From Candidatus Saccharimonadia bacterium (GTDB taxonomy: Bacteria; Patescibacteriota; Saccharimonadia; CAILAD01; CAZGYV01): 63,140 nucleotides of DNA. The position numbers were made by a program, and so were the translations under genes. The stretch lies in contig JAYRII010000006.1 of assembly GCA_041906885.1 (NCBI GenBank), positions 1 through 63,140 on the forward strand. The letters run 5' to 3'. The notes beneath the pieces are model-generated. The model did not search any database, had not been told where the DNA came from, and was given only the letters and a program-made list of their open reading frames with translations. Below, piece by piece: positions 1-63,140 of this stretch. The first letter of the stretch is position 1, and each line of letters begins with the position of its first letter.

Positions 1-58
1 CATTGCGTCTTTTCGCTGGAGGTAGCTTAAAAAAGCTGGCGTGCTACAATAAAGTTTC

Positions 59-613
59 ATGCAGGGTTTGCGAGTAATTATCGTTCATGGCTGGGGAGAT
101 GATCCAAAACGAGGTTGGATAAATTGGCTTACGGGTCAGCTGGAGAGTCGAGGAATTGAGGTGATCGCACCTGCTATGCCCAATCCTAAACGGCCGGATT
201 TTAAGACTTGGCTGCGGGTGGTCTCAGAGGTAGTCGGCCAAGTCGACGAGCAGACGGTGCTAATTGGCCACAGCTTAGGCTGCTTTATACTGCTGCGTTT
301 TTTAGAACAGTATCGTGGGGCTGGCCGGCTTGGCAAGCTAATACTCATCGCTGGCTTCATCTTGCCAGCAGATCCGAAACACCAGTCAAGATTTGAACCA
401 ACACCAGATTTTTCTCACATTCGTGCGGTAACTAAGAGAATTTATTGCGTATACTCAGATGATGATCATGTTGTACTACCGAGTCGGTCGAAAACCTTGC
501 ACGATAAGCTGGGTGGCGAGTTGGTGCTGGATGTTGGTAAGTGTCATTTTGCCGGCTTGCGTGGAGTCAATCAACTGCCAAGTGTGCTTGATATTGTCCT
601 TGATTATACTTAA
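59..613 (+). CDS. alpha/beta-fold serine hydrolase (YdeN/RBBP9-like)
   Basis: 184-aa ORF. It has a 'VIIVHGWGDD' N-terminal strand, a 'GHSLGC' G-x-S-x-G nucleophile elbow, and late Asp/His candidates ('SDDDHVV', 'GKCHF'). Confidence 0.6.
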   Translation: MQGLRVIIVHGWGDDPKRGWINWLTGQLESRGIEVIAPAMPNPKRPDFKTWLRVVSEVVGQVDEQTVLIGHSLGCFILLRFLEQYRGAGRLGKLILIAGFILPADPKHQSRFEPTPDFSHIRAVTKRIYCVYSDDDHVVLPSRSKTLHDKLGGELVLDVGKCHFAGLRGVNQLPSVLDIVLDYT

Positions 614-670
614 GACTTTATATATAATTTTGCCGGTCCGGACTTTAATTCGGTAACGGCTGGAGGTCAC

Positions 671-979
671 GTGGCAGATAAGAGCGACTCAAGACTTCTC
701 GTGGAGGAACAAATTGACCAGGTCTTACGCTGCCGTCGAGGTGAACAGTATCGAGAGAAACTGGGTGATAATGTCGTAAGTCATCTCTATGGCGTGATTT
801 TTGATGAGGTTAAGGGGCATTTTCCCAACTGCAAAGGCATGCCTAAGAGTACTAAGCAGCAATACTTTTTCAAACAGGTTGAAAAGACTCTGACGACGAG
901 GCGGATCGATCGAGCTGTCAGGGACGTCGCCCGACAGAACTCTGTCACAGTCGTTTTGCAGCCGTATGCCAGGCTGTAG
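671..979 (+). CDS. hypothetical protein (GTG start)
   Basis: 102-aa ORF in a GC-richer segment. No motif recognised. Confidence 0.4.
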   Translation: MADKSDSRLLVEEQIDQVLRCRRGEQYREKLGDNVVSHLYGVIFDEVKGHFPNCKGMPKSTKQQYFFKQVEKTLTTRRIDRAVRDVARQNSVTVVLQPYARL

Positions 980-1074
980 CCCCGAATGTAAGTAGCGAGA
1001 TTTAGGGTGGGGAGAGTGGTGAATTGCCATTTTCCCCGCCCCACGAGCATTTATACGGCTTTTGTTCTGTGCTG

Positions 1075-1103
1075 TTGATTAAATAAGGTATACATGTTAA
1101 TAT
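1075..1103 (+). promoter_or_regulatory. sigma70-like promoter TTGATT-17-TAATAT for the 1208 ORF
   Basis: TTGATT at 1075-1080, 17-nt spacer, TAATAT at 1098-1103. The predicted 5' UTR contains a perfect 9-bp hairpin, CTCTCTAGA-n8-TCTAGAGAG. Confidence 0.45.
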
Positions 1104-1207
1104 AGTAAATTCGCTTACAACCGTAGGCGGACTCTCTAGAACCACCCGTCTAGAGAGACGTTCAACGCACCACTACAACACAATAAACCCAAAGCCGGAG
1201 GCGGCAA

Positions 1208-1981
1208 ATGGGCAGTAGCTGCAACAAGAGGGTCTTCAAGGAATGCGTCGCCAGACGCATTCACGAAATCCTCGAGGAGCAGGGAGAGGATCAGCTTGAG
1301 CCGAAGTACCTGGCTCATCTGCAAGATGAGCTGTGGAAGGAGTATCAGGGCGAGGTAGACGAGGCTCTAACAGACGGCTACAAGCGAGATCGGATCGATG
1401 GCGTCGTCAAACGGCACCGGGCCGATCTCATCGAGCTACTCGGTCGCGAGAAGGCAACCTTTTATGAGGTTGTCGAGGTTTGCATCAAAAAGCTTATCGA
1501 GGGTATGAAGGTCGAGTCCGACTCGGTGCTCATATCTCGTCTAGCTGACGAGATGTGGGAGATGGTCGGTTATCGGATCGAACGAGGCATGAAGCCGCGA
1601 ACGATCCGTCACAAGGCTTACCGGTCATGCGAGAAGCTACTCAACGCTGATCTCGTCTATCAGCACCGGGACGCGCTCACCGAGGAGCGTAAGGCTGGTG
1701 GTGACAACGTCATCGAACTGCCAGAGCCGGAGGTCATTGATGACGCAGTAGTAGACATGATCGAGGGGGCTATGGCTGACTTCCCCGAGGTCGACTGCGA
1801 TGTCATTATCATTCGGTCCGTGGCGCCCTGCCGATGTGGCGCCGGCGTCTTGGCGGACTTCGAGCGAGCCGAGGGTGGTGAAGAGGTTGCGTTAGCTCGC
1901 AAGAGTCGGCCGCAGTCGCTCAGCTACACTCGGCTCAGCGAGGGGGATTATCTCGGCATCAACGCCCAGATCGTCTCCTAG
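1208..1981 (+). CDS. hypothetical protein, acidic, about 57% GC
   Basis: 257-aa ORF preceded by GGAGG and followed by terminator hairpins. No family motif recognised. Confidence 0.55.
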   Translation: MGSSCNKRVFKECVARRIHEILEEQGEDQLEPKYLAHLQDELWKEYQGEVDEALTDGYKRDRIDGVVKRHRADLIELLGREKATFYEVVEVCIKKLIEGMKVESDSVLISRLADEMWEMVGYRIERGMKPRTIRHKAYRSCEKLLNADLVYQHRDALTEERKAGGDNVIELPEPEVIDDAVVDMIEGAMADFPEVDCDVIIIRSVAPCRCGAGVLADFERAEGGEEVALARKSRPQSLSYTRLSEGDYLGINAQIVS

Positions 1982-2050
1982 CTAGAGCAAGTGCGGTAAT
2001 TCCCCGGGGGAGCGGTGTCTTTTTAGGCACTGCTCCCCGATGGAGGTTTT

Positions 2051-2080
2051 GACAGCCAATAGATGGCTGTCTTTTTTATT
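2051..2080 (+). terminator. rho-independent terminator
   Basis: GACAGCC-aatagat-GGCTGTC followed by TTTTTTATTTT. Confidence 0.7.
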
Positions 2081-2173
2081 TTGGGACATTATCTCTTGCG
2101 CTATGGGGGTCTAATCTGGTAAAACTAAATTAGTTCGACTGGAAAAGCCGGTCGACCGTACCAGGGAAATACC

Positions 2174-2500
2174 TTGGGTAAATCCACCCGCAAAAAGTCC
2201 AAGCCCCACATCTACCGAGGACAAAGCTACGATGAGCTGATGGCAAGCTTGAGTTGGCTGTTCAAGCAAGCCGGGCTGTCTCGAGAGCGAAGCACACAGT
2301 TGTTTCGGTTGGCAAGGAAGTGGCGGCACGAGCATCTCGATAGCACAGGACGTGGTGGCTTGGCAAATCAAAGGACATACAAGGCGGTACAGGAAGCGTT
2401 GACGGAGTCCGAACTTCAGAAATTCAAGTCAAGTCGCGCCCGCGATCGGCGCAACTCTGGCACCTATCCGAAGGGCCGACGAATTCCTGCTGCTGGCTAA
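2174..2500 (+). CDS. hypothetical basic protein (TTG start)
   Basis: 108-aa Arg/Lys-rich ORF. No motif recognised. Confidence 0.4.
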   Translation: MGKSTRKKSKPHIYRGQSYDELMASLSWLFKQAGLSRERSTQLFRLARKWRHEHLDSTGRGGLANQRTYKAVQEALTESELQKFKSSRARDRRNSGTYPKGRRIPAAG

Positions 2501-2520
2501 ATCAGCAGTTCATGACTAGC

Positions 2521-2570
2521 GTGGCCGCGCCTAATTCTAAGGAGATATCCTTGGTCGAAGGCGCGGCCAC
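2521..2570 (+). terminator. long-loop GC hairpin, possible terminator
   Basis: GTGGCCGCGCC ... GGCGCGGCCAC forms a perfect 11-bp stem with a 28-nt loop. Only a weak T-run follows. Confidence 0.35.
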
Positions 2571-2685
2571 CACCATTTTCTGTATCCGCTTATCCTAGCT
2601 TTTTTCGCTAATTGTTTGTATAATCACCGCAATAGAACGACAGATCGTGCTAAAGCTCATCGACAACCAGTAAGGGGAGTACAAA

Positions 2686-3129
2686 ATGAACTTGCGTGAT
2701 TTCACCAGTAGGCCGCATGCCGTAGACTCACGAGACCGGTTTTACCGAGCTTTTGTTGGCTGGTTCAAGCGAGCCAATCTGATCGGCTCATGGGTTAATT
2801 ACGAGCAAGACATTGAGCTACTGATCAAGAACTTCTCGGTAGACCTGGAACGATTCGAGTCTCTCACTCGAAAGGCAGCACCGCCTGGCAGTCAATCCGA
2901 GTTGCAAGAATTCTTAAGCTGGCAGCTTTTGCAATACAGCTGTTTCGATGATGAGGACACTAGGTCGCATCAATATCTTGATGAGGTGCTTGGTCGAATT
3001 GTCCAGCTCGAAGTTGAAGACGCCCTGGCGGTGCTAAGGCCTATGGGTAAAAGTGACTTCGAACGACTTTGTCGTGATTGCAAAAAGTATCCTCACTCCC
3101 TCGGTGGCCGACGTTCAATTAGCAGATGA
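2686..3129 (+). CDS. hypothetical protein
   Basis: 147-aa ORF preceded by AAGGGGAG. No motif recognised. Confidence 0.5.
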   Translation: MNLRDFTSRPHAVDSRDRFYRAFVGWFKRANLIGSWVNYEQDIELLIKNFSVDLERFESLTRKAAPPGSQSELQEFLSWQLLQYSCFDDEDTRSHQYLDEVLGRIVQLEVEDALAVLRPMGKSDFERLCRDCKKYPHSLGGRRSISR

Positions 3130-3165
3130 TAGGCGGTATCGAATCAATATATCCTTGCTTTATAT

Positions 3166-3198
3166 AAGAAGGGGCGGTGTTCGATGCCGCTTCTTCTT
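3166..3198 (+). terminator. possible terminator hairpin
   Basis: AAGAAGGGGCGG-n9-CCGCTTCTTCTT forms a 12-bp stem that includes two G-U pairs. Confidence 0.4.
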
Positions 3199-3244
3199 GC
3201 ATAAGATAGTTGTTTTTTGCCCTATAATAACTAATAGGTGGAAT

Positions 3245-4999
3245 ATGGACGAAGTTGACGAAATCAAGCAACGCTTAGATGTAGTGGAGGTGGTTGGAAG
3301 CTATCTGCAGCTTAAGCCAGCCGGCCGGAACTTTAAGGGTCTTTCACCATTTAAGCAAGAAAAAACACCAAGTTTTATGGTTAGCCCAGAGAAGGGGATC
3401 TGGCATGATTTTTCGAGTGGCCAGGGTGGTGATATTTTTACTTTTGTGCAAATTATGGAGGGAGTAGAGTTTCGTGAAGCGCTGGAGATACTAGCCAAAC
3501 GTGCCGGTGTCGAGCTAAAAAGTCGGCGTGGCCAGGTAAGTAAAGACAACAAAAGCCGGCTTTATGAATCGGCCCGTTTGGCGGTTAGCTATTACCATAC
3601 AACGCTTGCCAAGAACGCCCGTGTACTCGAATATTTAAAGAGCGATCGAGGTCTCTCACGGGATACTATCAAGGTGTTTCAGCTGGGATATGCACCCGAT
3701 AGTTGGGAGGCGCTGACGAAATTTTTGACCAAAAGGGGCTTTAAGCCGGAGGAGTTATTGGCAGCCGGCTTGGTTGGTCGCAAGCAGGCGTCCAAGTCGG
3801 TCTATGACCTATTTCGCGGCCGAGTACTTTTTCCAATTTTTGATGTCCAGGGTCGAGCAATTGGCTTTTCAGGCCGGATTTTAGGTGAAGCTACTAATGT
3901 GGCCAAATACATCAATACTCCACAGACTGCGATTTATAATAAATCAACCGCCATTTTTGGTCTCGCTCAAGCCAAAGAAACGATTCGCCGGCTTGATGAG
4001 GTGATAGTGGTTGAGGGCAACATGGACGTAGTGGGCTTATATAATGCTAGGGTAGAGAATGTGGTGGCAGCCTCTGGTACCGCCCTGACAGCAGCTCAAC
4101 TCAAGATTATTTCCCGACTGACAAAAAATATCAAGCTGGCCTTTGATAATGATGAGGCCGGCATTGCTGCTACAGGCCGCGCCATTGAAGTAGCCGCTAG
4201 CCTTGATGTACGTTTGAGCGTTATTACTTATGACTCGGGTGATGTCAAAGACCCAGATGAATTGGTGCGCAAGGATAAAAAGGCTTGGGCGAAGGCTGTC
4301 AAAGAGGCCAAATACGCTGTTGATTATTTGTTTGATGAGGCCGAATCGCGCTTTGATCTGACTTCGGCTTTGGGTAAAAAACAGGCCAGTGATCTCTTGC
4401 TGCCGCTCATTAAAATACTGCGCGATGATGTCGAGCGCGACCACTATATTAAGAGACTCGCGCGAAGACTTATCGTCAGTGAAGAATCAATTCATGCCAA
4501 ACTCACTAAAACTACCGGCCTGGCAATCCATTCATCTACGCTCACGCCCACTCAAAAACCCAAGATGATCGCTCAGCCGGTACTTTCTAAGCAGATCGTG
4601 ATCGAGAATCAGTTGCTTGAGATTTTCCTGGCCTTCGCTTTTGCGCGTGAAGCCCTGGCTGATATTGATTTAAAAGATATCTCGACTGCCAATCAGCCTA
4701 TTTTTAAAATGTTACAAAAAAATCCACAAGCTTCATTAGAAAAGATTGCTAATGCCTTGAAGAAATCAGGAAATGATGTTAAAATACATGCGTTACGGGG
4801 CGAAGAAGAATACTCGCGTGAAAGCGAGCACGATATTAGGCTCGAAGCCTACACCCAAGTTCATCGTTTACAAAAATACAACCGAGAGTTAAATAAGCGG
4901 CGATTAGCTAGGCAAATTGCTGAGGCTGAAGCGGCTGGTAATAAGACAGAAGTGACCAAACTTCTGACTAAGTATCAAGTATTAATACAAGAGGAGTAA
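3245..4999 (+). CDS. dnaG: DNA primase DnaG
   Basis: '[13 protein letters not shown]...GQGGDIFTF' primase N-terminal region and a TOPRIM 'VVEGNMDVV...FDNDEAG' segment. Start moved to the ATG at 3245 (M65 of the tracked ORF). The upstream 64 codons overlap the previous gene and look non-coding. Confidence 0.9.
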
Positions 5000-5007
5000 G
5001 CTTTTTT

Positions 5008-6123
5008 ATGCCTAAAAAAAGCAAAGCAGAACCAAAGGACGTCGAAGAGCGAACTGAGTTTTCGCCCGAGGTCGAGCGACTAATAGCCAAAGGCCGCGAA
5101 CAGGGGTTTGTGACACAACAAGAAATTTTTTCGGCCGTGCCTGAGGCTGAAGAAAATGTCGAAACACTCGACGATTTGTACACCGCTCTAATGGATCAAG
5201 GAGTCGAGATCACCGATCAGAAGGACAAGCTGATCTGGGCGACCGAGCCCGAAGAAGATATTGAGAATGCCGTCTCGGAAGACTACATTAAGGATATTGC
5301 CGATGATTCTGTGCGGTTGTATCTCCGTGAGATCGGCCGTATTCCGCTAATTAACGCTCAAGAGGAAGTCGCTCTCGCTAAAAGAATTGAGCAGGGTGAT
5401 AAAGCCGCTAAAGACGCCTTAGCCGAAGCTAATATGCGTTTGGTTGTTAGTATTGCCAAGAAATATATTGGCCGCGGGCTTGACTTACTCGATCTGATCC
5501 AGGAGGGTAATACTGGTTTATTACGCGCGGTCGAGAAATTTGATTACACTAAAGGGTTCAAATTCTCGACCTATGCGACTTGGTGGATTCGACAAGCTAT
5601 CACTCGAGCTATCGCCGACCAAGCCAGAGTAATTCGGATTCCGGTCCACATGGTTGAAACGATCAATAAGCTAATTCGTACCCAACGTCGTTTGACCCAA
5701 GAGCTTGGCCGCGAGCCAGCACCTGAGGAGATTGCTACCGAGATGGAAATTGATGTTGAAAAGGTCAACCATATTATTAAGATCAGTCAGGATACTACAT
5801 CGCTCGATGCCACAGTCGGTGAAGATGATGAGTCACGTTTAGCTGATTTTATTCAGGATGAGGACGGCATTAGTCCGGAGGAAGCTGCCACTTATGAGCT
5901 TTTGAAGGAGCACATCGATGAGACGCTGGCGCTACTGACGCCGCGTGAGCAGAAGATTTTACGTATGCGCTTTGGTTTAGAAGACGGTCGCGGTCACACG
6001 CTCGAGGAAGTGGGGCAGGAGTTTGGTGTCACGCGTGAACGGATTCGCCAGATTGAGGCTAAGGCGCTGGCTAAACTTCGTAAGCACAAGGACTCTAAGC
6101 GCTTGCGTGATTATCTGGCTTAA
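5008..6123 (+). CDS. rpoD: RNA polymerase primary sigma factor (sigma-70 family)
   Basis: Region 2 '[19 protein letters not shown]' and region 4 '[24 protein letters not shown]'. Forms the classic dnaG-rpoD pair. Confidence 0.95.
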
Positions 6124-6140
6124 AATATCGTTTAAAAACT

Positions 6141-6178
6141 AAAAAACACCGGCTACTAAGTTTTAGGCTGGTGTTTTT
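6141..6178. terminator. bidirectional terminator between rpoD and the 6177-6506 ORF
   Basis: AAAAAACACCGGC-n13-GCTGGTGTTTTT is an imperfect stem flanked by an A-run and a T-run. Confidence 0.5.
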
Positions 6179-6506
6179 AATGGCCAGATTGATTATCGGG
6201 CGTTTCTTCTTCGTTTTGATTTGCACGATTTGCTTTGTCAGCTTTTATTTTTTCAATATACTCTAGTGCCCTTTGTCGGTTGACTGGCTCATAGCCGACG
6301 GCGGCGGAAGTTTCATTCTCACGAGCTGCACTAATGCCACGACGGGCGTCAGCTCCTCCTAGTCGCCTGCCTGGATGTCCCTCATCTGCAGGCTGAGGCG
6401 CTTTATCTTGGGTAAGTGGCTCTACTTCATTCGCCTTTAAATTAAAAGTATTTTGGTGGGGTGAGTCACCCTCGGGCGGGTTTGGGTCTGGTGCTTCTGG
6501 GCTCAT
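6177..6506 (-). CDS. hypothetical low-complexity/disordered protein
   Basis: 109-aa ORF downstream of the M23 peptidase gene on the same strand. Rich in Pro, Glu and Asn. Confidence 0.45.
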   Translation of the reverse strand: MSPEAPDPNPPEGDSPHQNTFNLKANEVEPLTQDKAPQPADEGHPGRRLGGADARRGISAARENETSAAVGYEPVNRQRALEYIEKIKADKANRANQNEEETPDNQSGH

Positions 6507-6647
6507 GGCCTTAGTCTAGCACAACCAGTTTGCTCGAGCCAAATACTTTAAGAAGTGCCTTTAAATACTTGGGTCGGGACCCGACCTCCAAGCTTGAGCA
6601 AGGAGGTCAGGTCGGAGCGGTACCCGTACTTGACGCCAGCGGCCTTT

Positions 6648-7550
6648 TTATGGCATTGGCGGCAGTTGCGGGTAAATGGGTGGTGGTGGCGGAATTGGCG
6701 GCGGATTGGTCGCCACGGGTGCCACCACGGGCGGGGCCGTTGTTGCCGGTACCGTACTCGCTGCTGAACCCATGTCGGCTGGTGCCGGCTCGAGCGATGG
6801 CTGCGGTTGTGGCGGCAGCTGCGAGTAAACCGGCGGAGCTGGTGGCAACGGCGGCGGGGTCGTTGTTGTCGTCGTGGTCGTAGTCTGCCTCGGTAGCAAA
6901 CTATCCCTGGTGGGGAGCTGCTCAAAGACCTCATACAACCAAGCCTGCACGTCGTTTCTGCCTCCTCCAGAACAACTTTTGTCCTCGATGTGGAGGTGGG
7001 GGATGGTGCCCCTGCCAGATGCCTTATTGACGGCGTCATCGGCTGTACCGACTCGACCGATCAACTGGCCTTGAGCGACTTCCTCACCCACACCGACTGC
7101 CAGGCTATCTGGCAGCATATGCATGAAGAGGAAGCACCTATCTGGTCCAACCTGCAGCTTGACAAGCAAGTTGTGGCTGCCATTGTTGGGGCCAGCCTTT
7201 ATAACAGTACCCCCTAATGGCGCCACGACCGGCGTGCCTGTCGGGATCAAAATGTCGGCTGCGTTGTAGTCGTGATGACAATTGGTCTCGGACCAGTAGC
7301 ACCAGCGACTATCCGCATCAGTCCCACCTAGACCAGCGACGATATCCTCGTAGCTCACCTGGAGTGGAAACACCAGTCCATTCGATCCAACCGTGACAGG
7401 CACCGCATCGTCGAATTCTGGCTTAATTGCCAGATCCGGGATCGGTGGTGATGCCAAGCTGATGAGTGGCCAGCCGATGCCGGCCCCTACCAAAAACGCG
7501 ACGATTAGAGCAAAGGTTCTAGGGTGAACTTGCTTCCTCGCATCTTTCAC
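6648..7550 (-). CDS. secreted M23/LytM-family metallopeptidase with a Pro/Thr-rich C-terminal tail
   Basis: N-terminal TM/signal segment, 'HHDYNAADI' (HxxxD) and 'PHLHIE' (HxH) motifs, and a tail 'TTTTTTTTTPPPLPPAPP...'. GTG start preceded by AGGAGGAG. Confidence 0.8.
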   Translation of the reverse strand: MKDARKQVHPRTFALIVAFLVGAGIGWPLISLASPPIPDLAIKPEFDDAVPVTVGSNGLVFPLQVSYEDIVAGLGGTDADSRWCYWSETNCHHDYNAADILIPTGTPVVAPLGGTVIKAGPNNGSHNLLVKLQVGPDRCFLFMHMLPDSLAVGVGEEVAQGQLIGRVGTADDAVNKASGRGTIPHLHIEDKSCSGGGRNDVQAWLYEVFEQLPTRDSLLPRQTTTTTTTTTPPPLPPAPPVYSQLPPQPQPSLEPAPADMGSAASTVPATTAPPVVAPVATNPPPIPPPPPIYPQLPPMP

Positions 7551-7660
7551 GTCTCCTCCTTATAATTTTGAAATAATCTCTAGGACAAAAAAGATTTATC
7601 ATCGTACAACTAAAATACTATAAAGTCAATAATTTATTTTCTTATAGGTAGACCACCTTT

Positions 7661-10582
7661 ATGGGATATAATAGTAGGATGAAATCACTAAGTCGCAGGC
7701 GATTTGTAATCTTTGATGGACATGCCTTGTTGCATCGCGGTTATCATGCGATCCCATATCTGTCGGCCAGAGATGGTACACCGACCAATGGTGTTTATGG
7801 ATTCACCATGATGATGCTCAATGCTCTGCGTGAACTTAAGCCAGAGTATGCTGTCGTCGCCTGGGATATGTCCGGGCCGACATTTCGTCACGAAATGTAC
7901 CGGGAGTATAAGGGTACTCGCAAACAGATTGACGATAATCTCGCAGCCCAAATACCCGTTACCCAAGACCTGGTGGAAACTTTTGCCATTCCTCTTATTG
8001 GCGTCAAAGGCTATGAGGCAGATGATGTGATTGGTACGTTGGCGCATCGCTACAAAAATGAGTTTGAGATTGTGATTGTGACAGGCGACATGGATGAGCT
8101 GCAGCTGGTTGATGATCATGTCAAAATATATACTTTGCGCAAAGGTTTTTCGGACACTGTTATTTACGATCGGGCGGCAGTTCAAGCAAAATACGGCCTC
8201 TCGCCGGAAGAATTTATTACTTTTAAGGCACTCAAAGGGGATGCTAGTGATAATATTCCAGGTGTCAGTGGTATTGGCGATAAGACAGCAACTGACCTGG
8301 TATCGAAGTACAAAACGCTCGAAACCATTTATGATCAGCTGGAAGAAATTAAGCCGTCTGTAAAAGTGAAGCTCGAAGCTGGTCAAGAGCAAGCCAAGAT
8401 GAGCCTCGAATTATCTCGAATCGTAGTCGATGTGCCGATGAAATTCGACATTAAGGATGCTGTCTTGCACGAATATGATCGTGCTAAAGTGGTCGATTTG
8501 TTTCAAAAGCTCGGCTTTAAAAGTTTGCTCAATAAATTGCCGATTCAAAATAAGAGTACAAGTATTATCCAAAAATCTCTTTTTGATGATGGTGTGGCCA
8601 AAAATCCTTCAGTTTCACAACATGCTCATCTGGAGTCGGTTAATTATGTTTGTGTTGATAGTGAGCAAAAACTCGATCAACTTGCTCGCAGTCTGGCCAT
8701 GCAAAAGGTATTTGCGTTCGACACTGAGACGGATGGTATTGATGTGATCAATGCAAATCTTGTGGGAATGAGTTTTTCGTGGAGGGAAGGAGAGGCTTAT
8801 TATTTGCCGCTTGATCACAAAGATACCACCGGCTCTCGATCACAGGCTATTTCATCGTCAGATCCTCTAGTTCACACTCAACGTAGTAGCACTACGGCTC
8901 GTTTGCAAGCTTTAGACCTTCCTCGAACTAGCTCTGAGCTTGAGAGCCTCACTTCTGATGTAGAATCTCTTGCTTCAGGACAATTGCCACTTCAAACAGT
9001 CCTCGACAAACTAAAACCGATTCTAGAAAATCCAAAAATTGGCAAAGTTGGGCATAATATTAAGTTTGATTATCAAATTCTTCGTCGCTATAACATCAAG
9101 CTAGGTCCAATCGCATTTGATACCATGGTGGCGGCCTTTTTGATTAACCCTATCGTTAGAGCGCAAACTTTATCAAGCCTGGCTTTTTCTGAGCTTGGTA
9201 TTGAGATGATTGATATTGAGGAGTTAATCGGCCCAAAAGGTAAGAATCAGCGAACTTTTGATTCTGTGTCAATTGATCTGGCAACCAAATATGCAGCTGA
9301 GGACGCTGACATGGCTTGGCGTTTATATCAGTCGCTCGGAGCACAACTTAAACAAATTCCAGGAGTAAATGAAGTTGCAAAGCTAATGGAATGGCCACTC
9401 ATCCCGGTCCTAGCTGAAGTTGAAATCACCGGCGTCAAGCTTGATACTGACTTTTTGAAGACTTTTTCGCGTAAGATTAATTTGATGACAGCAAAGCTGG
9501 AAGAATCGATTTGGCAAGAGGCTGGTGAGCACTTCAATATCAACTCGACTGCGCAACTCAAAGTCATTCTGTTTGATAAATTAAAAATAGATGGCACAGC
9601 TCTAAAGAAAAATAAGACTGGTCTCTCGACTGCTGCTAAGGAGCTTGAAAAATTGCGTGGCACTCACCCAATAATTGATCATTTGTTTGAATATCGTGAA
9701 GTCACCAAGCTCAAGAGTACTTATGTCGACACTCTGCCACTACTTGTCAATCAGTCAACCGGCCGTATTCATACCAGCTACAATCAGACGATTGCTCAAA
9801 CCGGACGACTGTCGAGCACTAATCCAAACTTACAGAATATTCCAATACGCACAGCGCTCGGACGGGAGATTCGGCGGGCTTTTGTAGCTGATAAAGGAAA
9901 AGTTTTCATTAGTGCCGATTATTCGCAAATAGAATTACGACTTGCAGCTGCATTAGCTGGTGACAAGCCGATGATCGAAGCATTTATAGACGGCGCTGAT
10001 ATCCATGCCCTAACAGCTTCAGAAATGTATGGCGTTGATATAGGTGATGTCACAAAAGAGCAACGTTATGCTGCTAAAACGATCAATTTTGGCATTCTTT
10101 ATGGTATGAATCCTCATGGTCTTTCGGTTGCAACTGGTATGACGTTCGAGGAGGCCAAAGCATTTATTGATCGATATTTTGAGATTAGGCGAGGTATCGC
10201 TGAGTATATCGAGAAAATTAAGAAGTTAGCTCATAAGCTGGGCTATACTGAGACGATATTTGGTCGCAGGCGGCCGTGTCCGGAAGTTCACTCAAGTAAT
10301 TTTGTGGTCCGATCGGCGGCTGAACGGGCAGCTGTCAATATGCCCCTGCAGGGTACGGCAGCCGATATGATGAAGCTGGCGATGATCAATCTGTCGGGCA
10401 AATTACCACCAAATGCCAAGATGATATTGCAAATTCATGATGAACTGATTGTTGAGTGTTGCAAAAAAGACTCTAGCCAGGTTTCAAAAATATTAAAGAG
10501 CGTAATGGAAGGGGTTCACAAATTTGATGTACCGATTGAGGTTGGCGTGTCGATTGGAACTAATTGGGGAGATTTAGGCTAA
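7661..10582 (+). CDS. polA: DNA polymerase I (5'-3' exo, 3'-5' exo and polymerase domains)
   Basis: ExoI 'FAFDTETDG', ExoII 'GHNIKFDYQIL', ExoIII 'YAAEDADMAWRLY', and polymerase motifs 'DYSQIELR' and 'QIHDELIVE'. An alternative start is the ATG at 7679, 6 nt after a TATAAT at 7667-7672, which could mean a leaderless mRNA. Confidence 0.95.
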   Translation: MGYNSRMKSLSRRRFVIFDGHALLHRGYHAIPYLSARDGTPTNGVYGFTMMMLNALRELKPEYAVVAWDMSGPTFRHEMYREYKGTRKQIDDNLAAQIPVTQDLVETFAIPLIGVKGYEADDVIGTLAHRYKNEFEIVIVTGDMDELQLVDDHVKIYTLRKGFSDTVIYDRAAVQAKYGLSPEEFITFKALKGDASDNIPGVSGIGDKTATDLVSKYKTLETIYDQLEEIKPSVKVKLEAGQEQAKMSLELSRIVVDVPMKFDIKDAVLHEYDRAKVVDLFQKLGFKSLLNKLPIQNKSTSIIQKSLFDDGVAKNPSVSQHAHLESVNYVCVDSEQKLDQLARSLAMQKVFAFDTETDGIDVINANLVGMSFSWREGEAYYLPLDHKDTTGSRSQAISSSDPLVHTQRSSTTARLQALDLPRTSSELESLTSDVESLASGQLPLQTVLDKLKPILENPKIGKVGHNIKFDYQILRRYNIKLGPIAFDTMVAAFLINPIVRAQTLSSLAFSELGIEMIDIEELIGPKGKNQRTFDSVSIDLATKYAAEDADMAWRLYQSLGAQLKQIPGVNEVAKLMEWPLIPVLAEVEITGVKLDTDFLKTFSRKINLMTAKLEESIWQEAGEHFNINSTAQLKVILFDKLKIDGTALKKNKTGLSTAAKELEKLRGTHPIIDHLFEYREVTKLKSTYVDTLPLLVNQSTGRIHTSYNQTIAQTGRLSSTNPNLQNIPIRTALGREIRRAFVADKGKVFISADYSQIELRLAAALAGDKPMIEAFIDGADIHALTASEMYGVDIGDVTKEQRYAAKTINFGILYGMNPHGLSVATGMTFEEAKAFIDRYFEIRRGIAEYIEKIKKLAHKLGYTETIFGRRRPCPEVHSSNFVVRSAAERAAVNMPLQGTAADMMKLAMINLSGKLPPNAKMILQIHDELIVECCKKDSSQVSKILKSVMEGVHKFDVPIEVGVSIGTNWGDLG

Positions 10583-10765
10583 AAATACAAAACGGGCAGA
10601 TAGATGAGCCGCAAAAGGGGGAGTGCGACACATCTAACTGCCCGTCTGTCTAAAGTAAAGGTGCGTTCTAGAATGAACCGTACTATATAATACTATAAAT
10701 ATTGATTTAAGTCAATAGCCTTATCGTGCTAAAATATAGTAGCTTCGACCTGATATAATGAAACC

Positions 10766-11659
10766 ATGCCAGAATTACCAGAAGTGGAGACAGTGCGGGC
10801 TGGACTCGCCAGATATTTGATTGGACAGAAAGTCGTAGGTCTTGTGGTAGATAATCCAAAGTCTTTTCAAGATGACAGTGGTTTGGCCGAGACCAAGCTT
10901 TTTGGCGCGACTATCACTAGTGTGGATCGTCGGGCTAAAGTCCTGATAATCCGCCTCTCGACCGGCTATACGCTCTTGATTCATCTAAAGATGACCGGGC
11001 AGTTGATTTACCGGCCGACTCATGGCCGCGGCTTTGGCGGTGGCCACCCGACTGACTCGTTGATCGGTAGCTTGCCCGACCGCAGCACTCGCGTTACGCT
11101 CAAGCTCGAAAATGGTAAATTATTTTTCAACGACCAACGCAAATTTGGTTGGATAAAATTATTGTTCGATAGTGACATTGCCAATCTGGAATTTTTCCAG
11201 AAAGTCGGCCCGGAGCCGCTCGAGGCGGGATTTACTTTTGAGCAGTTTCATCGCCGTCTGAGAAGACGATCCCGCACCACTATCAAAGCAGCTATTCTCG
11301 ATCAATCGATCGTGGCTGGTATTGGTAATATCTACGCCGATGAGAGCTTGCACGCCGCTCGAATTCATCCGGCCGCTCTAGTGGGCGAGGTCAGTGCAAT
11401 CAAGCTCAAGCGTCTCCATCAAGCCATCAAAGACAGTCTGCAGATCAGTCTCGACCACGGCGGCAGCTCCGATCGCAATTATGTCGATGCCGATGGCAAT
11501 AAAGGCAGTTATCTGAAGTTTGCTCGTGTTTTCCGCCGTGAAGGCCAGCCATGTCCAGACTGCGGCACTATTATCGAGAAAACTCGGGTGGCTGGCCGCG
11601 GCACGCACTTCTGCCCCAAGTGCCAGAAGCTCCCAAAGAAAACACCCCGTAATCGTTAG
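10766..11659 (+). CDS. mutM: formamidopyrimidine-DNA glycosylase
   Basis: N-terminal 'MPELPEVETV' and C-terminal zinc finger 'CPDCG...HFCPKCQ'. Confidence 0.9.
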   Translation: MPELPEVETVRAGLARYLIGQKVVGLVVDNPKSFQDDSGLAETKLFGATITSVDRRAKVLIIRLSTGYTLLIHLKMTGQLIYRPTHGRGFGGGHPTDSLIGSLPDRSTRVTLKLENGKLFFNDQRKFGWIKLLFDSDIANLEFFQKVGPEPLEAGFTFEQFHRRLRRRSRTTIKAAILDQSIVAGIGNIYADESLHAARIHPAALVGEVSAIKLKRLHQAIKDSLQISLDHGGSSDRNYVDADGNKGSYLKFARVFRREGQPCPDCGTIIEKTRVAGRGTHFCPKCQKLPKKTPRNR

Positions 11660-11670
11660 ACCACGGGGTG
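11643..11670. terminator. hairpin between convergent genes
   Basis: CACCCCGT-n12-ACGGGGTG overlaps the mutM stop codon. Confidence 0.4.
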
Positions 11671-11695
11671 TTGGAATTGCATCGTAGAGCCTGAG

Positions 11696-11998
11696 CTATG
11701 ACTCCACCCTGACTTCTCCTGTTTCTAGGTCGATCTCGGCTTCCAAGAGCTTGTCAACGAGGTCGAGTAGAGAGGCGAGATTATTCACCTTTATGTATTT
11801 GTTACCTAGACCAACCTTTTCCAAGGCCTTTTCGCCAGGGTAGACACGTATTTCAGTAAACCACCATAGTTCGATATCTTCGTCTTCCTTAAATATACAG
11901 GGGTAGGGAAGTATTTTTTGGGTGTCCGAGTCGACCAAGTGGAATTTATAGCACCGACGATCTTTGTCAATGAAGTGGATGCCGGCCTTAGACCCCAA
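11696..11998 (-). CDS. hypothetical protein (TTG start), last gene of a four-gene small-ORF operon
   Basis: 100-aa ORF. No motif recognised. Confidence 0.45.
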   Translation of the reverse strand: MGSKAGIHFIDKDRRCYKFHLVDSDTQKILPYPCIFKEDEDIELWWFTEIRVYPGEKALEKVGLGNKYIKVNNLASLLDLVDKLLEAEIDLETGEVRVES

Positions 11999-12001
11999 AA
12001 G

Positions 12002-12172
12002 CTACTTCACTTGCCTGCGAATGCGCCGACATTTTCTGCGGTACCGTCTTTGGGCCTTGGTGTCACGCTTTTGTCGCTGTTTTGCAGCAACTTTTTGCAG
12101 CTTGGCATCTCTCTTCTGCTGCTGTTTTGCAGCGACGTCTCGAAGTCTAGTAAGGGATTCTGACTCAGCCAT
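12002..12172 (-). CDS. small, very basic Lys/Arg/Gln-rich protein (56 aa, below the ORF-track cutoff)
   Basis: ATG at 12172 overlaps the upstream stop (TGATG) and is preceded by GGAGAAGTG. Reads MAESESLTRLRDVAAKQQQKRDAKLQKVAAKQRQKRD... Confidence 0.4.
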   Translation of the reverse strand: MAESESLTRLRDVAAKQQQKRDAKLQKVAAKQRQKRDTKAQRRYRRKCRRIRRQVK

Positions 12173-12384
12173 CACTTCTCCTCAATTGCTTGAGCCTGGG
12201 TGAATTCATCATATAGCTGCACCACATCTGCCGGTCTCTGTAGAATGATCCCAATATCATTCCTTACATTCATCGGATTGCGAATCACAATACTATAGTA
12301 ATTCGGGTCTCCGTATCCAGAGATTGGCCAATACATCGGTTCTAATGGAAAAGGAAGGATTCTTTCACCTTGATGATCAACCAA
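12172..12384 (-). CDS. hypothetical protein
   Basis: 70-aa ORF with a TTG start, in an operon with its neighbours. Confidence 0.4.
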   Translation of the reverse strand: MVDHQGERILPFPLEPMYWPISGYGDPNYYSIVIRNPMNVRNDIGIILQRPADVVQLYDEFTQAQAIEEK

Positions 12385-12393
12385 GTAAAAGTT

Positions 12394-12594
12394 TTAGCCC
12401 TTGTCCCCGCAAAACTCTGCTTTGGCTTGGAGGAGTGAGTTTACCCAAAAACCGATTCCACTTCTGTACGTTTTTCTTTCCTCTCGCTGCATCGCATCAA
12501 GCTCTGTCTCTCTATTTATCTTTGCCTGCGCAAGTTCCTCCTGGCGTCTTTTCTCTAGCTCACGCTGCTTGGAAATGTACTTCGGCTCTGGCAT
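12394..12594 (-). CDS. hypothetical charged coiled-coil-like protein
   Basis: 66-aa ORF. ATG preceded by AGGAGAAGTC. Confidence 0.45.
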   Translation of the reverse strand: MPEPKYISKQRELEKRRQEELAQAKINRETELDAMQREERKTYRSGIGFWVNSLLQAKAEFCGDKG

Positions 12595-12702
12595 GACTTC
12601 TCCTAGTGCCGTCAGTCACGATAGAGAAAATTGTACAGTAAAATACACCTCTGTCAATCTGGAATTGGTGGTAAGAGAAGTAATTTTATATACTGGAACC
12701 CT

Positions 12703-13626
12703 ATGATATTCTTTTTTTACGGAGAAAATAGCTTTGCCATGCGGCGTGAAGTCGAGCGCATAAGGCGACATTATACTAAAAAATCAGGTGGTGATACAGG
12801 CCTAGAAATATTTGATTTGAGTGAAAAAAGTTATGATGAGCTCACTAGTTCGATTTCGATACAACCCCTTTTTTCCAGTAGCCGGCTAATAATTGTTCGA
12901 AATTTGGCAAAAAACAAATTGGCCCTGGAGAAAATTGATCAGCTGATGGCCGCTGTGCCAGAATCCACTATTTTGATTATTGAAGAGCGTGATATTGACA
13001 GGCGTAGTAAGGCATTTAAGTTGCTATCTAAATTGCCGACTGGTAATACTAAGGACTTCAAATTGCTTTCCTCGTCTCAGCTTGCGAGATGGGTGCAGTC
13101 TGAGGTTGAGCAGCTTGGTGGCAGGATTGATTCGGCGACCACGAATTTACTAGTAGATCGAGTCGGTCATGACCAATGGCAGCTTGAACAGGAGATTAAA
13201 AAGTTAGTTAGCTATGCCACTACAATCAGTCCCGAATCAATTAATAAGTTGGTTGTGGCCAATTCAGACCAGACAATTTTTATGCTAATCGAGGCGCTTG
13301 CCAATCGAGATATTAGGCAGGCTTTTGATTTATATCATAAGCTAGCGCGCGATGGCGTGGCTGATCAGCAGATTATCGCTATGATCAACTGGCACTATCG
13401 GAACTTGGCCCTGGCTTGTGCTAATCGCGGTGGGATCGGATGGGCTAAGGATTTTGGTATTTCACCATATGCCGCCCAAAAAGCTAGCAGACTAGCTCGC
13501 AACTTTGATATCGAGGAAGTCGCCTTAGCCTATAAGCACATAATTGAGGCTGATTTCGCGATTAAGTCGGGCATAAAGTCAAGTCAAACAGCGATAGAAG
13601 ATTTAATCTACCAGTTAACAAACTAA
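12703..13626 (+). CDS. holA: DNA polymerase III delta subunit
   Basis: Starts 'MIFFFYGENSFAMRRE', the typical HolA N-terminus, and carries a C-terminal delta-domain helix pattern. The tracked 12631 start adds 24 implausible residues. Confidence 0.75.
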   Translation: MIFFFYGENSFAMRREVERIRRHYTKKSGGDTGLEIFDLSEKSYDELTSSISIQPLFSSSRLIIVRNLAKNKLALEKIDQLMAAVPESTILIIEERDIDRRSKAFKLLSKLPTGNTKDFKLLSSSQLARWVQSEVEQLGGRIDSATTNLLVDRVGHDQWQLEQEIKKLVSYATTISPESINKLVVANSDQTIFMLIEALANRDIRQAFDLYHKLARDGVADQQIIAMINWHYRNLALACANRGGIGWAKDFGISPYAAQKASRLARNFDIEEVALAYKHIIEADFAIKSGIKSSQTAIEDLIYQLTN

Positions 13627-13679
13627 AATCCCCTAAATTAGGTCCCTTCATTCTGAGTAGTGTCCACAAGCTCACTCCT

Positions 13680-13747
13680 GTCATTCTGAACTAGTTTCAG
13701 AATCTACTCTTTACGTAAAAAAGACCCTGAAACTAGTTCAGGGTGAC
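13680..13747. repeat. full-length 68-bp double-hairpin palindromic element (GTCAT...GTGAC)
   Basis: GTCATTCTGAACTAGTTTCAGAATCTAC-n15-GACCCTGAAACTAGTTCAGGGTGAC. A half-site lies upstream at 13645-13656. Confidence 0.8.
13717..13747 (-). terminator. rpsT terminator formed by the right arm of the repeat element
   Basis: On the minus strand, CCCTGAACTAGTTTCAGGG is followed by TCTTTTTT. Confidence 0.65.
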
Positions 13748-13773
13748 TCTAAGTTCGAGGCTTTGAAATGTTA

Positions 13774-14169
13774 CTATTTACTTTTTGAACTAGGCTTCTT
13801 CGCTGCTGGCTTGGCGGTAGACTTCTTGGCCGAGCTTTTTGGCGCGGCTTTGCTGGATTTAGCAGGCTTTTTACCAGGAGTGCCTGGCTTATCGGTACCA
13901 AATGGCTGCTTGGCGGCGGCATTGTAAGTTTTGGTCAGACGACTCTTTTTGCGCGCAGCGGTGTTCTTGTGTAGAGCGCCTTTCTTGACAGCTCGATCTA
14001 TCTCAGAGATTGCGGCAACGAGGGCAGCCTGAGCCTTGGCCGGATCACTGGCAATGGTGTTGCGAGCTTCCTTAGTCTTAATTCTGACGCCGGTTTTCAC
14101 CATGACATTCCTGGTGCGGCGTTTTTCTTGCTGACGAGCCCTTTTGATGGCGGATTTAATTATTGGCAT
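13774..14169 (-). CDS. rpsT: 30S ribosomal protein S20 with a Lys/Ala-rich C-terminal extension
   Basis: 'MPIIKSAIKRARQQEKRRTRN' S20 N-terminus and a tail 'KKPAKSSKAAPKSSAKKSTAKPAAKKPSSKSK'. Confidence 0.9.
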   Translation of the reverse strand: MPIIKSAIKRARQQEKRRTRNVMVKTGVRIKTKEARNTIASDPAKAQAALVAAISEIDRAVKKGALHKNTAARKKSRLTKTYNAAAKQPFGTDKPGTPGKKPAKSSKAAPKSSAKKSTAKPAAKKPSSKSK

Positions 14170-14290
14170 AAATAATCTTCTTACCTGTTTTTAGCTAAAG
14201 GCTATCTTAACTTAAAATATGGCTTTTGTAAATACTTAAAAAACTGATAGCTCCATTGAAGTTAATTTTTGTGATGGAATTATACGAGTA

Positions 14291-14319
14291 TTGACTAAAT
14301 AGCAGATATTAGATAAAGT
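14291..14319 (+). promoter_or_regulatory. sigma70-like promoter TTGACT-17-TAAAGT
   Basis: TTGACT at 14291-14296, 17-nt spacer, TAAAGT at 14314-14319. No ORF follows it. Confidence 0.5.
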
Positions 14320-14325
14320 AATGCC

Positions 14326-14820
14326 ATTCTCCAGTCTCCTTTAAGTAGACTGGAGACCACCAGACGCTTGTAAGCTCGCTTGCAGTATCTGGGGCGGGAT
14401 CCCGCCAAGGTCTCTCCTTGTGATAATGTGTCACCGGGGTACATCATTGCAAGGAGAATCGACTCTCGAGAGGGTGGATCTGCACTTTAGGTGCAGAGCT
14501 TTCGGGAGTCAAGCAAGAGGGGTGTCGCCACGCCATAGTGGCGACAGGTTGCTGGAGCACGGGCGAGGCTTTAGGCCATAGGTACTGCTCCAGCAACCAC
14601 CCCCCTCGTTATTCTTAAAGATCTCGCTCGTGGTAGTCGGCACTTGCCTGCTAGCTATCTCAGAGCGAGACAGGGAAGGCGGCAATTTAAGAGTAGTGTT
14701 ATGCTAACTCCCAGTCGCATAACACTACTCCACCCCGCCGCCTTCCCTAAGATCTATTATTTAAGGGCTTATGCCCTTAAATATGCCCCCAGGTTTTAAT
14801 ACCTGGGGATTTTCTATTTA
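14326..14820 (+). ncRNA. candidate structured RNA of unknown class, about 490 nt (alternatively a palindromic-repeat graveyard)
   Basis: A 700-bp ORF-free gap bounded by the promoter above and a terminator. It holds at least 8 strong helices, including a three-way junction at 14517-14608 and a 12+14-bp extended hairpin at 14672-14748. Confidence 0.35.
14787..14820 (+). terminator. rho-independent terminator
   Basis: CCCCAGGT-tttaat-ACCTGGGG followed by ATTTTCTATTT. Confidence 0.6.
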
Positions 14821-14857
14821 CCCCAAACATATATGATACTAATGCTTAAATCAGCTA

Positions 14858-14886
14858 TTGACAAAATGCTTATCTTTTGATAAAAT
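14858..14886 (+). promoter_or_regulatory. consensus promoter TTGACA-17-TAAAAT with an extended -10 TG
   Basis: TTGACA at 14858-14863 and TGaTAAAAT at 14878-14886. This shows the tracked TTG start at 14877 is spurious. Confidence 0.7.
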
Positions 14887-14918
14887 ATCCCATTGTCAAT
14901 TTTGCAAAAGACTATACT

Positions 14919-15899
14919 ATGGAGCTAACCCCTAAGCAACAAGCATCAGAACTCATTAGACAGGCTAATACAATCCTGCTCGTGACGGCTCGCGAACCTA
15001 ATAACGACCAGCTAGCCAGTCTTGTTGCTATGCAAGCAATTCTAGCCAAGCTGGGTAAGAACGTGCATGCCATCGTAACAGACGACCTGCCTAAAATAAG
15101 TGCTGCACTTGATACTTCTAAAATCAATCGCAACCTAGAAGGAATTCGGGACTTTGTGATTAGCTTGGATATGAGTCGAGTTGAAGTTGATAAGCTCAAA
15201 TACACGATCGAAAATGGCAAATTGAATATTATTGCGACGCCGCATCAGGGTAATTTCACCGCTGCTGACGCCAGCTACAGCTATGGTGCTTATCAGCTTG
15301 ATCTGGTAATTGCGATTGGCGTGCCAAGTTTATCTAAGATCGATCGCCTGCACGAGGCTAATCCGACCATCTTTGACGGCATACACTTAATCAATATGGA
15401 TTATCACCGTATCAATGACAGCTACGGTTCAGTTAATTTGATCGATCAGTCATCCTCGAGCGTAGCCGAGATATTGGTGTCTGTCACTGAGTCACTCGGC
15501 CAAGGCCTAATTGATGCCCATATCGCAACGGCGATGCTAGCTGGTATCATGGCCAGTACCAACCGTTTTAGTGCTCCCAATACTACTCCAAAGGCTATGA
15601 CAGTGGCAGCTCAGCTGATGGCGGCTGGTGCGAAGCAGCAAGAGATCGTTAAGGTGCTGTATGGTAATGAAGCTGGCCAGGCCGCTTCCAAGTCAAAAAA
15701 AAAGCCCGTGAACCAAAACCAATTTCAGCGACAAACTCAGAAAAATCAACTCACTCACTCGGACAAGATAAATCAATCGGACCTTATTCCGGCCGCATCG
15801 ATAGCGCAAGTGGTCAAATCGAGCGAGTTGTCCGCCGCTAGTGCTGGCCAGCAGTCACCAATCGCACCGCAAACTCCACTAGCTAGCGCTCATTCTTAA
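14919..15899 (+). CDS. DHH-family phosphoesterase (NrnA-like) with apparently degenerate motifs and a Gln-rich tail
   Basis: DHH/DHHA1-like layout and the usual position upstream of truB. The expected 'DHH' motif reads 'DYH' and the N-terminal His/Asp motif reads 'REPNNDQLAS'. C-terminal tail is low complexity. Confidence 0.6.
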   Translation: MELTPKQQASELIRQANTILLVTAREPNNDQLASLVAMQAILAKLGKNVHAIVTDDLPKISAALDTSKINRNLEGIRDFVISLDMSRVEVDKLKYTIENGKLNIIATPHQGNFTAADASYSYGAYQLDLVIAIGVPSLSKIDRLHEANPTIFDGIHLINMDYHRINDSYGSVNLIDQSSSSVAEILVSVTESLGQGLIDAHIATAMLAGIMASTNRFSAPNTTPKAMTVAAQLMAAGAKQQEIVKVLYGNEAGQAASKSKKKPVNQNQFQRQTQKNQLTHSDKINQSDLIPAASIAQVVKSSELSAASAGQQSPIAPQTPLASAHS

Positions 15900-15908
15900 A
15901 AGTAAACA

Positions 15909-16556
15909 ATGACAGAAAATTTAGAAAAAAAAGAGGGACTTTGGCTGATTGATAAACCAGTTGGTATAAGTTCTTTTGGGCTGGTGGCAAGATTACGCCG
16001 CCAAACTGGCTTACGTAAAATTGGTCATGCCGGTACACTCGATCCACAAGCTAGCGGACTAATGATATTGCTGGCCGGCAAGGAGTGGACAAAGCAGGCC
16101 GGTCAATTCATCAAGCTCGATAAAACCTATGAAGTTGAGCTAAAGCTGGGCCAAGAGAGCTCAACAGGTGACAGCGAAGGGGAGTTGGTACAAATATCTG
16201 ATAAAGTGCCAAGTTTAGCTGAAGTCAAACGAGTAATCCGAAGTTTTGTCGGCCAGTCAGCCCAAACGCCACCAGCTCACTCAGCTATTAAAATAGATGG
16301 CATGCGAGCATACAAACTGGCCCGTCAGGGCAAATCGCCTCAGCTAAAGCCTCGAGATATCAATATATATTCAATCTCTGAGTTGTCCTATAACTATCCT
16401 TATATTCAATTTACCGCTTCGGTTTCAAGCGGGACCTATATTCGCAGCTTGGCTAGTGATATCGGTAAATTACTCAAAGTGGGTGCTTACTTGTCGGCTT
16501 TAAGACGTATCCAAATTGGACAATACAGGATTGATCAAGCAACTAGCCTTGATTAA
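15909..16556 (+). CDS. truB: tRNA pseudouridine(55) synthase
   Basis: 'GHAGTLDPQASGLMILLAG' catalytic Asp motif, in truB-rpsO-pnp synteny. Confidence 0.9.
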   Translation: MTENLEKKEGLWLIDKPVGISSFGLVARLRRQTGLRKIGHAGTLDPQASGLMILLAGKEWTKQAGQFIKLDKTYEVELKLGQESSTGDSEGELVQISDKVPSLAEVKRVIRSFVGQSAQTPPAHSAIKIDGMRAYKLARQGKSPQLKPRDINIYSISELSYNYPYIQFTASVSSGTYIRSLASDIGKLLKVGAYLSALRRIQIGQYRIDQATSLD

Positions 16557-16589
16557 TTAGCCCAAATCTGCTAGAATAGGTAGTGCTAT

Positions 16590-16856
16590 ATGATACAGAA
16601 AGCCACAAAATCTAAGATAATCAAGGGTCACAGCCAGCATACTAAAGATACTGGCTCACCGGAGGTTCAGATTGCTATTTTTACTGAGAAAATTAAGCAA
16701 TTGACCGATCATCTCAAAATCCACAAGGGTGATAATCACAGTCGCCGCGGGTTACTGGCGATGGTCAGCAAGCGACGTCGGCTTCTAGATTATCTACAAA
16801 AGAAGAGTGATGATCGCTATCAAGCCATCATCAAAAAACTTTCGCTCAGACGTTAG
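16590..16856 (+). CDS. rpsO: 30S ribosomal protein S15
   Basis: 88 aa with '[35 protein letters not shown]'. Confidence 0.95.
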
Positions 16857-17065
16857 TTTGGCTTTATATACATACCTTATATAGTTGACGGGCATTAAGC
16901 CTGGTAGCTTGAGACAGTAATATTAATTGTACAAAAGATGTACTCAGTAGTGCGGTGGTAGAGACAAGTGATTAAATTATTTGATCAATTATCTCTGGCA
17001 CTTCGCATAATTATTGAAAGAGTACTTTTAAAACTATTTTGTGCAGAAAGACAAGTAGGAAATCT

Positions 17066-19213
17066 ATGGAAATCATCCATCCGTTTGGTGGAAAAACAGA
17101 AATATTTGAAACACAGTTTGCGGGCCGTAAGCTTACTATCGAAACCGGCCGAGTCGCTTTTTTGACAGATGGTGCGGTCTTGGTGCGTTATGGTGATACG
17201 GTGGTGCTCGGCACAGCCGTGATCGCTCCTGAGCCCAAGGAAGGAACTGATTTTTTCCCGCTCTTGGTTGATTATGAAGAGCGAATGTACGCTTCTGGTA
17301 AAATTTCTGGTAGTCGATTTATAAAGCGTGAGGGTCGACCGAGCGAGCAAGCAATTCTGACTAGTCGCTTAATCGATCGTCCGATCAGACCGTTATTTCC
17401 TAAAGGGTATCGTAATGATGTCCAGGTGGTAGTAACCGTTTTGTCGGCTGATCTTGAGCACGAGCCTGACATTATTGGAATCATTGCTGCTTCGAGTGCG
17501 TTGATGCTTACAGGTGCGCCATTTGATGGACCGGTGGCGGCATCTCGGATTGGTCTGATTGATGATAAGCTGGTAGCTTATCCAGCAGTCAGTGAGCAAG
17601 AAAAAAGCCGGCTTAATCTGACAGTTGCCGGCACCAAAGACGCTATTATGATGGTTGAGGCAGGTGCTAATGAAGTTGATGAAAAGACTATGACCGAAGC
17701 GATCGCTAAAGCCAAAGAGAGCTGGCAGCCAGTCATTGAATTGCAGGAAAAGATGGTCAAGGCCCACTCAGTCAAGCCAAAAGAGTATGAACTATTCACA
17801 CCCAATGATGAAGTTTACAACAAAGTCACAAAGTTTTTAGCTGATAAATTGGGTGATCATGTCATCTCGCCAGATACGCAGAAGCGTCATGATTCGCTCG
17901 GTAAGCTAAAAGAAGAGGTCATGGCCGAATTTGGGCCATTACCAGCCGAAGTTGATGAAGATCACGAGCGTTATAGTTACGCCGAAGTATCAGCTGCCTT
18001 TACTAAGGTAGTTGATGGTGAGATTCGACGGGCGATTATCGAAGATGGTAAGCGTCCGGATGGTCGTAAAACAACCGAGATTCGTCCAATTTCCGGACAA
18101 GTTGGGGTTTTACCGCGGACTCATGGTTCGGGTATTTTTACTCGTGGCACCACTCAGGCTTTGTCGATTACCACACTGGGACCAACTAGTGACGCACAGC
18201 TAATTGATACGATGGAAGAAGATACATCTAAGCGCTACATGCATCATTATAATTTTCCACCATATTCGACCGGTGAGGCGCGACCGATGCGGTCGACAGG
18301 CCGTCGTGAGATTGGCCACGGCGCTCTAGCCGAACGGGCTCTATTACCAGTTATTCCAGATGTTGAGGAATTTCCTTATGCCATCCGTGTGGTTTCAGAG
18401 ATCCTAACCTCAAATGGCAGTACCTCGATGGCAAGTGTTTGTGGCTCGACTTTGTCGCTGATGGACGCTGGTGTGCCACTGCGCAAACCAGTAGCTGGCA
18501 TAGCCATGGGGCTTATCATTAATCACGACAAGCCAGATGAGTATACGATCCTTTCTGATATTCAAGGAGCTGAGGATTTTGCCGGCGATATGGACTTTAA
18601 GGTTGCTGGTACCGATGACGGAATCACAGCTCTCCAGATGGACATCAAGGTTAAAGGCATCACGGTTGAGATTATGAAAACTGCTTTAGCGCAGGCTAAA
18701 GAAGGTCGAGCTCATATTATGAGTAAAGTCTTGGAGGTAATCGACAAGCCTCGAGCCGAAGTCAGTCAGTACGCACCACGCATTCACAAGATGATGATTG
18801 ATCCAGAGAAGATTCGTGAAGTTATTGGTAAGGGTGGCGAAACGATTCAGAAGATTATTGCCGAGACTGGTGTTGAGATTGATATCGATGATTCGGGCTT
18901 AGTCATGATTGCTTCGACTGATGAGGCTAAGGCTAAGGCAGCTTCTGAGTGGATTGAATCAATTGTGGCTGAGCCAGAGGTTGGGCAGATTTATGATGGT
19001 CGGGTGGTACGGGTGATGGATTTTGGCGCTTTTGTCGAGATTTTACCTGGCAAGGAAGGCCTGGTGCATATTAGCCAAATTGCTGATTATCACGTCGATG
19101 ATATTAATAAAGAGTTGAAAGTTGGTGATGAGTTTCCAGTGAAGCTCGTGGAGATTGATGCACAAGGCCGCCTCAATCTTTCTAAAAAAGCCGCGGAGCG
19201 CAATGCAAATTAA
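17066..19213 (+). CDS. pnp: polyribonucleotide nucleotidyltransferase (PNPase)
   Basis: Two RNase PH domains, a KH domain ('IREVIGKGGETIQKI') and an S1 domain ('GRVVRVMDFGAFVEI'). Start set to the ATG at 17066, preceded by AGGA. Confidence 0.95.
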   Translation: MEIIHPFGGKTEIFETQFAGRKLTIETGRVAFLTDGAVLVRYGDTVVLGTAVIAPEPKEGTDFFPLLVDYEERMYASGKISGSRFIKREGRPSEQAILTSRLIDRPIRPLFPKGYRNDVQVVVTVLSADLEHEPDIIGIIAASSALMLTGAPFDGPVAASRIGLIDDKLVAYPAVSEQEKSRLNLTVAGTKDAIMMVEAGANEVDEKTMTEAIAKAKESWQPVIELQEKMVKAHSVKPKEYELFTPNDEVYNKVTKFLADKLGDHVISPDTQKRHDSLGKLKEEVMAEFGPLPAEVDEDHERYSYAEVSAAFTKVVDGEIRRAIIEDGKRPDGRKTTEIRPISGQVGVLPRTHGSGIFTRGTTQALSITTLGPTSDAQLIDTMEEDTSKRYMHHYNFPPYSTGEARPMRSTGRREIGHGALAERALLPVIPDVEEFPYAIRVVSEILTSNGSTSMASVCGSTLSLMDAGVPLRKPVAGIAMGLIINHDKPDEYTILSDIQGAEDFAGDMDFKVAGTDDGITALQMDIKVKGITVEIMKTALAQAKEGRAHIMSKVLEVIDKPRAEVSQYAPRIHKMMIDPEKIREVIGKGGETIQKIIAETGVEIDIDDSGLVMIASTDEAKAKAASEWIESIVAEPEVGQIYDGRVVRVMDFGAFVEILPGKEGLVHISQIADYHVDDINKELKVGDEFPVKLVEIDAQGRLNLSKKAAERNAN

Positions 19214-19454
19214 ATCTTCGGAGCATTTCGTCGTTAAAAACACCGGTGCTCGCTTTGTGTACCGACCAGTACACCTCGAGGCGCGGTTAAGTCGGCTCAT
19301 GACTTTGGCGCACTTCTTCGTCGAAATATCCGCTCAGCCGTCGTCGTATTACCATATACGACTCCGACAGATGCTCAATTTTTCCTCGAATTGCATCCAG
19401 ATTCAAGCGCCTCAACCCCGGAACAATTTTAAAAATTAAACTATTTTCAATGAA

Positions 19455-20027
19455 ATGACCAGAGAAGAGAAAACTAAACGTTTAAGTGAGATTGCTTATA
19501 AAATTGCCAGCTGTGAAGCGTGTCCGGAGCTTTGCCAGACAGCCAAGAATCCCGTGCCCGGCGAGGGCGACCCAGAAGCAGACATTATGTTTGTGGGTGA
19601 AGCCCCCGGGGCACGTGAAGATGAGACTGGCCGGCCATTTGTCGGCGCAGCTGGTAAATTTCTCGAAGAGATGCTCGAGAGCATCGATTTGAAGCGCCAG
19701 GACGTTTTTATCACTAATATTGTGAAATATCGTCCGCCTGACAATCGTGACCCATACCCTGATGAGATCAAGGCTTGCTTGCCATATCTTTTGGCGCAAA
19801 TCAAGGCGATTGAACCGAAGCTGGTGGTATTTCTCGGCCGTCATTCGATGAATGTATTTTTCCCGGAGCTCAAGATTAGCGCCTGCCACGGAAATCCGAT
19901 TAGGCGTAATGGCCAGGTATTTTTACCACTCTATCATCCGGCCGCGGCCCTCTATAACGGCGATATGCGCCAAAGCCTACTTGATGATTTCGCCAAGATC
20001 CCGCAGATTTTAGCAACTATTAATTAG
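19455..20027 (+). CDS. uracil-DNA glycosylase, family 4
   Basis: 'CEACPELC', 'GEAPGAREDETGRPFVGAAG' and 'YHPAAALY' motifs. Confidence 0.85.
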   Translation: MTREEKTKRLSEIAYKIASCEACPELCQTAKNPVPGEGDPEADIMFVGEAPGAREDETGRPFVGAAGKFLEEMLESIDLKRQDVFITNIVKYRPPDNRDPYPDEIKACLPYLLAQIKAIEPKLVVFLGRHSMNVFFPELKISACHGNPIRRNGQVFLPLYHPAAALYNGDMRQSLLDDFAKIPQILATIN

Positions 20028-20079
20028 ATCAATTATCAATCAGTCTCGTCATCGTGAATTTAATAATTAAAACAATTCT

Positions 20080-20149
20080 GTCATCCTGAACTTGATTCAG
20101 GATCTCTCGTGAAAAAGAGATCAGGGATTCTGAAAAATTTCAGAATGAC
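20080..20149. repeat. full-length 70-bp double-hairpin palindromic element
   Basis: GTCATCCTGAACTTGATTCAGGATCTC-(GATCTCT..AGAGATC hairpin)-GGGATTCTGAAAAATTTCAGAATGAC. Confidence 0.8.
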
Positions 20150-20207
20150 AGGCTAGTAAATTAACGAAAACTAATAAAACTTTTATAAAGAAAGGAATAT
20201 AACAATA

Positions 20208-22235
20208 ATGGCAGATTCATTATCATCTAGACCGCTTAATGAAAAGGATTTAGGTCTTGATGCAAATAAGGCCAATAAACAATCTCGTACCAGTCGACCA
20301 GCTGGTCGCACTGGGGTGCCAGCCAATGCCGATAAGAAAAGTAATTCGCGGCCAAATCGCCAGAATTACGCTGGCAGCAAGCCATCAGGCAAGCCGGTCG
20401 CAAGCAGCAAGCCGAATGGGCGATCAAATGGCAGTCGAGGTATGTACATTAACCGTTTTAGTAAGCCTAACTATATGGATGGAAATTTTAATTCAAATAG
20501 CAAGCCGGATCAGAAGAAGTCAGCCCGACCAGTCGGCCTATCTAAAATTGATGCCGGTAAGCTCAAGATAATTCCTCTGGGTGGACTTGATCGGATCGGC
20601 AAAAACATGATGGCGATCGAGTATGAGAACGATATTATCGTTGTCGATATGGGTTTTCAATTCCCGGATGATGATATGCCCGGCATTGACTACATTATTC
20701 CTGATACTACTTATTTGGAGGAGCGCAAGCACAAGATTAGAGCTCATCTGATCACCCACGCTCACGAAGATCATGTTGGTGGTATTCCATTTGTTTTGCC
20801 CAAATTGCCAGCACCAATTTACGGGGCCCAGTTTACCATCAAATATATCGAGAAAAAGCTCGAGGAACACCGCTTGCCGTTTAAGCCGGACTTTCGGATT
20901 GTTGACCAAGATAGGGAAGAGATTATCCAGCTTGGAGTATTTAAGGTTGAGTTTATTCGCATCACTCACTCGATTCCCGATGCCTGTGCGCTAGCCATTC
21001 ACACTCCAGTTGGAACGTTGATTCATACTGGTGACTGGCGCTTTGACGAGCAGCCACTTGATGGCAAGCCGAGTAATGTCGAAAAATTACGCCAGCTGGG
21101 TGACGCCGGTGTTCTGATGCTGATGTGTGATAGTACCAGCTGTGAGAAGATTGGTAAGTCGCCGACTGAGCAGGATATTATCCCGACGCTCGAGGATATC
21201 TTTATCCGCAATTACAACAAGCGCATTATCATTAGTTCGTTTGCATCTCAGGTGAACCGAATTCAGGTGTTTATCGATGCGGTTGCCAAATCCAAGCGCA
21301 AGCTAGCAATCGTCGGCCGCAGTTTGCTGTCAAATTTGGAGCTGGCTATTAAGCTAGGCTATATCAAAGTACCAGCTGGCCTCATCATTAAGGCCAAAGA
21401 CATCTCTAGCTATCAGGATGGTGAGATTGTGATTCTGACTACTGGTCACCAGGGTGAAGATAACTCGGCTCTGGTACGTATGAGTACTGGTGAGCACAAA
21501 GACGTCAAGCTTAAATCCGGCGATGTAGTGGTCTTGAGCTCATCGATCATTCCTGGCAATGAGAAGTCAGTCTTCACGATGGTTGATGGCTTGTTTCGTC
21601 ATGGGGCTTACGTCTACCAGGAGTTCACTCGCGGGTTTGATGACCTTGGTATCATGCACACCTCAGGACACGCTTATGTCGATGAGGTCAAGGAGATGAT
21701 TGCTATCACTCGGCCGAAATATTACCTACCGATTCATGGCGAGATGCATCATATGTTTCATAATGGCATCATTGCTGCTCAGGCTGGTATTCCAGATGGT
21801 AACATCTTTGTGATTGAAAATGGTCAGTCCCTTGTGGCTGATAATAATGGTTTTAAGAAAGGCCCGATTGTCCAGAATGGCTCGATCTTGATCGACGGTA
21901 ACGGTATTGGTGATGTCCAGGCGGTGGTCTTAAAAGACCGCTTGGCAATGGCTTCAGAGGGCGTCTTTACGGTTATCGCTACGGTTGAGAAGAAGACCGG
22001 TAAACTCAAGACCAGCCCAGACATCATTAGTCGGGGGTTTATTTATATGAAGGATAATGAGGAGCTCTTGAATAAATCACGCCAGATTGTGCGCAATATA
22101 TTCGAGAAGCGCGATATGTCGGTGCCGGCTAATTCGTTAGTGGTGAAGACTCGGATGCGGGAGGAGCTGTCGAACTATCTCTATAAGGTTACCAAGCGCA
22201 ACCCAATTGTGCTGCCAGTTGTGATTGAGGTGTAG
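20208..22235 (+). CDS. rnj: ribonuclease J with an N-terminal disordered extension of about 110 aa
   Basis: Metallo-beta-lactamase 'HAHEDHVGG', beta-CASP layout, and a Ser/Lys/Asn/Pro-rich N-terminus. Confidence 0.9.
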   Translation: MADSLSSRPLNEKDLGLDANKANKQSRTSRPAGRTGVPANADKKSNSRPNRQNYAGSKPSGKPVASSKPNGRSNGSRGMYINRFSKPNYMDGNFNSNSKPDQKKSARPVGLSKIDAGKLKIIPLGGLDRIGKNMMAIEYENDIIVVDMGFQFPDDDMPGIDYIIPDTTYLEERKHKIRAHLITHAHEDHVGGIPFVLPKLPAPIYGAQFTIKYIEKKLEEHRLPFKPDFRIVDQDREEIIQLGVFKVEFIRITHSIPDACALAIHTPVGTLIHTGDWRFDEQPLDGKPSNVEKLRQLGDAGVLMLMCDSTSCEKIGKSPTEQDIIPTLEDIFIRNYNKRIIISSFASQVNRIQVFIDAVAKSKRKLAIVGRSLLSNLELAIKLGYIKVPAGLIIKAKDISSYQDGEIVILTTGHQGEDNSALVRMSTGEHKDVKLKSGDVVVLSSSIIPGNEKSVFTMVDGLFRHGAYVYQEFTRGFDDLGIMHTSGHAYVDEVKEMIAITRPKYYLPIHGEMHHMFHNGIIAAQAGIPDGNIFVIENGQSLVADNNGFKKGPIVQNGSILIDGNGIGDVQAVVLKDRLAMASEGVFTVIATVEKKTGKLKTSPDIISRGFIYMKDNEELLNKSRQIVRNIFEKRDMSVPANSLVVKTRMREELSNYLYKVTKRNPIVLPVVIEV

Positions 22236-22238
22236 GTG

Positions 22239-23999
22239 CTAAAGTTTTGTTTTGCCGCTGGCTGACTGCAGGCGGAAGAGCTTGGCGTAGAGGCCGTTTT
22301 GACGAATAAGGTCTCGGTGATCGCCACGCTCGGTAATTCGTCCACCTTTGAGGACGATAATTTCATCAGCGTGCATGACGGTACTGAGGCGGTGGGCGAT
22401 GACAAGGGCAGATCGGCCAGCCATAAGTTTCTTCAGCCCATCTTGGACTAAGCGCTCAGACTCAGAATCAAGCGCGCTGGTGGCTTCGTCGAGGATGATT
22501 AGCTGTGGATCCTTGAGAATTGCTCGAGCAATGGCGATGCGTTGCTTTTGCCCGCCCGAGAGCTTGATACCGCGCTCGCCGACCAAGGTTTTGTATTTTT
22601 TGGGCAGTTCCTCGATAAATTCGGCGGCATGTGCTTGGTGAGCAGCTTTAGCAACCAGCGACTTGGTCGATTTTTCTTTGGCAATCGCAATATTTTCTTC
22701 AACTGTAGTGTTAAATAGGACGACATCTTGCATCACCATGCCAATGTGAGTTCTAAGTGAGTCTTGAGTGAAACTGGCAATGTCCTCACCATTGATCAGG
22801 ATTTGTCCCGAATCGGGCGCGTAAAAGCGCAGCAGCAGCTTAGTAATGGTGCTTTTGCCAACTCCCGACGGTCCGACTAGGGCGATAGTTTTACCGCCAT
22901 CAAGCTTAAAGCTGATATTTACAATAGCTCCTTTTTTACTCTTGGGGTAGGTGAATGAGACATTTCTAAATTCAATGGTGTAGAGTCTGAGCAGCTCTTC
23001 AGCATCAGGCGCGTCCGATAGTGACGGCTTGGTGGCGAAAACTTTAACCAATCGGCCGACATGGACATTAGCTCGGCTGGATTGGTTGATGAAGCGACCG
23101 ATAACATTAACTCTGGTTAATACACCTTGGATGAGAAATAGGTAGAAAGCAAAATCACCTGTCGTAATTTGGTGCGCGAAGGCTTGCATAGATAAAATTA
23201 TAATTACGACGACAATAAAAATTTGCGTCATAGCGTCACGGCTCATGATAGACCAGAACCAGACCTTGGTTGACTTGCGGAAGTGACGTTGATTGTCTGT
23301 CAGGGCTTTAGCGTGTTGTTTACGCGCGTTTTTGAGCGATCCAATCGAGCGCATGGTCGTAATATTGGAGAAACTCTCGGTGAAAATACCGGCTGCCTTT
23401 TCATATGTCTTTGATTCTTGAATGTGAATCGGACGATTTTTCTTATTCGTATAAACCATCACTAGGTTGTAGAGGAAAATAAAAACAATAAAAATCAGAC
23501 CAATGGCTGGTAGTTTGATCATGAATATTGCTGTAATAACGATGGTGTAAATAGCTGGATCGAGTAGCTGCATGGTTACAGTATTGATCCAGTTGATGTA
23601 GGCGTCGATGCCACGATTGATTTTTTGGATTGTTTCGCCGATTCGTTTGCTCTCGAAAAAGTCGAGCGACAGCCCGGCAAGTTTATCAAAAACTTTCTCA
23701 AGTAATTGGACAGTGACATAATTGCTGGTCAAGTCAGTTAGTCGAAAGCCAAAGCCGTCAATGATTGTAAAAGCTAGGCTAACCAGTAAAAATAGAGTGG
23801 CTAAACCAAATATTGACGTCTTGAACTGATCGGGTGTGATCGTAGCAGAAGCCAGCGATGACGTTTGATCAATGGCGAGTTTGAAAATATATGGCCGCAC
23901 GACATTAACTCCGGCGGCGATCAAACTAAAAATGGCGATACCAATTAATCGTGGCCAGGTGTGTTTTATAAGACTAGTCAGCTTGAGTAAGTTTTTCAT
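22239..23999 (-). CDS. ABC transporter, fused permease/ATPase (MsbA-type exporter)
   Basis: Six TM segments, Walker A 'GPSGVGKST', signature 'LSGGQKQRIAIARA' and Walker B 'LILDEATSALD'. Confidence 0.9.
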   Translation of the reverse strand: MKNLLKLTSLIKHTWPRLIGIAIFSLIAAGVNVVRPYIFKLAIDQTSSLASATITPDQFKTSIFGLATLFLLVSLAFTIIDGFGFRLTDLTSNYVTVQLLEKVFDKLAGLSLDFFESKRIGETIQKINRGIDAYINWINTVTMQLLDPAIYTIVITAIFMIKLPAIGLIFIVFIFLYNLVMVYTNKKNRPIHIQESKTYEKAAGIFTESFSNITTMRSIGSLKNARKQHAKALTDNQRHFRKSTKVWFWSIMSRDAMTQIFIVVVIIILSMQAFAHQITTGDFAFYLFLIQGVLTRVNVIGRFINQSSRANVHVGRLVKVFATKPSLSDAPDAEELLRLYTIEFRNVSFTYPKSKKGAIVNISFKLDGGKTIALVGPSGVGKSTITKLLLRFYAPDSGQILINGEDIASFTQDSLRTHIGMVMQDVVLFNTTVEENIAIAKEKSTKSLVAKAAHQAHAAEFIEELPKKYKTLVGERGIKLSGGQKQRIAIARAILKDPQLIILDEATSALDSESERLVQDGLKKLMAGRSALVIAHRLSTVMHADEIIVLKGGRITERGDHRDLIRQNGLYAKLFRLQSASGKTKL

Positions 24000-24043
24000 T
24001 AGCAGATCTTATTATCCTATGAACAGCTTATGTTTGACAAGGC

Positions 24044-24072
24044 TAGCAATTATGGTCTGATTGTGATATAAT
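24044..24072 (+). promoter_or_regulatory. extended -10 promoter (TGaTATAAT)
   Basis: TATAAT at 24067-24072 with TG at 24064-24065. The -35 is weak, and a TTGACA at 24034-24039 is 27 nt away, which is too far. Confidence 0.4.
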
Positions 24073-24102
24073 GGTCACATCACTTTATTAAGGAGGGTGA
24101 TT

Positions 24103-24180
24103 ATGAAGACAATTAATTGGTATGTCGGCTGCTTTTTTACGATTAAAACCGCTGGTGTGCTATCATGGCGCAGGCTATAA
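24103..24180 (+). CDS. possible 25-aa hydrophobic small ORF upstream of ftsK
   Basis: Strong AAGGAGGGTGA Shine-Dalgarno 5 nt before the ATG. Peptide is MKTINWYVGCFFTIKTAGVLSWRRL. Confidence 0.3.
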   Translation: MKTINWYVGCFFTIKTAGVLSWRRL

Positions 24181-24189
24181 TGTAATTCT

Positions 24190-26313
24190 ATGGCAAAGCG
24201 CAAGAAACCAGCCAAAAATCACAAAAAAGATCTCAAAGATAAAGATAAAGAGATCAAACCGCTCCTAGAACGCAGCGCGGTGCGTGAGATTATTGCGATC
24301 TTGCTCGTCTTGCTGGCGGTTTTTCTGATATTAGCGATTATTAATGTGGCAGGTATAGCTGGTGTTTGGACGCTAGCTGGATTTAAATTTTTGGTCGGTA
24401 CGGCGACTTATTTGTTGCCCTTAGCTCTACTATTGGTGGCCTGGATGCTATTTCGTCAAGATCATTATGAGTTTAAAATCAACAATCTATTAGGGTTGGT
24501 GGCGCTTTTTATCTGTCTGGCTGGTATCTTCCACTTCATTTTAGCACCAGCTAATTTCGAAGTCATGGCGGTGGGCAACTTTGGTGGTGTGATTGGTTTG
24601 GGGTTGGCAACTATCATGGGGCCGATCCTGACTCGACCGGTGGCGATTTTTATTCTGGCGATGCTGCTACTCATTAGTCTGATTGTTGCTGGCAATGCCA
24701 GGCTAAAAGATTTATTTGCAAAGTTTATGTCATTATTTAAGCGTCACAGAGAAGAAGCTGAGCTTGAAATAAATGAGCCCGCTCTTGAGATCAATAATAA
24801 GCTACCAATCAAGGGTACGATCGGTGGCAATAAGGAAGTAAAGTCAGCTAAAGCCGAACCAATCATGGAAGCAATCGATAAAGACTGGGAATATCCGCCG
24901 CTTGATTTGCTCGAAGCCACCTCGACTAGTGCTGACCCGGGTAATCCCAAGCAAAATGCTGCCACCATTCAAAAAACATTGGAAGATTTTGCAATCGACG
25001 TCCAGATGAGCGGCGTCGAGGTCGGACCGACTGTCTCGCAGTACACTCTCAAACCACCGTCTGGCGTGAACTTAAATAAAATCACCGCCCTAGATCGCAA
25101 TCTGGCACTGGCTCTAGAAGCTCATCAGATTCGCATCGAAGCACCAATTCCTGGAAAAAGCTTGGTTGGTATAGAGGTGCCAAATAAAAAAGCTGCTACT
25201 GTTCGGCTCAAAGATATTATTGCTTCTAAAGAAGTTATTAAAAATAAGTCTAAATTGACTTATGTGCTAGGTCGCGACGTAGTAGGCGATGTCGTTACTT
25301 CCGATCTGGCTGAAATGCCACATATACTAGTCGCTGGTGCTACAGGATCGGGTAAAAGCGTACTAATTAATACCATGCTAGTAAGTTGGCTGTATCGTAA
25401 TTCACCATCTGATCTTAAGTTAATCTTAATAGATCCAAAGCGTGTCGAAATGCCCCTGTATCATGATATACCTCACTTATTAACTCCCGTAATTCTAGAT
25501 ACTGGCCCTGCTGTTTCAGCTTTGCGCTGGGCAGTAGCAGAGATGGAGCGACGACTCGTACTATTACAAAATCATGGTAAACGAAATATTATCGAATACA
25601 ACAGCCAAAAGGATATTGATGGAATGCCTTATATCGTGATTGTAATTGATGAAATGAGCCAATTGATGGTGGCTTCAGGTAAGGAGGTCGAAGGCTTAGT
25701 AGTACAAATTGCACAGATGGCTCGCGCTGTTGGAATTCACTTAGTGTTAGCTACTCAAAGACCGAGTGTAAATGTCATTACAGGACTCATTAAAGCCAAT
25801 GTACCGGCTCGAGTGGCTTTGACGACCACCAGCCAGACCGACTCACGTACAATTATTGACTCGGGTGGCGCAGAGAAACTATTAAAACGTGGAGATATGC
25901 TCTACCTTGATCCAGAGATGAGCAAGCCTAAGCGTATTCAGGGTGTTTTCTTGAGTACCGAAGAAGTTAAAGCCGTAACTAATTACTTGCGCGAAAAACG
26001 TCAGCCACAATACAACGATGAAGTCTTGGCTCAAGAGACGAAAGCTGCCGGTCGAGGTGGCGCTGGTAGTTTTGATGGTGGCGGTGGAGATGATGAGCTA
26101 TTTAGTGAAGCGGTCAATATTGTGATCCAACGCGGTAAAGCATCATCATCGGATTTGATGCGACGATTGCGCGTTGGTTATGCTCGTTCGGCTAGACTAA
26201 TGGACATGCTCGAAGATCGTGGTGTGATCGGCGCCCAAGATGGCAGTCGTCCGCGCGAGGTCTTGGTATCGAGCGTGACAGAACTTGAGGGAGAAGCTAA
26301 TGAGTCCGAGTGA
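24190..26313 (+). CDS. ftsK: DNA translocase FtsK/SpoIIIE
   Basis: N-terminal TM segments, 'VAGATGSGKS' Walker A, 'VIVIDEMSQLM', and a winged-helix gamma domain 'ASSSDLMRRLRVGYARSARLMDMLEDRGVIG'. Confidence 0.9.
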   Translation: MAKRKKPAKNHKKDLKDKDKEIKPLLERSAVREIIAILLVLLAVFLILAIINVAGIAGVWTLAGFKFLVGTATYLLPLALLLVAWMLFRQDHYEFKINNLLGLVALFICLAGIFHFILAPANFEVMAVGNFGGVIGLGLATIMGPILTRPVAIFILAMLLLISLIVAGNARLKDLFAKFMSLFKRHREEAELEINEPALEINNKLPIKGTIGGNKEVKSAKAEPIMEAIDKDWEYPPLDLLEATSTSADPGNPKQNAATIQKTLEDFAIDVQMSGVEVGPTVSQYTLKPPSGVNLNKITALDRNLALALEAHQIRIEAPIPGKSLVGIEVPNKKAATVRLKDIIASKEVIKNKSKLTYVLGRDVVGDVVTSDLAEMPHILVAGATGSGKSVLINTMLVSWLYRNSPSDLKLILIDPKRVEMPLYHDIPHLLTPVILDTGPAVSALRWAVAEMERRLVLLQNHGKRNIIEYNSQKDIDGMPYIVIVIDEMSQLMVASGKEVEGLVVQIAQMARAVGIHLVLATQRPSVNVITGLIKANVPARVALTTTSQTDSRTIIDSGGAEKLLKRGDMLYLDPEMSKPKRIQGVFLSTEEVKAVTNYLREKRQPQYNDEVLAQETKAAGRGGAGSFDGGGGDDELFSEAVNIVIQRGKASSSDLMRRLRVGYARSARLMDMLEDRGVIGAQDGSRPREVLVSSVTELEGEANESE

Positions 26314-27343
26314 ACGCGAGAAAAAGCCAGAATTTGCCAAGCGTTCACTTTCCAAAAAACCAACCTCAGATCTAACTCTAGCCGAGGTTTTTAAAAAGCG
26401 TCGACATGATTTGAAGATGAGTCTAGGCGATGTCGAGCGCGGCATTAAAGTGCAACATGCTTATTTGCAAATGATCGAGAATGGCGACTACGAAAACTTG
26501 CCTAATGATATTTATTCTAAAGGCTTTGTCAAAAATTATGCTGAGTTTCTTGGCTTTGAAGCAACCCCGATTTTAGAACTTTACGATAAAGAGCGAAAAG
26601 GCAGCGGTGCTAAGCTGAAAGAGCCATCTGGCGGTTCAAAAAATATCAAGATGGGCTTACGTCCGATCGATTCCAAGCGAGTCGTCGTCACCCCAAAAAC
26701 GCTATTAATTTCCCTCGGTATTTGCTTAGTTCTGCTGGTGGTAGGCTATCTTGGTTGGCAATTTTCAGCCTTGTCGGCTCCGCCAAAACTGACGCTTGAG
26801 AATCCGGCTGAGCAGATTGTCGACACCAATTCGATCTATATCGCTGGCCGAGTCGATGGTGGCTCAGATTTATATATCAATGATTCACCGATTTTAAGCA
26901 GCCCGGATGGTAGTTTTAAAGAGAAGGTTTCGCTGGTCAATGGTGCCAATCAAATTAAAATTACCGCCAAGAATAAATTAGGTAAGACAGCTACTATTAA
27001 TAAAACTGTGGTGGCGCGTCTGCCGCAAATTGCTTCGGCCAGTCCGACGCCTACTCCGGGCACCCCGCTTGATGGCGTTGAGCTGACGGTCAAAGTAAAC
27101 GGACAAGCGGCCTGGATAATCGTTGAGACTGATGGACACGAAGCTTTTCGACAGACCATGCTTCCCGGTACGCAGCAGGTCTTTAAAGCCAAGAACCAAG
27201 TTAAGCTGACGACCGGCAACGCTGGCGCGACGGCGCTGATTTTATCTAATGGTGTGGTGGCCAGTAAGGATATTGGTAGCCTTGGTCGGCCAGGCGAGGT
27301 GAAGGCAGGGCTGGTATTTAACAAAGATACACAGGTGCAGTAG
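26300..27343 (+). CDS. RodZ-like HTH membrane protein (XRE HTH, TM segment, DUF4115-like C-terminus)
   Basis: 'IKVQHAYLQMIENGDYENLPNDIYSKGFVKNYAEFLG' and one TM segment. Start at the ATG at 26300, preceded by GAGGGAGAAG and overlapping the end of ftsK. Confidence 0.7.
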   Translation: MSPSEREKKPEFAKRSLSKKPTSDLTLAEVFKKRRHDLKMSLGDVERGIKVQHAYLQMIENGDYENLPNDIYSKGFVKNYAEFLGFEATPILELYDKERKGSGAKLKEPSGGSKNIKMGLRPIDSKRVVVTPKTLLISLGICLVLLVVGYLGWQFSALSAPPKLTLENPAEQIVDTNSIYIAGRVDGGSDLYINDSPILSSPDGSFKEKVSLVNGANQIKITAKNKLGKTATINKTVVARLPQIASASPTPTPGTPLDGVELTVKVNGQAAWIIVETDGHEAFRQTMLPGTQQVFKAKNQVKLTTGNAGATALILSNGVVASKDIGSLGRPGEVKAGLVFNKDTQVQ

Positions 27344-27554
27344 TCAGCAGTCATATTCACGCACTCTACTTCGTTACAACCTGCGATACTCATTCGACGT
27401 ACTAAAAAAGTACGCCTCATTCCGTTTCTCAGTTGTGCCTCGTATAGCACTCAAATATGGCTGCCTCTGCAATGTTCTTCCATATCCCGCTTTTGCTTGC
27501 AATTCGGTGAGTTTGCATCAATAATTAGCCCTACCTTGGAAGATAGGAGACATC

Positions 27555-27889
27555 GTGGCCCAGACCAAGAAAGCCGTATCAGATAAGCTCATTGAGAAGC
27601 TGGCCAAGCAGCTAGGTGATGACTTCGCTCATGGCTACTCAATTGAGTTGTTCAGTGAAGCGATCCTCAGGCTGTTAAGCGAGAATTTGAGAAATCGCAG
27701 TACGACCGAATCTCGCGCTTCGAGGAGAAGCTAACGCGTGCTGTAGGAAGTCAAGTCGATAGGGTCATCAACACTTTGATTCGCGAGAATCGAGAACGCA
27801 TCAGGGAAGCAACAACCAAGGCTTTCGAAGACCATCTGGACGAGCACGTCAGTGACTTGGTTGTGCGTCACTTGAAGTACGGCCGCTAA
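27555..27889 (+). pseudogene. frameshifted small ORF (two protein-like frames joined by a -1/+2 shift near 27660-27730)
   Basis: AGGAGA then GTG at 27555 opens frame A, which stops at 27732. Frame B is open from 27659 to the TAA at 27887 and has no start codon of its own. Confidence 0.45.
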
Positions 27890-27974
27890 CCGTAGCAAAA
27901 TTTTCCAGGTTGTTTACCCCGCTAGAAATAGTGGGACAACTTACTTTTGTTATAATGATAAAAAGGGGAGTAAA

Positions 27975-28472
27975 ATGGCCAAAGATTTTTCGTTTGATGT
28001 TGTCAGTGATTATGATTTGTCGGAAATGATTAATGCAATCGACCAGGCCGGCCGCGAGCTGATGACGCGCTATGATTTTCAAGGCACCGGCAGCAAAGCT
28101 ACTTTTGTGCGTGACAAAAACTTAATCGATATTGAGTCTAATTCTGAGCTTAAGCTCGAGACAATCACAGATGTGATCGAGAGCAAACTCCTCAAGCGCG
28201 GCATTAGCTTAAAGGTACTCGACAAAAGCGGTGAGGTGCAAAGTGCGAACATGATTTACCGCAAGACTTTGCCGCTCATCAAGGGACTTGACCAGGAAAA
28301 GGCAAAAAAAATTAGCAAGCTGGTGCGCGAAGCGTATCCAAAGGTTAAGACGCAGATTCAGGGTGAAGAAGTCAGGATCAGTGCTGCGAGCAAAGATGAT
28401 TTGCAGGGAGTGATGGCGTCTTTAAAGCAAGCCGATCTGGATTTTCCAATAAGTTTTACTAATTATAGATAA
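27975..28472 (+). CDS. yajQ: YajQ-family nucleotide-binding protein (UPF0234)
   Basis: 'FSFDVVSDYDLSEMINAIDQAGRELMTRYDFQGT', 165 aa. Confidence 0.85.
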   Translation: MAKDFSFDVVSDYDLSEMINAIDQAGRELMTRYDFQGTGSKATFVRDKNLIDIESNSELKLETITDVIESKLLKRGISLKVLDKSGEVQSANMIYRKTLPLIKGLDQEKAKKISKLVREAYPKVKTQIQGEEVRISAASKDDLQGVMASLKQADLDFPISFTNYR

Positions 28473-28485
28473 TTATTAAAAACTG

Positions 28486-28515
28486 TTGACATGTACGGTA
28501 ATTGTTCGTTATCAT
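28486..28515 (+). promoter_or_regulatory. recA promoter TTGACA-18-TATCAT
   Basis: TTGACA at 28486-28491 and TATCAT at 28510-28515. Confidence 0.55.
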
Positions 28516-28539
28516 AAAACAAGAACAAATAACGAACAA
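28503..28539. promoter_or_regulatory. perfect 11-bp inverted repeat overlapping the recA -10/5' UTR (candidate operator or UTR hairpin)
   Basis: TTGTTCGTTAT-n15-ATAACGAACAA, containing GTTC/GAAC cores. Confidence 0.4.
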
Positions 28540-28549
28540 GGAGTATGGC

Positions 28550-29623
28550 ATGGCAGCAGCAAGTGCTACAATAGTGAAGTCAGAAAAAGTAAAGCAGAGT
28601 GAGGAAGTTTTGACTCCTAAAGATCAGAGCGGCAGTGATAAAGGTGCCCGCGTCAAAGCGGTCGAGCTAGCTGTCGAGCAAATTGAACGGCAATTTGGCA
28701 AGGGTGCGATTATGAAATTGGGTGAGAGCTCAAAGGTGCAGGTTGAGACTATACCGACCGGTAGCTTGAGCTTGGACTTGGCTCTTGGTGGTGGTATACC
28801 AAGGGGTCGGATCGTTGAGATCTACGGACCCGAGTCCAGCGGTAAGACCACTCTAGCACTTCATGCTGTGGCTGAAGTCCAAAAGAAAGGTGGGTTGGCG
28901 GCATTCATTGATGCTGAGCATGCACTTGACCCGGAGTATGCTGCTAAGATTGGCGTTAAACTTGATGATTTACTTATTTCCCAGCCAGATACTGGTGAGC
29001 AGGCCTTAGAGATTTGTGAGACGTTGGTACGCTCTAGTGCCGTTGATATCGTGATTGTTGACTCGGTGGCCGCCCTGGTGCCACGAGCAGAGATCGAGGG
29101 CGAGATGGGCGACTCACACATGGGCTTGCAAGCTCGCCTGATGAGTCAAGCTCTACGTAAGTTGACCGGTGTAATCAGTAAATCCAAAACTACTGTTATA
29201 TTCATCAATCAGTTGCGCATGAAGATCGGTGTGATGTTTGGTAGCCCAGAAGTAACCTCTGGAGGTAACGCACTCAAATACTATTCAAGTGTCCGGATGG
29301 ACATTCGCCGCAGTGAGCAGCTTAAGGATGGTGATAAGAGTGTTGGTAATCATGTCAAAGTAAAGGTTGTGAAGAATAAGATTGCCGCACCATTTAAGAT
29401 TGCAGAATTTGACATCATGTTCAACGAGGGAATTTCTCGAGCTGGGGACTTAATTGACCTGGCCGTCAAATACGATCTGGTGAATAAGGCAGGAGCTTGG
29501 TACGCCTACAAGGACGAAAAAATTGGCCAGGGTAGGGAAGCCGCCAAGCAATTTCTAAAAGAACATCCAAAAGTCATGGATGAGCTAGATGCTGCTATTC
29601 GCAAGCAAGAAGCCGCGAGCTAG
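28550..29623 (+). CDS. recA: recombinase RecA
   Basis: '[20 protein letters not shown]' Walker A and '[28 protein letters not shown]'. Start at the ATG at 28550, 6 nt after AAGGAG. Confidence 0.97.
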
Positions 29624-29661
29624 CCAAACCGTAATTGTCTAATAATAAGCTGGTGGTACTT

Positions 29662-30303
29662 ATGCCTATAATTACCGACATTAGTCCACAAAAAAAGCGA
29701 ACTGGCTACTACAATGTATTTGTAGATGGCGAGTTTGCTTTTAGTTTGAGTGACTTGCAACTATCAAATTCTCATTTATCAATTGGCCAGGCGTATTCAG
29801 AAGCTGATATCATTCAAATCAAAAATGATGCAAATGCTACCAAAGTTTATTCCCGTTGCCTCGACTATATAAGTCGACGTCAGAGATCTGAGTGGGAGCT
29901 GCGTGATTATCTAAAGCGCAAAGAGACCAGTCAAGAAGTAATTGATCAAGTGATAGAAAAATTAATTATCGAAAATCATCTGGATGACTATCGATTTGCC
30001 CAGGCTTGGGTGCATGATCGAGATATGTTGAAGCCGCGATCAAAAAAGCAACTGCAGGCAGAGCTGATTAAAAAGCACATCGCCAAGGACATAATTGTTC
30101 AAGTACTTAGGGCGCAAGATGAGTCACAAGAATTGACTAATTTAAAACAAATAGCCATAAAAAAATTGCCACGTTACAGTGACAGAATAAAATTAACTGT
30201 ATATTTGGTCGGCCAGGGATATAACTATTCCCTGGTTAAAACCACCCTCGATAATTTAATGGCTGAAAATAACGAACTTGGCGGCGACGCCGATAACCAG
30301 TAG
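29662..30303 (+). CDS. recX: recombination regulator RecX
   Basis: Immediately downstream of recA with the typical three-repeat helical pattern ('YNVFVDGEFAFSL...', 'RSEWELRDYLKRK'). Start at the ATG at 29662. Confidence 0.75.
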   Translation: MPIITDISPQKKRTGYYNVFVDGEFAFSLSDLQLSNSHLSIGQAYSEADIIQIKNDANATKVYSRCLDYISRRQRSEWELRDYLKRKETSQEVIDQVIEKLIIENHLDDYRFAQAWVHDRDMLKPRSKKQLQAELIKKHIAKDIIVQVLRAQDESQELTNLKQIAIKKLPRYSDRIKLTVYLVGQGYNYSLVKTTLDNLMAENNELGGDADNQ

Positions 30304-30364
30304 CCAGACAATTACTGCGATCAAATCTTTCACCCTCTATAACTTGCTTTTACTTAATAGTAAG

Positions 30365-30895
30365 CTAAGTGTTTTTAACTGGCAAGGCATTTGTGATCAT
30401 TTGCTTGTTATTTATGGTTGCCTCACGCACGATTATTTTGTTTGGTTTGATATCAACAATATCCGACCGATCAATTATGAGATCAGATTGTATGATATTT
30501 TTAAATAGGTTGGTATGGACATACAGCTTGCTAATGATGTAGACGGTATTATCAATAATATAATCTTCAACCTTGCCGAGTTTTTTGCCGCCGATCGTGA
30601 TCACTGGAAGGTTTAAGATTGTTAGATCTCGTTTGATTATCTCGCGGTCTCTTATTAGATCATCTTCATCTGCAATCTTATCTTCCGAGTCCACAATAAT
30701 TGACTTCTGCTCAGATAGCCTGACGTCTAGTGGGCTCAAGAAACCAATTCTTTTTTCTCCGCTGACAGATACGACAAATAAACTTACTTTTAGGTCGGCC
30801 TCACTGAGCAGTATTTTCTTGACCGTACCAATCGGACCACCGAGTCTGAGGCTTAGTATTTTTGAGTTTATTAAGTCGCTTGCCAGTAGTTTCAT
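30365..30895 (-). CDS. PRC-barrel-like domain protein (two repeats)
   Basis: Two similar halves ('...GGPIGTVKKILL...' and '...GGKKLGKVEDYIID...') resemble YlmC/YmxH PRC barrels. Confidence 0.45.
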   Translation of the reverse strand: MKLLASDLINSKILSLRLGGPIGTVKKILLSEADLKVSLFVVSVSGEKRIGFLSPLDVRLSEQKSIIVDSEDKIADEDDLIRDREIIKRDLTILNLPVITIGGKKLGKVEDYIIDNTVYIISKLYVHTNLFKNIIQSDLIIDRSDIVDIKPNKIIVREATINNKQMITNALPVKNT

Positions 30896-31049
30896 GGGCC
30901 TATTATACCTTGACCAAAAGCTAATTATAAGATAAAATAGGTGAGTTATATTATTTAGTATCCTTTTTGTTGTAGCAGATATTTATATTAACCAGCGACT
31001 ACAGCAAATCCGTATTATAGCGGAGATCCAAAGGAAGGAGCTTACAAAA

Positions 31050-31475
31050 ATGCGACTTTATGAAGTGGCAGTGGTCTTGCATCCCGATCTAGAGATCGAT
31101 CTAGAAAATGCTAGCACCAAGATAGAGAAAATAATTGAGGGTGCCAAAGGTACGATTGTCAAGCGTGACAATTGGGGCAAACGTAAATTAGCCTATAAAA
31201 TCAATAAGCAAGATTGGGGCATTTATATATTCTACCAGGTGGAGCTAGATCCGCAGGCGGTAGCTAAGATCGAAAATACACTTCGGATTACTGAGGAAGT
31301 GATGCGTTATTTGGTCGTATCTTTGGACCACATTCGCTATATTCGGAAAACCCAAGATTCTAAAAAACCTAACCAAAAGCCTATTGCGAGTACAAAAGCC
31401 AAAGATGACATAAAGACTGAAGCTATCCAAGACAAAGAGGTAACCAAGCAAGAGACTAAGAAAGAGGAGAAGTAA
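31050..31475 (+). CDS. rpsF: 30S ribosomal protein S6 with a charged C-terminal tail
   Basis: 'MRLYEVAVVLHPDLE...NWGKRKLAYKI', in rpsF-ssb-rpsR synteny. Confidence 0.9.
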   Translation: MRLYEVAVVLHPDLEIDLENASTKIEKIIEGAKGTIVKRDNWGKRKLAYKINKQDWGIYIFYQVELDPQAVAKIENTLRITEEVMRYLVVSLDHIRYIRKTQDSKKPNQKPIASTKAKDDIKTEAIQDKEVTKQETKKEEK

Positions 31476-31477
31476 TA

Positions 31478-31945
31478 ATGGCAAAGGACTTTAATCAAGC
31501 AATTGTAATGGGAAATCTAACGCGCGATCCGGAACTACGCACCACACCATCCGGACAGTCGGTCGCTAGCTTTAGTGTTGCTACCAATCGCAGCTGGCAG
31601 GATCCGTCAGGTGAGCGCCGTGACTCGGTCGAGTATCACGATGTTGTTGCTTGGGGCAAATTGGGTGAGCTAGTTAGTAATTATCTGGCTAAAGGCCGCA
31701 AGGTTTTGGTGGTTGGTCGCTTGCAAACCCGCAGCTGGGAAGCACAAGATGGCAGCAAGCGTCAAAAAACTGAGATTGTTGCAACTGATATCAATTTTGT
31801 TGACCGAGTCGGTGAGGGTGGAGATTTTAACTCGTCGAGTGCAGCTAGTGCGCCTACCAAAGACAACACCAAGAAGAAGAGTGATGATGTGGTGATCGAG
31901 GATATGGGTGATGGGGAGATTAATTTGGACGATATCCCTTTCTAA
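31478..31945 (+). CDS. ssb: single-stranded DNA-binding protein
   Basis: OB fold 'NQAIVMGNLTRDPELRTTPSGQSVASFSVATNRSW' and an acidic tip '...DDIPF'. Confidence 0.95.
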   Translation: MAKDFNQAIVMGNLTRDPELRTTPSGQSVASFSVATNRSWQDPSGERRDSVEYHDVVAWGKLGELVSNYLAKGRKVLVVGRLQTRSWEAQDGSKRQKTEIVATDINFVDRVGEGGDFNSSSAASAPTKDNTKKKSDDVVIEDMGDGEINLDDIPF

Positions 31946-32122
31946 ATCTCGGTTTTTCCTCTTCGCGCTTTTTGCACTTTCTAAGCAGCATCTGCTTGTT
32001 CAACGTAGGTATACTACGCCTCGCTTCACAGAGTATACTTATCAAGCATAAGCCCATCGAAGCATTAAAAACCTCTTCCGTGAGTCAACTAGAAAAATAT
32101 TTAACTTAAGAGAAAGTAAACA

Positions 32123-32341
32123 ATGGCAGAATTTTACAATCGCAAACAGAATAGATTTTATTCAGAAAAAATCGATTATATCGATTATAAAGATATTAAG
32201 TTTTTGCAGCGTTATCTCACTAGTGTCGGCAAGATTGAGCCGCGTAAACGAACTGGCGCCTCGATGAAACACCAGCGCATGTTAGCTAAGGCATTGAAGC
32301 GAGCGCGTCATCTGGCTTTATTGCCATTTGTTGTTCGCTAA
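32123..32341 (+). CDS. rpsR: 30S ribosomal protein S18
   Basis: '[26 protein letters not shown]...[21 protein letters not shown]'. Confidence 0.9.
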
Positions 32342-32559
32342 TTGGGCGCACGCATGCCACGCCAAGTGGCGTTATGAGCTACGATGCACATGTCATTACA
32401 CCTTTTATGTAAACTGCATTCGAGCTCATCGTTCATACTTTACTTGGTATAGACATTCATTGCACCTCATTTTTATAGTTTTTATCCTGAACTTTCCTCA
32501 GGCTAAAAAAGTTTAGTCTTGATAGAAAACTTACTACCTTTTTAAAAAGAAAGGAAAAT

Positions 32560-33120
32560 ATGTACGGCATTACAGATCTGCGTAAAGATACTCTAATAGA
32601 TATTGATGGTGTGCCTTATCGCGTGACCGATTATTCACATACCCAGATGGGACGCGGCGGGGCGACCGTTCGAGTTAAGGTCAAAAATCTACTCAATGGT
32701 TCGATGCTAGAAAAAGTCTATAAAAATGATGAAAAAATCGAGCCAGCTTCGATCGAAAAAGTAACTTTACAGTATCTTTACCAAAACGGTAATAAAGCCG
32801 TATTTATGGATATGACAACTTTTGACCAGCAAGAAATTAACCGAGAAATGGCCACAGATGTAATAAAATTTATTCCTGAGGGTGGTGAAGTATCGGCTAT
32901 GCTCTACAAAGACCAAGTGATCGGCTTTGATCTGCCCAAAAATACACCGATCAAAGTCTCCAGCGCACCCGGTGGAGCGAAAGGTGACACGGCCACTGGT
33001 GCTACTAAAGCCGTCGAGCTAGAGACCGGCATCGAGATCCAAGTGCCGCTCTTTATCAAAACTGGTGATATGGTAAAAGTCGACACTCGCACCGGCCAGT
33101 ACCTTGAGCGGATGAAGTAG
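32560..33120 (+). CDS. efp: elongation factor P
   Basis: 186 aa with 'DGVPYRVTDYSHTQMGRGGATVRVKVKNLLNG'. Confidence 0.95.
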   Translation: MYGITDLRKDTLIDIDGVPYRVTDYSHTQMGRGGATVRVKVKNLLNGSMLEKVYKNDEKIEPASIEKVTLQYLYQNGNKAVFMDMTTFDQQEINREMATDVIKFIPEGGEVSAMLYKDQVIGFDLPKNTPIKVSSAPGGAKGDTATGATKAVELETGIEIQVPLFIKTGDMVKVDTRTGQYLERMK

Positions 33121-33135
33121 TTTATACTTAAACCC

Positions 33136-33990
33136 ATGGAATCAGTCTTGGCGGCAATCGGTGCTAATATTGGCTATGCGGTGGGGGATATTTTTGGGAC
33201 GAAGTCGTCACGAAAAATCCAACCTTTGCTGACCACCTTTTGGGTAGTGGTTTTTAATGTATTAATTTTTTCGCCCCTTGCGTTTGTCTTTCGAGACAAC
33301 ATAAGTCATTTTACTGTTTGGCATATATTTTTAACACTCACCTTAGCTATCCTGCTCAATTATTCTTACTTAAACTTTAATCGCGCTCTAGCTATCGGTA
33401 ATGCACCATTGGTCGGTGCGATTACAGGGTCTTTTCCTGCGCTGGTGGTGATCTTTTCGCTTATTATATTCAAAGAGTCAATCACGTTTCTACAGGGAAT
33501 AATGATTAGTCTAGTCATAATCGGTATTATTCTATCAAGCATAGATTTTCGTCAAAAAATTACAAAAGTACACGTTTCAATTCGCTACGCCCTGTTAACT
33601 CTTGCTGGCTGGGGACTGTACTTTACTCTTATCAAGGTTCCAATTGTCCAGATTGGCTGGTTTTGGGTTCATTATTTAACAAACATTCTTGGTGTATTCT
33701 TCTTTGGAGCGATTCTACTATCTAAACGTCAAACAGTATTTAAAAAACCTACAAAGGTACTTTATTTACCAGCCATAACAGCATTACTCACTGGTGGTGC
33801 TACTTTGTTATTTAACTTTGCGCTTAATTTTGGTAAAAGCTCTGTTGTGGCACCGATTGCTGGTAGCTATCCAGCTTTGTTTGCTATCTTGGCGTTCTTT
33901 ATTTTTAAAGAGAAATTGACTAGACAACAAATAATCGGCGTAGTTATTACTCTGGCATCGGTTATTGCATTGTCTTTTATAAGTGTTTAG
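33136..33990 (+). CDS. EamA/DMT-family transporter
   Basis: About 10 TM segments arranged as two EamA-like halves. Confidence 0.7.
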   Translation: MESVLAAIGANIGYAVGDIFGTKSSRKIQPLLTTFWVVVFNVLIFSPLAFVFRDNISHFTVWHIFLTLTLAILLNYSYLNFNRALAIGNAPLVGAITGSFPALVVIFSLIIFKESITFLQGIMISLVIIGIILSSIDFRQKITKVHVSIRYALLTLAGWGLYFTLIKVPIVQIGWFWVHYLTNILGVFFFGAILLSKRQTVFKKPTKVLYLPAITALLTGGATLLFNFALNFGKSSVVAPIAGSYPALFAILAFFIFKEKLTRQQIIGVVITLASVIALSFISV

Positions 33991-34018
33991 ATTAATCGGT
34001 AAGTAGAGGAATTTAATT

Positions 34019-34411
34019 ATGCCCGACAGAATTTCAGCCTTAATAATAAAGGATAAAAAACTGCTCATAGTCACAGGCTATGATGAAGATATCTGGTGGA
34101 CGCCAGGTGGTAAGGTGGATAAGGGCGAAGATCGCGAAATTGCTTTGAAACGTGAGATCAAAGAGGAACTAGGTGTTGACGTAAAATCCGCCAAAAAATA
34201 TCATGAGAAACTCGTAATAAATTCAATTACAAAAAAGCCGCAACAAGTCTACTTTTATCTTGTAAACACAACTGGCGAAATTAAGCCGCATTCTGAAATT
34301 ACAAAATTTCACTGGCTAAGTGCCGACGAAGCCAAGTCTAATAAACTTAAACTAAGCAATGTGATGACAGAAGTGCTGCTGCCCATGCTCATCCAAGACA
34401 ATATACTATGA
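34019..34411 (+). CDS. NUDIX hydrolase
   Basis: Nudix box 'GGKVDKGEDREIALKREIKEELGV'. Confidence 0.8.
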   Translation: MPDRISALIIKDKKLLIVTGYDEDIWWTPGGKVDKGEDREIALKREIKEELGVDVKSAKKYHEKLVINSITKKPQQVYFYLVNTTGEIKPHSEITKFHWLSADEAKSNKLKLSNVMTEVLLPMLIQDNIL

Positions 34412-34423
34412 TAAATTATAATT

Positions 34424-34987
34424 ATGGAAGCCAAATTCGAAAAAATATATCACGACATACAGGCTACAGCTGACAAGACCAAGAGGCGTCAATTAATTGG
34501 CAAGCTGACCTTGACACTGATTGACGCGTCGATTGCAAAAGAGATTGATTGGCGTTTAGTTAATCAATATGCACGCAAGCTAAAGCCTTTGAAAGGTAAA
34601 AAAGATCTGATGATGCGGGATCTAATCTGCGATCTAGAGCATTGGGATGATTACACTAGAGACCATGGCGAATTTGAACGGATTAGGCAATTCGCCCTCG
34701 ATATTTCGAAGGGAATATTTTATGAAGAGCTGACGACGGTGATGGTTTATTACGTCAAGCGCCAGGCTGACCGCACGCTTGGCGGTGTGAGTTATGTGGC
34801 GTGGGACGATCAGGGTAAATTATGCACGCGCACTACTAATTCATTGACGCAGACATTAGATCCAATATTGCATAAGTCCAAAAATATCGATGATTTCATT
34901 AGTCGCTTGCCAGCTAAAATTGGTGAGCTGGAGCTTTTTGATAAGACTGAGGTCTTGCAAAAATTTAGATTTGATATTGATGTCTAG
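34424..34987 (+). CDS. hypothetical protein
   Basis: 187-aa ORF. No motif recognised. Confidence 0.5.
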   Translation: MEAKFEKIYHDIQATADKTKRRQLIGKLTLTLIDASIAKEIDWRLVNQYARKLKPLKGKKDLMMRDLICDLEHWDDYTRDHGEFERIRQFALDISKGIFYEELTTVMVYYVKRQADRTLGGVSYVAWDDQGKLCTRTTNSLTQTLDPILHKSKNIDDFISRLPAKIGELELFDKTEVLQKFRFDIDV

Positions 34988-35198
34988 AGGTTGTCAAATC
35001 TTAGAATAATAAGCAATAAGGATACCTACTTTCTGCTATAAAGAGTACTTATATTGTTTAAAAATATAAGCAAATATTATTATTTGCTGGCTTGATTCTT
35101 TTTGATATTTGCTTCGAGTAGTTTGATTCACTTTTTTAGATTAAATACTTCCTCGGCCAGCACATCAGCGTCTTCAATGGTGCGCTTTTCTAAAAAGA

Positions 35199-35456
35199 TC
35201 AGTCTTCTTTTATATTATTTAGCTCGGTGTGGACTTTAGAAAACTCATCACGCGTCTCTGAGCGCAACTCAGTTCGTAACTCGGTGATATCTTGATTAAG
35301 TCCTGTTCGAACATCAGATATTTCTACTTTAACATTAGCAAATTCTTGCGAAGTCATCGTTGCCAGCTCGTCAATAGTGATACTTAGCTCACCGACAGCG
35401 TGATCAACAATTTCTTTAACATCTTTTTTGGTAGCGTAGCTTATTTTATTCTCCAA
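35199..35456 (-). CDS. short coiled-coil protein, truncated paralog of the 54240-54899 gene
   Basis: 'ATKKDVKEIVDH...' resembles 'LTKEDISQIKNLID...'. A C-terminal homologous piece continues out of frame at 35128-35193. Confidence 0.45.
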   Translation of the reverse strand: MENKISYATKKDVKEIVDHAVGELSITIDELATMTSQEFANVKVEISDVRTGLNQDITELRTELRSETRDEFSKVHTELNNIKED

Positions 35457-35574
35457 TATTTATTCTAAAGACAGACTAACTTTAATAGTAGCGAGCAAAA
35501 TACGAATACACAACAATTGAATTTGCAAAAAAAAAACACTTTAGTAGAATAGAATTAATTATTAGGAGATAAGA

Positions 35575-36249
35575 ATGAGTGAAATAATTGAAATGAATCC
35601 CGAGCGTGACCAACAAAAACCAAATCCAGTTAGTGAGTCTCGATTAGAGGCGGCTAAAGCATTGGGGTTAGAAATAGCTGATCAACCCACGTCATTAGAT
35701 GACAAAATCAAGGCTGGGTTGTCTGAACGATTTAGTGGACCAAATCCTGATGAGGCTCATAAAGAGTTAACTGCGAAATGGAAGAGCAATGCAGAGTTTA
35801 AAAATAATCAAATATTGAATTTTATCAATGAACATCAAAATCCTGATTTTACACCTAATAATATTGATCTTGCCAGGTCTCAAGGGGATGTAATCAAAGT
35901 TACTGGTGATGATGTCACGTCTTCCGAAATAGCTAGCCTGGAATCTAATGGTAAAATTACCGGTAGAGCATTAGCTCTCGAAGCACTCAGTGCTTCGGCT
36001 GTAAATACTGCTGGACAAGTTGCAGAAATATCCCCTCTAGAAATGGCAGGAGCAATTGAATCTGCCAGCTATGATGTTTTTGGAAATTCACAAAATGGCG
36101 CACCAGCCGTTATTGAAAGAAAGATAGTCACATCAAAAGGCACAATTTATGAGCGTCATTTATTGCAAGCCGGTGATGAGACTACCGCAGGCGTGCAAGT
36201 TGTTTTTGATCCATCTGAAGTGTTACCTAGCAGTACTAAATTAGCTTAG
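35575..36249 (+). CDS. hypothetical protein
   Basis: 224-aa ORF preceded by AGGAG. No motif recognised. Confidence 0.5.
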   Translation: MSEIIEMNPERDQQKPNPVSESRLEAAKALGLEIADQPTSLDDKIKAGLSERFSGPNPDEAHKELTAKWKSNAEFKNNQILNFINEHQNPDFTPNNIDLARSQGDVIKVTGDDVTSSEIASLESNGKITGRALALEALSASAVNTAGQVAEISPLEMAGAIESASYDVFGNSQNGAPAVIERKIVTSKGTIYERHLLQAGDETTAGVQVVFDPSEVLPSSTKLA

Positions 36250-36252
36250 ATA

Positions 36253-37443
36253 TTACTTAACATTAAACCTAAAAACAATCACATCACCGTCACGCACGAT
36301 GTAGTCGCGGCCTTCGAGGCGAACTTTGCCGGCCTCTTTGGCGCCAACCCAGCCGTTACTGCTTACAAAATCGTCATACGATACTACTTCAGCTTTAATA
36401 AAGCCCTTCTCAAAATCTCCATGAATGACGCCGGCCGCTTCGGGTGCGGTAGCGCCGATTGGCACGGTCCAGGCGCGAGATTCCTTTTCGCCGCTGGTGA
36501 AATAAGTCTGCAAGCCGAGCGTTTGATAGCCTAGGCGGATCAGGCTCTGCAGGCCCGATTCTTCTTGCCCGAGCTCGGCCAAAAGCTCGCGTCTGTCCGC
36601 CTCGCTCAAATCCATCAGTTGCTCTTCTGTCTTGGCAGATAAAAATATGGTTGGCAATCCTGGTACGAGTTCGGCTAATTGCTTCTTGTAAGCTTCGTCT
36701 GAGAGCTTAGCTTCGGCGATATTGAAAACATAGATAAATGGTTTGGCAGTGAGGAGCTGGAGAACTTTTATACTGTCTGAAATTTCTGGTATGTCATGCC
36801 GAACTTGTTTCGGTATCTCGATTTTTAAGTTTGTAGATCCTGAAACGAGTTCAGGATGACCATTTTTGTTGGGATGACCGTTATTTCTATTGGGCTGGCT
36901 GTAATGTTGGCTGACCAGTTCGCCTCGGTCTAAAAATTCTTTTATTTTTGCTAGCTCGGCAACTGTGGCGCTAGCTTTAGGGTTCGCCTTGCGTTCTTTT
37001 TCAAGCTTGTTTAAGCGATTTTCAACCGTAGCTAGATCTGCTAAACAGAGCTCAGTACGAATCGTCTCGATATCGCGCGCTGGGTCGATCGCATCATCGA
37101 CATGGACGACGTTATCATCCTCAAAGGCCCGTACGACTTGCACGATTGCAGCGCACTCACGGATGTGAGCGAGAAATTTATTGCCCAAGCCAGCTCCCTC
37201 AGACGCACCACGCACAATGCCGGCGATGTCAGTAAAGCTAACCGCTGCTGGGATAACTTTGGCACTTTTTGAAATATCAGCTAGTCTGGCGAGTCGCGCG
37301 TCTGGTACTTCAACCACGCCGACATTTGGCTCGATCGTGGCAAAAGGGTAGTTAGCGGCTAAAACTTTATTGCGGGTGAGGGCATTAAAAAGCGTCGACT
37401 TGCCGACATTAGGCAAGCCAACGATGCCGATAGATAAACTCAT
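36253..37443 (-). CDS. ychF: ribosome-binding ATPase YchF carrying an in-frame repeat-element insertion
   Basis: 'GIVGLPNVGKSTLFNAL' G1 motif and a C-terminal TGS-like 'RAWTVPIGATAPEAAGVIHGDFEKGFIKAEV'. It is 396 aa, against roughly 363 for typical YchF. Confidence 0.93.
   Translation of the reverse strand: MSLSIGIVGLPNVGKSTLFNALTRNKVLAANYPFATIEPNVGVVEVPDARLARLADISKSAKVIPAAVSFTDIAGIVRGASEGAGLGNKFLAHIRECAAIVQVVRAFEDDNVVHVDDAIDPARDIETIRTELCLADLATVENRLNKLEKERKANPKASATVAELAKIKEFLDRGELVSQHYSQPNRNNGHPNKNGHPELVSGSTNLKIEIPKQVRHDIPEISDSIKVLQLLTAKPFIYVFNIAEAKLSDEAYKKQLAELVPGLPTIFLSAKTEEQLMDLSEADRRELLAELGQEESGLQSLIRLGYQTLGLQTYFTSGEKESRAWTVPIGATAPEAAGVIHGDFEKGFIKAEVVSYDDFVSSNGWVGAKEAGKVRLEGRDYIVRDGDVIVFRFNVK
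36793..36860. repeat. full-length 68-bp double-hairpin element inside the ychF coding sequence
   Basis: Plus strand reads GTCATGCCGAACTTGTTTCGGTATC-n18-GATCCTGAAACGAGTTCAGGATGAC. An extra half-site lies at 36872-36880. Confidence 0.8.
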
Positions 37444-37479
37444 GCAAGTTATTATATCAGATTAAGCCATAAATTCGTA

Positions 37480-37508
37480 TTGACATATCCATACAAAAAG
37501 CATACAAT
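37480..37508 (+). promoter_or_regulatory. promoter TTGACA-17-TACAAT, 6 nt before the ATG (leaderless or near-leaderless antitoxin mRNA)
   Basis: TTGACA at 37480-37485, TACAAT at 37503-37508, ATG at 37515. Confidence 0.65.
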
Positions 37509-37514
37509 ACTTGT

Positions 37515-37766
37515 ATGAGTAAAACTATCAATATATCATTACCGGAGGAGCTAGTTAAGAAAATTGACCAGCTGGCCAAGAGCGAGTATGCCAGTCGGAG
37601 CGATTTTATTCGTGAGACGCTAGTGCGCCGCATCAAAGGCCAGCGAATTGTTGATGAATGGGGTGACGTGCTTGGTGAGTGGAACGAAGGCGTTGATTTG
37701 CGTGATGAACATGGCCGAGGCATGCCAGCTAAGCAACTGCTTAAAGCCATAGAAGAAATAAATTAA
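37515..37766 (+). CDS. ribbon-helix-helix (CopG/Arc/MetJ-type) antitoxin
   Basis: 'INISLPEELVKKIDQLAKSEYASRSDFIRETL' RHH signature. Confidence 0.8.
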   Translation: MSKTINISLPEELVKKIDQLAKSEYASRSDFIRETLVRRIKGQRIVDEWGDVLGEWNEGVDLRDEHGRGMPAKQLLKAIEEIN

Positions 37767-37772
37767 AGCCAG

Positions 37773-38018
37773 ATGAGTGACAAGGCAAAGAAGTTTCTAG
37801 CTAAGCTTAGTACTAAGGAGTTGGCCAGAGTTCGCGCGATCCTGAGCAAGATTGCTAACGATGATCGAGCAGGTCTTGACGTAAAGTCACTTAAAGGGAG
37901 GCCGGGCTATATCCGAATTCGAGTTGATCGGGTGAGAATAATATGCCTAAAAGTCGGTGGTGAGTACGAAGTGTTGCACATCACCAATCGAAACGAGAAG
38001 ACCTATAGGGACATGTAA
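37773..38018 (+). CDS. RelE/ParE-family toxin
   Basis: 81 aa with 'LKGRPGYIRIRVDRVRIICLKVGGEYEVLHITNRNEKTY', matching the ParE/RelE core pattern. Lies 6 nt after the antitoxin gene. Confidence 0.7.
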   Translation: MSDKAKKFLAKLSTKELARVRAILSKIANDDRAGLDVKSLKGRPGYIRIRVDRVRIICLKVGGEYEVLHITNRNEKTYRDM

Positions 38019-38138
38019 TCTAGTAACAATTATTAAAGCTATTTTTTAAGGTGCGATTAACGGGTTGATTGTATTTTTGGTTTGCATGTCAGGCGGGTAT
38101 TGTCGTAATATAAGACAAAGTAAACATAACCTATTTAA

Positions 38139-41120
38139 ATGGCCCAAAAAGATAAGTCTAAAATCGAACCATCAGCAGCCACTAATACGCTCAGTGATTC
38201 TGAACGTGAAGGACTTGATGTAAAAAACAACGAGAGTAAGATCCGCCTGCAAGCCAAAGGTGTTTATTTTGGTATAGTTGTACTTATAGTGGTTTTTTTA
38301 GCAATTGGCATAACATGGCTAATTCGTGGTCCACTATTAGGGCTTTTTGAGTCATCTTCCGGTATTGTTGCTAGAGTCGGTAACAAGGTCGTTACTAAAG
38401 ACGACTATAATGCATTCGCACCTGCTTACACGAAGTTTGTTCAGTACGGTGACGGTAGCAAAATATCAGATGTGGAGGCCAAAAGGCAGGCATTGAACTT
38501 TTTAATCGATGAAAAAGCACTTGAAATTGAATCTGAAAAAACAGGGATTAAGGTTGATGAGGATGATGTTAATAAAGTATATCAAGGTACCGTGACGCAA
38601 CTTGGTGGTGAGGCTATCTATGCAGCCGGGGTGAAGAGTATGTATGGATGGACTCCGGAGCTAACCAAACGGACGATTCGTAAAAATTTACTTGAAAAAA
38701 AATTAGCTAGCAAGCTCATTGCCGGTCGCTATGTCTATGGCTCTTTTGTCCGTTGGGACTACGATGGAGATGGCATCCCTGCCGAGCAATTAGCTCAAGC
38801 TAAGGAGGGGGCTCGTAAGGCACTTGAGACCATTCAACCGCTCTATAATCGAGGTGCTAGCCAGGAAGAAATCAGTAAGGCAATGGTTAAATTACGTAAT
38901 GATAATCTACAATGGCGAGATAATGTAGTTGGAGTTAACAGTATCAATATTAGCATCAATGATGAAACTGCAAAAGAAATCTTTCATGAGCCACAAGATT
39001 GGCAATCGATTTCTAAGTTAAATAAAATAGGTCAGGATACCGGTGTGGTAGAATCGGCGGCAGGTTACTTTTTCATCTATCGCTTGACGCGTATAGACAA
39101 AGGTCGATACAACAGTTGGTCTGATTTTTATGAGCAGGCAGAGAAAAAGGCTAAAATCTACTCTTACGGTCAAACTGCAAAGTCGGTGGCTTTTGGACTG
39201 CTCAAGTCAACCATTGGTGAAGCGCGTGCCCAGTCGTTGATCTGTCGTGATTCTAAAAAGGGCAAATTATCTATAATACAGCGATTTCTGGGTGTTGGCA
39301 TAGCTGGAGCTGAAGGACCCATTAATTGTGGCAATCATTGGAGCCAGGTTTGGGGTACAGTATTGAGCGGTGCCACCTGGCTGCCTATTCCAAGTGCTAG
39401 GGTAGATTTTGCAGCCTCTGATCGCACACCAACATGTCGCCCGGTGCCATCGGAGGGTGAGACCGATTGGGAAGCGTTTGACTTCACAGTCTATACGAAC
39501 AGTGGAGGTACGTTTGTTGCTGGTCCAGAGCCGACTGGATCAAGTAGAAAGATAAGTTGCTGGACACGTTGGAATACAACCATTTCAGCAGCGGGGTATA
39601 AGTCAGCCAGTTGGAATGATTATTCTGTAGGACCAAATGGCAGTTCTCTTTGTCTGGATCGTAGCGATCCTGCTTGGACACCACCAAAATTCTTTGGTTC
39701 TTATCCAAATTTGAATACTGATGGCAATTGTCAGTTATTCTTGGAGCCAAACTTGCCACCACCACCTCCCGCTTATGGTAACGTGCAGTTTATATCAAAA
39801 CTAACAGATCCATACTATTCTAGTTCATCTTATTATGGGGATGAGTGTTTGATTGGTGGTTGGGCAGTTGATGGTTCTGCTCCTAAATCTTCTATACCAA
39901 TAGATATTTATTTTGATAGCGATAAAACTGCTGGAGCATCTGCAACAGTTAAGGTACCAGCTGCCGATAAACCATGGAAAGGAGTCCAAGGGGATCTTAG
40001 TAAGTATGGTATCGATCCGGGGCCGGATAATGGACCAGGTCATGGGTTCTTTATCAAAGTGCCTGATCATCTCAGAGACGGTAAATCGCACTTTGTTTAC
40101 GCCGGTGGCATTAGGCCGCTTGGTAATTGGTGGCTAAGTGGCTCACCGTTATCGTTTACTTGCATGCCGGAACCAAAATATTACCCTTGGCTGCAGTCTC
40201 TCAACGGTGATGTAGTAGCTGGTGGCAATATTACCGGCCAGAAAATTGGCGTGGCTGGTAGTCGGAGTGCGTCTGCGATAGACAAAGAAGCATCATATTT
40301 AGTGATTATTAGCGCAATCAGCAAGTCCGGTAATGATTTTTGCAGTACTAATGCCTACTCAATTGGTGATCTCGGCATTAATTGCAAAGCGAGCACCTAT
40401 GCTGTTAATAGCAAGTACATGGACTATGGCTCGGTCGCTAGTGGTGTCGAGCAGCTGTGGAATAAAAATGGTGCCGGTGCGGGCGGCATTTGTACGACTG
40501 GTATGAGCAAGTATTTGACGGGTAATTTGAGCTCATCCGGCGTTAATCTTAATCACCCCGGAGGCAATGATCTGTCCGGCGGCTGTGCCAATGGCAAGAT
40601 TTGGAAGGCAACCGGAGACTATCAGTTGGGTGACAAGACCTTTGATACTGGCCGAGCAACCTATTGGGTTGATGGTAATCTGGCCTTGACGGGCAATATT
40701 CTAGCTAGTCTTAAATCGAATTATGGCAATCCCAAAGACGTGCCAAGTCTCGGCATCATAGTCGATGGTGACATAACGATCGATCCGAATGTCACTGAGA
40801 TCGATGCGAGTTTATTTGCTACTGGCAAGATTTACACTTGTCACCCAGCTGGACTTACAACTAGCGGTACAGCCTATTACAGGACCAATGGCCCAATTTG
40901 CAAGAAAAGCCTCAGTGTCAATGGCTTGATGAGTGCAATTGGCGGGTTTACACTTGGCCGGACATACATCACTAATTTCTCGGGTGGTTCTGGTAGTCCA
41001 GCTGAGAAGTTGGTGGCAAGTGCTCAGGCAATGGCCTTCCCGCCACCAGGCTTTGGTGATGACTCCAGTGTCACAATTCAAAACTTTAAATACCTAGGTG
41101 AAGCTGCTCCTCGGTTCTAA
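38139..41120 (+). CDS. large membrane-anchored protein: N-terminal TM, SurA_N/PpiD-like chaperone region, and a C-terminal module of about 445 aa shared with the 42190 gene
   Basis: 993 aa with TM 'GIVVLIVVFLAIGITWLI' and 'ARVGNKVVTKDDYNAF...ALNFLIDEKALEIESEK'. The C-terminal module (39783-41120) is paralogous to 42818-44472. Confidence 0.7.
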   Translation: MAQKDKSKIEPSAATNTLSDSEREGLDVKNNESKIRLQAKGVYFGIVVLIVVFLAIGITWLIRGPLLGLFESSSGIVARVGNKVVTKDDYNAFAPAYTKFVQYGDGSKISDVEAKRQALNFLIDEKALEIESEKTGIKVDEDDVNKVYQGTVTQLGGEAIYAAGVKSMYGWTPELTKRTIRKNLLEKKLASKLIAGRYVYGSFVRWDYDGDGIPAEQLAQAKEGARKALETIQPLYNRGASQEEISKAMVKLRNDNLQWRDNVVGVNSINISINDETAKEIFHEPQDWQSISKLNKIGQDTGVVESAAGYFFIYRLTRIDKGRYNSWSDFYEQAEKKAKIYSYGQTAKSVAFGLLKSTIGEARAQSLICRDSKKGKLSIIQRFLGVGIAGAEGPINCGNHWSQVWGTVLSGATWLPIPSARVDFAASDRTPTCRPVPSEGETDWEAFDFTVYTNSGGTFVAGPEPTGSSRKISCWTRWNTTISAAGYKSASWNDYSVGPNGSSLCLDRSDPAWTPPKFFGSYPNLNTDGNCQLFLEPNLPPPPPAYGNVQFISKLTDPYYSSSSYYGDECLIGGWAVDGSAPKSSIPIDIYFDSDKTAGASATVKVPAADKPWKGVQGDLSKYGIDPGPDNGPGHGFFIKVPDHLRDGKSHFVYAGGIRPLGNWWLSGSPLSFTCMPEPKYYPWLQSLNGDVVAGGNITGQKIGVAGSRSASAIDKEASYLVIISAISKSGNDFCSTNAYSIGDLGINCKASTYAVNSKYMDYGSVASGVEQLWNKNGAGAGGICTTGMSKYLTGNLSSSGVNLNHPGGNDLSGGCANGKIWKATGDYQLGDKTFDTGRATYWVDGNLALTGNILASLKSNYGNPKDVPSLGIIVDGDITIDPNVTEIDASLFATGKIYTCHPAGLTTSGTAYYRTNGPICKKSLSVNGLMSAIGGFTLGRTYITNFSGGSGSPAEKLVASAQAMAFPPPGFGDDSSVTIQNFKYLGEAAPRF

Positions 41121-41195
41121 AATTCGATATCCTAGAGTTGTTCTGCACTCATTGCATTTGCTCTCGTGCTCTATTATCATAAGAACTAAGTAATT

Positions 41196-42197
41196 ATGGT
41201 AAATCTACCAGACAAGAGAGAGCAGAGGAAACTAGGCCTACATAAATCGCATGTCTTGGCTTGGGGGCTTGGTATTGTAGTGGTGTTGTTGACTGTTCTA
41301 GGTAGCTACTATTATCTACAAAATCAGAAGAGGCAAGAGAACGCCAAGTACGCCTTCGCGATCAATGAAAAAAAATATTCCAAATCAGAGCGCCAAAGTG
41401 TTTATATAAATTCAATCAGGAACAACCTGAGTACTGATGACTTTAATCGCAAATACTTAGAGCTAAAAAAACTGCAGTATGTCGCTGAAAAGAACAATAT
41501 TGTGATAAATAAAGATTTGCTAAATAAAAAAATGGCAGAAATTTACCCAGATAAGAAAGATAAAACTTTTGATCAACTAGATATTGTTCAGCAAAAATCA
41601 ATCTATGATAATGTTTTTATTTATGCAGCCTTTGCTAATACCAAAGGCCAATACGAAGGAACTATTTTTGTTTTCCCATTCGCTCGGCATATTACAGATT
41701 ATGAGGGTCATCTCAGTGCTAAAGTGGCAGACTCGAATAAGTTTGGGATTATTTCGGCTTATGATCCAGCCCAAGTTGAGGTTGATAAACGCTATGCCCA
41801 AGAAAGAGCAAAATATTATCATGATGGTCTCACTAATGGATCAATCAACGAGTCAGAGGCTTTAAAGGAGATAATGGCTGATAAAAAGCTTGCAAACGTA
41901 AACTCAACCAATGAAAGTACAGCATTTAAAAATGACGGTACTGTAAATTGGCAAGACATGATTAGGATCGAAGGCGCAATTGATTATATAAAGTCATTAA
42001 AAAGTCCAACTTTAAGTAGCATTCAAACCAGCAAGACAGATGTTGTTAACAACAGTCAGAAAAGCAATGTTGAAGCTCAATTCTATTTTGTCAAACTAAA
42101 TAAGGCACAACCCGCTAAAAATGGAGTAGATTTTACAACTCTGAAGAAACAAATTGACGAACAAATCAAACAACTCAAGGTGACTATCTATGAGTAA
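41196..42197 (+). CDS. membrane-anchored hypothetical protein, AT-rich (about 35% GC), SurA_N-like start
   Basis: 333 aa with one N-terminal TM segment. Its stop overlaps the start of the next gene. Confidence 0.6.
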   Translation: MVNLPDKREQRKLGLHKSHVLAWGLGIVVVLLTVLGSYYYLQNQKRQENAKYAFAINEKKYSKSERQSVYINSIRNNLSTDDFNRKYLELKKLQYVAEKNNIVINKDLLNKKMAEIYPDKKDKTFDQLDIVQQKSIYDNVFIYAAFANTKGQYEGTIFVFPFARHITDYEGHLSAKVADSNKFGIISAYDPAQVEVDKRYAQERAKYYHDGLTNGSINESEALKEIMADKKLANVNSTNESTAFKNDGTVNWQDMIRIEGAIDYIKSLKSPTLSSIQTSKTDVVNNSQKSNVEAQFYFVKLNKAQPAKNGVDFTTLKKQIDEQIKQLKVTIYE

Positions 42198-44472
42198 ACT
42201 TAGTATCGTGAAAAATATAATTACGAGACTAGGGTTAATTATAATTATAGTTGTCGCTTATCAAGCAGTGTTAATTTTCGTCGGTGCTCCTAAAGCTCAA
42301 GCAAGCCATGTTTGTGGTATTGAACCTGGTGGTGGTGATTCAAATGCAAAGATGGCTTATGGAGGGCTAGTTATTAACTTAGTGGTTCAGAGGTCTGATG
42401 GCTCTACATTTGAGGCCCTTGGCAATATAGGGATGCAATTTACTAGTGAGAATAATATGCCACCTGGGTTATGGGGGGCGGAGCTTGCACAGTATAAAAA
42501 ATTAGGGTTTGATCCTCATATGTCTGCTGGCACTATACCACAAACTGGAGGACATGATTTAAGTATGAAAAATTGCTGGTTTACTGGTGATGGCGCTGGT
42601 GTGGTATTAGGAAACGGGCATGATGATGAAGATTGGGTGATCGATTGTAATGCTAGCGTGCGTGGTGGAGATCCAGGGGGAGCTTGGTATACCGGTTATG
42701 GTATTCCTGATGGTGCTAAGGGCGGTGGTTGGTGGGATAATAAGATGATAAACGCTGCTAATGGCACAACAACTGTTTTTCAGCTTCGATATCATGAGCC
42801 GATACCCCCTAAAAACGGCTGGGCAGTATTTGTACCGAAGTTGACGGATTCATTTTTTAACAGCACACCTTACTATAATCAAGATTGTCTAATCGCTGGC
42901 TGGGCGGCCGATACCTATAGTGATCCATACAGAAGCATATTTCCGACCAGATCAGTCGCAATACGTATTTATTGGGACGGTGCGGGGTTGCCGGCAGCTT
43001 ATGTAGATATACCAGCCGCTAATCAGCCCTGGCCTGGCGTCCAACAAGTCATGTTGGATCCCCCTTATGGTGTGAATGTAGGAGGAGATAAAAGCCCTGG
43101 ACATGGCTTTATGGTGCAACCACCTGCTTATTTACAGGATGGTAATACACATATGGCTTATGTCTATGGTATCAGTCCGTATACTGGCGATTGGCAGCTA
43201 CAGGCCTCACCGGTATCATTTCGCTGTTCGGCTGCTCCAACCGAATACGATCCTTGGCTGCAGACTGGTAATGGTAGCGTCAATGCCTGGGGTAAGATAG
43301 TTGGGCAAAACTTTGGCGCTCCAAGCTTTGGCCAGCGACCCAATCAGTCCAATCCTACTGATCCAGTCGAATCAACCTATCTAGTAATGGCAGCCTTGCA
43401 GCGTGGAGATAAATCTAACACTAGTGCTCAAACTGGCAAGTTCTGCAGTAATAATCAATACATTCTTGGTGCTAATTCATCGGGCTGTAATATGTTTAAT
43501 CGCTACAAGTTTGACCTGACCGAGAGCTATGTGGCTGGTAATACATTTGGCTCGCCGCTAGGATATGTGATGCAAAATCCCGGCTCGACAGTTTCTAATC
43601 TACTCAATGGCACAAACGGCGAGATTGTTGATATGATGCACACCAAGCTAGGAGTTTGGCAAGCAGATGTCAGAAATTGTAGCCCTGGCTGGATTAGAGA
43701 GCTTAGGATGGATTCCGCTGGACTAAATGGTAATAATTTTGGTGGCAGTGGAACCGATACGCAGCTGTTTCGTCCTTCAACAATTACTGTACCTTCCATC
43801 TCAGATTATTATCCGACCTCTGGGGTTTATGGAGCTAATTTAAATTTATCAGGTGGACCTTACTGTTACTCATCAGTATTAGTTACTACGCCATCATCTA
43901 GTACGAATCGATTCGATATTGATCTGGGTACACGGACATTTGTGTCGGGCGGACGAGTGACATATTGGGTAAGACCTCAGGGTAGTGCCCCTGGTTCTTA
44001 CAATGGTAGAGATACTTATATCAAGTCAAATATAAATGTGAACTCCACTTCTAGCTACACGCATCCTAATCAAATTCCTCAGATCGCAATTGTTTCAAGT
44101 GGGGATATATATATTGACCCAGATGTCACTAATCTCGATGCCAGCTTATATTCGACAGGCAAGATCTTTACTTGCTACCGTCCAGAACCAACCACGCATA
44201 GTTCTGCGGCTGCCACTATATACTATAAAAACAATGGCCCAGCTTGCAAAAGACAACTCACCATTCGTGGTAGTGTGATGGCGCGCAGTGGCTTTGAATT
44301 TGGCCGGACATACTTTGCAAATCCCGGTACATTTTATAGTTCTGCCGAACAAATCTACATGACAGGTCAAGCCTTAGCCTTCCCACCACTTGGTTGGAAT
44401 AAGGATAATCTGACCAATAAGGAAAGCATGAACGTGCGTTACCTTGATAGTAATGAAGGACCTAGGTTCTAG
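42190..44472 (+). CDS. large secreted protein, paralog of the C-terminal module of the 38139 gene
   Basis: 760 aa with a signal peptide ending 'APKAQA|S'. Shared blocks include 'KLTD..F/Y', 'GWA.D', 'SPGHGF', 'DPWLQ', 'IDPDVTNLDASLYSTGKIFTC', 'NGPACK' and 'ALAFPP', and it ends in 'PRF'. Confidence 0.7.
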   Translation: MSKLSIVKNIITRLGLIIIIVVAYQAVLIFVGAPKAQASHVCGIEPGGGDSNAKMAYGGLVINLVVQRSDGSTFEALGNIGMQFTSENNMPPGLWGAELAQYKKLGFDPHMSAGTIPQTGGHDLSMKNCWFTGDGAGVVLGNGHDDEDWVIDCNASVRGGDPGGAWYTGYGIPDGAKGGGWWDNKMINAANGTTTVFQLRYHEPIPPKNGWAVFVPKLTDSFFNSTPYYNQDCLIAGWAADTYSDPYRSIFPTRSVAIRIYWDGAGLPAAYVDIPAANQPWPGVQQVMLDPPYGVNVGGDKSPGHGFMVQPPAYLQDGNTHMAYVYGISPYTGDWQLQASPVSFRCSAAPTEYDPWLQTGNGSVNAWGKIVGQNFGAPSFGQRPNQSNPTDPVESTYLVMAALQRGDKSNTSAQTGKFCSNNQYILGANSSGCNMFNRYKFDLTESYVAGNTFGSPLGYVMQNPGSTVSNLLNGTNGEIVDMMHTKLGVWQADVRNCSPGWIRELRMDSAGLNGNNFGGSGTDTQLFRPSTITVPSISDYYPTSGVYGANLNLSGGPYCYSSVLVTTPSSSTNRFDIDLGTRTFVSGGRVTYWVRPQGSAPGSYNGRDTYIKSNINVNSTSSYTHPNQIPQIAIVSSGDIYIDPDVTNLDASLYSTGKIFTCYRPEPTTHSSAAATIYYKNNGPACKRQLTIRGSVMARSGFEFGRTYFANPGTFYSSAEQIYMTGQALAFPPLGWNKDNLTNKESMNVRYLDSNEGPRF

Positions 44473-44570
44473 GAATATTTAATGAGTATCGATGGGAGAC
44501 GTGAGAAACTTGTGAAAAGCTCTAAAAATAACTTGTTCATTAGTATAATTGTTATGTATAATAAGCGGTA

Positions 44571-45611
44571 ATGGCATTATTTCAAGAAGATGATAATTTT
44601 TTTGGACTTGATCTGGGGGCCAGTAGTGTCAAGCTTGTCCAGCTTAAAGATATTCATGGCAAACCCAGCTTACTTACCTATGGCGACATTGAGGTACCGT
44701 TTGGTTTGCTGTCGAGTGACTCCCCAGTCGATCTAGACAAGCTTTCGGATATCATCCGGAAGTTATATAGTGATGCTAAGGTTTCTACCAAAAACGTCGT
44801 TGCAGCTTTGCCGGCTTCGTATGGTTATGCAGCTGTCATTACGACACCAAAACTATCGCACGACGAGCTTGCTAGCTCGATTAGATTCCAAGCTGATAAA
44901 TATATTCCGATGCCAATCGATCAGGTCAAGCTTGATTATAAAGTACTAGGGCCAAAAGGATCGGGCGAGACTAACGAGCAGGAAGTGCTTTTAGTCGCAG
45001 CGCCGACTTCACTAGCTAATAAATATCTCGGGATCATCCAAAAAGCTGGTCTCGAGCTGATGGCTCTTGAGGTGAATGCTATCTCTGAAGCGCGCGCACT
45101 GATGACAGCGCAGCCCACTACAGCAATCATTGTTGATATCGGCTCGATCGCGACTGATCTGGCGGTGGTCAATAACCAGGTACCGCGACTGATTCGCTCA
45201 CTCAATATCGGCTCGCGGTCGATTACTCGGGTGGTCGGGCAAAACCTTGGTTTGGCTCAGGATCAAGCTGAGCAGTTTGTCAAGAAATTTGGCATGTCGC
45301 AGGCTAAGCTAGAAGCCCAAGTCTATAAAGCGATTAAACCGATTGTTGATAACCTAGCTGATGAAATCAAAAAGTCAATTCAGTTTTTCCAGGAGCACAA
45401 CGCCATGAAAGTCGAAAAGATCATCCTGACTGGTGGTACGTCGGCATTGCTAGATTTACCACCGTACCTGGCTAATGCCACTGGTGTGACAGTTGAGATT
45501 GGCAACCCTTGGATCAATGTCAGCTATCCGCACGAGCTGGAGCCTAAACTAAGTTCGATATCATTGAATTACTCCGGCGCAGTTGGACTGGCCATGAGGG
45601 GGATGGGTTAA
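44571..45611 (+). CDS. pilM: type IV pilus assembly protein PilM (actin-like ATPase fold)
   Basis: 'FGLDLGASSVKLVQL' N-terminus and '...ILTGGTSALLDLPPYL', followed by pilN- and pilO-like genes. Confidence 0.85.
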   Translation: MALFQEDDNFFGLDLGASSVKLVQLKDIHGKPSLLTYGDIEVPFGLLSSDSPVDLDKLSDIIRKLYSDAKVSTKNVVAALPASYGYAAVITTPKLSHDELASSIRFQADKYIPMPIDQVKLDYKVLGPKGSGETNEQEVLLVAAPTSLANKYLGIIQKAGLELMALEVNAISEARALMTAQPTTAIIVDIGSIATDLAVVNNQVPRLIRSLNIGSRSITRVVGQNLGLAQDQAEQFVKKFGMSQAKLEAQVYKAIKPIVDNLADEIKKSIQFFQEHNAMKVEKIILTGGTSALLDLPPYLANATGVTVEIGNPWINVSYPHELEPKLSSISLNYSGAVGLAMRGMG

Positions 45612-45612
45612 G

Positions 45613-46251
45613 ATGCAAGTACTTATTAATTTAGTACCAGAAGCAAGGCTGGTTAAGCTCAAGCAAAAGCGTAACAAACGCTTACTGACTACGCTGACTA
45701 TTCTGACTGCTATCGTGATGGCAACTATTGTTGGTACTTTGATAGTGCTTATTATCGCCAATACGGCACTTTATGCCGCCAACGAGGGCGCTATTAAGGA
45801 TAAAAAGTCCGAGATTGCCGAGATCAATAAAAGTAATATGGAGCAGAATGCCGCTACCCTGCAAGAACACTTAGCCTCGTTTAAGACCTTAAATGATAGT
45901 CGCTTGTATGCCAGTAAGGTTTTTGCTGAATTTAGTGAAACGATTCAGCCTAATGTGACCGTCAAGACTTTTGATATTGCCGATGGATACGTCGTCTCAG
46001 TCACTGGCACAGCTAAATCCAACCAAGACGTCAGTAAGTTTGTCAACGCCATTGAAGAGTATGGCACGACTTACAAGAAAAAGCCGGATGCCGACCCGAC
46101 CGATTATTTTACTGGAGTTGATATTGCTTCAGTGGGCAAAGGTGGCGATAGTGGTGGCGATGGCGTGTCATTTTCCTTGACCTTTAAAGCTAACGAAAGC
46201 GTATTTAGTAAAACTAATCCAACCAAGAGTGGGCAAAATAATGGGCATTAA
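45613..46251 (+). CDS. pilN: PilN-like pilus assembly protein
   Basis: 'INLVPE' start, a single TM segment, and its position after pilM. Confidence 0.65.
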   Translation: MQVLINLVPEARLVKLKQKRNKRLLTTLTILTAIVMATIVGTLIVLIIANTALYAANEGAIKDKKSEIAEINKSNMEQNAATLQEHLASFKTLNDSRLYASKVFAEFSETIQPNVTVKTFDIADGYVVSVTGTAKSNQDVSKFVNAIEEYGTTYKKKPDADPTDYFTGVDIASVGKGGDSGGDGVSFSLTFKANESVFSKTNPTKSGQNNGH

Positions 46252-46987
46252 AACTGATGAAAAACAATTGAAGCAAGCTAAAAAGGTGCAGACACCCAAG
46301 ACGGAGGTGTCGTTGGCCCAAGCTCAGACAGCTAAGCATTTCTATCTGATTGCTAGCTTGATCTTGGTTGTCATCATAATTGGTGGTGGCTACGCGTCGT
46401 ATCGGCTTTTTACCAACTATATCCATAAGCTTAATGAGATAAAGGCCCAAAATAAGTTGGTCAGTAGTCTTGATCAAAAAATAAAAGACCTTGATGCCTT
46501 GAAGGTCACCTACGCCCAGATTACTGATTCTAAGGGCGGTACAGGCAGTGATGCTGATGCCATTTTGCGCGCCTTGCCTGTCACAGAAGATTATAAATCA
46601 CTCATCGCTATGCTAGAGAATATGGTCAATGTCAGCGGGGTGTCACTTGATTCGGTGTCCAAGACCAGTGCTTCAGGTGCAACCGCAGCACCGGCCGGAA
46701 GTAGTGGTAGTACTGCTACAACGCCGGGCGCGTCTGGTAGTGGCACGACTGGCGCCCAATCGCCCCAGCCAGTAGTATTTTCGGTTAGTATCAGCGGTCC
46801 TTACGATAAAATTATTCGATTTCTTGATAATACCGAGAAATCTGCTCGAGTGATTAACTTTAAAAGTATGCAGATTTCTAATGATGGTGGCAGTGGTGGT
46901 ACTAATTCAGTCAAGGCCAGTCTGACTATGGAAACCTATTATCAAGATAAAGCCAACATCGAGTCAACTCAGGAGGACTTGAAGTAA
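46241..46987 (+). CDS. PilO-like pilus assembly protein
   Basis: Single TM segment, a coiled-coil, and a Ser/Gly/Thr/Ala-rich linker. An alternative GTG start is at 46229. Confidence 0.5.
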   Translation: MGIKTDEKQLKQAKKVQTPKTEVSLAQAQTAKHFYLIASLILVVIIIGGGYASYRLFTNYIHKLNEIKAQNKLVSSLDQKIKDLDALKVTYAQITDSKGGTGSDADAILRALPVTEDYKSLIAMLENMVNVSGVSLDSVSKTSASGATAAPAGSSGSTATTPGASGSGTTGAQSPQPVVFSVSISGPYDKIIRFLDNTEKSARVINFKSMQISNDGGSGGTNSVKASLTMETYYQDKANIESTQEDLK

Positions 46988-47238
46988 TGAAGCGAAAAGA
47001 TATCGTATCTCTAGTGATCGCAATCGTCATCTTCATGGTAGCAGCGGGTGTGATCTATCTCTATGTCGTACCACCACCAAAAGATACTGGTATTAAGGTA
47101 GAAGTACCACGCAAAGTTGTATCTGAGTTTGATATGTCAACCATCAATGGTGTCTTACTCAACAAAGACAAGGTACAAGACTTTACGCCTGATATCAATC
47201 CAGATCCTAATGCCAAGCCGAAGCCAATTGTTCAGTAG
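46987..47238 (+). CDS. small single-TM protein in the pil operon
   Basis: 83 aa. Start overlaps the upstream stop (TAATG). Confidence 0.5.
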   Translation: MKRKDIVSLVIAIVIFMVAAGVIYLYVVPPPKDTGIKVEVPRKVVSEFDMSTINGVLLNKDKVQDFTPDINPDPNAKPKPIVQ

Positions 47239-47247
47239 GAGGCTGCC

Positions 47248-49047
47248 ATGTTGACGAGCGATATGGAAAACAAAATCGAGGAATTTATCCTCAAGTACGA
47301 CCTTGTTGGCAAACAAGATCTAAATAAGCTGCGTGATGAAGCTAAGAAGCAGAATAAGCCCCTCGTCCAATATCTGATCGAAAAGGGTGCCATCTCCGAA
47401 GAAGATAGTGTCAAAATTAATGCTCTTATCTCGCATATTCCATATGTTGATCTGAAGAATAAGACCATTGAGGCTGATATTCTAAATCTAATCCCCAAAG
47501 ATCTCGCACAAACCTATATGGCGGTGCCGTTTGGTCTTGTCGATGGCCAGCTCAATGTCGCCATGGTAGATCCAACCAATCTGCAGGCGGTTGACTTCTT
47601 GACTCGCAAAACCGGTCACTTTGTCAGTGCTTTTATGACAACCAAACAAAACGTTATGCGCATTATCGACACCTATCAGACGACGCTTGACGTTGACGTA
47701 GTACAGGCGCTTGGGCGAGCTGCCACCGAAGATAAGACTGATGTGGGAGTCGAGGGCATGGCCAAACAAAAAGCTTCCAGTCAGGTAACTGAGGTGCAAA
47801 ATTTTATCCAAGACGCACCGATTACCAGGGCTTTAAATACCATCTTGGAGTATGCTATCGAGTCAAAAGCCTCAGATATTCACATTGAGCCGCGCGCTAA
47901 AGATCTCAAGATTCGTTTTCGGATTGATGGCCTTTTGCAGGACACCATGACCCTGCCGAAGACAATCGAGCCAGCCTTGATCTCACGCATTAAGATTCTG
48001 TCTAATCTTAAGATTGATGAGCACCGCATCCCTCAAGATGGGCAGGCCAGCTACGTAATTAGTCATCGCGAGGTCGACTTACGTATCGCGATCGCACCGA
48101 TTACCTATGGTGAGCAGGTGGTGATTCGTGTTCTAGACAAATCCGATTCATTGATCAACTTAGACTCCTTGGGCTTTAAAGGTCGATCGTATCGGCTGAT
48201 TCAAGAGGGTATGAAAAAGCCACACGGTATGATTCTCTCAACTGGCCCGACCGGCTCGGGTAAAAGTACCACGCTCTATGCTGTCATCCAGGAGATCAAG
48301 AATGTCAGCCTGAATATCGTCACTCTCGAAGATCCGGTGGAGTACAAAATGGACGGTATCAATCAAATCCAAGTCAATACAGCGGTTGGTCTGACTTTTG
48401 CGTCGGGCCTGCGCTCGATTTTGCGTCAGGACCCGAATGTCGTGATGGTTGGTGAGATCCGTGACCAAGAGACAGCCGATCTGGCCGTCCAAGCGGCTCT
48501 GACAGGCCACATCGTGCTCTCGACATTACACACCAATTCGGCTTCTGGGGTTTTGCCGCGTTTACTCGATATGAAGGTTGAGCCGTTTTTAATCGCCAGC
48601 ACAGTCAATACTGTGATTGGTCAGCGGTTAGTCCGAAAAGTTTGTGATTCATGTAAGAAGGCTTTTTCATCGACTCAAGCTGCTACCGATATGATCAATA
48701 AGGCTTTGAGTCTAGTTTTACCCAAGAATGAGGCTGAGGTAAAGGCAAAAATGGAGGAACTTGGTTATGATAATTTGCCAATTTACAATCAAAAAGCTTA
48801 TACTTTATACAAGGGTGAGGGCTGCAAGGTGTGTCTCAATGGCTACAAAGGCCGCACCGGTATTTATGAAGTTTTTGCGATGAATGATGCCATGGAGAAA
48901 CTGCTTGTGTCGCACGCCACCACGACCGATATACAAAGACAAGCTCAAAAAGACGGTATGCTGACCATGCAACAAGATGGCTTACTCAAGGTTTTGGCTG
49001 GTATCACAACGATTGAGGAAGTGGCTCGCGTCGCCAGTGATTATTAG
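47248..49047 (+). CDS. pilB: type IV pilus assembly ATPase PilB (GspE family)
   Basis: 'GMILSTGPTGSGKSTTLY' Walker A, 'MVGEIRDQETA', 'LTGHIVLSTLHTN', and a C-terminal CxxC...CxxC cluster. Confidence 0.92.
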   Translation: MLTSDMENKIEEFILKYDLVGKQDLNKLRDEAKKQNKPLVQYLIEKGAISEEDSVKINALISHIPYVDLKNKTIEADILNLIPKDLAQTYMAVPFGLVDGQLNVAMVDPTNLQAVDFLTRKTGHFVSAFMTTKQNVMRIIDTYQTTLDVDVVQALGRAATEDKTDVGVEGMAKQKASSQVTEVQNFIQDAPITRALNTILEYAIESKASDIHIEPRAKDLKIRFRIDGLLQDTMTLPKTIEPALISRIKILSNLKIDEHRIPQDGQASYVISHREVDLRIAIAPITYGEQVVIRVLDKSDSLINLDSLGFKGRSYRLIQEGMKKPHGMILSTGPTGSGKSTTLYAVIQEIKNVSLNIVTLEDPVEYKMDGINQIQVNTAVGLTFASGLRSILRQDPNVVMVGEIRDQETADLAVQAALTGHIVLSTLHTNSASGVLPRLLDMKVEPFLIASTVNTVIGQRLVRKVCDSCKKAFSSTQAATDMINKALSLVLPKNEAEVKAKMEELGYDNLPIYNQKAYTLYKGEGCKVCLNGYKGRTGIYEVFAMNDAMEKLLVSHATTTDIQRQAQKDGMLTMQQDGLLKVLAGITTIEEVARVASDY

Positions 49048-49076
49048 AAATTATTTAATAGTACAAGAGGGTAAAA

Positions 49077-50147
49077 GTGGAAAGTAAAAGTCTAAGAATC
49101 GAACCGTATCTAGACCAAGTCATTAAACGAGATGCGTCCGACTTGCACTTGCAGGTTGGCTTACCGCCAATGCTCAGAATTGATGGCGCGCTCAAACCAG
49201 CCGAAGACTCAAAAGAACTGACCGAGAAAGATATTGAGACTTTGATTTATGCTCTCCTCGACGAGGAGCAGAAGCAGGTTCTGATTCGCGACAAAGAGAT
49301 TGATTTCTCGTTTGCTTATGGCGATCTGGGTCGCTTTCGTGTCAACTCATTCCACGAAAAGGGCACGATCGCTACGGCCATGCGCCTCATTCCGACTAAA
49401 ATTCGCACCCTTGATGAGCTTGGTATGCCCAAGGTGGTCAGTACTATGACTGATTACCCGCGCGGTCTGGTACTTGTGACTGGCCCGACTGGTTCGGGTA
49501 AGAGCACCACCTTAGCTGCTATGATTGACCTGATCAATACCAATAAAGCGATGCATATCATTACGATCGAGGATCCGATCGAATACCAACATCATCACAA
49601 GAAGTCAATCGTTGTCCAGCGTGAGGTGCACTTCGATACAGTTAGCTTCGGTGCGGCCCTGCGCAGCGCTCTGCGTGAAGATCCCGATGTGGTCCTGATT
49701 GGTGAGATGCGTGATCTCGAGACGATCGCCACAGCTATCACTATCGCTGAGACCGGCCACTTAGTACTAGCAACTTTACACACCAATTCAGCCGCTCAAT
49801 CAGTCGATCGTATGATCGATGTCTTTCCACCACACCAACAGCAGCAGATTCGTATTCAGCTCTCGGGCGTGCTGCAAGGTATTGTCTCGCAGCGCCTCAT
49901 CCCGATGGTTGGGGGTGGTCGAATCGCCGCTGCCGAAGTCATGATCGCCACACCAGCGGTGCGCAATATCGTGCGTGAGAGCAAAACTCACCAACTTGAG
50001 GCTGTCATTCAGACCGGTGCTGAGCACGGTATGCAGTCGATGGACAAGACTTTAGTTGGTCTGATTCACGAAGGTAAGATCAGTTACGAAGAAGCCAAGA
50101 ACTACGCCATTGACCTCGAAGAGCTTGACCGCATGATGAGGAAATAA
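49077..50147 (+). CDS. pilT: twitching-motility retraction ATPase PilT (GTG start)
   Basis: 'LVLVTGPTGSGKSTTLAAMI', 'LIGEMRDLETI' and 'ETGHLVLATLHTNSAAQSVDR'. Confidence 0.93.
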   Translation: MESKSLRIEPYLDQVIKRDASDLHLQVGLPPMLRIDGALKPAEDSKELTEKDIETLIYALLDEEQKQVLIRDKEIDFSFAYGDLGRFRVNSFHEKGTIATAMRLIPTKIRTLDELGMPKVVSTMTDYPRGLVLVTGPTGSGKSTTLAAMIDLINTNKAMHIITIEDPIEYQHHHKKSIVVQREVHFDTVSFGAALRSALREDPDVVLIGEMRDLETIATAITIAETGHLVLATLHTNSAAQSVDRMIDVFPPHQQQQIRIQLSGVLQGIVSQRLIPMVGGGRIAAAEVMIATPAVRNIVRESKTHQLEAVIQTGAEHGMQSMDKTLVGLIHEGKISYEEAKNYAIDLEELDRMMRK

Positions 50148-50161
50148 AACTTCTAAGATTT

Positions 50162-51439
50162 ATGATCGATTTTATTTATACAGCAAGGGAGAAGGACACC
50201 GGCAAGCTTGTCAAAGGCACGATCGCGGCCGATAGTGAGACAGCGGCTGGTCGGCTTTTGATTGAGAAAAATCTCTTTCCGGTTAAGTTTACGCTCAAGA
50301 GTCAGCAAACTATTGCTGGTATCAATGTATCGGGGCTGAGCCGGGTTAGTGGCAAAGACCGGGTCATATTTACGCGGCAATTGGCCACTCTGATCAAAGC
50401 CGGTCTGCCGATCGTCCAAGCACTCTCGACTGCCTCAGAGCAAGTCCAAAGCCAGAAGTTCAAGGATATTTTAGAACGCATCAAGGGCTCGGTCGAGGGG
50501 GGAGCCAGCTTATCCGACTCATTTGCCCAATTCCCGGAGGTCTTTAACCAGACATACATCAGCCTGGTCGCGGCTGGTGAAGCTTCTGGCACGCTCGATA
50601 AGACGCTCGAACGCTTGGCTAGCCAGCAGGAGAAGGAAATGGCTATCATCTCCAAGGTGCGCGGCGCTCTAATCTATCCACTGCTGGTGCTAGCGACCAT
50701 CATCGGTGTCTTGGCTTTTATGCTGGTCAGTGTCTTGCCCCAGATTGCGCAGCTCTATAAGGAGCTCGGTAAGCAATTGCCGCCACTGACATCTGCCTTG
50801 ATCGCTGTGCAGCAGTTCACGACTAAGTTCTGGTGGCTGACACTAGCTATGATCGTCGCGGCCGTGCTGGGCATCAGGGCCTATACCAAGACGCCCCATG
50901 GACGGCGCAACATGGACCGCTTCAAGCTTAATATGCCGGCCTTTAAGACGCTCTTTCGCAAGGTCTATATGGCTCGCTTTACGCGCACGCTCGGCTCGCT
51001 GGTAGCCTCTGGTGTGCCGCTCTTGGAGGCTCTGGCGATTTGCTCTGAGGCTGTTAATAACTTGATCATCAAAGAAATTATTGATCACGCTGCCCAGCAG
51101 GTGAAAGGTGGTAAAGCGCTGTCGCTCACGCTATCGAATAATCAGTATTTCTTGCACCTGGTGCCACAGATGATCAAGATCGGTGAGGACTCTGGTACAC
51201 TCTCGGATATGCTCGATAAGGTGGCTAGCTTCTACGAGGACGAGGTCGACCAGACGGTCAAGAATATCTCGACTATCATTGAGCCAGTCTTGATGATTGT
51301 GCTTGGCTTCATGGTATTTTTCATAATTATCGCTATTCTATACCCAGTCTACTCGCTGGTGGGTGGGGGAATAGGTAGCGGCCAGAGTATAGGTGGCTCG
51401 TCTACTAATACTAGTGGCAGTACTGGGACAGCAAAATAG
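50162..51439 (+). CDS. pilC: type IV pilus platform protein PilC (GspF family)
   Basis: Two GspF repeats ('FTRQLATLIKAGLPI...', 'FTRTLGSLVASGVPLLEAL') and 3 TM segments. Confidence 0.9.
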   Translation: MIDFIYTAREKDTGKLVKGTIAADSETAAGRLLIEKNLFPVKFTLKSQQTIAGINVSGLSRVSGKDRVIFTRQLATLIKAGLPIVQALSTASEQVQSQKFKDILERIKGSVEGGASLSDSFAQFPEVFNQTYISLVAAGEASGTLDKTLERLASQQEKEMAIISKVRGALIYPLLVLATIIGVLAFMLVSVLPQIAQLYKELGKQLPPLTSALIAVQQFTTKFWWLTLAMIVAAVLGIRAYTKTPHGRRNMDRFKLNMPAFKTLFRKVYMARFTRTLGSLVASGVPLLEALAICSEAVNNLIIKEIIDHAAQQVKGGKALSLTLSNNQYFLHLVPQMIKIGEDSGTLSDMLDKVASFYEDEVDQTVKNISTIIEPVLMIVLGFMVFFIIIAILYPVYSLVGGGIGSGQSIGGSSTNTSGSTGTAK

Positions 51440-51518
51440 CTATTTGTAAGAAGTAATATATTTCTTACAAAAAACTGTTTGACTTCACGGGAGTCTTGTA
51501 ATAAAGTAAGCACAAGCG

Positions 51519-51654
51519 CTTTTATATACGCTTCTATACTCTCGTATAAATAACAAAACTCAAGGAGGAGGTAAGAAATATCATGCAATTAACTAAGAAA
51601 AAAGGTTTCACCCTGATTGAAATCGTTATCGTGCTGGCGATTGCGGCACTGATA
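51519..51654. repeat. left arm of a perfect 136-bp inverted repeat (pilin 5' UTR plus the first 24 codons)
   Basis: Reverse complement of 52445-52580 with no mismatch by eye. Confidence 0.85.
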
Positions 51655-51984
51655 CTTATCATTGTGTTCTTGGCGGTGTCAGGTGCGCAAAGGGAGAGAA
51701 GAAACGACGGACGTAAAAATATCGCTGGGCAAGTGGTTGCAGCTGTTCAAACATTTCAGGGAAATAATGGTGGCGCTTTACCAACAAATGCCTCACCATC
51801 TACCCAGTTGCAAAGTATTGTTATAAATAGAGATGTACCGGGAGTGGGTACTATGACAATTAACGTGTCCGCCCTACCGTCTTGTACGAATACAGGAAGT
51901 GCCATAGTAACATTTAATGGATCTACTACTGTTCGCGCATGTCTAGAAGGTAACGGAACCACTGGATACGACCTTACATTGTAG
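51583..51984 (+). CDS. type IV pilin (prepilin with a G|FTLIE cleavage/methylation site)
   Basis: 'MQLTKKKGFTLIEIVIVLAIAALIL'. Confidence 0.85.
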   Translation: MQLTKKKGFTLIEIVIVLAIAALILIIVFLAVSGAQRERRNDGRKNIAGQVVAAVQTFQGNNGGALPTNASPSTQLQSIVINRDVPGVGTMTINVSALPSCTNTGSAIVTFNGSTTVRACLEGNGTTGYDLTL

Positions 51985-52005
51985 GTTAGTGTGACAGTGA
52001 CTTCA

Positions 52006-52036
52006 TTAAAAAAGACCCTCAAAGGGTCTTTTTTAA
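52006..52036. terminator. bidirectional terminator between the convergent pilin genes
   Basis: AAAAAAGACCCT-caa-AGGGTCTTTTTT. Confidence 0.8.
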
Positions 52037-52051
52037 TGAAACTACCTTACT

Positions 52052-52516
52052 CTACGAAGCGTTATCGATACAAACTACCGTATTACCACTTTCCACCCAG
52101 TAGGTAATAGCTAGAGTGTTTCTACTTGGTGTGTGAGTTACTCCATTAAAGGTTTGTGCTGTGTTAGCTATGCCTCCAGCAGCAGTACATACGTAGGCGT
52201 CTCTATACCTAAATCTTTGGCCGGCGGTAGATGTGGCAGCTGCGTTATTGTAGTTCGGATCTTCACCTTGTCCATTTTGAATGCCTTGGGTGTAGTTACC
52301 TGGTAGATTAGCACCTAAAGGCAAGGTGCCTCCATTATTCGCGAAGTTTTCAAACTGCGCAGAAAGACGAGCTGCGGCATTTTTAGTCACATCGTCACGT
52401 CTAGAACGCTGTGCACCCCCGACAGCTAGGAATACTATCACTAATATCAGTGCCGCAATCGCCAGCACGATAACGATTTCAATCAGGGTGAAACCTTTTT
52501 TCTTAGTTAATTGCAT
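52052..52516 (-). CDS. type IV pilin, second variant, convergent with 51583
   Basis: The first 24 residues are encoded by DNA identical to the 51583 gene. The C-terminal domain is divergent. Confidence 0.85.
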   Translation of the reverse strand: MQLTKKKGFTLIEIVIVLAIAALILVIVFLAVGGAQRSRRDDVTKNAAARLSAQFENFANNGGTLPLGANLPGNYTQGIQNGQGEDPNYNNAAATSTAGQRFRYRDAYVCTAAGGIANTAQTFNGVTHTPSRNTLAITYWVESGNTVVCIDNAS

Positions 52517-52580
52517 GATATTTCTTACCTCCTCCTTGAGTTTTGTTATTTATACGAGAGTATAGAAGCGTATATAAAAG
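52445..52580. repeat. right arm of the perfect 136-bp inverted repeat
   Basis: See the left arm. A strong hairpin, GCGCCGC-n8-GCGGCGC (52584-52605), lies just outside it. Confidence 0.85.
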
Positions 52581-52669
52581 AAGTGCGCCGCTTTCAAAAG
52601 CGGCGCAGGGTACTCTAGGCAGTTTTGGCATACAAAAATGTGCTACAATTATAAGCGTAAGAATTTATT

Positions 52670-53290
52670 ATGATCAAAGCTACAAAACAAACCCGTCATT
52701 CTGGGTCACAAACCTGTCGTCCTGAACAGCGCTCGCTGACTCATCCCCGTCATTCTGGCTTGCGTGGCCGTCATTCTGAATTTATTTCAGAATCTACATT
52801 GAGTGCTAACAAGATCCTGAAACGAGTTCAGGATGACATTAGAAGTCAGGGTGATAACAAAGGCCGGGGTGGCGTTCAAATCCAAGGTAGCACTACCCAA
52901 AGGGGCTTCACGATCGTCGAGACGCTCTTTGTGCTCGCAATCGGCGGACTGATCTTGATAATGACATTCCTAGCGCTCGGCCAGACCAATCGCTCTAAGC
53001 GCGACGCCCAGCGCAAGACGGACTTTGCTAAGATCAATCAGAATATCGCCTCCTGGACAAATGAGCACCATGGTATATTGCCGACTGGTACTGCTGCAGT
53101 ACAGACTGCATCGGCACCAATACCCGATTCGCCAGATGGGAGTGGAAATCCATATGATGTGACCGCTACTTCCATCACTACTGCTTGCGGCGCTGGGTCA
53201 ACGAACAATATCTACTACGAGCGGACAAACGATAGATCATACAAAATAAAAATCTGTTTAGAATCAGGAGAATTCATTGAAAACCACTAA
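52670..53290 (+). CDS. pilin-like protein (G|FTIVE site); true start uncertain
   Basis: 'QRGFTIVETLFVLAIGGLILIMTF'. The only in-frame ATG lies about 75 codons upstream, and the ORF there reads through repeat elements. In-frame TTG codons also exist. Confidence 0.6.
   Translation: MIKATKQTRHSGSQTCRPEQRSLTHPRHSGLRGRHSEFISESTLSANKILKRVQDDIRSQGDNKGRGGVQIQGSTTQRGFTIVETLFVLAIGGLILIMTFLALGQTNRSKRDAQRKTDFAKINQNIASWTNEHHGILPTGTAAVQTASAPIPDSPDGSGNPYDVTATSITTACGAGSTNNIYYERTNDRSYKIKICLESGEFIENH
52693..52837. repeat. cluster of three half-sites plus one full 68-bp element (52770-52837)
   Basis: GTCATTCTGAATTTATTTCAGAATCTAC-ATTGAGTGCTAACAA-GATCCTGAAACGAGTTCAGGATGAC. Confidence 0.8.
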
Positions 53291-53927
53291 CAAAAATGGC
53301 TTTACTTTAATTGAAATAATAATAGTTTTGGCGATTGGTGCTTTGATAGTTCTGATTGCATTTATTGGTGTACCAATGGCCAAGCGTATGATACGTGACA
53401 ATCAGCGCAAGAGTGATCTAGAGAACACGGCAATTGCCTTTAAAGCTTTCCAAAGTGCTCACAATGGCTGCTTACCGACCTGGCTTGATAATGGAACTAT
53501 AGGGCCGCCCATGTATCCTCCGAGGCGTCCTGAATTGCCGCCTTTTCCTGCTGATTGTGAAAATAGTTATCTATTTGGTGCTGCCATGGCCGGCATAAGT
53601 CCAATGCTTGACGCAAGTAAGCTTATTGCTGGTGGATATTATCATCCAAATACGTATGGCATTGATCCGCTAGCACGTCAGAGATACCAATGGCACGAAA
53701 TTGGCCCAGATTATGGTATGGGTATGAAACCAGCAACCATGCACCCTAATTGTACGGATGCAGATTCTAAACCCACGGAGAGTACGCCTGCACGAATAAA
53801 ATATTACCGTGAAGTCGATTATAGAACAGTAACTCTTGGTATTGATCGATCGCAGATTCCTCACAGATTTGCACTCGGTATTTGCCTTGAGGCAGGGGAA
53901 GAGTTTATCCAGGAGTTTGACTTCTAG
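53277..53927 (+). CDS. type IV pilin-like protein (TTG start)
   Basis: 'KNGFTLIEIIIVLAIGALIVLIAF'. AGGAG lies 7 nt upstream of the TTG. Confidence 0.8.
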   Translation: MKTTNKNGFTLIEIIIVLAIGALIVLIAFIGVPMAKRMIRDNQRKSDLENTAIAFKAFQSAHNGCLPTWLDNGTIGPPMYPPRRPELPPFPADCENSYLFGAAMAGISPMLDASKLIAGGYYHPNTYGIDPLARQRYQWHEIGPDYGMGMKPATMHPNCTDADSKPTESTPARIKYYREVDYRTVTLGIDRSQIPHRFALGICLEAGEEFIQEFDF

Positions 53928-53975
53928 AGCTCGCTGGTACTAGTCCTTCAGCTTGGCATTTTGAACAGCAATCCC

Positions 53976-54160
53976 GTCATCCTGAACTTGATTCAGAATC
54001 TACGTTGAGTGCCAACAGATCCTTCGACTTCGCTCAGGATGACAATTGTCCTGACCCGCTGACCACTTCTGTCATTCTGATCCGGCGGTTGCCGGAGAAG
54101 AATCTACTCCCGCTACGAAGCAGATCCTGAATAGTGAGCCAGCGAGCACTGCTTAAGGAC
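53976..54160. repeat. one full 68-bp element (53976-54043) plus a second variant element
   Basis: GTCATCCTGAACTTGATTCAGAATCTAC-GTTGAGTGCCAACA-GATCCTTCGACTTCGCTCAGGATGAC, followed by GTCATTCTGATCCGGCGGTTGCCGGAGAAGAATCTAC... Confidence 0.75.
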
Positions 54161-54167
54161 GATTATC

Positions 54168-54196
54168 TTGTATGTTCGTAAATAGTTCGGTATAAT
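54168..54196 (+). promoter_or_regulatory. promoter TTGTAT-17-TATAAT for the coiled-coil gene
   Basis: TTGTAT at 54168-54173 and TATAAT at 54191-54196. Confidence 0.55.
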
Positions 54197-54239
54197 TGAA
54201 TTACTGCAACGGTTATAATGGATGAAAGGGAAGAAGCTT

Positions 54240-54899
54240 ATGGCTCTAACAAAAGAAGACATTTCACAGATCAAAAACCTGATCGACACCATGGATATAT
54301 CACGTATACGCATGGCTATGCGCACAGATATCGAGGAGGTGATGGAGGAGAAGGTTGGTAAATTTGAGATCAAGATTGATCAAAAATTCGCTGATGCTGA
54401 AGTCAAGATCGACCAAAAGTTAGCCGATTTCGAGACGAAGATGTACGAAAAGTTCGCTATCGCTGAGGCTAGTGTAGATGAAAAGTTCGCTATCGCTGAG
54501 GCTAGTGTAGATGAAAAGTTCGCTATCGCTGAGGCTAGTGTAGATGAAAAGTTTGATAATTTCGCTGCCATGGTGCAGAGGCAGTTTGTGCACATCGATA
54601 CTAGGTTTGATAAGCTTGAAGCTAGGTTTGATAAGCTTGAGGCCAGAATGGACAGGCTTGAGGATAGGATGGATAAAATTGAGATCAAGGTTGGTCATCT
54701 AGAAGGGAGAATAGCAAGCATGGAATCAAAGATTTTGGCCATAGAAGCTGAGCTTGAGGAGATTAAAGAAGAGCTCAAGCAGATTAGTACTAGGTCTAAA
54801 GAAGACGCCGATTATCAAGGCTATGAAATCATCAAGCTGGGCCGCCGGGTGACGCAGCTAGAAGATGAGGTGGGTGAGCTTAAGAAAGCTATTAAGTAA
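54240..54899 (+). CDS. coiled-coil repeat protein of unknown function
   Basis: Heptad-like 'D.KF...' repeats, 3x 'EKFAIAEASVD', and 'TRFDKLEARFDKLEARMDRLEDRMDKIE'. Start taken at M7 of the tracked ORF. Confidence 0.6.
   Translation: MALTKEDISQIKNLIDTMDISRIRMAMRTDIEEVMEEKVGKFEIKIDQKFADAEVKIDQKLADFETKMYEKFAIAEASVDEKFAIAEASVDEKFAIAEASVDEKFDNFAAMVQRQFVHIDTRFDKLEARFDKLEARMDRLEDRMDKIEIKVGHLEGRIASMESKILAIEAELEEIKEELKQISTRSKEDADYQGYEIIKLGRRVTQLEDEVGELKKAIK
54447..54545 (+). repeat. perfect 33-bp x3 in-frame tandem repeat, plus a partial fourth unit
   Basis: GAAAAGTTCGCTATCGCTGAGGCTAGTGTAGAT repeated three times. Confidence 0.9.
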
Positions 54900-54923
54900 T
54901 CATAGGTCTCCCCGGCACATAGA

Positions 54924-55231
54924 GATTCTTCTCCGGCAGCTGGCGGAGAAGAATGACAGAGGTGGGCAGCAGTTCAGATTGACAGCGCGGAGCTGGCCTG
55001 CTTGTTACCTTGGGTGTAAAAGCTGTCATCTTGAGCGTAGTCGAAAGATCTCTCGCCACGGTCATCCTGAACAGCGAGCTTGTGAGCGCGTTTCAGGATC
55101 TCGCCGGCACGGTTGTCATCCTAAAGCGTAGTCGAAAGATCTGCTGGCACAAGATATAGATCCTGAATCAAGTTCAGGATGACAGGAGCAGAGTTAGATG
55201 CGGAATGACAGAGTAAGTGGTTCAGGACGAC
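54924..55231. repeat. dense cluster of at least 7 hairpin arms of the GTCATYCT.../...RGATGAC family
   Basis: Examples are GTCATCTTGAGCGTAGTCGAAAGATCTC (55025), GTCATCCTGAACAGCGAGCTTGTGAGCGCGTTTCAGGATCTC (55061), GTCATCCTAAAGCGTAGTCGAAAGATCTGC (55115) and GATCCTGAATCAAGTTCAGGATGAC (55159). Confidence 0.8.
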
Positions 55232-55359
55232 AACGCGGAGCCGCCTTTTACGAGAAAGCACTGCTAGGCCGAGCTAAAATCGCCAAATGGTTGCCTAAAA
55301 CACCGTTTGCCGGGATAATATTAAGCATAAGAGTATTATTTGGTAGTTATTAAAGCAAC

Positions 55360-56160
55360 ATGGATAGAGCGCAGCTAGCATTTATACTAGAAATCATCTT
55401 TGGCGGTTTCGGTTTGCTCTTTGGCAGCTTCATCAACGCTTGGGTCTGGCGCGTCAAGAACGGCAAGAAGGTTAGTCGAGGCCGCTCAATGTGCCCACAT
55501 TGTAAATGTCAGCTAAAGTCTCGTGATTTAGTGCCAGTATTAAGTTTCATCTGGCTAAGAGGTCGTTGCCGATGTTGCAATAAGCCAATCTCTTGGCAAT
55601 ATCCGATCGTCGAGCTCATCACGGCATTTACTTTCATTTGCCTGGCAGCTTATTTCTTACCCTTGGCAAACCTGCAACTCTTCTCGCTCGCGATCTGGCT
55701 GGTGGTGGCGGTATTGGTGATCGCCGCAGCTGTCTACGACTACAAATGGATGATCTTACCAGATCGCTTCATGCTGCCCGCGATTGGCTTAGGCCTGGTC
55801 TACGTCGTCGGCTTGGCGCTCATGACTGGCCAAGTTACAGTTATCTGGCGGCTGGTAGCGGCTCTGATATTTGCTGGCTTTTTCTTCTCACTGTGGTATT
55901 TCTCGGGCGGTAAATGGATGGGCGACGGCGACATTCGGATCGGCTTCTTGATGGGATTGATGCTCTCACCAAGCCAGCTGATAGTGGCTATCTTCTTGGC
56001 CTTCAATATCGCCGCAGTCGTGTCGCTGGTGCTGATTGCAACCAAGCTGCGCACGCGCAAAGACCTCATCCCATTTGGCCCCTTCCTGATCCTGGGTATG
56101 TTTCTAGGCCTATTCTTGGGCGAACGACTGGTGGCTTGGTACACGAATTTCTTGGTATAG
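55360..56160 (+). CDS. pilD: prepilin peptidase (A24 family, PilD)
   Basis: 'CPHCKCQL...LRGRCRCCNKPISWQYPIVE' zinc motif, multiple TM segments, and 'GGKWMGDGDIRIG'. Confidence 0.9.
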   Translation: MDRAQLAFILEIIFGGFGLLFGSFINAWVWRVKNGKKVSRGRSMCPHCKCQLKSRDLVPVLSFIWLRGRCRCCNKPISWQYPIVELITAFTFICLAAYFLPLANLQLFSLAIWLVVAVLVIAAAVYDYKWMILPDRFMLPAIGLGLVYVVGLALMTGQVTVIWRLVAALIFAGFFFSLWYFSGGKWMGDGDIRIGFLMGLMLSPSQLIVAIFLAFNIAAVVSLVLIATKLRTRKDLIPFGPFLILGMFLGLFLGERLVAWYTNFLV

Positions 56161-56221
56161 ACTTGATTAAAAATAGTTAAAATGCGTGCTATAATGAAGC
56201 GTAAGGATTATATAGGTATTT

Positions 56222-56989
56222 ATGCCGATAATTAAAAACAAAAAGAGATTCATCAATCCTAGAGCTAGCGGCGTCACCTTGATCGAAGTGATGATTGTGC
56301 TGGCTATTTCGGGCGTGCTGATTTTAGCCGCCATCGGAACCTTTGGTGCCCGTAGTGGGGTGGTATTTAATGCCTCGATTGATACTGTGGCCAGTGATCT
56401 GCGCACCGTTGCTAGTGAGACGCGTAATGGCCTGGGGGCATCTGGAAGCAGTGATACGACCTGCGTAGCGACGTCCGAAACCTGCCAGCTAGGTGATAAA
56501 TATGGACCTAATACCCCAATACCATCCGGTAGTGCCATCTACGGTGAGGCAGTTGAGTTCAATAATAACCACTGTCCTGGCGCTGGTGGTAGCACCACCT
56601 CCTGCATGATCGTTTATAAGTTGAGCAAGCCAAACGGTACTGGTGCCGGATCGAATGTTGTGACGCCTTACGAGCGCTATGTCATATTCTTGCCTTCTAA
56701 CCTGAAGTTTGAATTTACGGGCAATAATCCCTTGGTGGTCTACACCAATGCTGGCGAAGCCTTCAGCTTTACTATCAATAATACTGCACCAGCAGGGGGT
56801 GGGGGATCACCGATTACGACGGTCGCGACCAAGTTTTCATCCACTTTGGCAAGTGATTCAACTAAATATACATCTAAAACCGCTCCGAATATCAGAATCG
56901 TAGACAAGTCCAACTCAAGTATGCAAGCTAAGCTCAATATCGATATGAATACACCGATCAATATCACAGTTGAGAGGGACGCACCATGA
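56222..56989 (+). CDS. minor pilin-like protein (prepilin-type N-terminal domain)
   Basis: 'RASGVTLIEVMIVLAISGVLILA'. Confidence 0.75.
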   Translation: MPIIKNKKRFINPRASGVTLIEVMIVLAISGVLILAAIGTFGARSGVVFNASIDTVASDLRTVASETRNGLGASGSSDTTCVATSETCQLGDKYGPNTPIPSGSAIYGEAVEFNNNHCPGAGGSTTSCMIVYKLSKPNGTGAGSNVVTPYERYVIFLPSNLKFEFTGNNPLVVYTNAGEAFSFTINNTAPAGGGGSPITTVATKFSSTLASDSTKYTSKTAPNIRIVDKSNSSMQAKLNIDMNTPINITVERDAP

Positions 56990-57585
56990 TCACCCTAAAA
57001 AACCTCAAACAAAAATTCAAGCACCGGAGCAAACGCGGCGACACCTTGATCGAAGTAATTTTTGCCCTTGTCATCATCGGCTTTATCATTATGGTGGCGA
57101 TTCAAGGCGCGCTTAATGCCAATCGGGCAGCCCGCGATGCCCAGCTCCGCACGCAAGGCCAGCTCTGGGCGACTGCACAGATAGAGGTGATCAGAGTAAT
57201 TCGCAATGCGCGGTTTTGGTCGGATGTGGAGGGTGATCCAGGGAACTTTGTTCAAAACCAGCTAGTGACAAATTTTCACATACCTGTTGGTACTCTCGTC
57301 GGTTCAGATTTTGTTTGTCCGCCTGGACCACCTCCAGCTGACGCGCTAGATTCTTGGCCGTTTCACGCTAGAATTGATGATGGTACCGGCAGTCCCGATC
57401 TTGTGTCCGGCTCGGAAGTGTTCGAATCCTACACCATAAAAAATACTGCTAGGCTCACTAACTGTCCTAAATACCACAATGACTCAGTCGAAGTAACGAC
57501 GGAAGTGACTTGGCTCAACAGTGCCGGTGGCACTGAAACCGTTAGATTAATTAATTATCTCACCCGAGAGTCGAAGGATAGCTAG
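56986..57585 (+). CDS. minor pilin-like protein
   Basis: 'KRGDTLIEVIFALVIIGFIIMV'. Start overlaps the upstream stop (ATGA). Confidence 0.7.
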   Translation: MITLKNLKQKFKHRSKRGDTLIEVIFALVIIGFIIMVAIQGALNANRAARDAQLRTQGQLWATAQIEVIRVIRNARFWSDVEGDPGNFVQNQLVTNFHIPVGTLVGSDFVCPPGPPPADALDSWPFHARIDDGTGSPDLVSGSEVFESYTIKNTARLTNCPKYHNDSVEVTTEVTWLNSAGGTETVRLINYLTRESKDS

Positions 57586-57586
57586 G

Positions 57587-58210
57587 ATGAGACGTCTCCG
57601 AATAAATAATCTAATTAAGAAACCAGGTGGTGGCGGCTACACCATCATCGAGTTGATGTTTGCAGTGGTAAATTTTTCATTTGTCATGATAATCGCACTA
57701 TCAGCCTTTGTGGTGGTGATGAGGGTTTACAATAAATCAGCCTTCACGCGCCAGACTCAGCAGGTGGGTCGAGCAGCGATTGATAAGATGATTAGTGATA
57801 TTAGGTTGGCTACTCTGGTGAATACTGGTTATCCGCCTACGTATATATCTCCAAGTGATACAATGTGCCTCCAAATTAGCAGCGCCTCGGGCAGCTCAGT
57901 GCGCTATGCCAAGGTGATAGTGCCAAGTACGACGAGGAATAAGATTACGCGTACGACCTTTTCGGATACAAATTGTGGAACATCACTGGTCAGTGAGAAT
58001 TTGACGCCGGATGATTTTGATGTGACAGGTCTCCAATTTATACAAGTGATTGAAGATGCGCATGTCATCGAGGGTGGAGTTACGAAGAAAGGCACCGGTA
58101 TTTCTATCGATCTAACACTTGCCAAAGGAACTGCCTCACCTGATCCGAGCGACCCTTTCTATAATGCGACTAACTTGAGGACATTTGTTAATGCTCGAGG
58201 TGGTAGCTAA
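57587..58210 (+). CDS. minor pilin-like protein
   Basis: 'GGGGYTIIELMFAVVNFSFVMII'. Confidence 0.7.
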   Translation: MRRLRINNLIKKPGGGGYTIIELMFAVVNFSFVMIIALSAFVVVMRVYNKSAFTRQTQQVGRAAIDKMISDIRLATLVNTGYPPTYISPSDTMCLQISSASGSSVRYAKVIVPSTTRNKITRTTFSDTNCGTSLVSENLTPDDFDVTGLQFIQVIEDAHVIEGGVTKKGTGISIDLTLAKGTASPDPSDPFYNATNLRTFVNARGGS

Positions 58211-58268
58211 GGGATTGTATTTGTCGGACAAAACGTTATAATTAAGCAAAGAAAAGCATAACCAAGAT

Positions 58269-59441
58269 ATGAAAGTAAGTAGATATAAAGATATAAAAGA
58301 GTTAAGGCGAGGTGTCGCTTCTTTAATGGTGACAGTGGCCTTTGCCATACTTTTTGTGGTGGTGGTGGTGGGTCTGACAGCTCTGTCGATTCGTGAGCAG
58401 CGTCAGGCCGGTGACACCGACCAGAGTAACCGCGCCTTTGCGGCAGCTGAGGCGGGCATCAAGGACGCTCTATCGATGCTAGATGTGGATGCTAACAAAA
58501 CCATTGGTAGCTGTTCAGATGCTGAGGCTCACAAAAATCTCGACGGGCCGGACTATGGCTATACTTGTCTAACCATCACGCAGCAACCAGGTGATATCGA
58601 CAGTCGGGGTGACAAAGACGAGAGTAAGTCAGCTTATGTCTTCATGGCCGGCCAACCCTTACCAAATGGTGGTGGTGGTGATGACAAAGCTTGGGCTGAT
58701 CACCTCAATCTGTACTGGAGCCGCAAGGCTTCGGGCGATAAGCCACCCCTTAGTTCATTGTCTGGCCCGCTTTATCCTGCTTACGATGGATCGACCCCTT
58801 GGAATCAGCCAGCCGGCGTCGAGCTGACATTTATTTACTGGAAAGTATCTAATCCAATCAATGAAACTTCAATTGATGTGGCTAGTGGTAGCTTTGATGG
58901 TAATAAAAGTCTCATGACCAAGACCTTCTTAATTATGCCGGGCCAGGCGGGCTCAAACAAGGATGATGGCTCACCGGTGCACGGAATTCCCCCAACTCCC
59001 AAGATTCAATCGAGTTGTAACATTCCTCTATCTGGGCCAACCACACCTACATTGAAGAAAGAGTATTACTGCAAGCTTATGCAGAGTGGCAAAGCTAGTG
59101 ATGGCATCGATCTAAGAAATATCGTCTTTGATGGTGGCGACCCAAAAGATTATCGCTTTGTTTTCAAGCTCAAGCCACGCTACAGTGCGACTAGTTACTA
59201 CGCTGGTTTTACAGCTGGTACAGGACCAGATAAACAGACTTTGGTACCAGCTACCTCGGCTCTGATTGATGTGACAGCCAAATCAGGTAATCTCTACAAG
59301 CGATTACGGGCAGAACGCTCACTTGAGACCAGGGCACGGGGAACAGTCTTTGACTCAGCTGTCTTCTCCGGTACTGATATTTGTAAGAACCTCAGTGTCG
59401 ATAGCTCTAACAACACCAAGAGCTATAACACCTGCGACTAA
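58269..59441 (+). CDS. PilX-like pilus assembly protein
   Basis: N-terminal TM segment followed by 'QSNRAFAAAEAGIKDAL', the PilX_N-type motif. Confidence 0.55.
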   Translation: MKVSRYKDIKELRRGVASLMVTVAFAILFVVVVVGLTALSIREQRQAGDTDQSNRAFAAAEAGIKDALSMLDVDANKTIGSCSDAEAHKNLDGPDYGYTCLTITQQPGDIDSRGDKDESKSAYVFMAGQPLPNGGGGDDKAWADHLNLYWSRKASGDKPPLSSLSGPLYPAYDGSTPWNQPAGVELTFIYWKVSNPINETSIDVASGSFDGNKSLMTKTFLIMPGQAGSNKDDGSPVHGIPPTPKIQSSCNIPLSGPTTPTLKKEYYCKLMQSGKASDGIDLRNIVFDGGDPKDYRFVFKLKPRYSATSYYAGFTAGTGPDKQTLVPATSALIDVTAKSGNLYKRLRAERSLETRARGTVFDSAVFSGTDICKNLSVDSSNNTKSYNTCD

Positions 59442-59498
59442 TCCGCGCCAAGCAATGCAGCGCGCAGCGTAAGCACCTACTTAAAAAGCTAGTTGTTT

Positions 59499-60413
59499 TT
59501 ATTTATTACCGGAGTGAAACTTCTTGTGGACTTCCTTGAGCTGGGGGTCGGTCAGGTGAGTGTAGACTTGAGTGGTCGAGATATTACTGTGGCCGAGCAT
59601 CGACTGGACGCTTCTGAGATCGGCCCCGTTGACCAGTAAGTCGGTCGCAAAGGAGTGGCGCAGAGTATGCGGCGTGACCCGCTTGGTGATACCAGCCAGC
59701 TTACCATAACGCTCGACTGAGCGCTGGATCGAGCGAGTCGTCAGCCGGGTGTAATTGCCATAATCTATCTCTGTCTTAGAGCCACTATAGTGTATAAAAA
59801 GCGGCTCAAAATTGTCAGTTCGGTCTTTGAGGTAATTTTCGAGTGCTATGACGGCATCCCTCGACAGATAAACGGGACGATCTTTTTGGCCTTTGCCGCG
59901 GATAGTAAATTCACCTCGTGCTAGGTTGATACTATTGCGGTTGAGACTGGTAAGCTCAGAGACGCGCAGGCCGCTGGAGAAGAGTAACTCCAAAATTGCC
60001 AAATCACGTAAGCCGATCACGGTTGACTTGTCAACTGCCTTAAATAATCTATCTACTTCGTCGCGCGCCAGGAAGCTGACCTGAGGGCGCTTGACAGTAG
60101 CTAGCTCGATTTTATCAGCTGGCAAAGTCTTGACGTTGCGTCTGGCCAAATACTTTAGGAAACTGCGCAAAGCGATCAGGTGGTAATTCTGGGTGGTCCG
60201 ACTAATAGTCCGGCCGTCTTCGGATCGAAAGCGATTTAGCCACTGGCGCCATTTGGTGATCATATCAAGGTCAATCTCGCTGACTTTAACCTCATCGCCG
60301 GCAAAGTCAAGGAAGCGATTGAGGTAATGAGAGTAATTTTCGATCGTTTTGAGGCTGCGACCCTTCTCGACTTCAAGGTAGTCGAGAAAATCGCCCATGT
60401 ATTCGGCAAACAT
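59499..60413 (-). CDS. tyrosine recombinase, XerC/XerD family
   Basis: Core-binding N-domain and a catalytic 'R...HTLRHSFAT...LGHSNISTTQVYTH' (R-H-R-H-Y pattern). Start at the ATG at 60413 rather than the tracked TTG at 60449. Confidence 0.85.
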   Translation of the reverse strand: MFAEYMGDFLDYLEVEKGRSLKTIENYSHYLNRFLDFAGDEVKVSEIDLDMITKWRQWLNRFRSEDGRTISRTTQNYHLIALRSFLKYLARRNVKTLPADKIELATVKRPQVSFLARDEVDRLFKAVDKSTVIGLRDLAILELLFSSGLRVSELTSLNRNSINLARGEFTIRGKGQKDRPVYLSRDAVIALENYLKDRTDNFEPLFIHYSGSKTEIDYGNYTRLTTRSIQRSVERYGKLAGITKRVTPHTLRHSFATDLLVNGADLRSVQSMLGHSNISTTQVYTHLTDPQLKEVHKKFHSGNK

Positions 60414-60492
60414 ACCTTTTAGGATAAGCGTTTTATTTGCAGGGTGCAAGCTCCTCTTTACTTTTGAACAGTTCCTCCTTCATCCTTAGCTA

Positions 60493-60610
60493 GATTCTTC
60501 ACTCCGTTTGAGAATGACAACATACCAACCGTCATCCTCAAGCAACAGTCGAAGGATCTATTCCCCCCAAACACCCATCATGTCATCCTGAACTCGTTTC
60601 AGGATCTGTC
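60493..60610. repeat. three hairpin arms of the same repeat family
   Basis: GATTCTTCACTCCGTTTGAGAATGAC, GTCATCCTCAAGCAACAGTCGAAGGATCT and GTCATCCTGAACTCGTTTCAGGATCT. Confidence 0.75.
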
Positions 60611-60643
60611 TATAATTAGAAAATAATTTTTTTATCTTTCTCT

Positions 60644-60790
60644 TTTACTACCTTTTAGCGTAAAAGGTAGTACCAAAAGCATGAGCCTCTAGTTCGCAAA
60701 CAAGTGGTTGCTAAATAAGTCATTCTAATTACTAAGCGAGAACTCACTCGCCTTTGGCTCGCTCAAACAGCTCGCTTAGGTTCTGGCTTT
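60644..60790 (+). repeat. copy 1 of a direct repeat of about 145 bp flanking mnmG
   Basis: TTTACTACCTTTTAGCGTAAAAGGTAGTACCAAAAGCATGAGCC...GCGAGAACTCACTCGCC...CTCAAACAGCTCGC. Highly similar to 62999-63140. Confidence 0.75.
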
Positions 60791-61082
60791 AAAAAAGCCA
60801 GACCACTCGAATGACTTATCAGCAGTGGCTTGTTGCTCCAGGCTCGAGGAGGAGTTATTCCCACTGTGCCATCGAAAAAACAGAAAGACGAACTAGGATT
60901 TTAGCTGAAATAGAAATACAGCTTAGAGCTGTAAGCGAGTCTGTATTTCCAGGCAAAATCATACTTTGGTACTTCTAGCTTTTGAGCCCTAGGCGCGAGA
61001 AATCTTTTGCTACTTTTGGATTATTCAAAAGTAGAGGGAGAGATGACTTTTGAGCTCAATTGGTCTATAATTCATAAGATTT

Positions 61083-62927
61083 ATGGCGAAGTTAAGTCAA
61101 TATGACGTTGTGGTAGTTGGGGCTGGTCACGCCGGCTGTGAAGCTGCTGTAGCAGCTGCCAAACTAGGTGCGAAAATTGCTCTAATCACCACCAATTTAG
61201 CAAAAGTGGCAGCTTTGCCATGCAACCCGTCGGTTGGCGGGCCAGGCAAGGGCCACATTGTGCGTGAAATTGACGCTTTGGGCGGCATTATGGCTCGCGT
61301 GGTGGATAAAAGCGCTATTCAGATCAAAGAGCTCAATACCTCTAAAGGCCCAGCAGTCAGGGCCTATCGAGCTCAGCTCGATCGTAGCTGCTACAATCAG
61401 AATATGGTTGAGATTTTGCAGTCCACAGACGGACTGGAATTGATCGAGGATGGGGTCAGCGGTGTGGAGGCAAAGGACGGCCAGATAGTTGGAGTGGTGA
61501 CGGTGGCTAGAGGGCTAATTAGAGCTAAAACGGTTATAGTCTGCTCAGGGACATTTTTGAATGGTGAGATTATTGTTGGGCCAAAAATCATCAAAAAGGG
61601 TGGCCGAATTGACGAGGCTAGTGTAGCCGGTCTAACCGAATCGCTGCGAAAGCTGGGGTTAAAGTCAGGTCGTCTCAAGACTGGCACGCCACCACGCATC
61701 AGGCGGAGTAGTATTGACTATTCTAGGCTGGAGGAGGCTCCAGGCATGGGCGGCAAGATTAGTTTTTCGCACCCAGACAGAGAATTAATGCCGCTTGGCG
61801 AGCAGGTATTGTGCTGGCTAACCTATACCAATCACACAACCCATCAGTTGATCTTAGATAATTATCATCTATCGGGTAATATCTCAGGCATGATTACTGA
61901 GTCTGGACCGAGAAGCTGTCCGAGTATTGATCTGAAAGTAAAGAATTTTCCAGATCGTGAGCGGCACCCCATATTTATTGAGCCAGTCGGTACCGAAGAC
62001 GGTCCTGATGGTGAGTTAATGTACCTGCAAGGCTGCTCGACAGCTTTTGCACCGGACATGCAAGAGAAAATTTTTCGATCGATTGAGGGCTTAGAAAAAG
62101 CCGAATTTATCGAGTATGGCTACGCCGTTCGTTATGACTTTTTCCCGCCCCATCAACTGACTCGGAGCTTGAGTACAAAAGTTGTACAAGGTCTTTATCT
62201 TGCAGGTCAAATGAATGGCACAACTGGCTACGAAGAGGCGGCCGCGCAGGGCCTAATGGCTGGTATTAACGCTGCTAGATTTGTCAAAAAGTTAGAGCCT
62301 TTTGTGCTTGATAGGACAGAGAGCTATATTGGTGTTTTGATCGAAGATCTAGTGACTAAAACTCACGCTGAACCATATCGGATGTTTACCTCGAGAGCTG
62401 AATACAGGCTCTTACTCAGAAATGACAATGCCAGTAGCCGCTTGGCGCGAAAGGGATATGAGATTGGTTTGGTAGACGGGGCAACATTAGATAGAGTAGA
62501 AGCAAGACAACAGTCAATAAGGCGCGAGATTAGTGAGCTTAAGCGATACAAGATTATACATGACGGTAAAAGCACGACAGCCTATCAATTCTTGAAGCGC
62601 CCGGAGGTGAATCACCAGATACTAAAAGCCAAATACGGCATTGCTCTGCCTGAAGATGTCGCTAGCAGCGTAGAAATAGAGGTTAAGTACGAGGGTTATT
62701 TTGAGCGCCAGAAACATGATGCGGAGAAGCTACACCAATGGCGCACCTTTGTTCTCTCTGATGAGATTGATTATGATGCGATCACCGGGATACGCAATGA
62801 GGCTCGAGCCAGACTGAAGGAAACCAAGCCAGAATCTATTGCCCAGGCCATGCAGATCCAAGGCATCACTCCGGCTGATCTGAACATACTGATGGTCTCG
62901 GCTCACGCGCAGGACAAGGCCTCTTAA
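61083..62927 (+). CDS. mnmG: tRNA uridine 5-carboxymethylaminomethyl modification enzyme MnmG (GidA)
   Basis: 'YDVVVVGAGHAGCEAA' FAD motif and 'YAVRYDFFPPHQL...GLYLAGQMNGTTGYEEAAAQG'. Confidence 0.95.
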   Translation: MAKLSQYDVVVVGAGHAGCEAAVAAAKLGAKIALITTNLAKVAALPCNPSVGGPGKGHIVREIDALGGIMARVVDKSAIQIKELNTSKGPAVRAYRAQLDRSCYNQNMVEILQSTDGLELIEDGVSGVEAKDGQIVGVVTVARGLIRAKTVIVCSGTFLNGEIIVGPKIIKKGGRIDEASVAGLTESLRKLGLKSGRLKTGTPPRIRRSSIDYSRLEEAPGMGGKISFSHPDRELMPLGEQVLCWLTYTNHTTHQLILDNYHLSGNISGMITESGPRSCPSIDLKVKNFPDRERHPIFIEPVGTEDGPDGELMYLQGCSTAFAPDMQEKIFRSIEGLEKAEFIEYGYAVRYDFFPPHQLTRSLSTKVVQGLYLAGQMNGTTGYEEAAAQGLMAGINAARFVKKLEPFVLDRTESYIGVLIEDLVTKTHAEPYRMFTSRAEYRLLLRNDNASSRLARKGYEIGLVDGATLDRVEARQQSIRREISELKRYKIIHDGKSTTAYQFLKRPEVNHQILKAKYGIALPEDVASSVEIEVKYEGYFERQKHDAEKLHQWRTFVLSDEIDYDAITGIRNEARARLKETKPESIAQAMQIQGITPADLNILMVSAHAQDKAS

Positions 62928-62998
62928 ATAGGACTTCTACTTTACTTAAAAGTAAGCAAAAACTCCCCCTACTTTTGGGTTACGGCCAAAAATCCTTC

Positions 62999-63140
62999 TT
63001 TCACTACCTTTTAACGTAAAAGGTAGTACCAAAAGCATGAGCCTTTATGTCGCAAGCAAGTGGGTCTTATGAACTGTTATATCACTACCAGGCGAGAACT
63101 CACTCGCCTAAAAGCTCACTCAAACAGCTCGCCTGGTTTA
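62999..63140 (+). repeat. copy 2 of the direct repeat of about 145 bp (runs to the window edge)
   Basis: TTCACTACCTTTTAACGTAAAAGGTAGTACCAAAAGCATGAGCC...GCGAGAACTCACTCGCC...CTCAAACAGCTCGCC. Confidence 0.75.

Follow-up and report, generated by a model that had tools for sequence, protein, structure and literature searches.

A two-part gene cassette at the head of a Saccharimonadia type IV pilus operon encodes a candidate host-contact surface protein

Directly upstream of pilM in the window (the whole stretch of 63,140 nucleotides that was analysed) lie two copies of a two-part cassette, in which a membrane-anchored SurA_N-like partner (part A) is paired with a large module protein (part B). We tentatively propose, with a confidence just short of an even chance, that the cassette encodes a chaperone-assisted, variable host-contact surface protein that works with the type IV pilus (T4P). 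A preliminary description of the region had presented it as a three-gene module; it is better read as two copies of the A-B cassette, with the two parts fused in the first copy (P1) and separate in the second (P2 and P3). The features of the locus are as follows.

38139..41120, plus strand: P1, 993 aa, partner A and module protein B fused in one ORF
38139..39167, plus strand: A-part of P1 (aa 1-343), with a basic, putatively cytoplasmic N-terminus, a TM helix and a predicted extracytoplasmic SurA_N/PpiD-like region (Pfam, Kyte-Doolittle TM scan, partner-family HMM)
38262-38324, plus strand: TM helix of P1, ~aa 42-62 (Kyte-Doolittle TM scan)
39177..39242, plus strand: aa ~347-368 of P1, 'AKSVAFGLLKSTIGEARAQSLIC', putative degenerate vestige of the B-part signal peptide where A and B are joined (alignment by eye)
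39771..40166, plus strand: D2 domain of P1, aa 545-676, 'CLIGGWAVD ... GPGHGFF ... DGKSH' (BLASTP block 1, D2 HMM)
40167..41120, plus strand: C-terminal PWLQ...PRF module of P1, aa 677-993, predicted beta-helix plus disordered tail (module HMM, AF2)
41196..42197, plus strand: P2, 333 aa, free-standing A-part with TM ~aa 20-40 and an ectodomain probably of the SurA_N-like family (ORF, TM scan)
42190..44472, plus strand: P3, 760 aa, secreted B-part with a signal peptide at aa 1-38 (ORF, orthologs)
42802..43239, plus strand: D2 domain of P3, aa 205-350 (BLASTP block 1, D2 HMM)
43240..44472, plus strand: PWLQ...PRF module of P3, aa 351-760, with a ~95-aa insertion between two conserved halves (module HMM, BLASTP block 2)
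44571..51439, plus strand: pilM, pilN, pilO, an 83-aa TM ORF, pilB, pilT and pilC (ORFs; Pfam labels of the syntenic genes in ortholog locus L001)
51583..51984, plus strand: type IV pilin, N-terminus KKGFTLIE (Pfam N_methyl, E = 4.4e-7)

The three ORFs were found where they had first been placed, at 38139-41120 (993 aa), 41196-42197 (333 aa) and 42190-44472 (760 aa), and are followed by pilM/N/O, the 83-aa ORF, pilB, pilT, pilC and the pilin gene. Because it includes the retraction ATPase, the pil locus is of the T4P-1 type as defined for TM7x (PMC11623550); its identity to that of L001 is 68-91%. No convincing terminator was seen between P1, P2, P3 and pilM. An identical cassette region is present in three assemblies obtained independently from compost and activated sludge, so the long fused ORF P1 is not an assembly artefact. 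An RHH gene pair sits between ychF and the cassette in the window.

The ortholog locus L001 encodes, in order, a 334-aa TM protein, a 630-aa secreted protein, a 336-aa TM protein and a 762-aa secreted protein, with an overlap within each pair, and the content of P1 is split there between the 334-aa and 630-aa genes. The translational coupling earlier proposed for P2 and P3 is borne out by an 8-nt overlap (cTATGAGTAAa). At the fusion junction of P1, 'AKSVAFGLLKSTIGEARAQSLIC' aligns by eye with the signal peptide 'AVATFAVMVGLVLFSPRAQAAAC' of the separate 630-aa gene and is probably a degenerate remnant of it. Fusion recurs across the family: a fused A region was detected in 16 of the 117 representatives with a full-length module and a late TM anchor in 33, while SurA_N was matched by 8 of 48 sampled family members. 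An A-type gene stands directly upstream of the module gene in L007, L011, L015, L016, L022 (twice), L024, L027, L031 and L032, and operons carry 1 to 3 cassette copies.

Judged by BLASTP, P1 and P3 are paralogs far beyond chance. Two collinear blocks join aa 528-750 of P1 to aa 191-434 of P3 (38% identity, E = 9e-40) and aa 827-993 to aa 576-760 (40% identity, E = 2e-32), and every motif quoted in the preliminary description as shared falls within them. That description had treated the common region as one module of 450-550 aa; the homology stands, and the single unit does not, since the region comprises two parts that are found separately elsewhere, namely, D2, a domain of ~115-145 aa with 'GWAxD...GHGF', and a C-terminal module of ~300 aa that runs from 'PWLQ' to 'PRF'. 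"Giant" likewise overstates proteins of 993 and 760 aa. A D2 HMM matched aa 542-679 of P1 and aa 208-352 of P3 (E = 1.4e-71, with P3 in the seed), and D2 was found 1 to 6 times per protein in 30 other proteins. The module HMM matched P1 with an E value of 3.4e-99 and P3 at aa 353-446 and 584-762.

As first remarked, the shared region contains no known domain: neither D2 nor the C-terminal module had a match in Pfam, NCBIfam or PDB sequences, and no source checked had a name for the module family. The PWLQ...PRF module is a new domain family, and D2 is a new small, putatively extracellular domain. An exhaustive profile search identified the module in 1,920 cluster representatives at 50% identity, and it was C-terminal in every family member found. 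Six Cys are conserved in the module (the window proteins have 11 to 14), and most of its invariant positions are taken by Gly, Pro, Cys and aromatics. Not only P1 and P3 but also all three close homologs end in PRF, as do 68 of the 117 full-length-module representatives; most others end in PRL[NKQRH], PKF or PQF. The idea that PRF might be a sorting or processing signal fared well as to C-terminal conservation and poorly as to any known sorting-signal architecture, there being no hydrophobic segment. Signals of the LPXTG, PEP-CTERM and GlyGly-CTERM types were rejected, as the termini are P-[RKQ]-[FLVI] or extend 1-2 residues beyond, with no TM helix.

The AF2 model of the P1 module is a right-handed beta-helix with a disordered tail (pTM 0.74, core pLDDT 80 to 94), the N-terminal third being its low-confidence part. 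Fold and HMM searches assigned the module to no well-known family, such as the polysaccharide lyases that had been raised beforehand, and the Foldseek matches were weak. The best match was a DUF3494 beta-helix, 6bg8_A (E = 5.8e-3, prob 0.99). DUF3494 (type-1 ice-binding) proteins and the module, as predicted, have in common a right-handed beta-helix with a flanking alpha-helix; the weak Foldseek match suggests a shared fold class. They differ in that TM is 0.35 to 0.45, rmsd about 11 A and identity about 12%, with no Pfam Ice_binding match, and the module is set apart by its N-terminal region with PWLQ and by the conservation of six Cys and of the PRF tail. An identity as a polysaccharide lyase or glycosidase was rejected for lack of a match in Pfam, NCBIfam, PDB sequences, PDB folds and viral folds.

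A further likeness was to ComZ, the competence-pilus tip pilin of Thermus thermophilus (PDB 6qvi), which is a beta-solenoid in a T4P-associated protein; Foldseek gave a prob of 0.89 to 0.91 over about 170 columns, with E values of 0.14 to 0.26 and TM of 0.26 to 0.28. As a pilin, ComZ has a class III signal sequence; P1 and P3 have no pilin N-terminus. P1, P2 and P3 were rejected as type IV pilins or pseudopilins: none matched N_methyl, whereas the pilin at 51583-51984 does.

The link to the pil operon, proposed from the window alone, is real and conserved. A module gene directly precedes pilM in the same orientation, 26 to 217 nt away (mostly 36 to 127), in 18 other loci, which include divergent module members and two non-Saccharibacteria CPR with different flanks; the notion that orthologs might never be linked to pil genes fails decisively. 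The pilM-proximal, co-oriented placement is kept at module identities down to about 25-35%. D2-only proteins, which have no module, are not found at pil loci. In the cultivated Southlakia epibionticum, ychF is followed by pilM 12 bp later with no cassette between them, and the T4P1 locus is essential without a cassette gene there (PMC10633639 Table S1). The suggested assembly role is therefore unlikely, and the cassette is accessory rather than core machinery. The two cultivated oral model strains apparently have no cassette at the ychF-pilM locus. Other cargo was found between ychF and the cassette (a racemase in L001 and an HD protein in L031), and the position of the cassette could partly reflect a permissive insertion site.

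P1 does start with a TM anchor and a SurA_N/PpiD-like region, as had been claimed. It has one TM segment, and aa 34-151 scored above the gathering cut-offs for both PF13623 (SurA_N_2; 41.1 bits, cut-off 28.5, E = 2e-10) and PF13624 (SurA_N_3; 34.3 bits, cut-off 27.2, E = 2.7e-8). The partner-family HMM matched aa 1-343 (E = 2.5e-77, with P1 in the seed), and the P1 N-terminus is homologous to gene A of L001 (E = 7e-18). For P2, the TM anchor was upheld and the SurA_N/PpiD-like region is only suggested, by transitive homology: P2 had no direct Pfam SurA_N match, and the P1 N-terminus and P2, compared directly by BLAST, gave no significant match (E = 0.29). Its probable place in the SurA_N-like family follows from the L001 paralogs (P2 is 53% identical to gene C, itself a paralog of gene A with an E value of 7e-12) and from the 6 of 11 A-type family members that match SurA_N_3. 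The top 4 PDB profile matches of the A family were all to the SurA N-domain, weakly (E = 0.1 to 0.7).

Basic residues precede the single hydrophobic segment in both P1 (aa ~42-62) and P2 (aa ~20-40), which suggests that part A is an N-in, single-pass protein with its bulk outside the cytoplasm. A Rotamase (parvulin-type PPIase) domain was matched by neither P1 nor P2, and weakly by 1 of 11 partner proteins (E = 0.0048); a degenerate parvulin-like pattern seen by eye is a lead only. A strict chaperone reading of part A is weakened because the partner is not SurA-like in three loci: L028 and L029 have a TM-only protein of 58 to 91 aa in its place, and L035 has a TM protein of 191 aa that by eye looks TPR-like. 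P2 is AT-rich, as described (GC 35.8% versus 45.6% for the window), because of its Lys/Asn/Ile-rich composition, which includes no Cys, and not because of its codon third positions. The GC3 values of the cassette genes are close together (0.34 in P2, 0.38 in P1 and 0.36 in P3) and below those of the pil genes (0.44 to 0.63).

The N-terminus of P3, an h-region and then AQA|S, is signal-peptide-like, in keeping with the cleavable signal peptide reported earlier, and such N-termini were found in 74 of the 117 full-length-module representatives. P3 has two orthologs, P0002 (76%) and P0003 (52%). The heads of relatives include CBM60, B_lectin, He_PIG and DUF6923, and one relative has an M64 peptidase domain; Pfam recognised no lectin domain in the variable regions of the window proteins. 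Identity to L001 is 52% for P2, 59% for the P3 module and 70% for the P1 module, versus 87-91% for PilM/B/T/C; by this measure, the cassette genes evolve much faster than the pil genes. Outside the module of P1, the N-terminal ~300 aa are unrelated to those of the L001 ortholog. A surface or adhesin-type role of B would fit the signal peptide, the many Cys, the lectin and CBM heads of relatives and the fast evolution.

We tentatively propose that B, a putatively Sec-exported, Cys-rich, multi-domain protein with a constant beta-helix from PWLQ to a flexible tail (...E-x-x-P-R-F), would be taken by A at the exit of the Sec channel, with A acting as a dedicated holdase/foldase, a membrane tether or both. 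B would be displayed outside the cell, where the conserved beta-helix may serve as an unvarying part for structure or docking, and the N-terminal domains, which change fast, would touch the host-cell surface, probably its glycans. Expressed with the pilus, B may cooperate in host attachment: the retractile T4P would pull the cell in, and B would supply or extend binding specificity.

An alternative hypothesis, which we consider unlikely, is that B is a true pilus-tip adhesin of the PilY1 kind, exported by Sec and riding the T4P-1 filament, with its C-terminal beta-helix docked on the minor-pilin tip complex and A a folding factor only. The architecture is PilY1-like (Sec signal peptide, variable N-terminus, conserved C-terminal domain), the module gene is strictly adjacent to the pilus operon, the fold bears a weak likeness to the beta-solenoid of ComZ, and the disordered, conserved C-terminal tail could act as a docking peptide. 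However, the recurrent N-terminal TM-anchor fusion (P1, P0005, 16-33 of 117) would hold B at the membrane unless cleaved, the functional signal-peptide core is lost at the fusion junction, the pilins lie about 7 kb downstream of a gene that adjoins pilM, and 1-3 copies per operon would be unusual for a single tip protein. The cassette could also hold unrelated surface proteins that have nothing to do with pilus function and occupy a permissive ychF-pilM insertion site; Southlakia has no gene at this junction, other genomes have assorted cargo there, the composition is distinct (GC3 of 0.34-0.38 versus 0.44-0.63 for pil genes), and copy number and content vary. Random cargo is not expected to keep order and orientation, and the module gene is always pilM-proximal, co-oriented and 26-217 nt away, including in two other CPR lineages, while D2-only proteins without the module stay away from pil loci; we therefore disfavour this explanation as quite unlikely.

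It is very unlikely, in our judgement, that the cassette encodes an accessory to the CPR pilus machine, either structural or spanning the envelope, such as a wall or outer-layer collar for missing PilP/PilQ functions next to PilMNO. The genes are contiguous with pilMNO, where diderms have pilP/pilQ, CPR are without PilQ (PMC6744442), the module is highly conserved, and the association reaches beyond Saccharibacteria. Against this stand the absence of the cassette at the locus in Southlakia, a species with an essential, functional T4P1, the hypervariable, lectin-bearing N-terminal domains, the varying copy number and an evolution much faster than that of PilM/B/T/C. The predicted right-handed beta-helix might be thought to cleave glycans, as pectate-lyase- or tailspike-type helices do, with B a host-envelope depolymerase that opens a path for contact by the pilus or the cell, and relatives do carry CBM and lectin domains and, in one case, an M64 peptidase domain. 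We regard this as highly improbable: no lyase or hydrolase was matched in Pfam, NCBIfam or PDB sequences, the best fold matches were to DUF3494 proteins, which are non-enzymatic, and not to lyases or tailspikes, and the invariant positions hold mainly Gly, Pro, Cys and aromatics, not an acidic catalytic set.

Within the host-contact reading that we prefer, a more specific idea seems somewhat unlikely: the PWLQ...PRF beta-helix may be a Patescibacteria-specific dock by which exchangeable heads for host binding (lectin, CBM, D2 and unknown domains) are loaded onto the T4P apparatus, with the PpiD-like protein as its dedicated loader. If so, this would be a cartridge system in which the host range of the episymbiont is reset when cassettes in front of the pilus operon are swapped or duplicated. 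Episymbiont host choice and grip are known to require type IV pili; for the determinants of their specificity, the module family offers a concrete candidate, both in environmental Saccharibacteria and in some other CPR at least, with its 1,920 clusters unseen by Pfam, its place at the pilus-operon head, its fast evolution and the lectin-type heads of relatives. It has been missed so far because the two cultivated oral model strains apparently have no cassette at the locus. The natural, putative chaperone-client fusions also provide material for the study of protein export in minimal-envelope organisms.

PilY1/PilC proteins (Pseudomonas, Neisseria, Myxococcus), whose properties are in part well established, resemble B in several respects: they are large non-pilins that carry a conventional Sec signal peptide, their genes lie in a T4P cluster, the N-terminal part varies and the C-terminal domain is conserved, and they are the proposed host-contact function of a retractile pilus. 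Part of this family picture comes from PMC11623550. Their C-terminal domain is a seven-bladed beta-propeller, whereas a beta-helix is predicted here; P1 and P3 had no Pfam or NCBIfam match to a PilY1/PilC domain, and no propeller was among the fold matches. PilY1/PilC genes belong to a minor-pilin operon, whereas the gene here adjoins pilM with the first pilin about 7 kb downstream. B also differs from PilY1/PilC in its 1-3 copies and in having a TM-anchored SurA_N-like protein as a separate or fused partner.

Among PpiD, SurA and PrsA, part A resembles PpiD in having an N-terminal TM anchor and then a SurA_N domain. Lactococcus PrtM is a dedicated PrsA-like foldase encoded beside its client protease, PrtP. 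Similarly, A lies directly upstream of a single large exported client, is coupled to it or forms one protein with it, an analogy that suggests a dedicated foldase-client pair. Unlike PpiD and PrsA, part A has no significant parvulin domain and, in P2, no direct SurA_N match, and in some genomes the partner is a TM-only mini-protein or the 191-aa TM protein. PilX2 of Nanosynbacter lyticus TM7x is a pilin-like protein of T4P-2 that has a beta-propeller and whose gene lies among those of pilins (PMC11623550). Like P1 and P3, it is a candidate adhesin of a Saccharibacterial T4P with a large accessory domain; unlike it, P1 and P3 are non-pilins that head a T4P-1-type operon.

Three ORFs lie directly upstream of pilM in the window, at exactly the coordinates assigned to them in the preliminary description:

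38139-41120, + strand, 993-aa ORF (P1)
41196-42197, + strand, 333-aa ORF (P2)
42190-44472, + strand, 760-aa ORF (P3)

On the same strand, P3 is followed by pilM, pilN, pilO, an 83-aa transmembrane (TM) ORF, pilB, pilT, pilC, and a pilin gene (N-terminus KKGFTLIE), and no convincing terminator was found in the P1-P2-P3-pilM intervals. The 83-aa single-TM ORF between pilO and pilB (46987-47238, + strand) belongs to no Pfam family. It has a counterpart with 76% identity in L001, the nearest syntenic relative; genes of 83 to 95 aa occupy the equivalent position in L029 and L033, and Southlakia epibionticum SEML1_0107 (75 aa, essential) is its positional counterpart. Upstream of P1, ychF lies on the opposite strand, and two small co-oriented ORFs (37515-38018, + strand) are found between. 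These encode an 83-aa ribbon-helix-helix protein (CopG/RHH_1, E 1.6e-8) and, starting 6 nt after it, an 81-aa protein with no Pfam match; by its layout the pair resembles a candidate type II toxin-antitoxin system.

SurA_N_2 and SurA_N_3 matched residues 34-151 of P1 above the Pfam gathering scores and were its only matches; P2 and P3 had none in Pfam or NCBIfam. P1 and P2 each carry one hydrophobic anchor after a basic N-terminus, and P3 begins with a signal-peptide-like segment that ends in AQA, directly before S. The translational coupling proposed earlier for P2 and P3 is borne out by an 8-nt overlap of the ORFs. P2 is indeed AT-rich (GC 35.8% versus 45.6% in the window), but its GC3 of 0.34 is near those of P1 (0.38) and P3 (0.36), and its AT-richness is therefore an effect of amino acid composition. 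The reported paralogy of P1 and P3 is real, because two collinear blocks align with E values of 9e-40 and 2e-32. The region they share had been described as a single module; the homology holds, and the region resolves into two units, a C-terminal module of ~300 aa, running from PWLQ to PRF, and a separate domain, D2.

Comparison with L001 accounts for the arrangement of the three genes. There, the ychF-pilM interval contains a racemase gene and two pairs of TM and secreted protein genes. In the first pair, the gene for a 334-aa TM protein overlaps that of a 630-aa secreted protein with a PRF end; in the second, the gene for a 336-aa TM protein overlaps that of a 762-aa ortholog of P3. The two TM proteins are full-length paralogs (E 7e-12). 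The N-terminus of P1 is homologous to the first of them (E 7e-18), P2 is 53% identical to the second, and identity between the 630-aa protein and P1 reaches 70% but is confined to the last 317 residues. It follows that P1 joins a TM-anchored, SurA_N/PpiD-like partner (A) to a secreted module protein (B), and that P2 plus P3 is the unfused version of the pair. On these alignments, the three genes make up two copies of an A plus B cassette, the first of them fused in P1. A degraded version of the signal peptide of B can still be made out by eye at the fusion junction. An assembly artefact or frameshift was ruled out as the source of the 993-aa protein, given that the region is free of any difference across three independent assemblies (compost and activated sludge) and that an independent homolog, P0005 (37% identity to P1), is likewise fused. 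Of the 48 family members sampled, 8 matched SurA_N. A fused A region was detectable in 16, and a late TM anchor in 33, of the 117 representatives whose module is full length. By these counts, A-B fusion is recurrent in the family and not unique to P1.

The 11 partner proteins align collinearly, starting at the TM helix and reaching a Y/F-F-Y-F-V strand that is conserved close to their C-termini. In Pfam, SurA_N_3 matched six of them, SurA_N_2 four, and Rotamase, weakly, one; the four best matches in a PDB profile search were all SurA N-domains, again weak. The nature of the partner varies among loci: L028 and L029 have a TM-only protein of 58 to 91 aa. In L035, the module gene is preceded by a partner gene (2030-2605) for a 191-aa TM protein whose outer part looks TPR-like by eye. 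YfgM is the TPR partner of PpiD in E. coli, and we take this likeness, judged by eye, to be a lead.

Word-index homology searches returned three plus two close relatives only and missed the P1-P3 link; an exhaustive profile search was used instead and recovered 1,920 cluster representatives (E <= 1e-3), of which 287 also passed a cut-off of 1e-10. In nearly all of them, the conserved part forms the final 200 to 300 residues of a protein of 400 to 2,200 aa, and among the matches listed, 109 of 152 had a single PW[LIVMF][QKER] motif 290 to 460 residues before the end. A 30-sequence alignment of the module showed six conserved Cys residues and the blocks PWLQ, G[DN]V...GQ, FCS, GR.T, PNL.I.V.G, IDA..YA.GKI.TC, L.V.G, GF.FGR, PAE, FPPPG, and E..PRF. 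The C-terminal PRF noted earlier in P1 and P3 is a family signature, since 68 of 117 module proteins end in it; the other endings (PRL plus one residue, 26; PKF, 8; PQF, 3) mean that Phe is not always the last residue. A sortase-type sorting signal was rejected, the P-[RKQ]-[FLVI] ending being without a hydrophobic segment. In L008, a frame change separates the last ~40 module residues, including PRF (880-1152), from the remainder of the gene (2-925); an assembly frameshift in the MAG is the probable cause.

Full-length P3 gave no usable AF2 model from a five-sequence alignment (pLDDT 37). With the 30-sequence alignment, the P1 module was modeled at pTM 0.74 (residues ~90-270 at pLDDT 80-94) as a beta-helix of short strands with a flanking helix and 17 disordered residues at the end. 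Foldseek searches of the PDB with this model gave no match below E 1e-3; the top matches were DUF3494 ice-binding-type beta-helices (E 5.8e-3, TM 0.35-0.45), followed by the beta-solenoid of ComZ, a Thermus tip pilin (probability ~0.9 over ~170 columns). A viral fold library and a PDB sequence-profile search yielded no match to the module. A thioester (Cys-Gln) adhesin, suggested by the invariant FCS and PWLQ, was set aside because the fold class is wrong and nothing supported it, and a pilin reading was rejected because P1, P2, and P3 have no N_methyl match.

D2 spans ~115 to 145 aa with the pattern GWA.D ... HGF ... DG..H ... C (39771-40166 in P1 and 42802-43239 in P3). Among the matches listed, it is present one to six times per protein in 30 proteins (e.g., P0015, P0092, and P0128), and it also occurs in module-free proteins at non-pilus loci (L036). 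It matched no Pfam family, and a PDB profile search gave a weak alpha-amylase C-domain match alone (E 0.039). Judging from this distribution, D2 is an independent, repeatable domain, putatively extracellular.

Linkage to the pilus operon was surveyed with a degenerate DNA motif for P-W-L-Q-x3-G-[DN]-[VI]-x7-G-Q, applied to one genome per GTDB species. Of the 23 stretches matched, ~17 were labeled Saccharibacteria or Saccharimonadia, and two (Rhodothermales and Caulobacter) were dismissed as chance matches, the module being absent. HMM and phmmer scans of the motif-matched loci and of loci of distant representatives placed a module gene immediately 5' of pilM, and co-oriented with it, in 18 loci besides the window (L001, L008, L009, L013, L015, L016, L017, L018, L019, L020, L021, L023, L025, L028, L029, L033, L034, and L035), with gaps of 26 to 217 nt, mostly 36 to 127 nt. 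Eight further loci end before the gene downstream of the module, and in five of these ychF is visible on the other side. A single locus, L024 (6.4-kb contig), extends 2.5 kb past the module gene (L024:1-2533) yet lacks pilM; all ORFs in this stretch are shorter than 80 aa, tblastn detects no vestige of pilM, and Rfam has no matching family; decay, a chimera, or non-coding DNA may account for it. Cassette copy number ranges from one to three (three in L033).

The pilM linkage is kept outside Saccharibacteria in L020, a Buchananbacteria MAG, and L017, labeled Gammaproteobacteria, whose module proteins retain PWLQT and the beta-helix motifs but end in ...PPGLGDFAKS.PVWR, not PRF. These divergent proteins of other CPR lineages (L020:1131-2813 and L017:4699-6291) start with a Cys-rich CGDG.VQ...E.CDD segment and several GW[AG]WS[DE]N[IL]GWI repeats. 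A very large protein gene precedes the module gene in both (L020:2817-6878, 1,353 aa; L017:6313-7992, at least 559 aa); its product has short Gly-rich repeats (GxGT..P...L[DE]V.G and GSTAMG) and looks fibre-like or trimeric-adhesin-like. The non-CPR labels of L017, L011 (Bacteroidia), and TXI86699.1 (Chryseobacterium sp.), all with a CPR-type cassette, are likely binning errors.

Protein identities between the window and L001 differ widely along the locus.

Protein identity, window versus L001
PilM, 91%; PilT, 91%; PilC, 90.5%; PilB, 87%
PilN, 78%; PilO, 68%; YchF, 70%
P1 module, 70%; P3 module, 59%; P3 N-terminal region, 55%
P2, 52%; D2, 33%
P1 A-part, 35%, over 142 aa only; P1 variable region, replaced

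In relatives, the variable parts contain CBM60, B_lectin, He_PIG, DUF6923, or M64 domains. Surface proteins subject to diversifying pressure typically show this combination of a constant C-terminus, replaceable N-terminal heads, and varying copy number. Next to ychF, the ychF-pilM gap holds unrelated genes that differ among genomes. Farther 5', a recA-recX ... rpsF-ssb-rpsR-efp ... ychF block is found in L001, L029, L031, L034, and Southlakia (SEML1_0097-0103); it is kept from environmental to oral Saccharibacteria, and the variable cassette region thus has stable synteny on both flanks.

In the cultivated Southlakia epibionticum, ychF (SEML1_0103, 102732-103880, minus strand) lies 12 bp from pilM (SEML1_0104, from 103892) (PMC10633639 Table S1), and the T4P1 genes are essential (PMC10633639). 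The published T4P-1 locus of TM7x comprises machinery genes and pilins only (PMC11623550). The ychF-pilM gap is empty in Southlakia, in which T4P1 is essential; the cassette is therefore accessory and not a core assembly factor. Its absence from that gap in Southlakia and the variability of its proteins also lead us to disfavor a structural role in the pilus machine. Nor do we favor a hitch-hiker at a permissive insertion site, against which stands the co-oriented, pilM-proximal placement, invariant across deep divergence. An enzymatic function is unsupported: fold and sequence searches with the module returned no lyase, hydrolase, or tailspike, and a lyase reading was rejected because lyases were absent from the Pfam, NCBIfam, PDB, and fold matches.

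We tentatively suggest, as the reading best supported here, that B is a variable extracellular protein, chaperone assisted or tethered, that may be expressed and act with the retractile T4P-1 in host contact; from its being exported, variable, and pilus linked, we infer an adhesin cooperating with the pilus. A strict, PilY1-like location at the pilus tip is possible, but the frequent TM-anchored fusions are hard to reconcile with it. All family members with a source name are labeled "hypothetical protein," and the publications consulted on Saccharibacterial and CPR pili do not mention the module family. The domain family, the A-B pairing and fusion, and the fixed site heading the CPR pilus operon seem not to have been described before; a non-pilin surface protein encoded in a pilus operon and a dedicated SurA/PrsA-type partner are already known in kind.

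Follow-up and report, generated by a model that had tools for sequence, protein, structure and literature searches.

A candidate RecA-driven two-cassette major-pilin switch in a Saccharibacteria type IV pilus locus

In Campylobacter fetus, RecA-dependent inversion at the sap locus takes place between the conserved 5′ regions of full-length S-layer homologues served by a single promoter. In Neisseria, RecA-dependent gene conversion of pilE from truncated silent pilS copies gives mosaic pilins. In their catalogue of gene-altering programmed inversions, Milman et al. (2023; PMC9881135) found an 8.4-fold enrichment of "Pilin" annotations among the predicted targets. In the window, by which we mean the whole 63,140-nt stretch of DNA analysed here, a first-pass annotation had noticed two convergent pilin genes bracketed by an inverted repeat and had likened them to the Piv inversion of Moraxella and to shufflons. 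We describe this locus as a candidate switch between two complete pilin genes and compare it with these systems.

The cassette and its transcription signals

To our knowledge, type IV pili are nearly universal among Saccharibacteria. Nanosynbacter lyticus TM7x has a locus of like gene content (PilT, PilD, PilMNO and several pilins), and the pilus made from it is essential and takes part in twitching; pili mediate episymbiosis, and allelic exchange is carried out by Saccharibacteria (PMC11623550). The two pilins of the window sit in a PilT-containing type IV pilus locus, with pilM/N/O, pilB, pilT and pilC upstream, and pilD and more pilin-like genes downstream. The features of the cassette and its neighbours are as follows.

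50162..51439, + strand: pilC, T2SSF platform protein (Pfam T2SSF, E = 8.7e-64); last machinery gene ahead of the cassette, anchoring the expression-site side
51479..51507, + strand: predicted sigma-70-type pilA promoter, TTGACT-17-TAAAGT (consensus scan), 11 nt short of the left arm and outside the repeat
51519..51654, + strand: left arm, a 64-nt 5′ leader with Shine-Dalgarno sequence plus codons 1-24; boundaries match those of the 140-nt arms of a second species (L185)
51583..51984, + strand: pilin 1, 133 aa, proximal gene in this assembly; prepilin with 8-residue leader, G-1/F+1/E+5 (PF07963, TIGR02532)
51655..52444, no strand: 790-bp core between the arms, with both variable pilin bodies and their common terminator; the segment predicted to invert
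52002..52040, both strands: predicted bidirectional intrinsic terminator common to the convergent genes; perfect 18-bp stem including A and T tracts
52052..52516, - strand: pilin 2, 154 aa, distal gene in this assembly (PF07963, TIGR02532)
52445..52580, - strand: right arm, inverted-repeat partner of the left arm
52584..52607, - strand: predicted intrinsic-terminator hairpin pointing into the distal pilin gene (-18.2 kcal/mol, z -3.9)
55360..56160, + strand: pilD, prepilin peptidase (Pfam A24_N_bact and Peptidase_A24)

The perfect 136-bp inverted repeat of the first-pass annotation holds at every base, 51519-51654 being the reverse complement of 52445-52580 at 136 of 136 positions, and it is the sole such inverted pair within the window. 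The content of the arms is likewise as annotated: the 64-nt leader carries AAGGAGGAGG with the Shine-Dalgarno sequence, and codons 1-24 encode MQLTKKKGFTLIEIVIVLAIAALI. Outward of either arm there is no homology, and inward of the arms identity drops sharply (an extended alignment covers 207 nt at 86% or 174 nt at 92%). The rapid divergence reported past the repeat is borne out by codons 25-40, in which the DNA identity between the two pilins is 54%; a chance origin of the repeat is excluded because 136 consecutive matches at 54% identity have a probability of ~6e-37. Codons 1-24 show no differences, while codons 25-40 keep 13 of their 16 residues, with silent changes at 10 of the 13. Judged from these sequences, the two genes are old paralogues beyond codon 24 and the arms are young, and the presence of old paralogous bodies beside identical arms points to active homogenisation of the arms. 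The 5′ leader has no significant fold (z = -0.24), and the window gave no hits in Rfam or tRNA scans.

Both ORFs begin with the prepilin motif MQLTKKKG/FTLIEIV, which includes the G/FTLIE cleavage motif, and residues 1-24 of pilin 2 are identical to those of pilin 1, whereas the globular domain differs. PilD is expected to process either pilin because the leaders are identical. The two pilins score 29.7 and 29.8 bits with PF07963 (cut-off 21.2) and 27.5 and 29 bits with TIGR02532 (cut-off 16.3). The AlphaFold model of pilin 1 (pLDDT 82) consists of an alpha1 helix at residues 11-61 followed by four beta strands, and that of pilin 2 (pLDDT 92) of an alpha1 helix at residues 11-60 and a five-stranded beta sheet. 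As modelled, both pilins would adopt the lollipop fold, with a long alpha1 helix on a C-terminal antiparallel beta sheet and a C-terminal cysteine pair; the pairs, C101/C120 and C110/C149, are kept within each pilin family. Foldseek searches with the models gave no significant match, the best full-length match being Thermus PilA4 (TM 0.55), and a PDB sequence search matched the N-terminal helix alone. The nearest relatives of pilin 1 and pilin 2 are at most 52% and at most 53% identical, respectively, and a cluster look-up for hybrid pilins gave one member in each of two clusters.

The TTGACT box on the left (51479) and the terminator-like hairpin on the right, both pointed out in the first-pass annotation, are present, and the proposed difference between the two upstream contexts is supported: a conserved predicted promoter lies on the left, and on the right the conserved feature is an inward-facing predicted terminator rather than a promoter. 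The -35 element TTGAC(T/A), the -10 element and the downstream AAGCACAAGCGC keep a constant spacing to the start of the pilin gene in L007, L008, L185 and L196, and by consensus prediction the pilA promoter is kept across five species, with the same spacing to the start codon and outside the arm. On the right, the hairpin stands where the left side has its promoter, its T tract CTTCTTTTAT extends into the beginning of the right arm, and a homologous hairpin lies at the equivalent position in L185 (1412-1431). The single bidirectional terminator that had been assigned to both pilins is supported as a predicted hairpin (-24.5 kcal/mol on one strand and -25.6 kcal/mol on the other, z ~ -6.7), and both L185 (at 781-838) and L007 have homologous hairpins after the pilin.

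A sigma-70-like minus-strand match (TTGATC-18-TATAAT, 52677-52648, 10/12) points to pilin 2 from upstream of the shielding hairpin. It was rejected as the driver of pilin 2, being absent from L185 and overlapping the reverse of the pl3 promoter region; it could nevertheless feed the distal gene upon leaky termination, which counts against a switch. We infer one expression site on the left and one insulated silent site on the right. With the promoter at the left only and the right terminator-shielded, one pilin would be made and the other stored, as far as sequence and conservation indicate. In the window species and in the L185 species alike, the distal reading frame is intact and has a ribosome-binding site of its own, which, for a gene without a conserved promoter, argues for periodic use.

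Related loci and the orientation of the core

The comparison among related genomes suggested at the outset uncovered the cassette in a second species (L185/L189, an ENA MEGAHIT contig), where the layout is kept, the arms are perfect over 140 nt and the outer and inner boundaries are the same. The order in L185 is promoter, arm, pilin, bidirectional terminator, reversed pilin, arm and inward hairpin. About 17-21 arm positions differ between the two species, and each is common to both arms of a species; the number of differences between arms is zero in either species, for which the Poisson probability under independent arm evolution is <1e-7. Because species-specific changes occur in both arms and none between arms, the arms evolve in concert, and the ongoing recombination or homogenisation that had been postulated is thus supported by ~20 species-specific changes, all of them in both arms of the L185 species. 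This second example surfaced solely through a look-up of pilin homologues, and the repeat was found in none of ~37 pilC-anchored Saccharibacteria loci. In a third species (L008), a metaSPAdes contig ends exactly 55 nt beyond the corresponding outer boundary, as is typical of an assembly broken by a repeat at k=55.

A scan of GTDB genomes did not retrieve the species itself; the closest stood at 91% and 82% in tblastn, or at 90.5% and 85.0% after global alignment. In a JGI metagenome scan with PilC the best match was 66% identical, so that the species was absent there and phased contigs were not obtained. By global alignment, PilC identities are 90.5% between the window and L007, 85.0% between the window and L008 and 84.8% between L007 and L008, with L194 at ~72-73% to each; these values imply that the cassette is ancestral and was lost in L007. 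L007 gets by on a single pilin, which counts against a switch. That sole, proximal pilin of L007 is a 69%-identical full-length orthologue of the P0103 pilin, which is distal and reversed in L185; on this assignment, one pilin body type occupies different positions in different species. Body types could also shift position through transformation-mediated cassette replacement without inversion, which again counts against a switch. P0042 (44% identity) was considered as an orthologue of pilin 2, which, if real, would give a second positional swap between species; the assignment was dropped as too weak, since pilin 2 has many nearer relatives among the other pilins.

Assembly collapse, named in advance as grounds for discarding the structure, was checked and excluded. 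MAG contigs may be chimeric at repeats, and an assembler's choice of orientation across a 136-bp repeat can be arbitrary, so that a collapsed or chimeric join of the pilin alleles of two strains had to be considered; such an artefact is extremely improbable, however, because all four arm junctions and the entire inner segment recur at 100% identity in >20 independent Logan assemblies (>20 runs, several projects). Logan contig ends coincide with the repeat boundaries, most ending exactly at 51548, 51654 or 52551, and the structure is present in another species assembled by a different group. PilC is 100% identical in many Logan contigs.

Three Logan contigs show the orientation of the window (L001, L087 and L006) and four the inverted one (L002-L005). 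Logan contigs are built at k=31 with all 31-mers distinct (PMC12424806). The four inverted contigs, in which pilC is joined to pilin 2 or pilin 1 to the right flank, were rejected as proof of inversion, because a repeat of 136 bp cannot be bridged in graphs at k=31; in simulations with a fixed orientation, k=31 and low coverage, true and false joins occur at ~1:1, and the 3:4 split is exactly what k=31 unitigs are expected to give at fixed orientation. Exact-protein look-ups in such assemblies will mimic both orientations for any segment with inverted repeats longer than 31 bp, which is a methodological warning. In the L185 species, four of four MEGAHIT contigs that cross the right arm show one linkage, the 140-nt repeat being at the resolving limit of k=141; from this small number, flipping may be rare.

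A possible switch and its alternatives

We propose a RecA-driven two-cassette switch of the major pilin in this Saccharibacteria type IV pilus locus, for which we regard the evidence as evenly poised. The promoter would serve the pilC-proximal position only, and the distal position, lacking a conserved promoter, would be shielded by the inward-facing terminator. Reciprocal homologous recombination between the arms, probably by RecA, would flip the 790-bp core and exchange which pilin stands behind the promoter. The flip would leave both protein sequences unaltered, and the common PilD site would mature both; the first-pass annotation had predicted a swap of C-terminal domains, but the geometry of the cassette would exchange whole genes, the start codon, ribosome-binding site and leader lying inside the repeat. 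Non-reciprocal events (gene conversion) would maintain arm identity. No dedicated invertase would be required, and 136-140 bp exceeds the minimal homology for RecA pathways. The window encodes the following general functions, of which recA and recX have a presumed role at the pilin locus.

24190-26313: FtsK with gamma domain (domain search)
28502-29623, + strand: recA (Pfam RecA, E = 1e-138)
29635-30303, + strand: recX (RecX domains)

The two genes may instead be static convergent paralogues, in which gene conversion keeps the 5′ modules identical, crossovers are rare or selected against, and the distal pilin has a weak or unrecognised promoter of its own, so that both pilins are made, as two filament types or as mixed filaments. 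Homogenised 5′ blocks are indeed general in the pilin paralogues of this lineage and occur without inversion, as direct repeats in tandem genes (300 nt at 99% in L014; 294 nt at 96% in L029); the single linkage in the four contigs of the L185 species and the minus-strand sigma-70 match facing pilin 2 point the same way. These tandem blocks, however, include the promoter, whereas the repeat of the window starts after the -10 box and leaves the conserved promoter out. The inward-facing terminator, kept in two species, separates upstream transcription from the distal gene, the minus-strand match is not shared by L185 and corresponds to the reverse of the pl3 promoter region, and the P0103-type pilin is found in both positions. 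RecA recombination between inverted repeats, moreover, normally yields crossovers besides conversions. We consider static paralogues unlikely, although they deserve serious weight.

Inversion by a dedicated or moonlighting recombinase, either the Xer-like enzyme at 59499-60449 or an invertase elsewhere in the genome, would cut a core site in the arms and leave the long identity as a by-product. The tyrosine recombinase lies 7 kb away, the arm boundaries are equal in two species, as expected of protein-recognised sites, and the invertase search covered the 63-kb contig. The suggested link to this recombinase is not supported, however. Its gene scores E ~1e-73 with the XerC and XerD models, below the equivalog cut-offs, and 227.3 with the XerA-type model (cut-off 220); the gene order T4P cluster, xer, mnmG recurs, with xer at 57-76% identity, at ~17 loci of Saccharibacteria that lack an inverted repeat. 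By its Xer family, the FtsK with gamma domain in the window and its conservation regardless of the pilin repeat, the recombinase has the marks of an Xer/dif enzyme and is best taken, on synteny, as a housekeeping Xer. Piv/IS110 domains (DEDD_Tnp_IS110, Transposase_20) had no match among the ~50 ORFs of the 63-kb contig, which also encodes no Rci-type enzyme or serine invertase, and site-specific systems use short sites that alone give no concerted identity of 136-140 bp. We therefore regard site-specific inversion as quite improbable. Very unlikely in our view is a distal gene kept as a silent reserve, in which the distal gene or transformed DNA would replace the proximal body by double crossover, with homology supplied by the arm and the palindromic terminator. 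The four bodies in two species all differ while arms and terminators are conserved, homology ends near codon 24 in both species, and natural competence has been described in Saccharibacteria (PMC10633639). The distal copy is nevertheless complete, in contrast to the truncated pilS copies of Neisseria; as a pure donor it would have no need of the signal peptide, start codon or ribosome-binding site that it carries. A simple crossover between the arms inverts rather than replaces because the arms lie in inverted orientation.

If the RecA-driven switch exists, its likely pay-off is an altered pilus surface (for host-cell or surface binding, or phage or antibody recognition), with the machinery-contacting N-terminus held constant. 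An alternating major subunit would bear on host choice and change, on evasion of phages or host immunity, and on the origin of pilin diversity in uncultivated bacteria. A wider proposal, which we offer tentatively and hold to be rather doubtful, is that a clade of Saccharibacteria has a conserved, invertase-free switch in which the 136-140-bp module of leader and N-terminus would be both recombination substrate and expression adaptor: RecA flipping would alternate two unrelated pilin heads on an essential retractile pilus, and the module would admit new bodies by transformation. If true, an obligate episymbiont could change the hosts or surfaces that it engages, or the phages or antibodies that recognise it. 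We found neither inversion-based nor phase-variable systems reported for Patescibacteria, and a conserved switch of this kind, if real, would be the Candidate Phyla Radiation's first described case of phase or antigenic variation.

Comparison with known variation systems

The first-pass annotation likened the locus to Piv systems and shufflons, but placement in either family is not supported, the 63-kb contig having neither the enzymes nor short multiple crossover sites. In the shufflon of R64 pilV, as at the proposed switch, a type IV pilus protein is varied by DNA inversion; shufflons, however, consist of several segments bounded by 19-bp sfx sites, with the tyrosine recombinase Rci encoded adjacently and C-terminal exons of a minor (tip) pilin exchanged, none of which is found here, where there is one 136-bp repeat pair and the only tyrosine recombinase is the syntenic Xer. 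With tfpQ/tfpI of Moraxella bovis and M. lacunata (see PMC4073114), the locus has in common a pair of oppositely oriented type IV pilin genes, a single expression site that adjoins pilus genes, and junctions in the conserved 5′ part of the pilins. Moraxella nevertheless encodes Piv (DEDD/IS110 family) alongside and uses short sites, whereas here the repeat is long and the 63 kb hold no Piv-like gene. In Moraxella the promoter and N-terminal coding region are fixed and C-terminal parts are exchanged, whereas here the promoter alone would lie outside and complete genes would be exchanged.

The loci of PMC9881135 resemble this one in that intragenic inverted repeats join a gene to an opposed alternative copy and the product is a specificity-determining surface protein. 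Those loci, however, typically carry shorter, promoterless partial copies and usually a nearby recombinase, whereas here both copies are complete and there is no locus-specific recombinase. Neisseria pilE/pilS shares RecA recombination, an expressed pilin with silent copies, and a constant N-terminus with a variable C-terminus; conversion there is non-reciprocal, from truncated silent copies, and gives mosaics, whereas here the silent copy is complete, the predicted inversion is reciprocal and two fixed alleles would alternate.

On our best reading by analogy, the logic of the proposed switch is closer to that of C. fetus sap than to Piv or shufflons. The sap promoter lies on the invertible element between opposed homologues, whereas here the promoter is predicted to be fixed outside and the cassettes to flip, and the shared 5′ regions of sap extend over several hundred bp in up to eight or nine cassettes, compared with 136-140 bp and two cassettes here. 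Both have full-length alternative surface-protein genes with an identical 5′ module (136 bp in the window, 140 bp in L185). The predicted switch would also share with sap a single promoter that serves more than one cassette, the use of general homologous recombination, presumably by RecA, with no dedicated invertase, and protein sequences left unaltered by the switch.

The pilin pair and its repeat arms

Two convergent pilin genes of the T4P locus are bracketed by an inverted repeat in which 51519-51654 and the reverse complement of 52445-52580 agree at 136 of 136 bases, as the first-pass annotation had described, and no second such pair occurs anywhere in the window. Each arm carries a 64-nt leader with AAGGAGGAGG and prepilin codons 1-24 (MQLTKKKGFTLIEIVIVLAIAALI); this content, and the common bidirectional terminator, had likewise been read accurately.

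Features of the locus
51583-51984, plus strand: pilin 1, 133 aa, matching PF07963 and TIGR02532
52052-52516, minus strand: pilin 2, 154 aa, matching PF07963 and TIGR02532
52002-52040, both strands: predicted bidirectional terminator with a perfect 18-bp stem, where pilins 1 and 2 converge
52607-52584, minus strand: GC-rich hairpin before the right arm, -18.2 kcal/mol, its T tract entering the arm
59499-60449, minus strand: tyrosine recombinase, matching XerC and XerD (E ~1e-73) and above the XerA-type cut-off

No homology was found beyond the outer arm edges, and identity is lost abruptly inward; when extended, the arms keep 92% identity over 174 nt, or 86% over 207 nt. The leader and codons 1-24 do not differ between the arms, whereas codons 25-40 of the two genes share 13 of 16 residues, 10 of these 13 with silent changes, at a DNA identity of 54%. 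Silent changes past codon 24 with none before it point to ancient divergence of the genes and recent homogenization of their 5′ modules; judged from their sequences, the pilin genes are old and the arms young. The closest relatives of either pilin among 5.8 billion proteins are at most 53% identical. In AlphaFold models both are built as pilins should be, with the long alpha1 helix leading into a small beta sheet, and their head domains are unlike each other.

The window, from a Saccharibacteria (TM7) genome, is an NCBI contig of 63,140 nt in its entirety. The locus runs pilM/N/O, pilB, pilT, pilC, pilins 1 and 2, two more pilin-like genes, a coiled-coil gene, pilD, four minor-pilin-like genes, the Xer-type recombinase and mnmG. 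Its gene content, with PilT, PilD, PilMNO and several pilins, corresponds to that of TM7x 'locus one', which yields the essential thick pilus (PMC11623550). Directly upstream of pilM (38139-44472) are three large ORFs of 993, 333 and 760 aa, which may encode pilus-associated surface proteins; the first has only a SurA_N-like N-terminus and the others have no Pfam match. The coiled-coil gene (54222-54899) contains two perfect tandem arrays, with 3.2 copies of 33 nt and 3.5 copies of 21 nt, and is surrounded by imperfect inverted repeats of ~84% (53972-54045/55113-55187 and 54051-54105/54923-54977). In the related contig L007, pilD follows the pilin-like genes without it, so that the gene looks like an inserted element.

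The intergenic motif CGTCATYCTGAA is dispersed in 15 copies at ≤1 mismatch, against ~1 expected (13679, 20047-20150, 52694-52838, 53975-54080, 55060-55184 and 60530-60592). Its copies often pair as hairpins, such as GATCCTGAAACGAGTTCAGGATGAC, and the motif resembles the REP- or MITE-type elements, as one belonging to this lineage. L185, a contig of a related species, has it too. The pilin-like gene after the cassette (52670-53290; L185, 1557-2072) has a start ATG homologous to that of a short gene in L007, and its leader contains ~60-70 extra in-frame codons from REP-like elements (RHSG...RHSEF) before the G|FT cleavage motif. The reading frame is uninterrupted in both species (206 and 171 aa); either a very long prepilin leader or an internal start is in use.

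Concerted evolution of the arms in related species

The ENA MEGAHIT contig L185/L189, reached via the genomic context of the pilin homologue P0042, has the order pilC end, same promoter, arm, P0042 (141 aa, plus strand), bidirectional terminator, P0103 (165 aa, minus strand), right arm and homologous inward hairpin. Its arms (284-423 and 1270-1409) form a perfect 140-nt repeat with the same outer and inner boundaries as in the window. The arms of the two species differ from each other at about 17-21 positions, each change being common to both arms within a species, and inter-arm differences are zero in both. This indicates concerted evolution, with recombination between arms far faster than mutation, and bears out the ongoing homogenization that had been proposed from the window.

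A metaSPAdes MAG contig (L008; PilC 85% identical) extends beyond this outer boundary by precisely 55 nt, which is the signature of a k=55 repeat break, so that a third species probably carries the cassette. L007, with the nearest PilC (90.5%), has one pilin only and no repeat. Because PilC identities group the window with L007 and place L008 outside that pair, the cassette would most simply be ancestral and lost in L007.

Tandem pilin paralogues of other Saccharibacteria (L014, 4664-5601; L029, 3834-4937) have a homogenized 5′ block of 294-300 nt, in which promoter, leader and the N-terminal 60-73 codons are 96-99% identical and the remainder is divergent, so that pilin 5′ modules evolve in concert generally across the phylum. 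Unlike these promoter-containing blocks, that of the window begins directly after the -10 box. In L029 (3000-5300), which belongs to a more distant species (PilC 44%), both pilins between pilC and pilD run opposite to the machinery genes, and no flanking inverted repeat was detected.

Promoter side and orientation

A promoter-like TTGACT-17-TAAAGT ends 11 bases left of the left arm, and L007, L008, L185 and the related contig L196 keep its -35, -10 and downstream AAGCACAAGCGC equally far from the pilin start. On the opposite side, the hairpin at 52607-52584 is a predicted terminator aimed into the distal gene; by these predictions the two positions are not equivalent. A sigma-70-like match farther right (52677-52648, minus strand) is not conserved in L185; the next gene, pl3, has its promoter region at this place on the opposite strand.

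Exact-protein look-up retrieved Logan contigs that match the window at 100% identity, three with its linkage (L001, L087, L006) and four (L002-L005) in which pilin 2 follows the left flank or pilin 1 adjoins the right flank. Since every 31-mer is distinct within a Logan accession by construction (k=31; PMC12424806), either orientation gives an identical graph; most contigs end at 51548 (arm start + 30), 51654 (arm end) or 52551, and one unitig of the right flank, 52551-54099, was present in at least 20 samples. When fixed orientation was simulated (100-150-nt reads, 3-8x coverage, minimum k-mer count 2), arm-crossing unitigs joined true and false partners about equally often. Together these results make the 3:4 split uninformative, and it was rejected as proof of inversion, because fixed orientation predicts like joins. 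Repeated independent Logan assemblies and the same structure in L185 exclude an assembly artefact. The window's species was not found in JGI and GTDB scans. In the L185 species, a single linkage in 4/4 MEGAHIT contigs crossing the right arm, a small sample with a 140-nt repeat at the k=141 limit, is compatible with a dominant orientation.

Three Logan contigs (L004, L003, L006) have non-random ends within the core (51655, 51693-51694): one stops at precisely the base that follows the arm, and two, from different projects, stop where pilin 1/pilin 2 homology ceases. Trimming by the assembler, or coexisting variants in which the converted tract is longer, might explain these ends.

A candidate pilin switch and its known counterparts

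The best-supported reading is a two-cassette pilin switch in which a single promoter would stay fixed outside the flipping DNA, the terminator would insulate the silent site, and RecA would act on the 136-bp arms to give conversions, indirectly shown by concerted evolution, and, putatively, crossovers, which would be the inversions. Both recA and recX lie within the window. Gene conversion without functional switching is a rival reading. The sole, proximal pilin of L007 and P0103, the distal and reversed gene of L185, match along the full length at 69% identity, so that one body type is found at different positions in separate lineages; this would be accounted for by at least one inversion or, alternatively, by cassette replacement. 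Another rival is that the distal gene is a stored allele that would replace the proximal one.

A further rival is a site-specific enzyme encoded elsewhere; none of the ~50 ORFs of the 63-kb contig is a Piv/IS110, serine invertase or Rci-like gene. The nearby tyrosine recombinase, noted in the first-pass annotation as 7 kb from the cassette, is not supported as its partner: it recurs between the T4P cluster and mnmG, 57-76% identical, in ~17 Saccharibacteria loci without the repeat, and the window also encodes an FtsK with a gamma domain. On this synteny and its Xer-type matches, it is predicted to be a housekeeping enzyme and not a locus-specific invertase.

No publication describing a system of this kind in Patescibacteria was found; earlier work had shown pilins to be over-represented among predicted targets of programmed inversion (PMC9881135). 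The likeness to Moraxella Piv inversion drawn earlier survives in the proposed outcome, but neither Piv nor a fixed N-terminal exon is present in the contig, and the likeness to shufflons fails because their defining features are likewise absent. Closest in logic is the RecA-dependent sap system of Campylobacter fetus, with full-length cassettes, a common 5′ block and one promoter, the role of RecA being proposed here. Unlike in sap, the promoter of the window lies outside the DNA that would flip. Flipping is the putative key step of the proposed switch.
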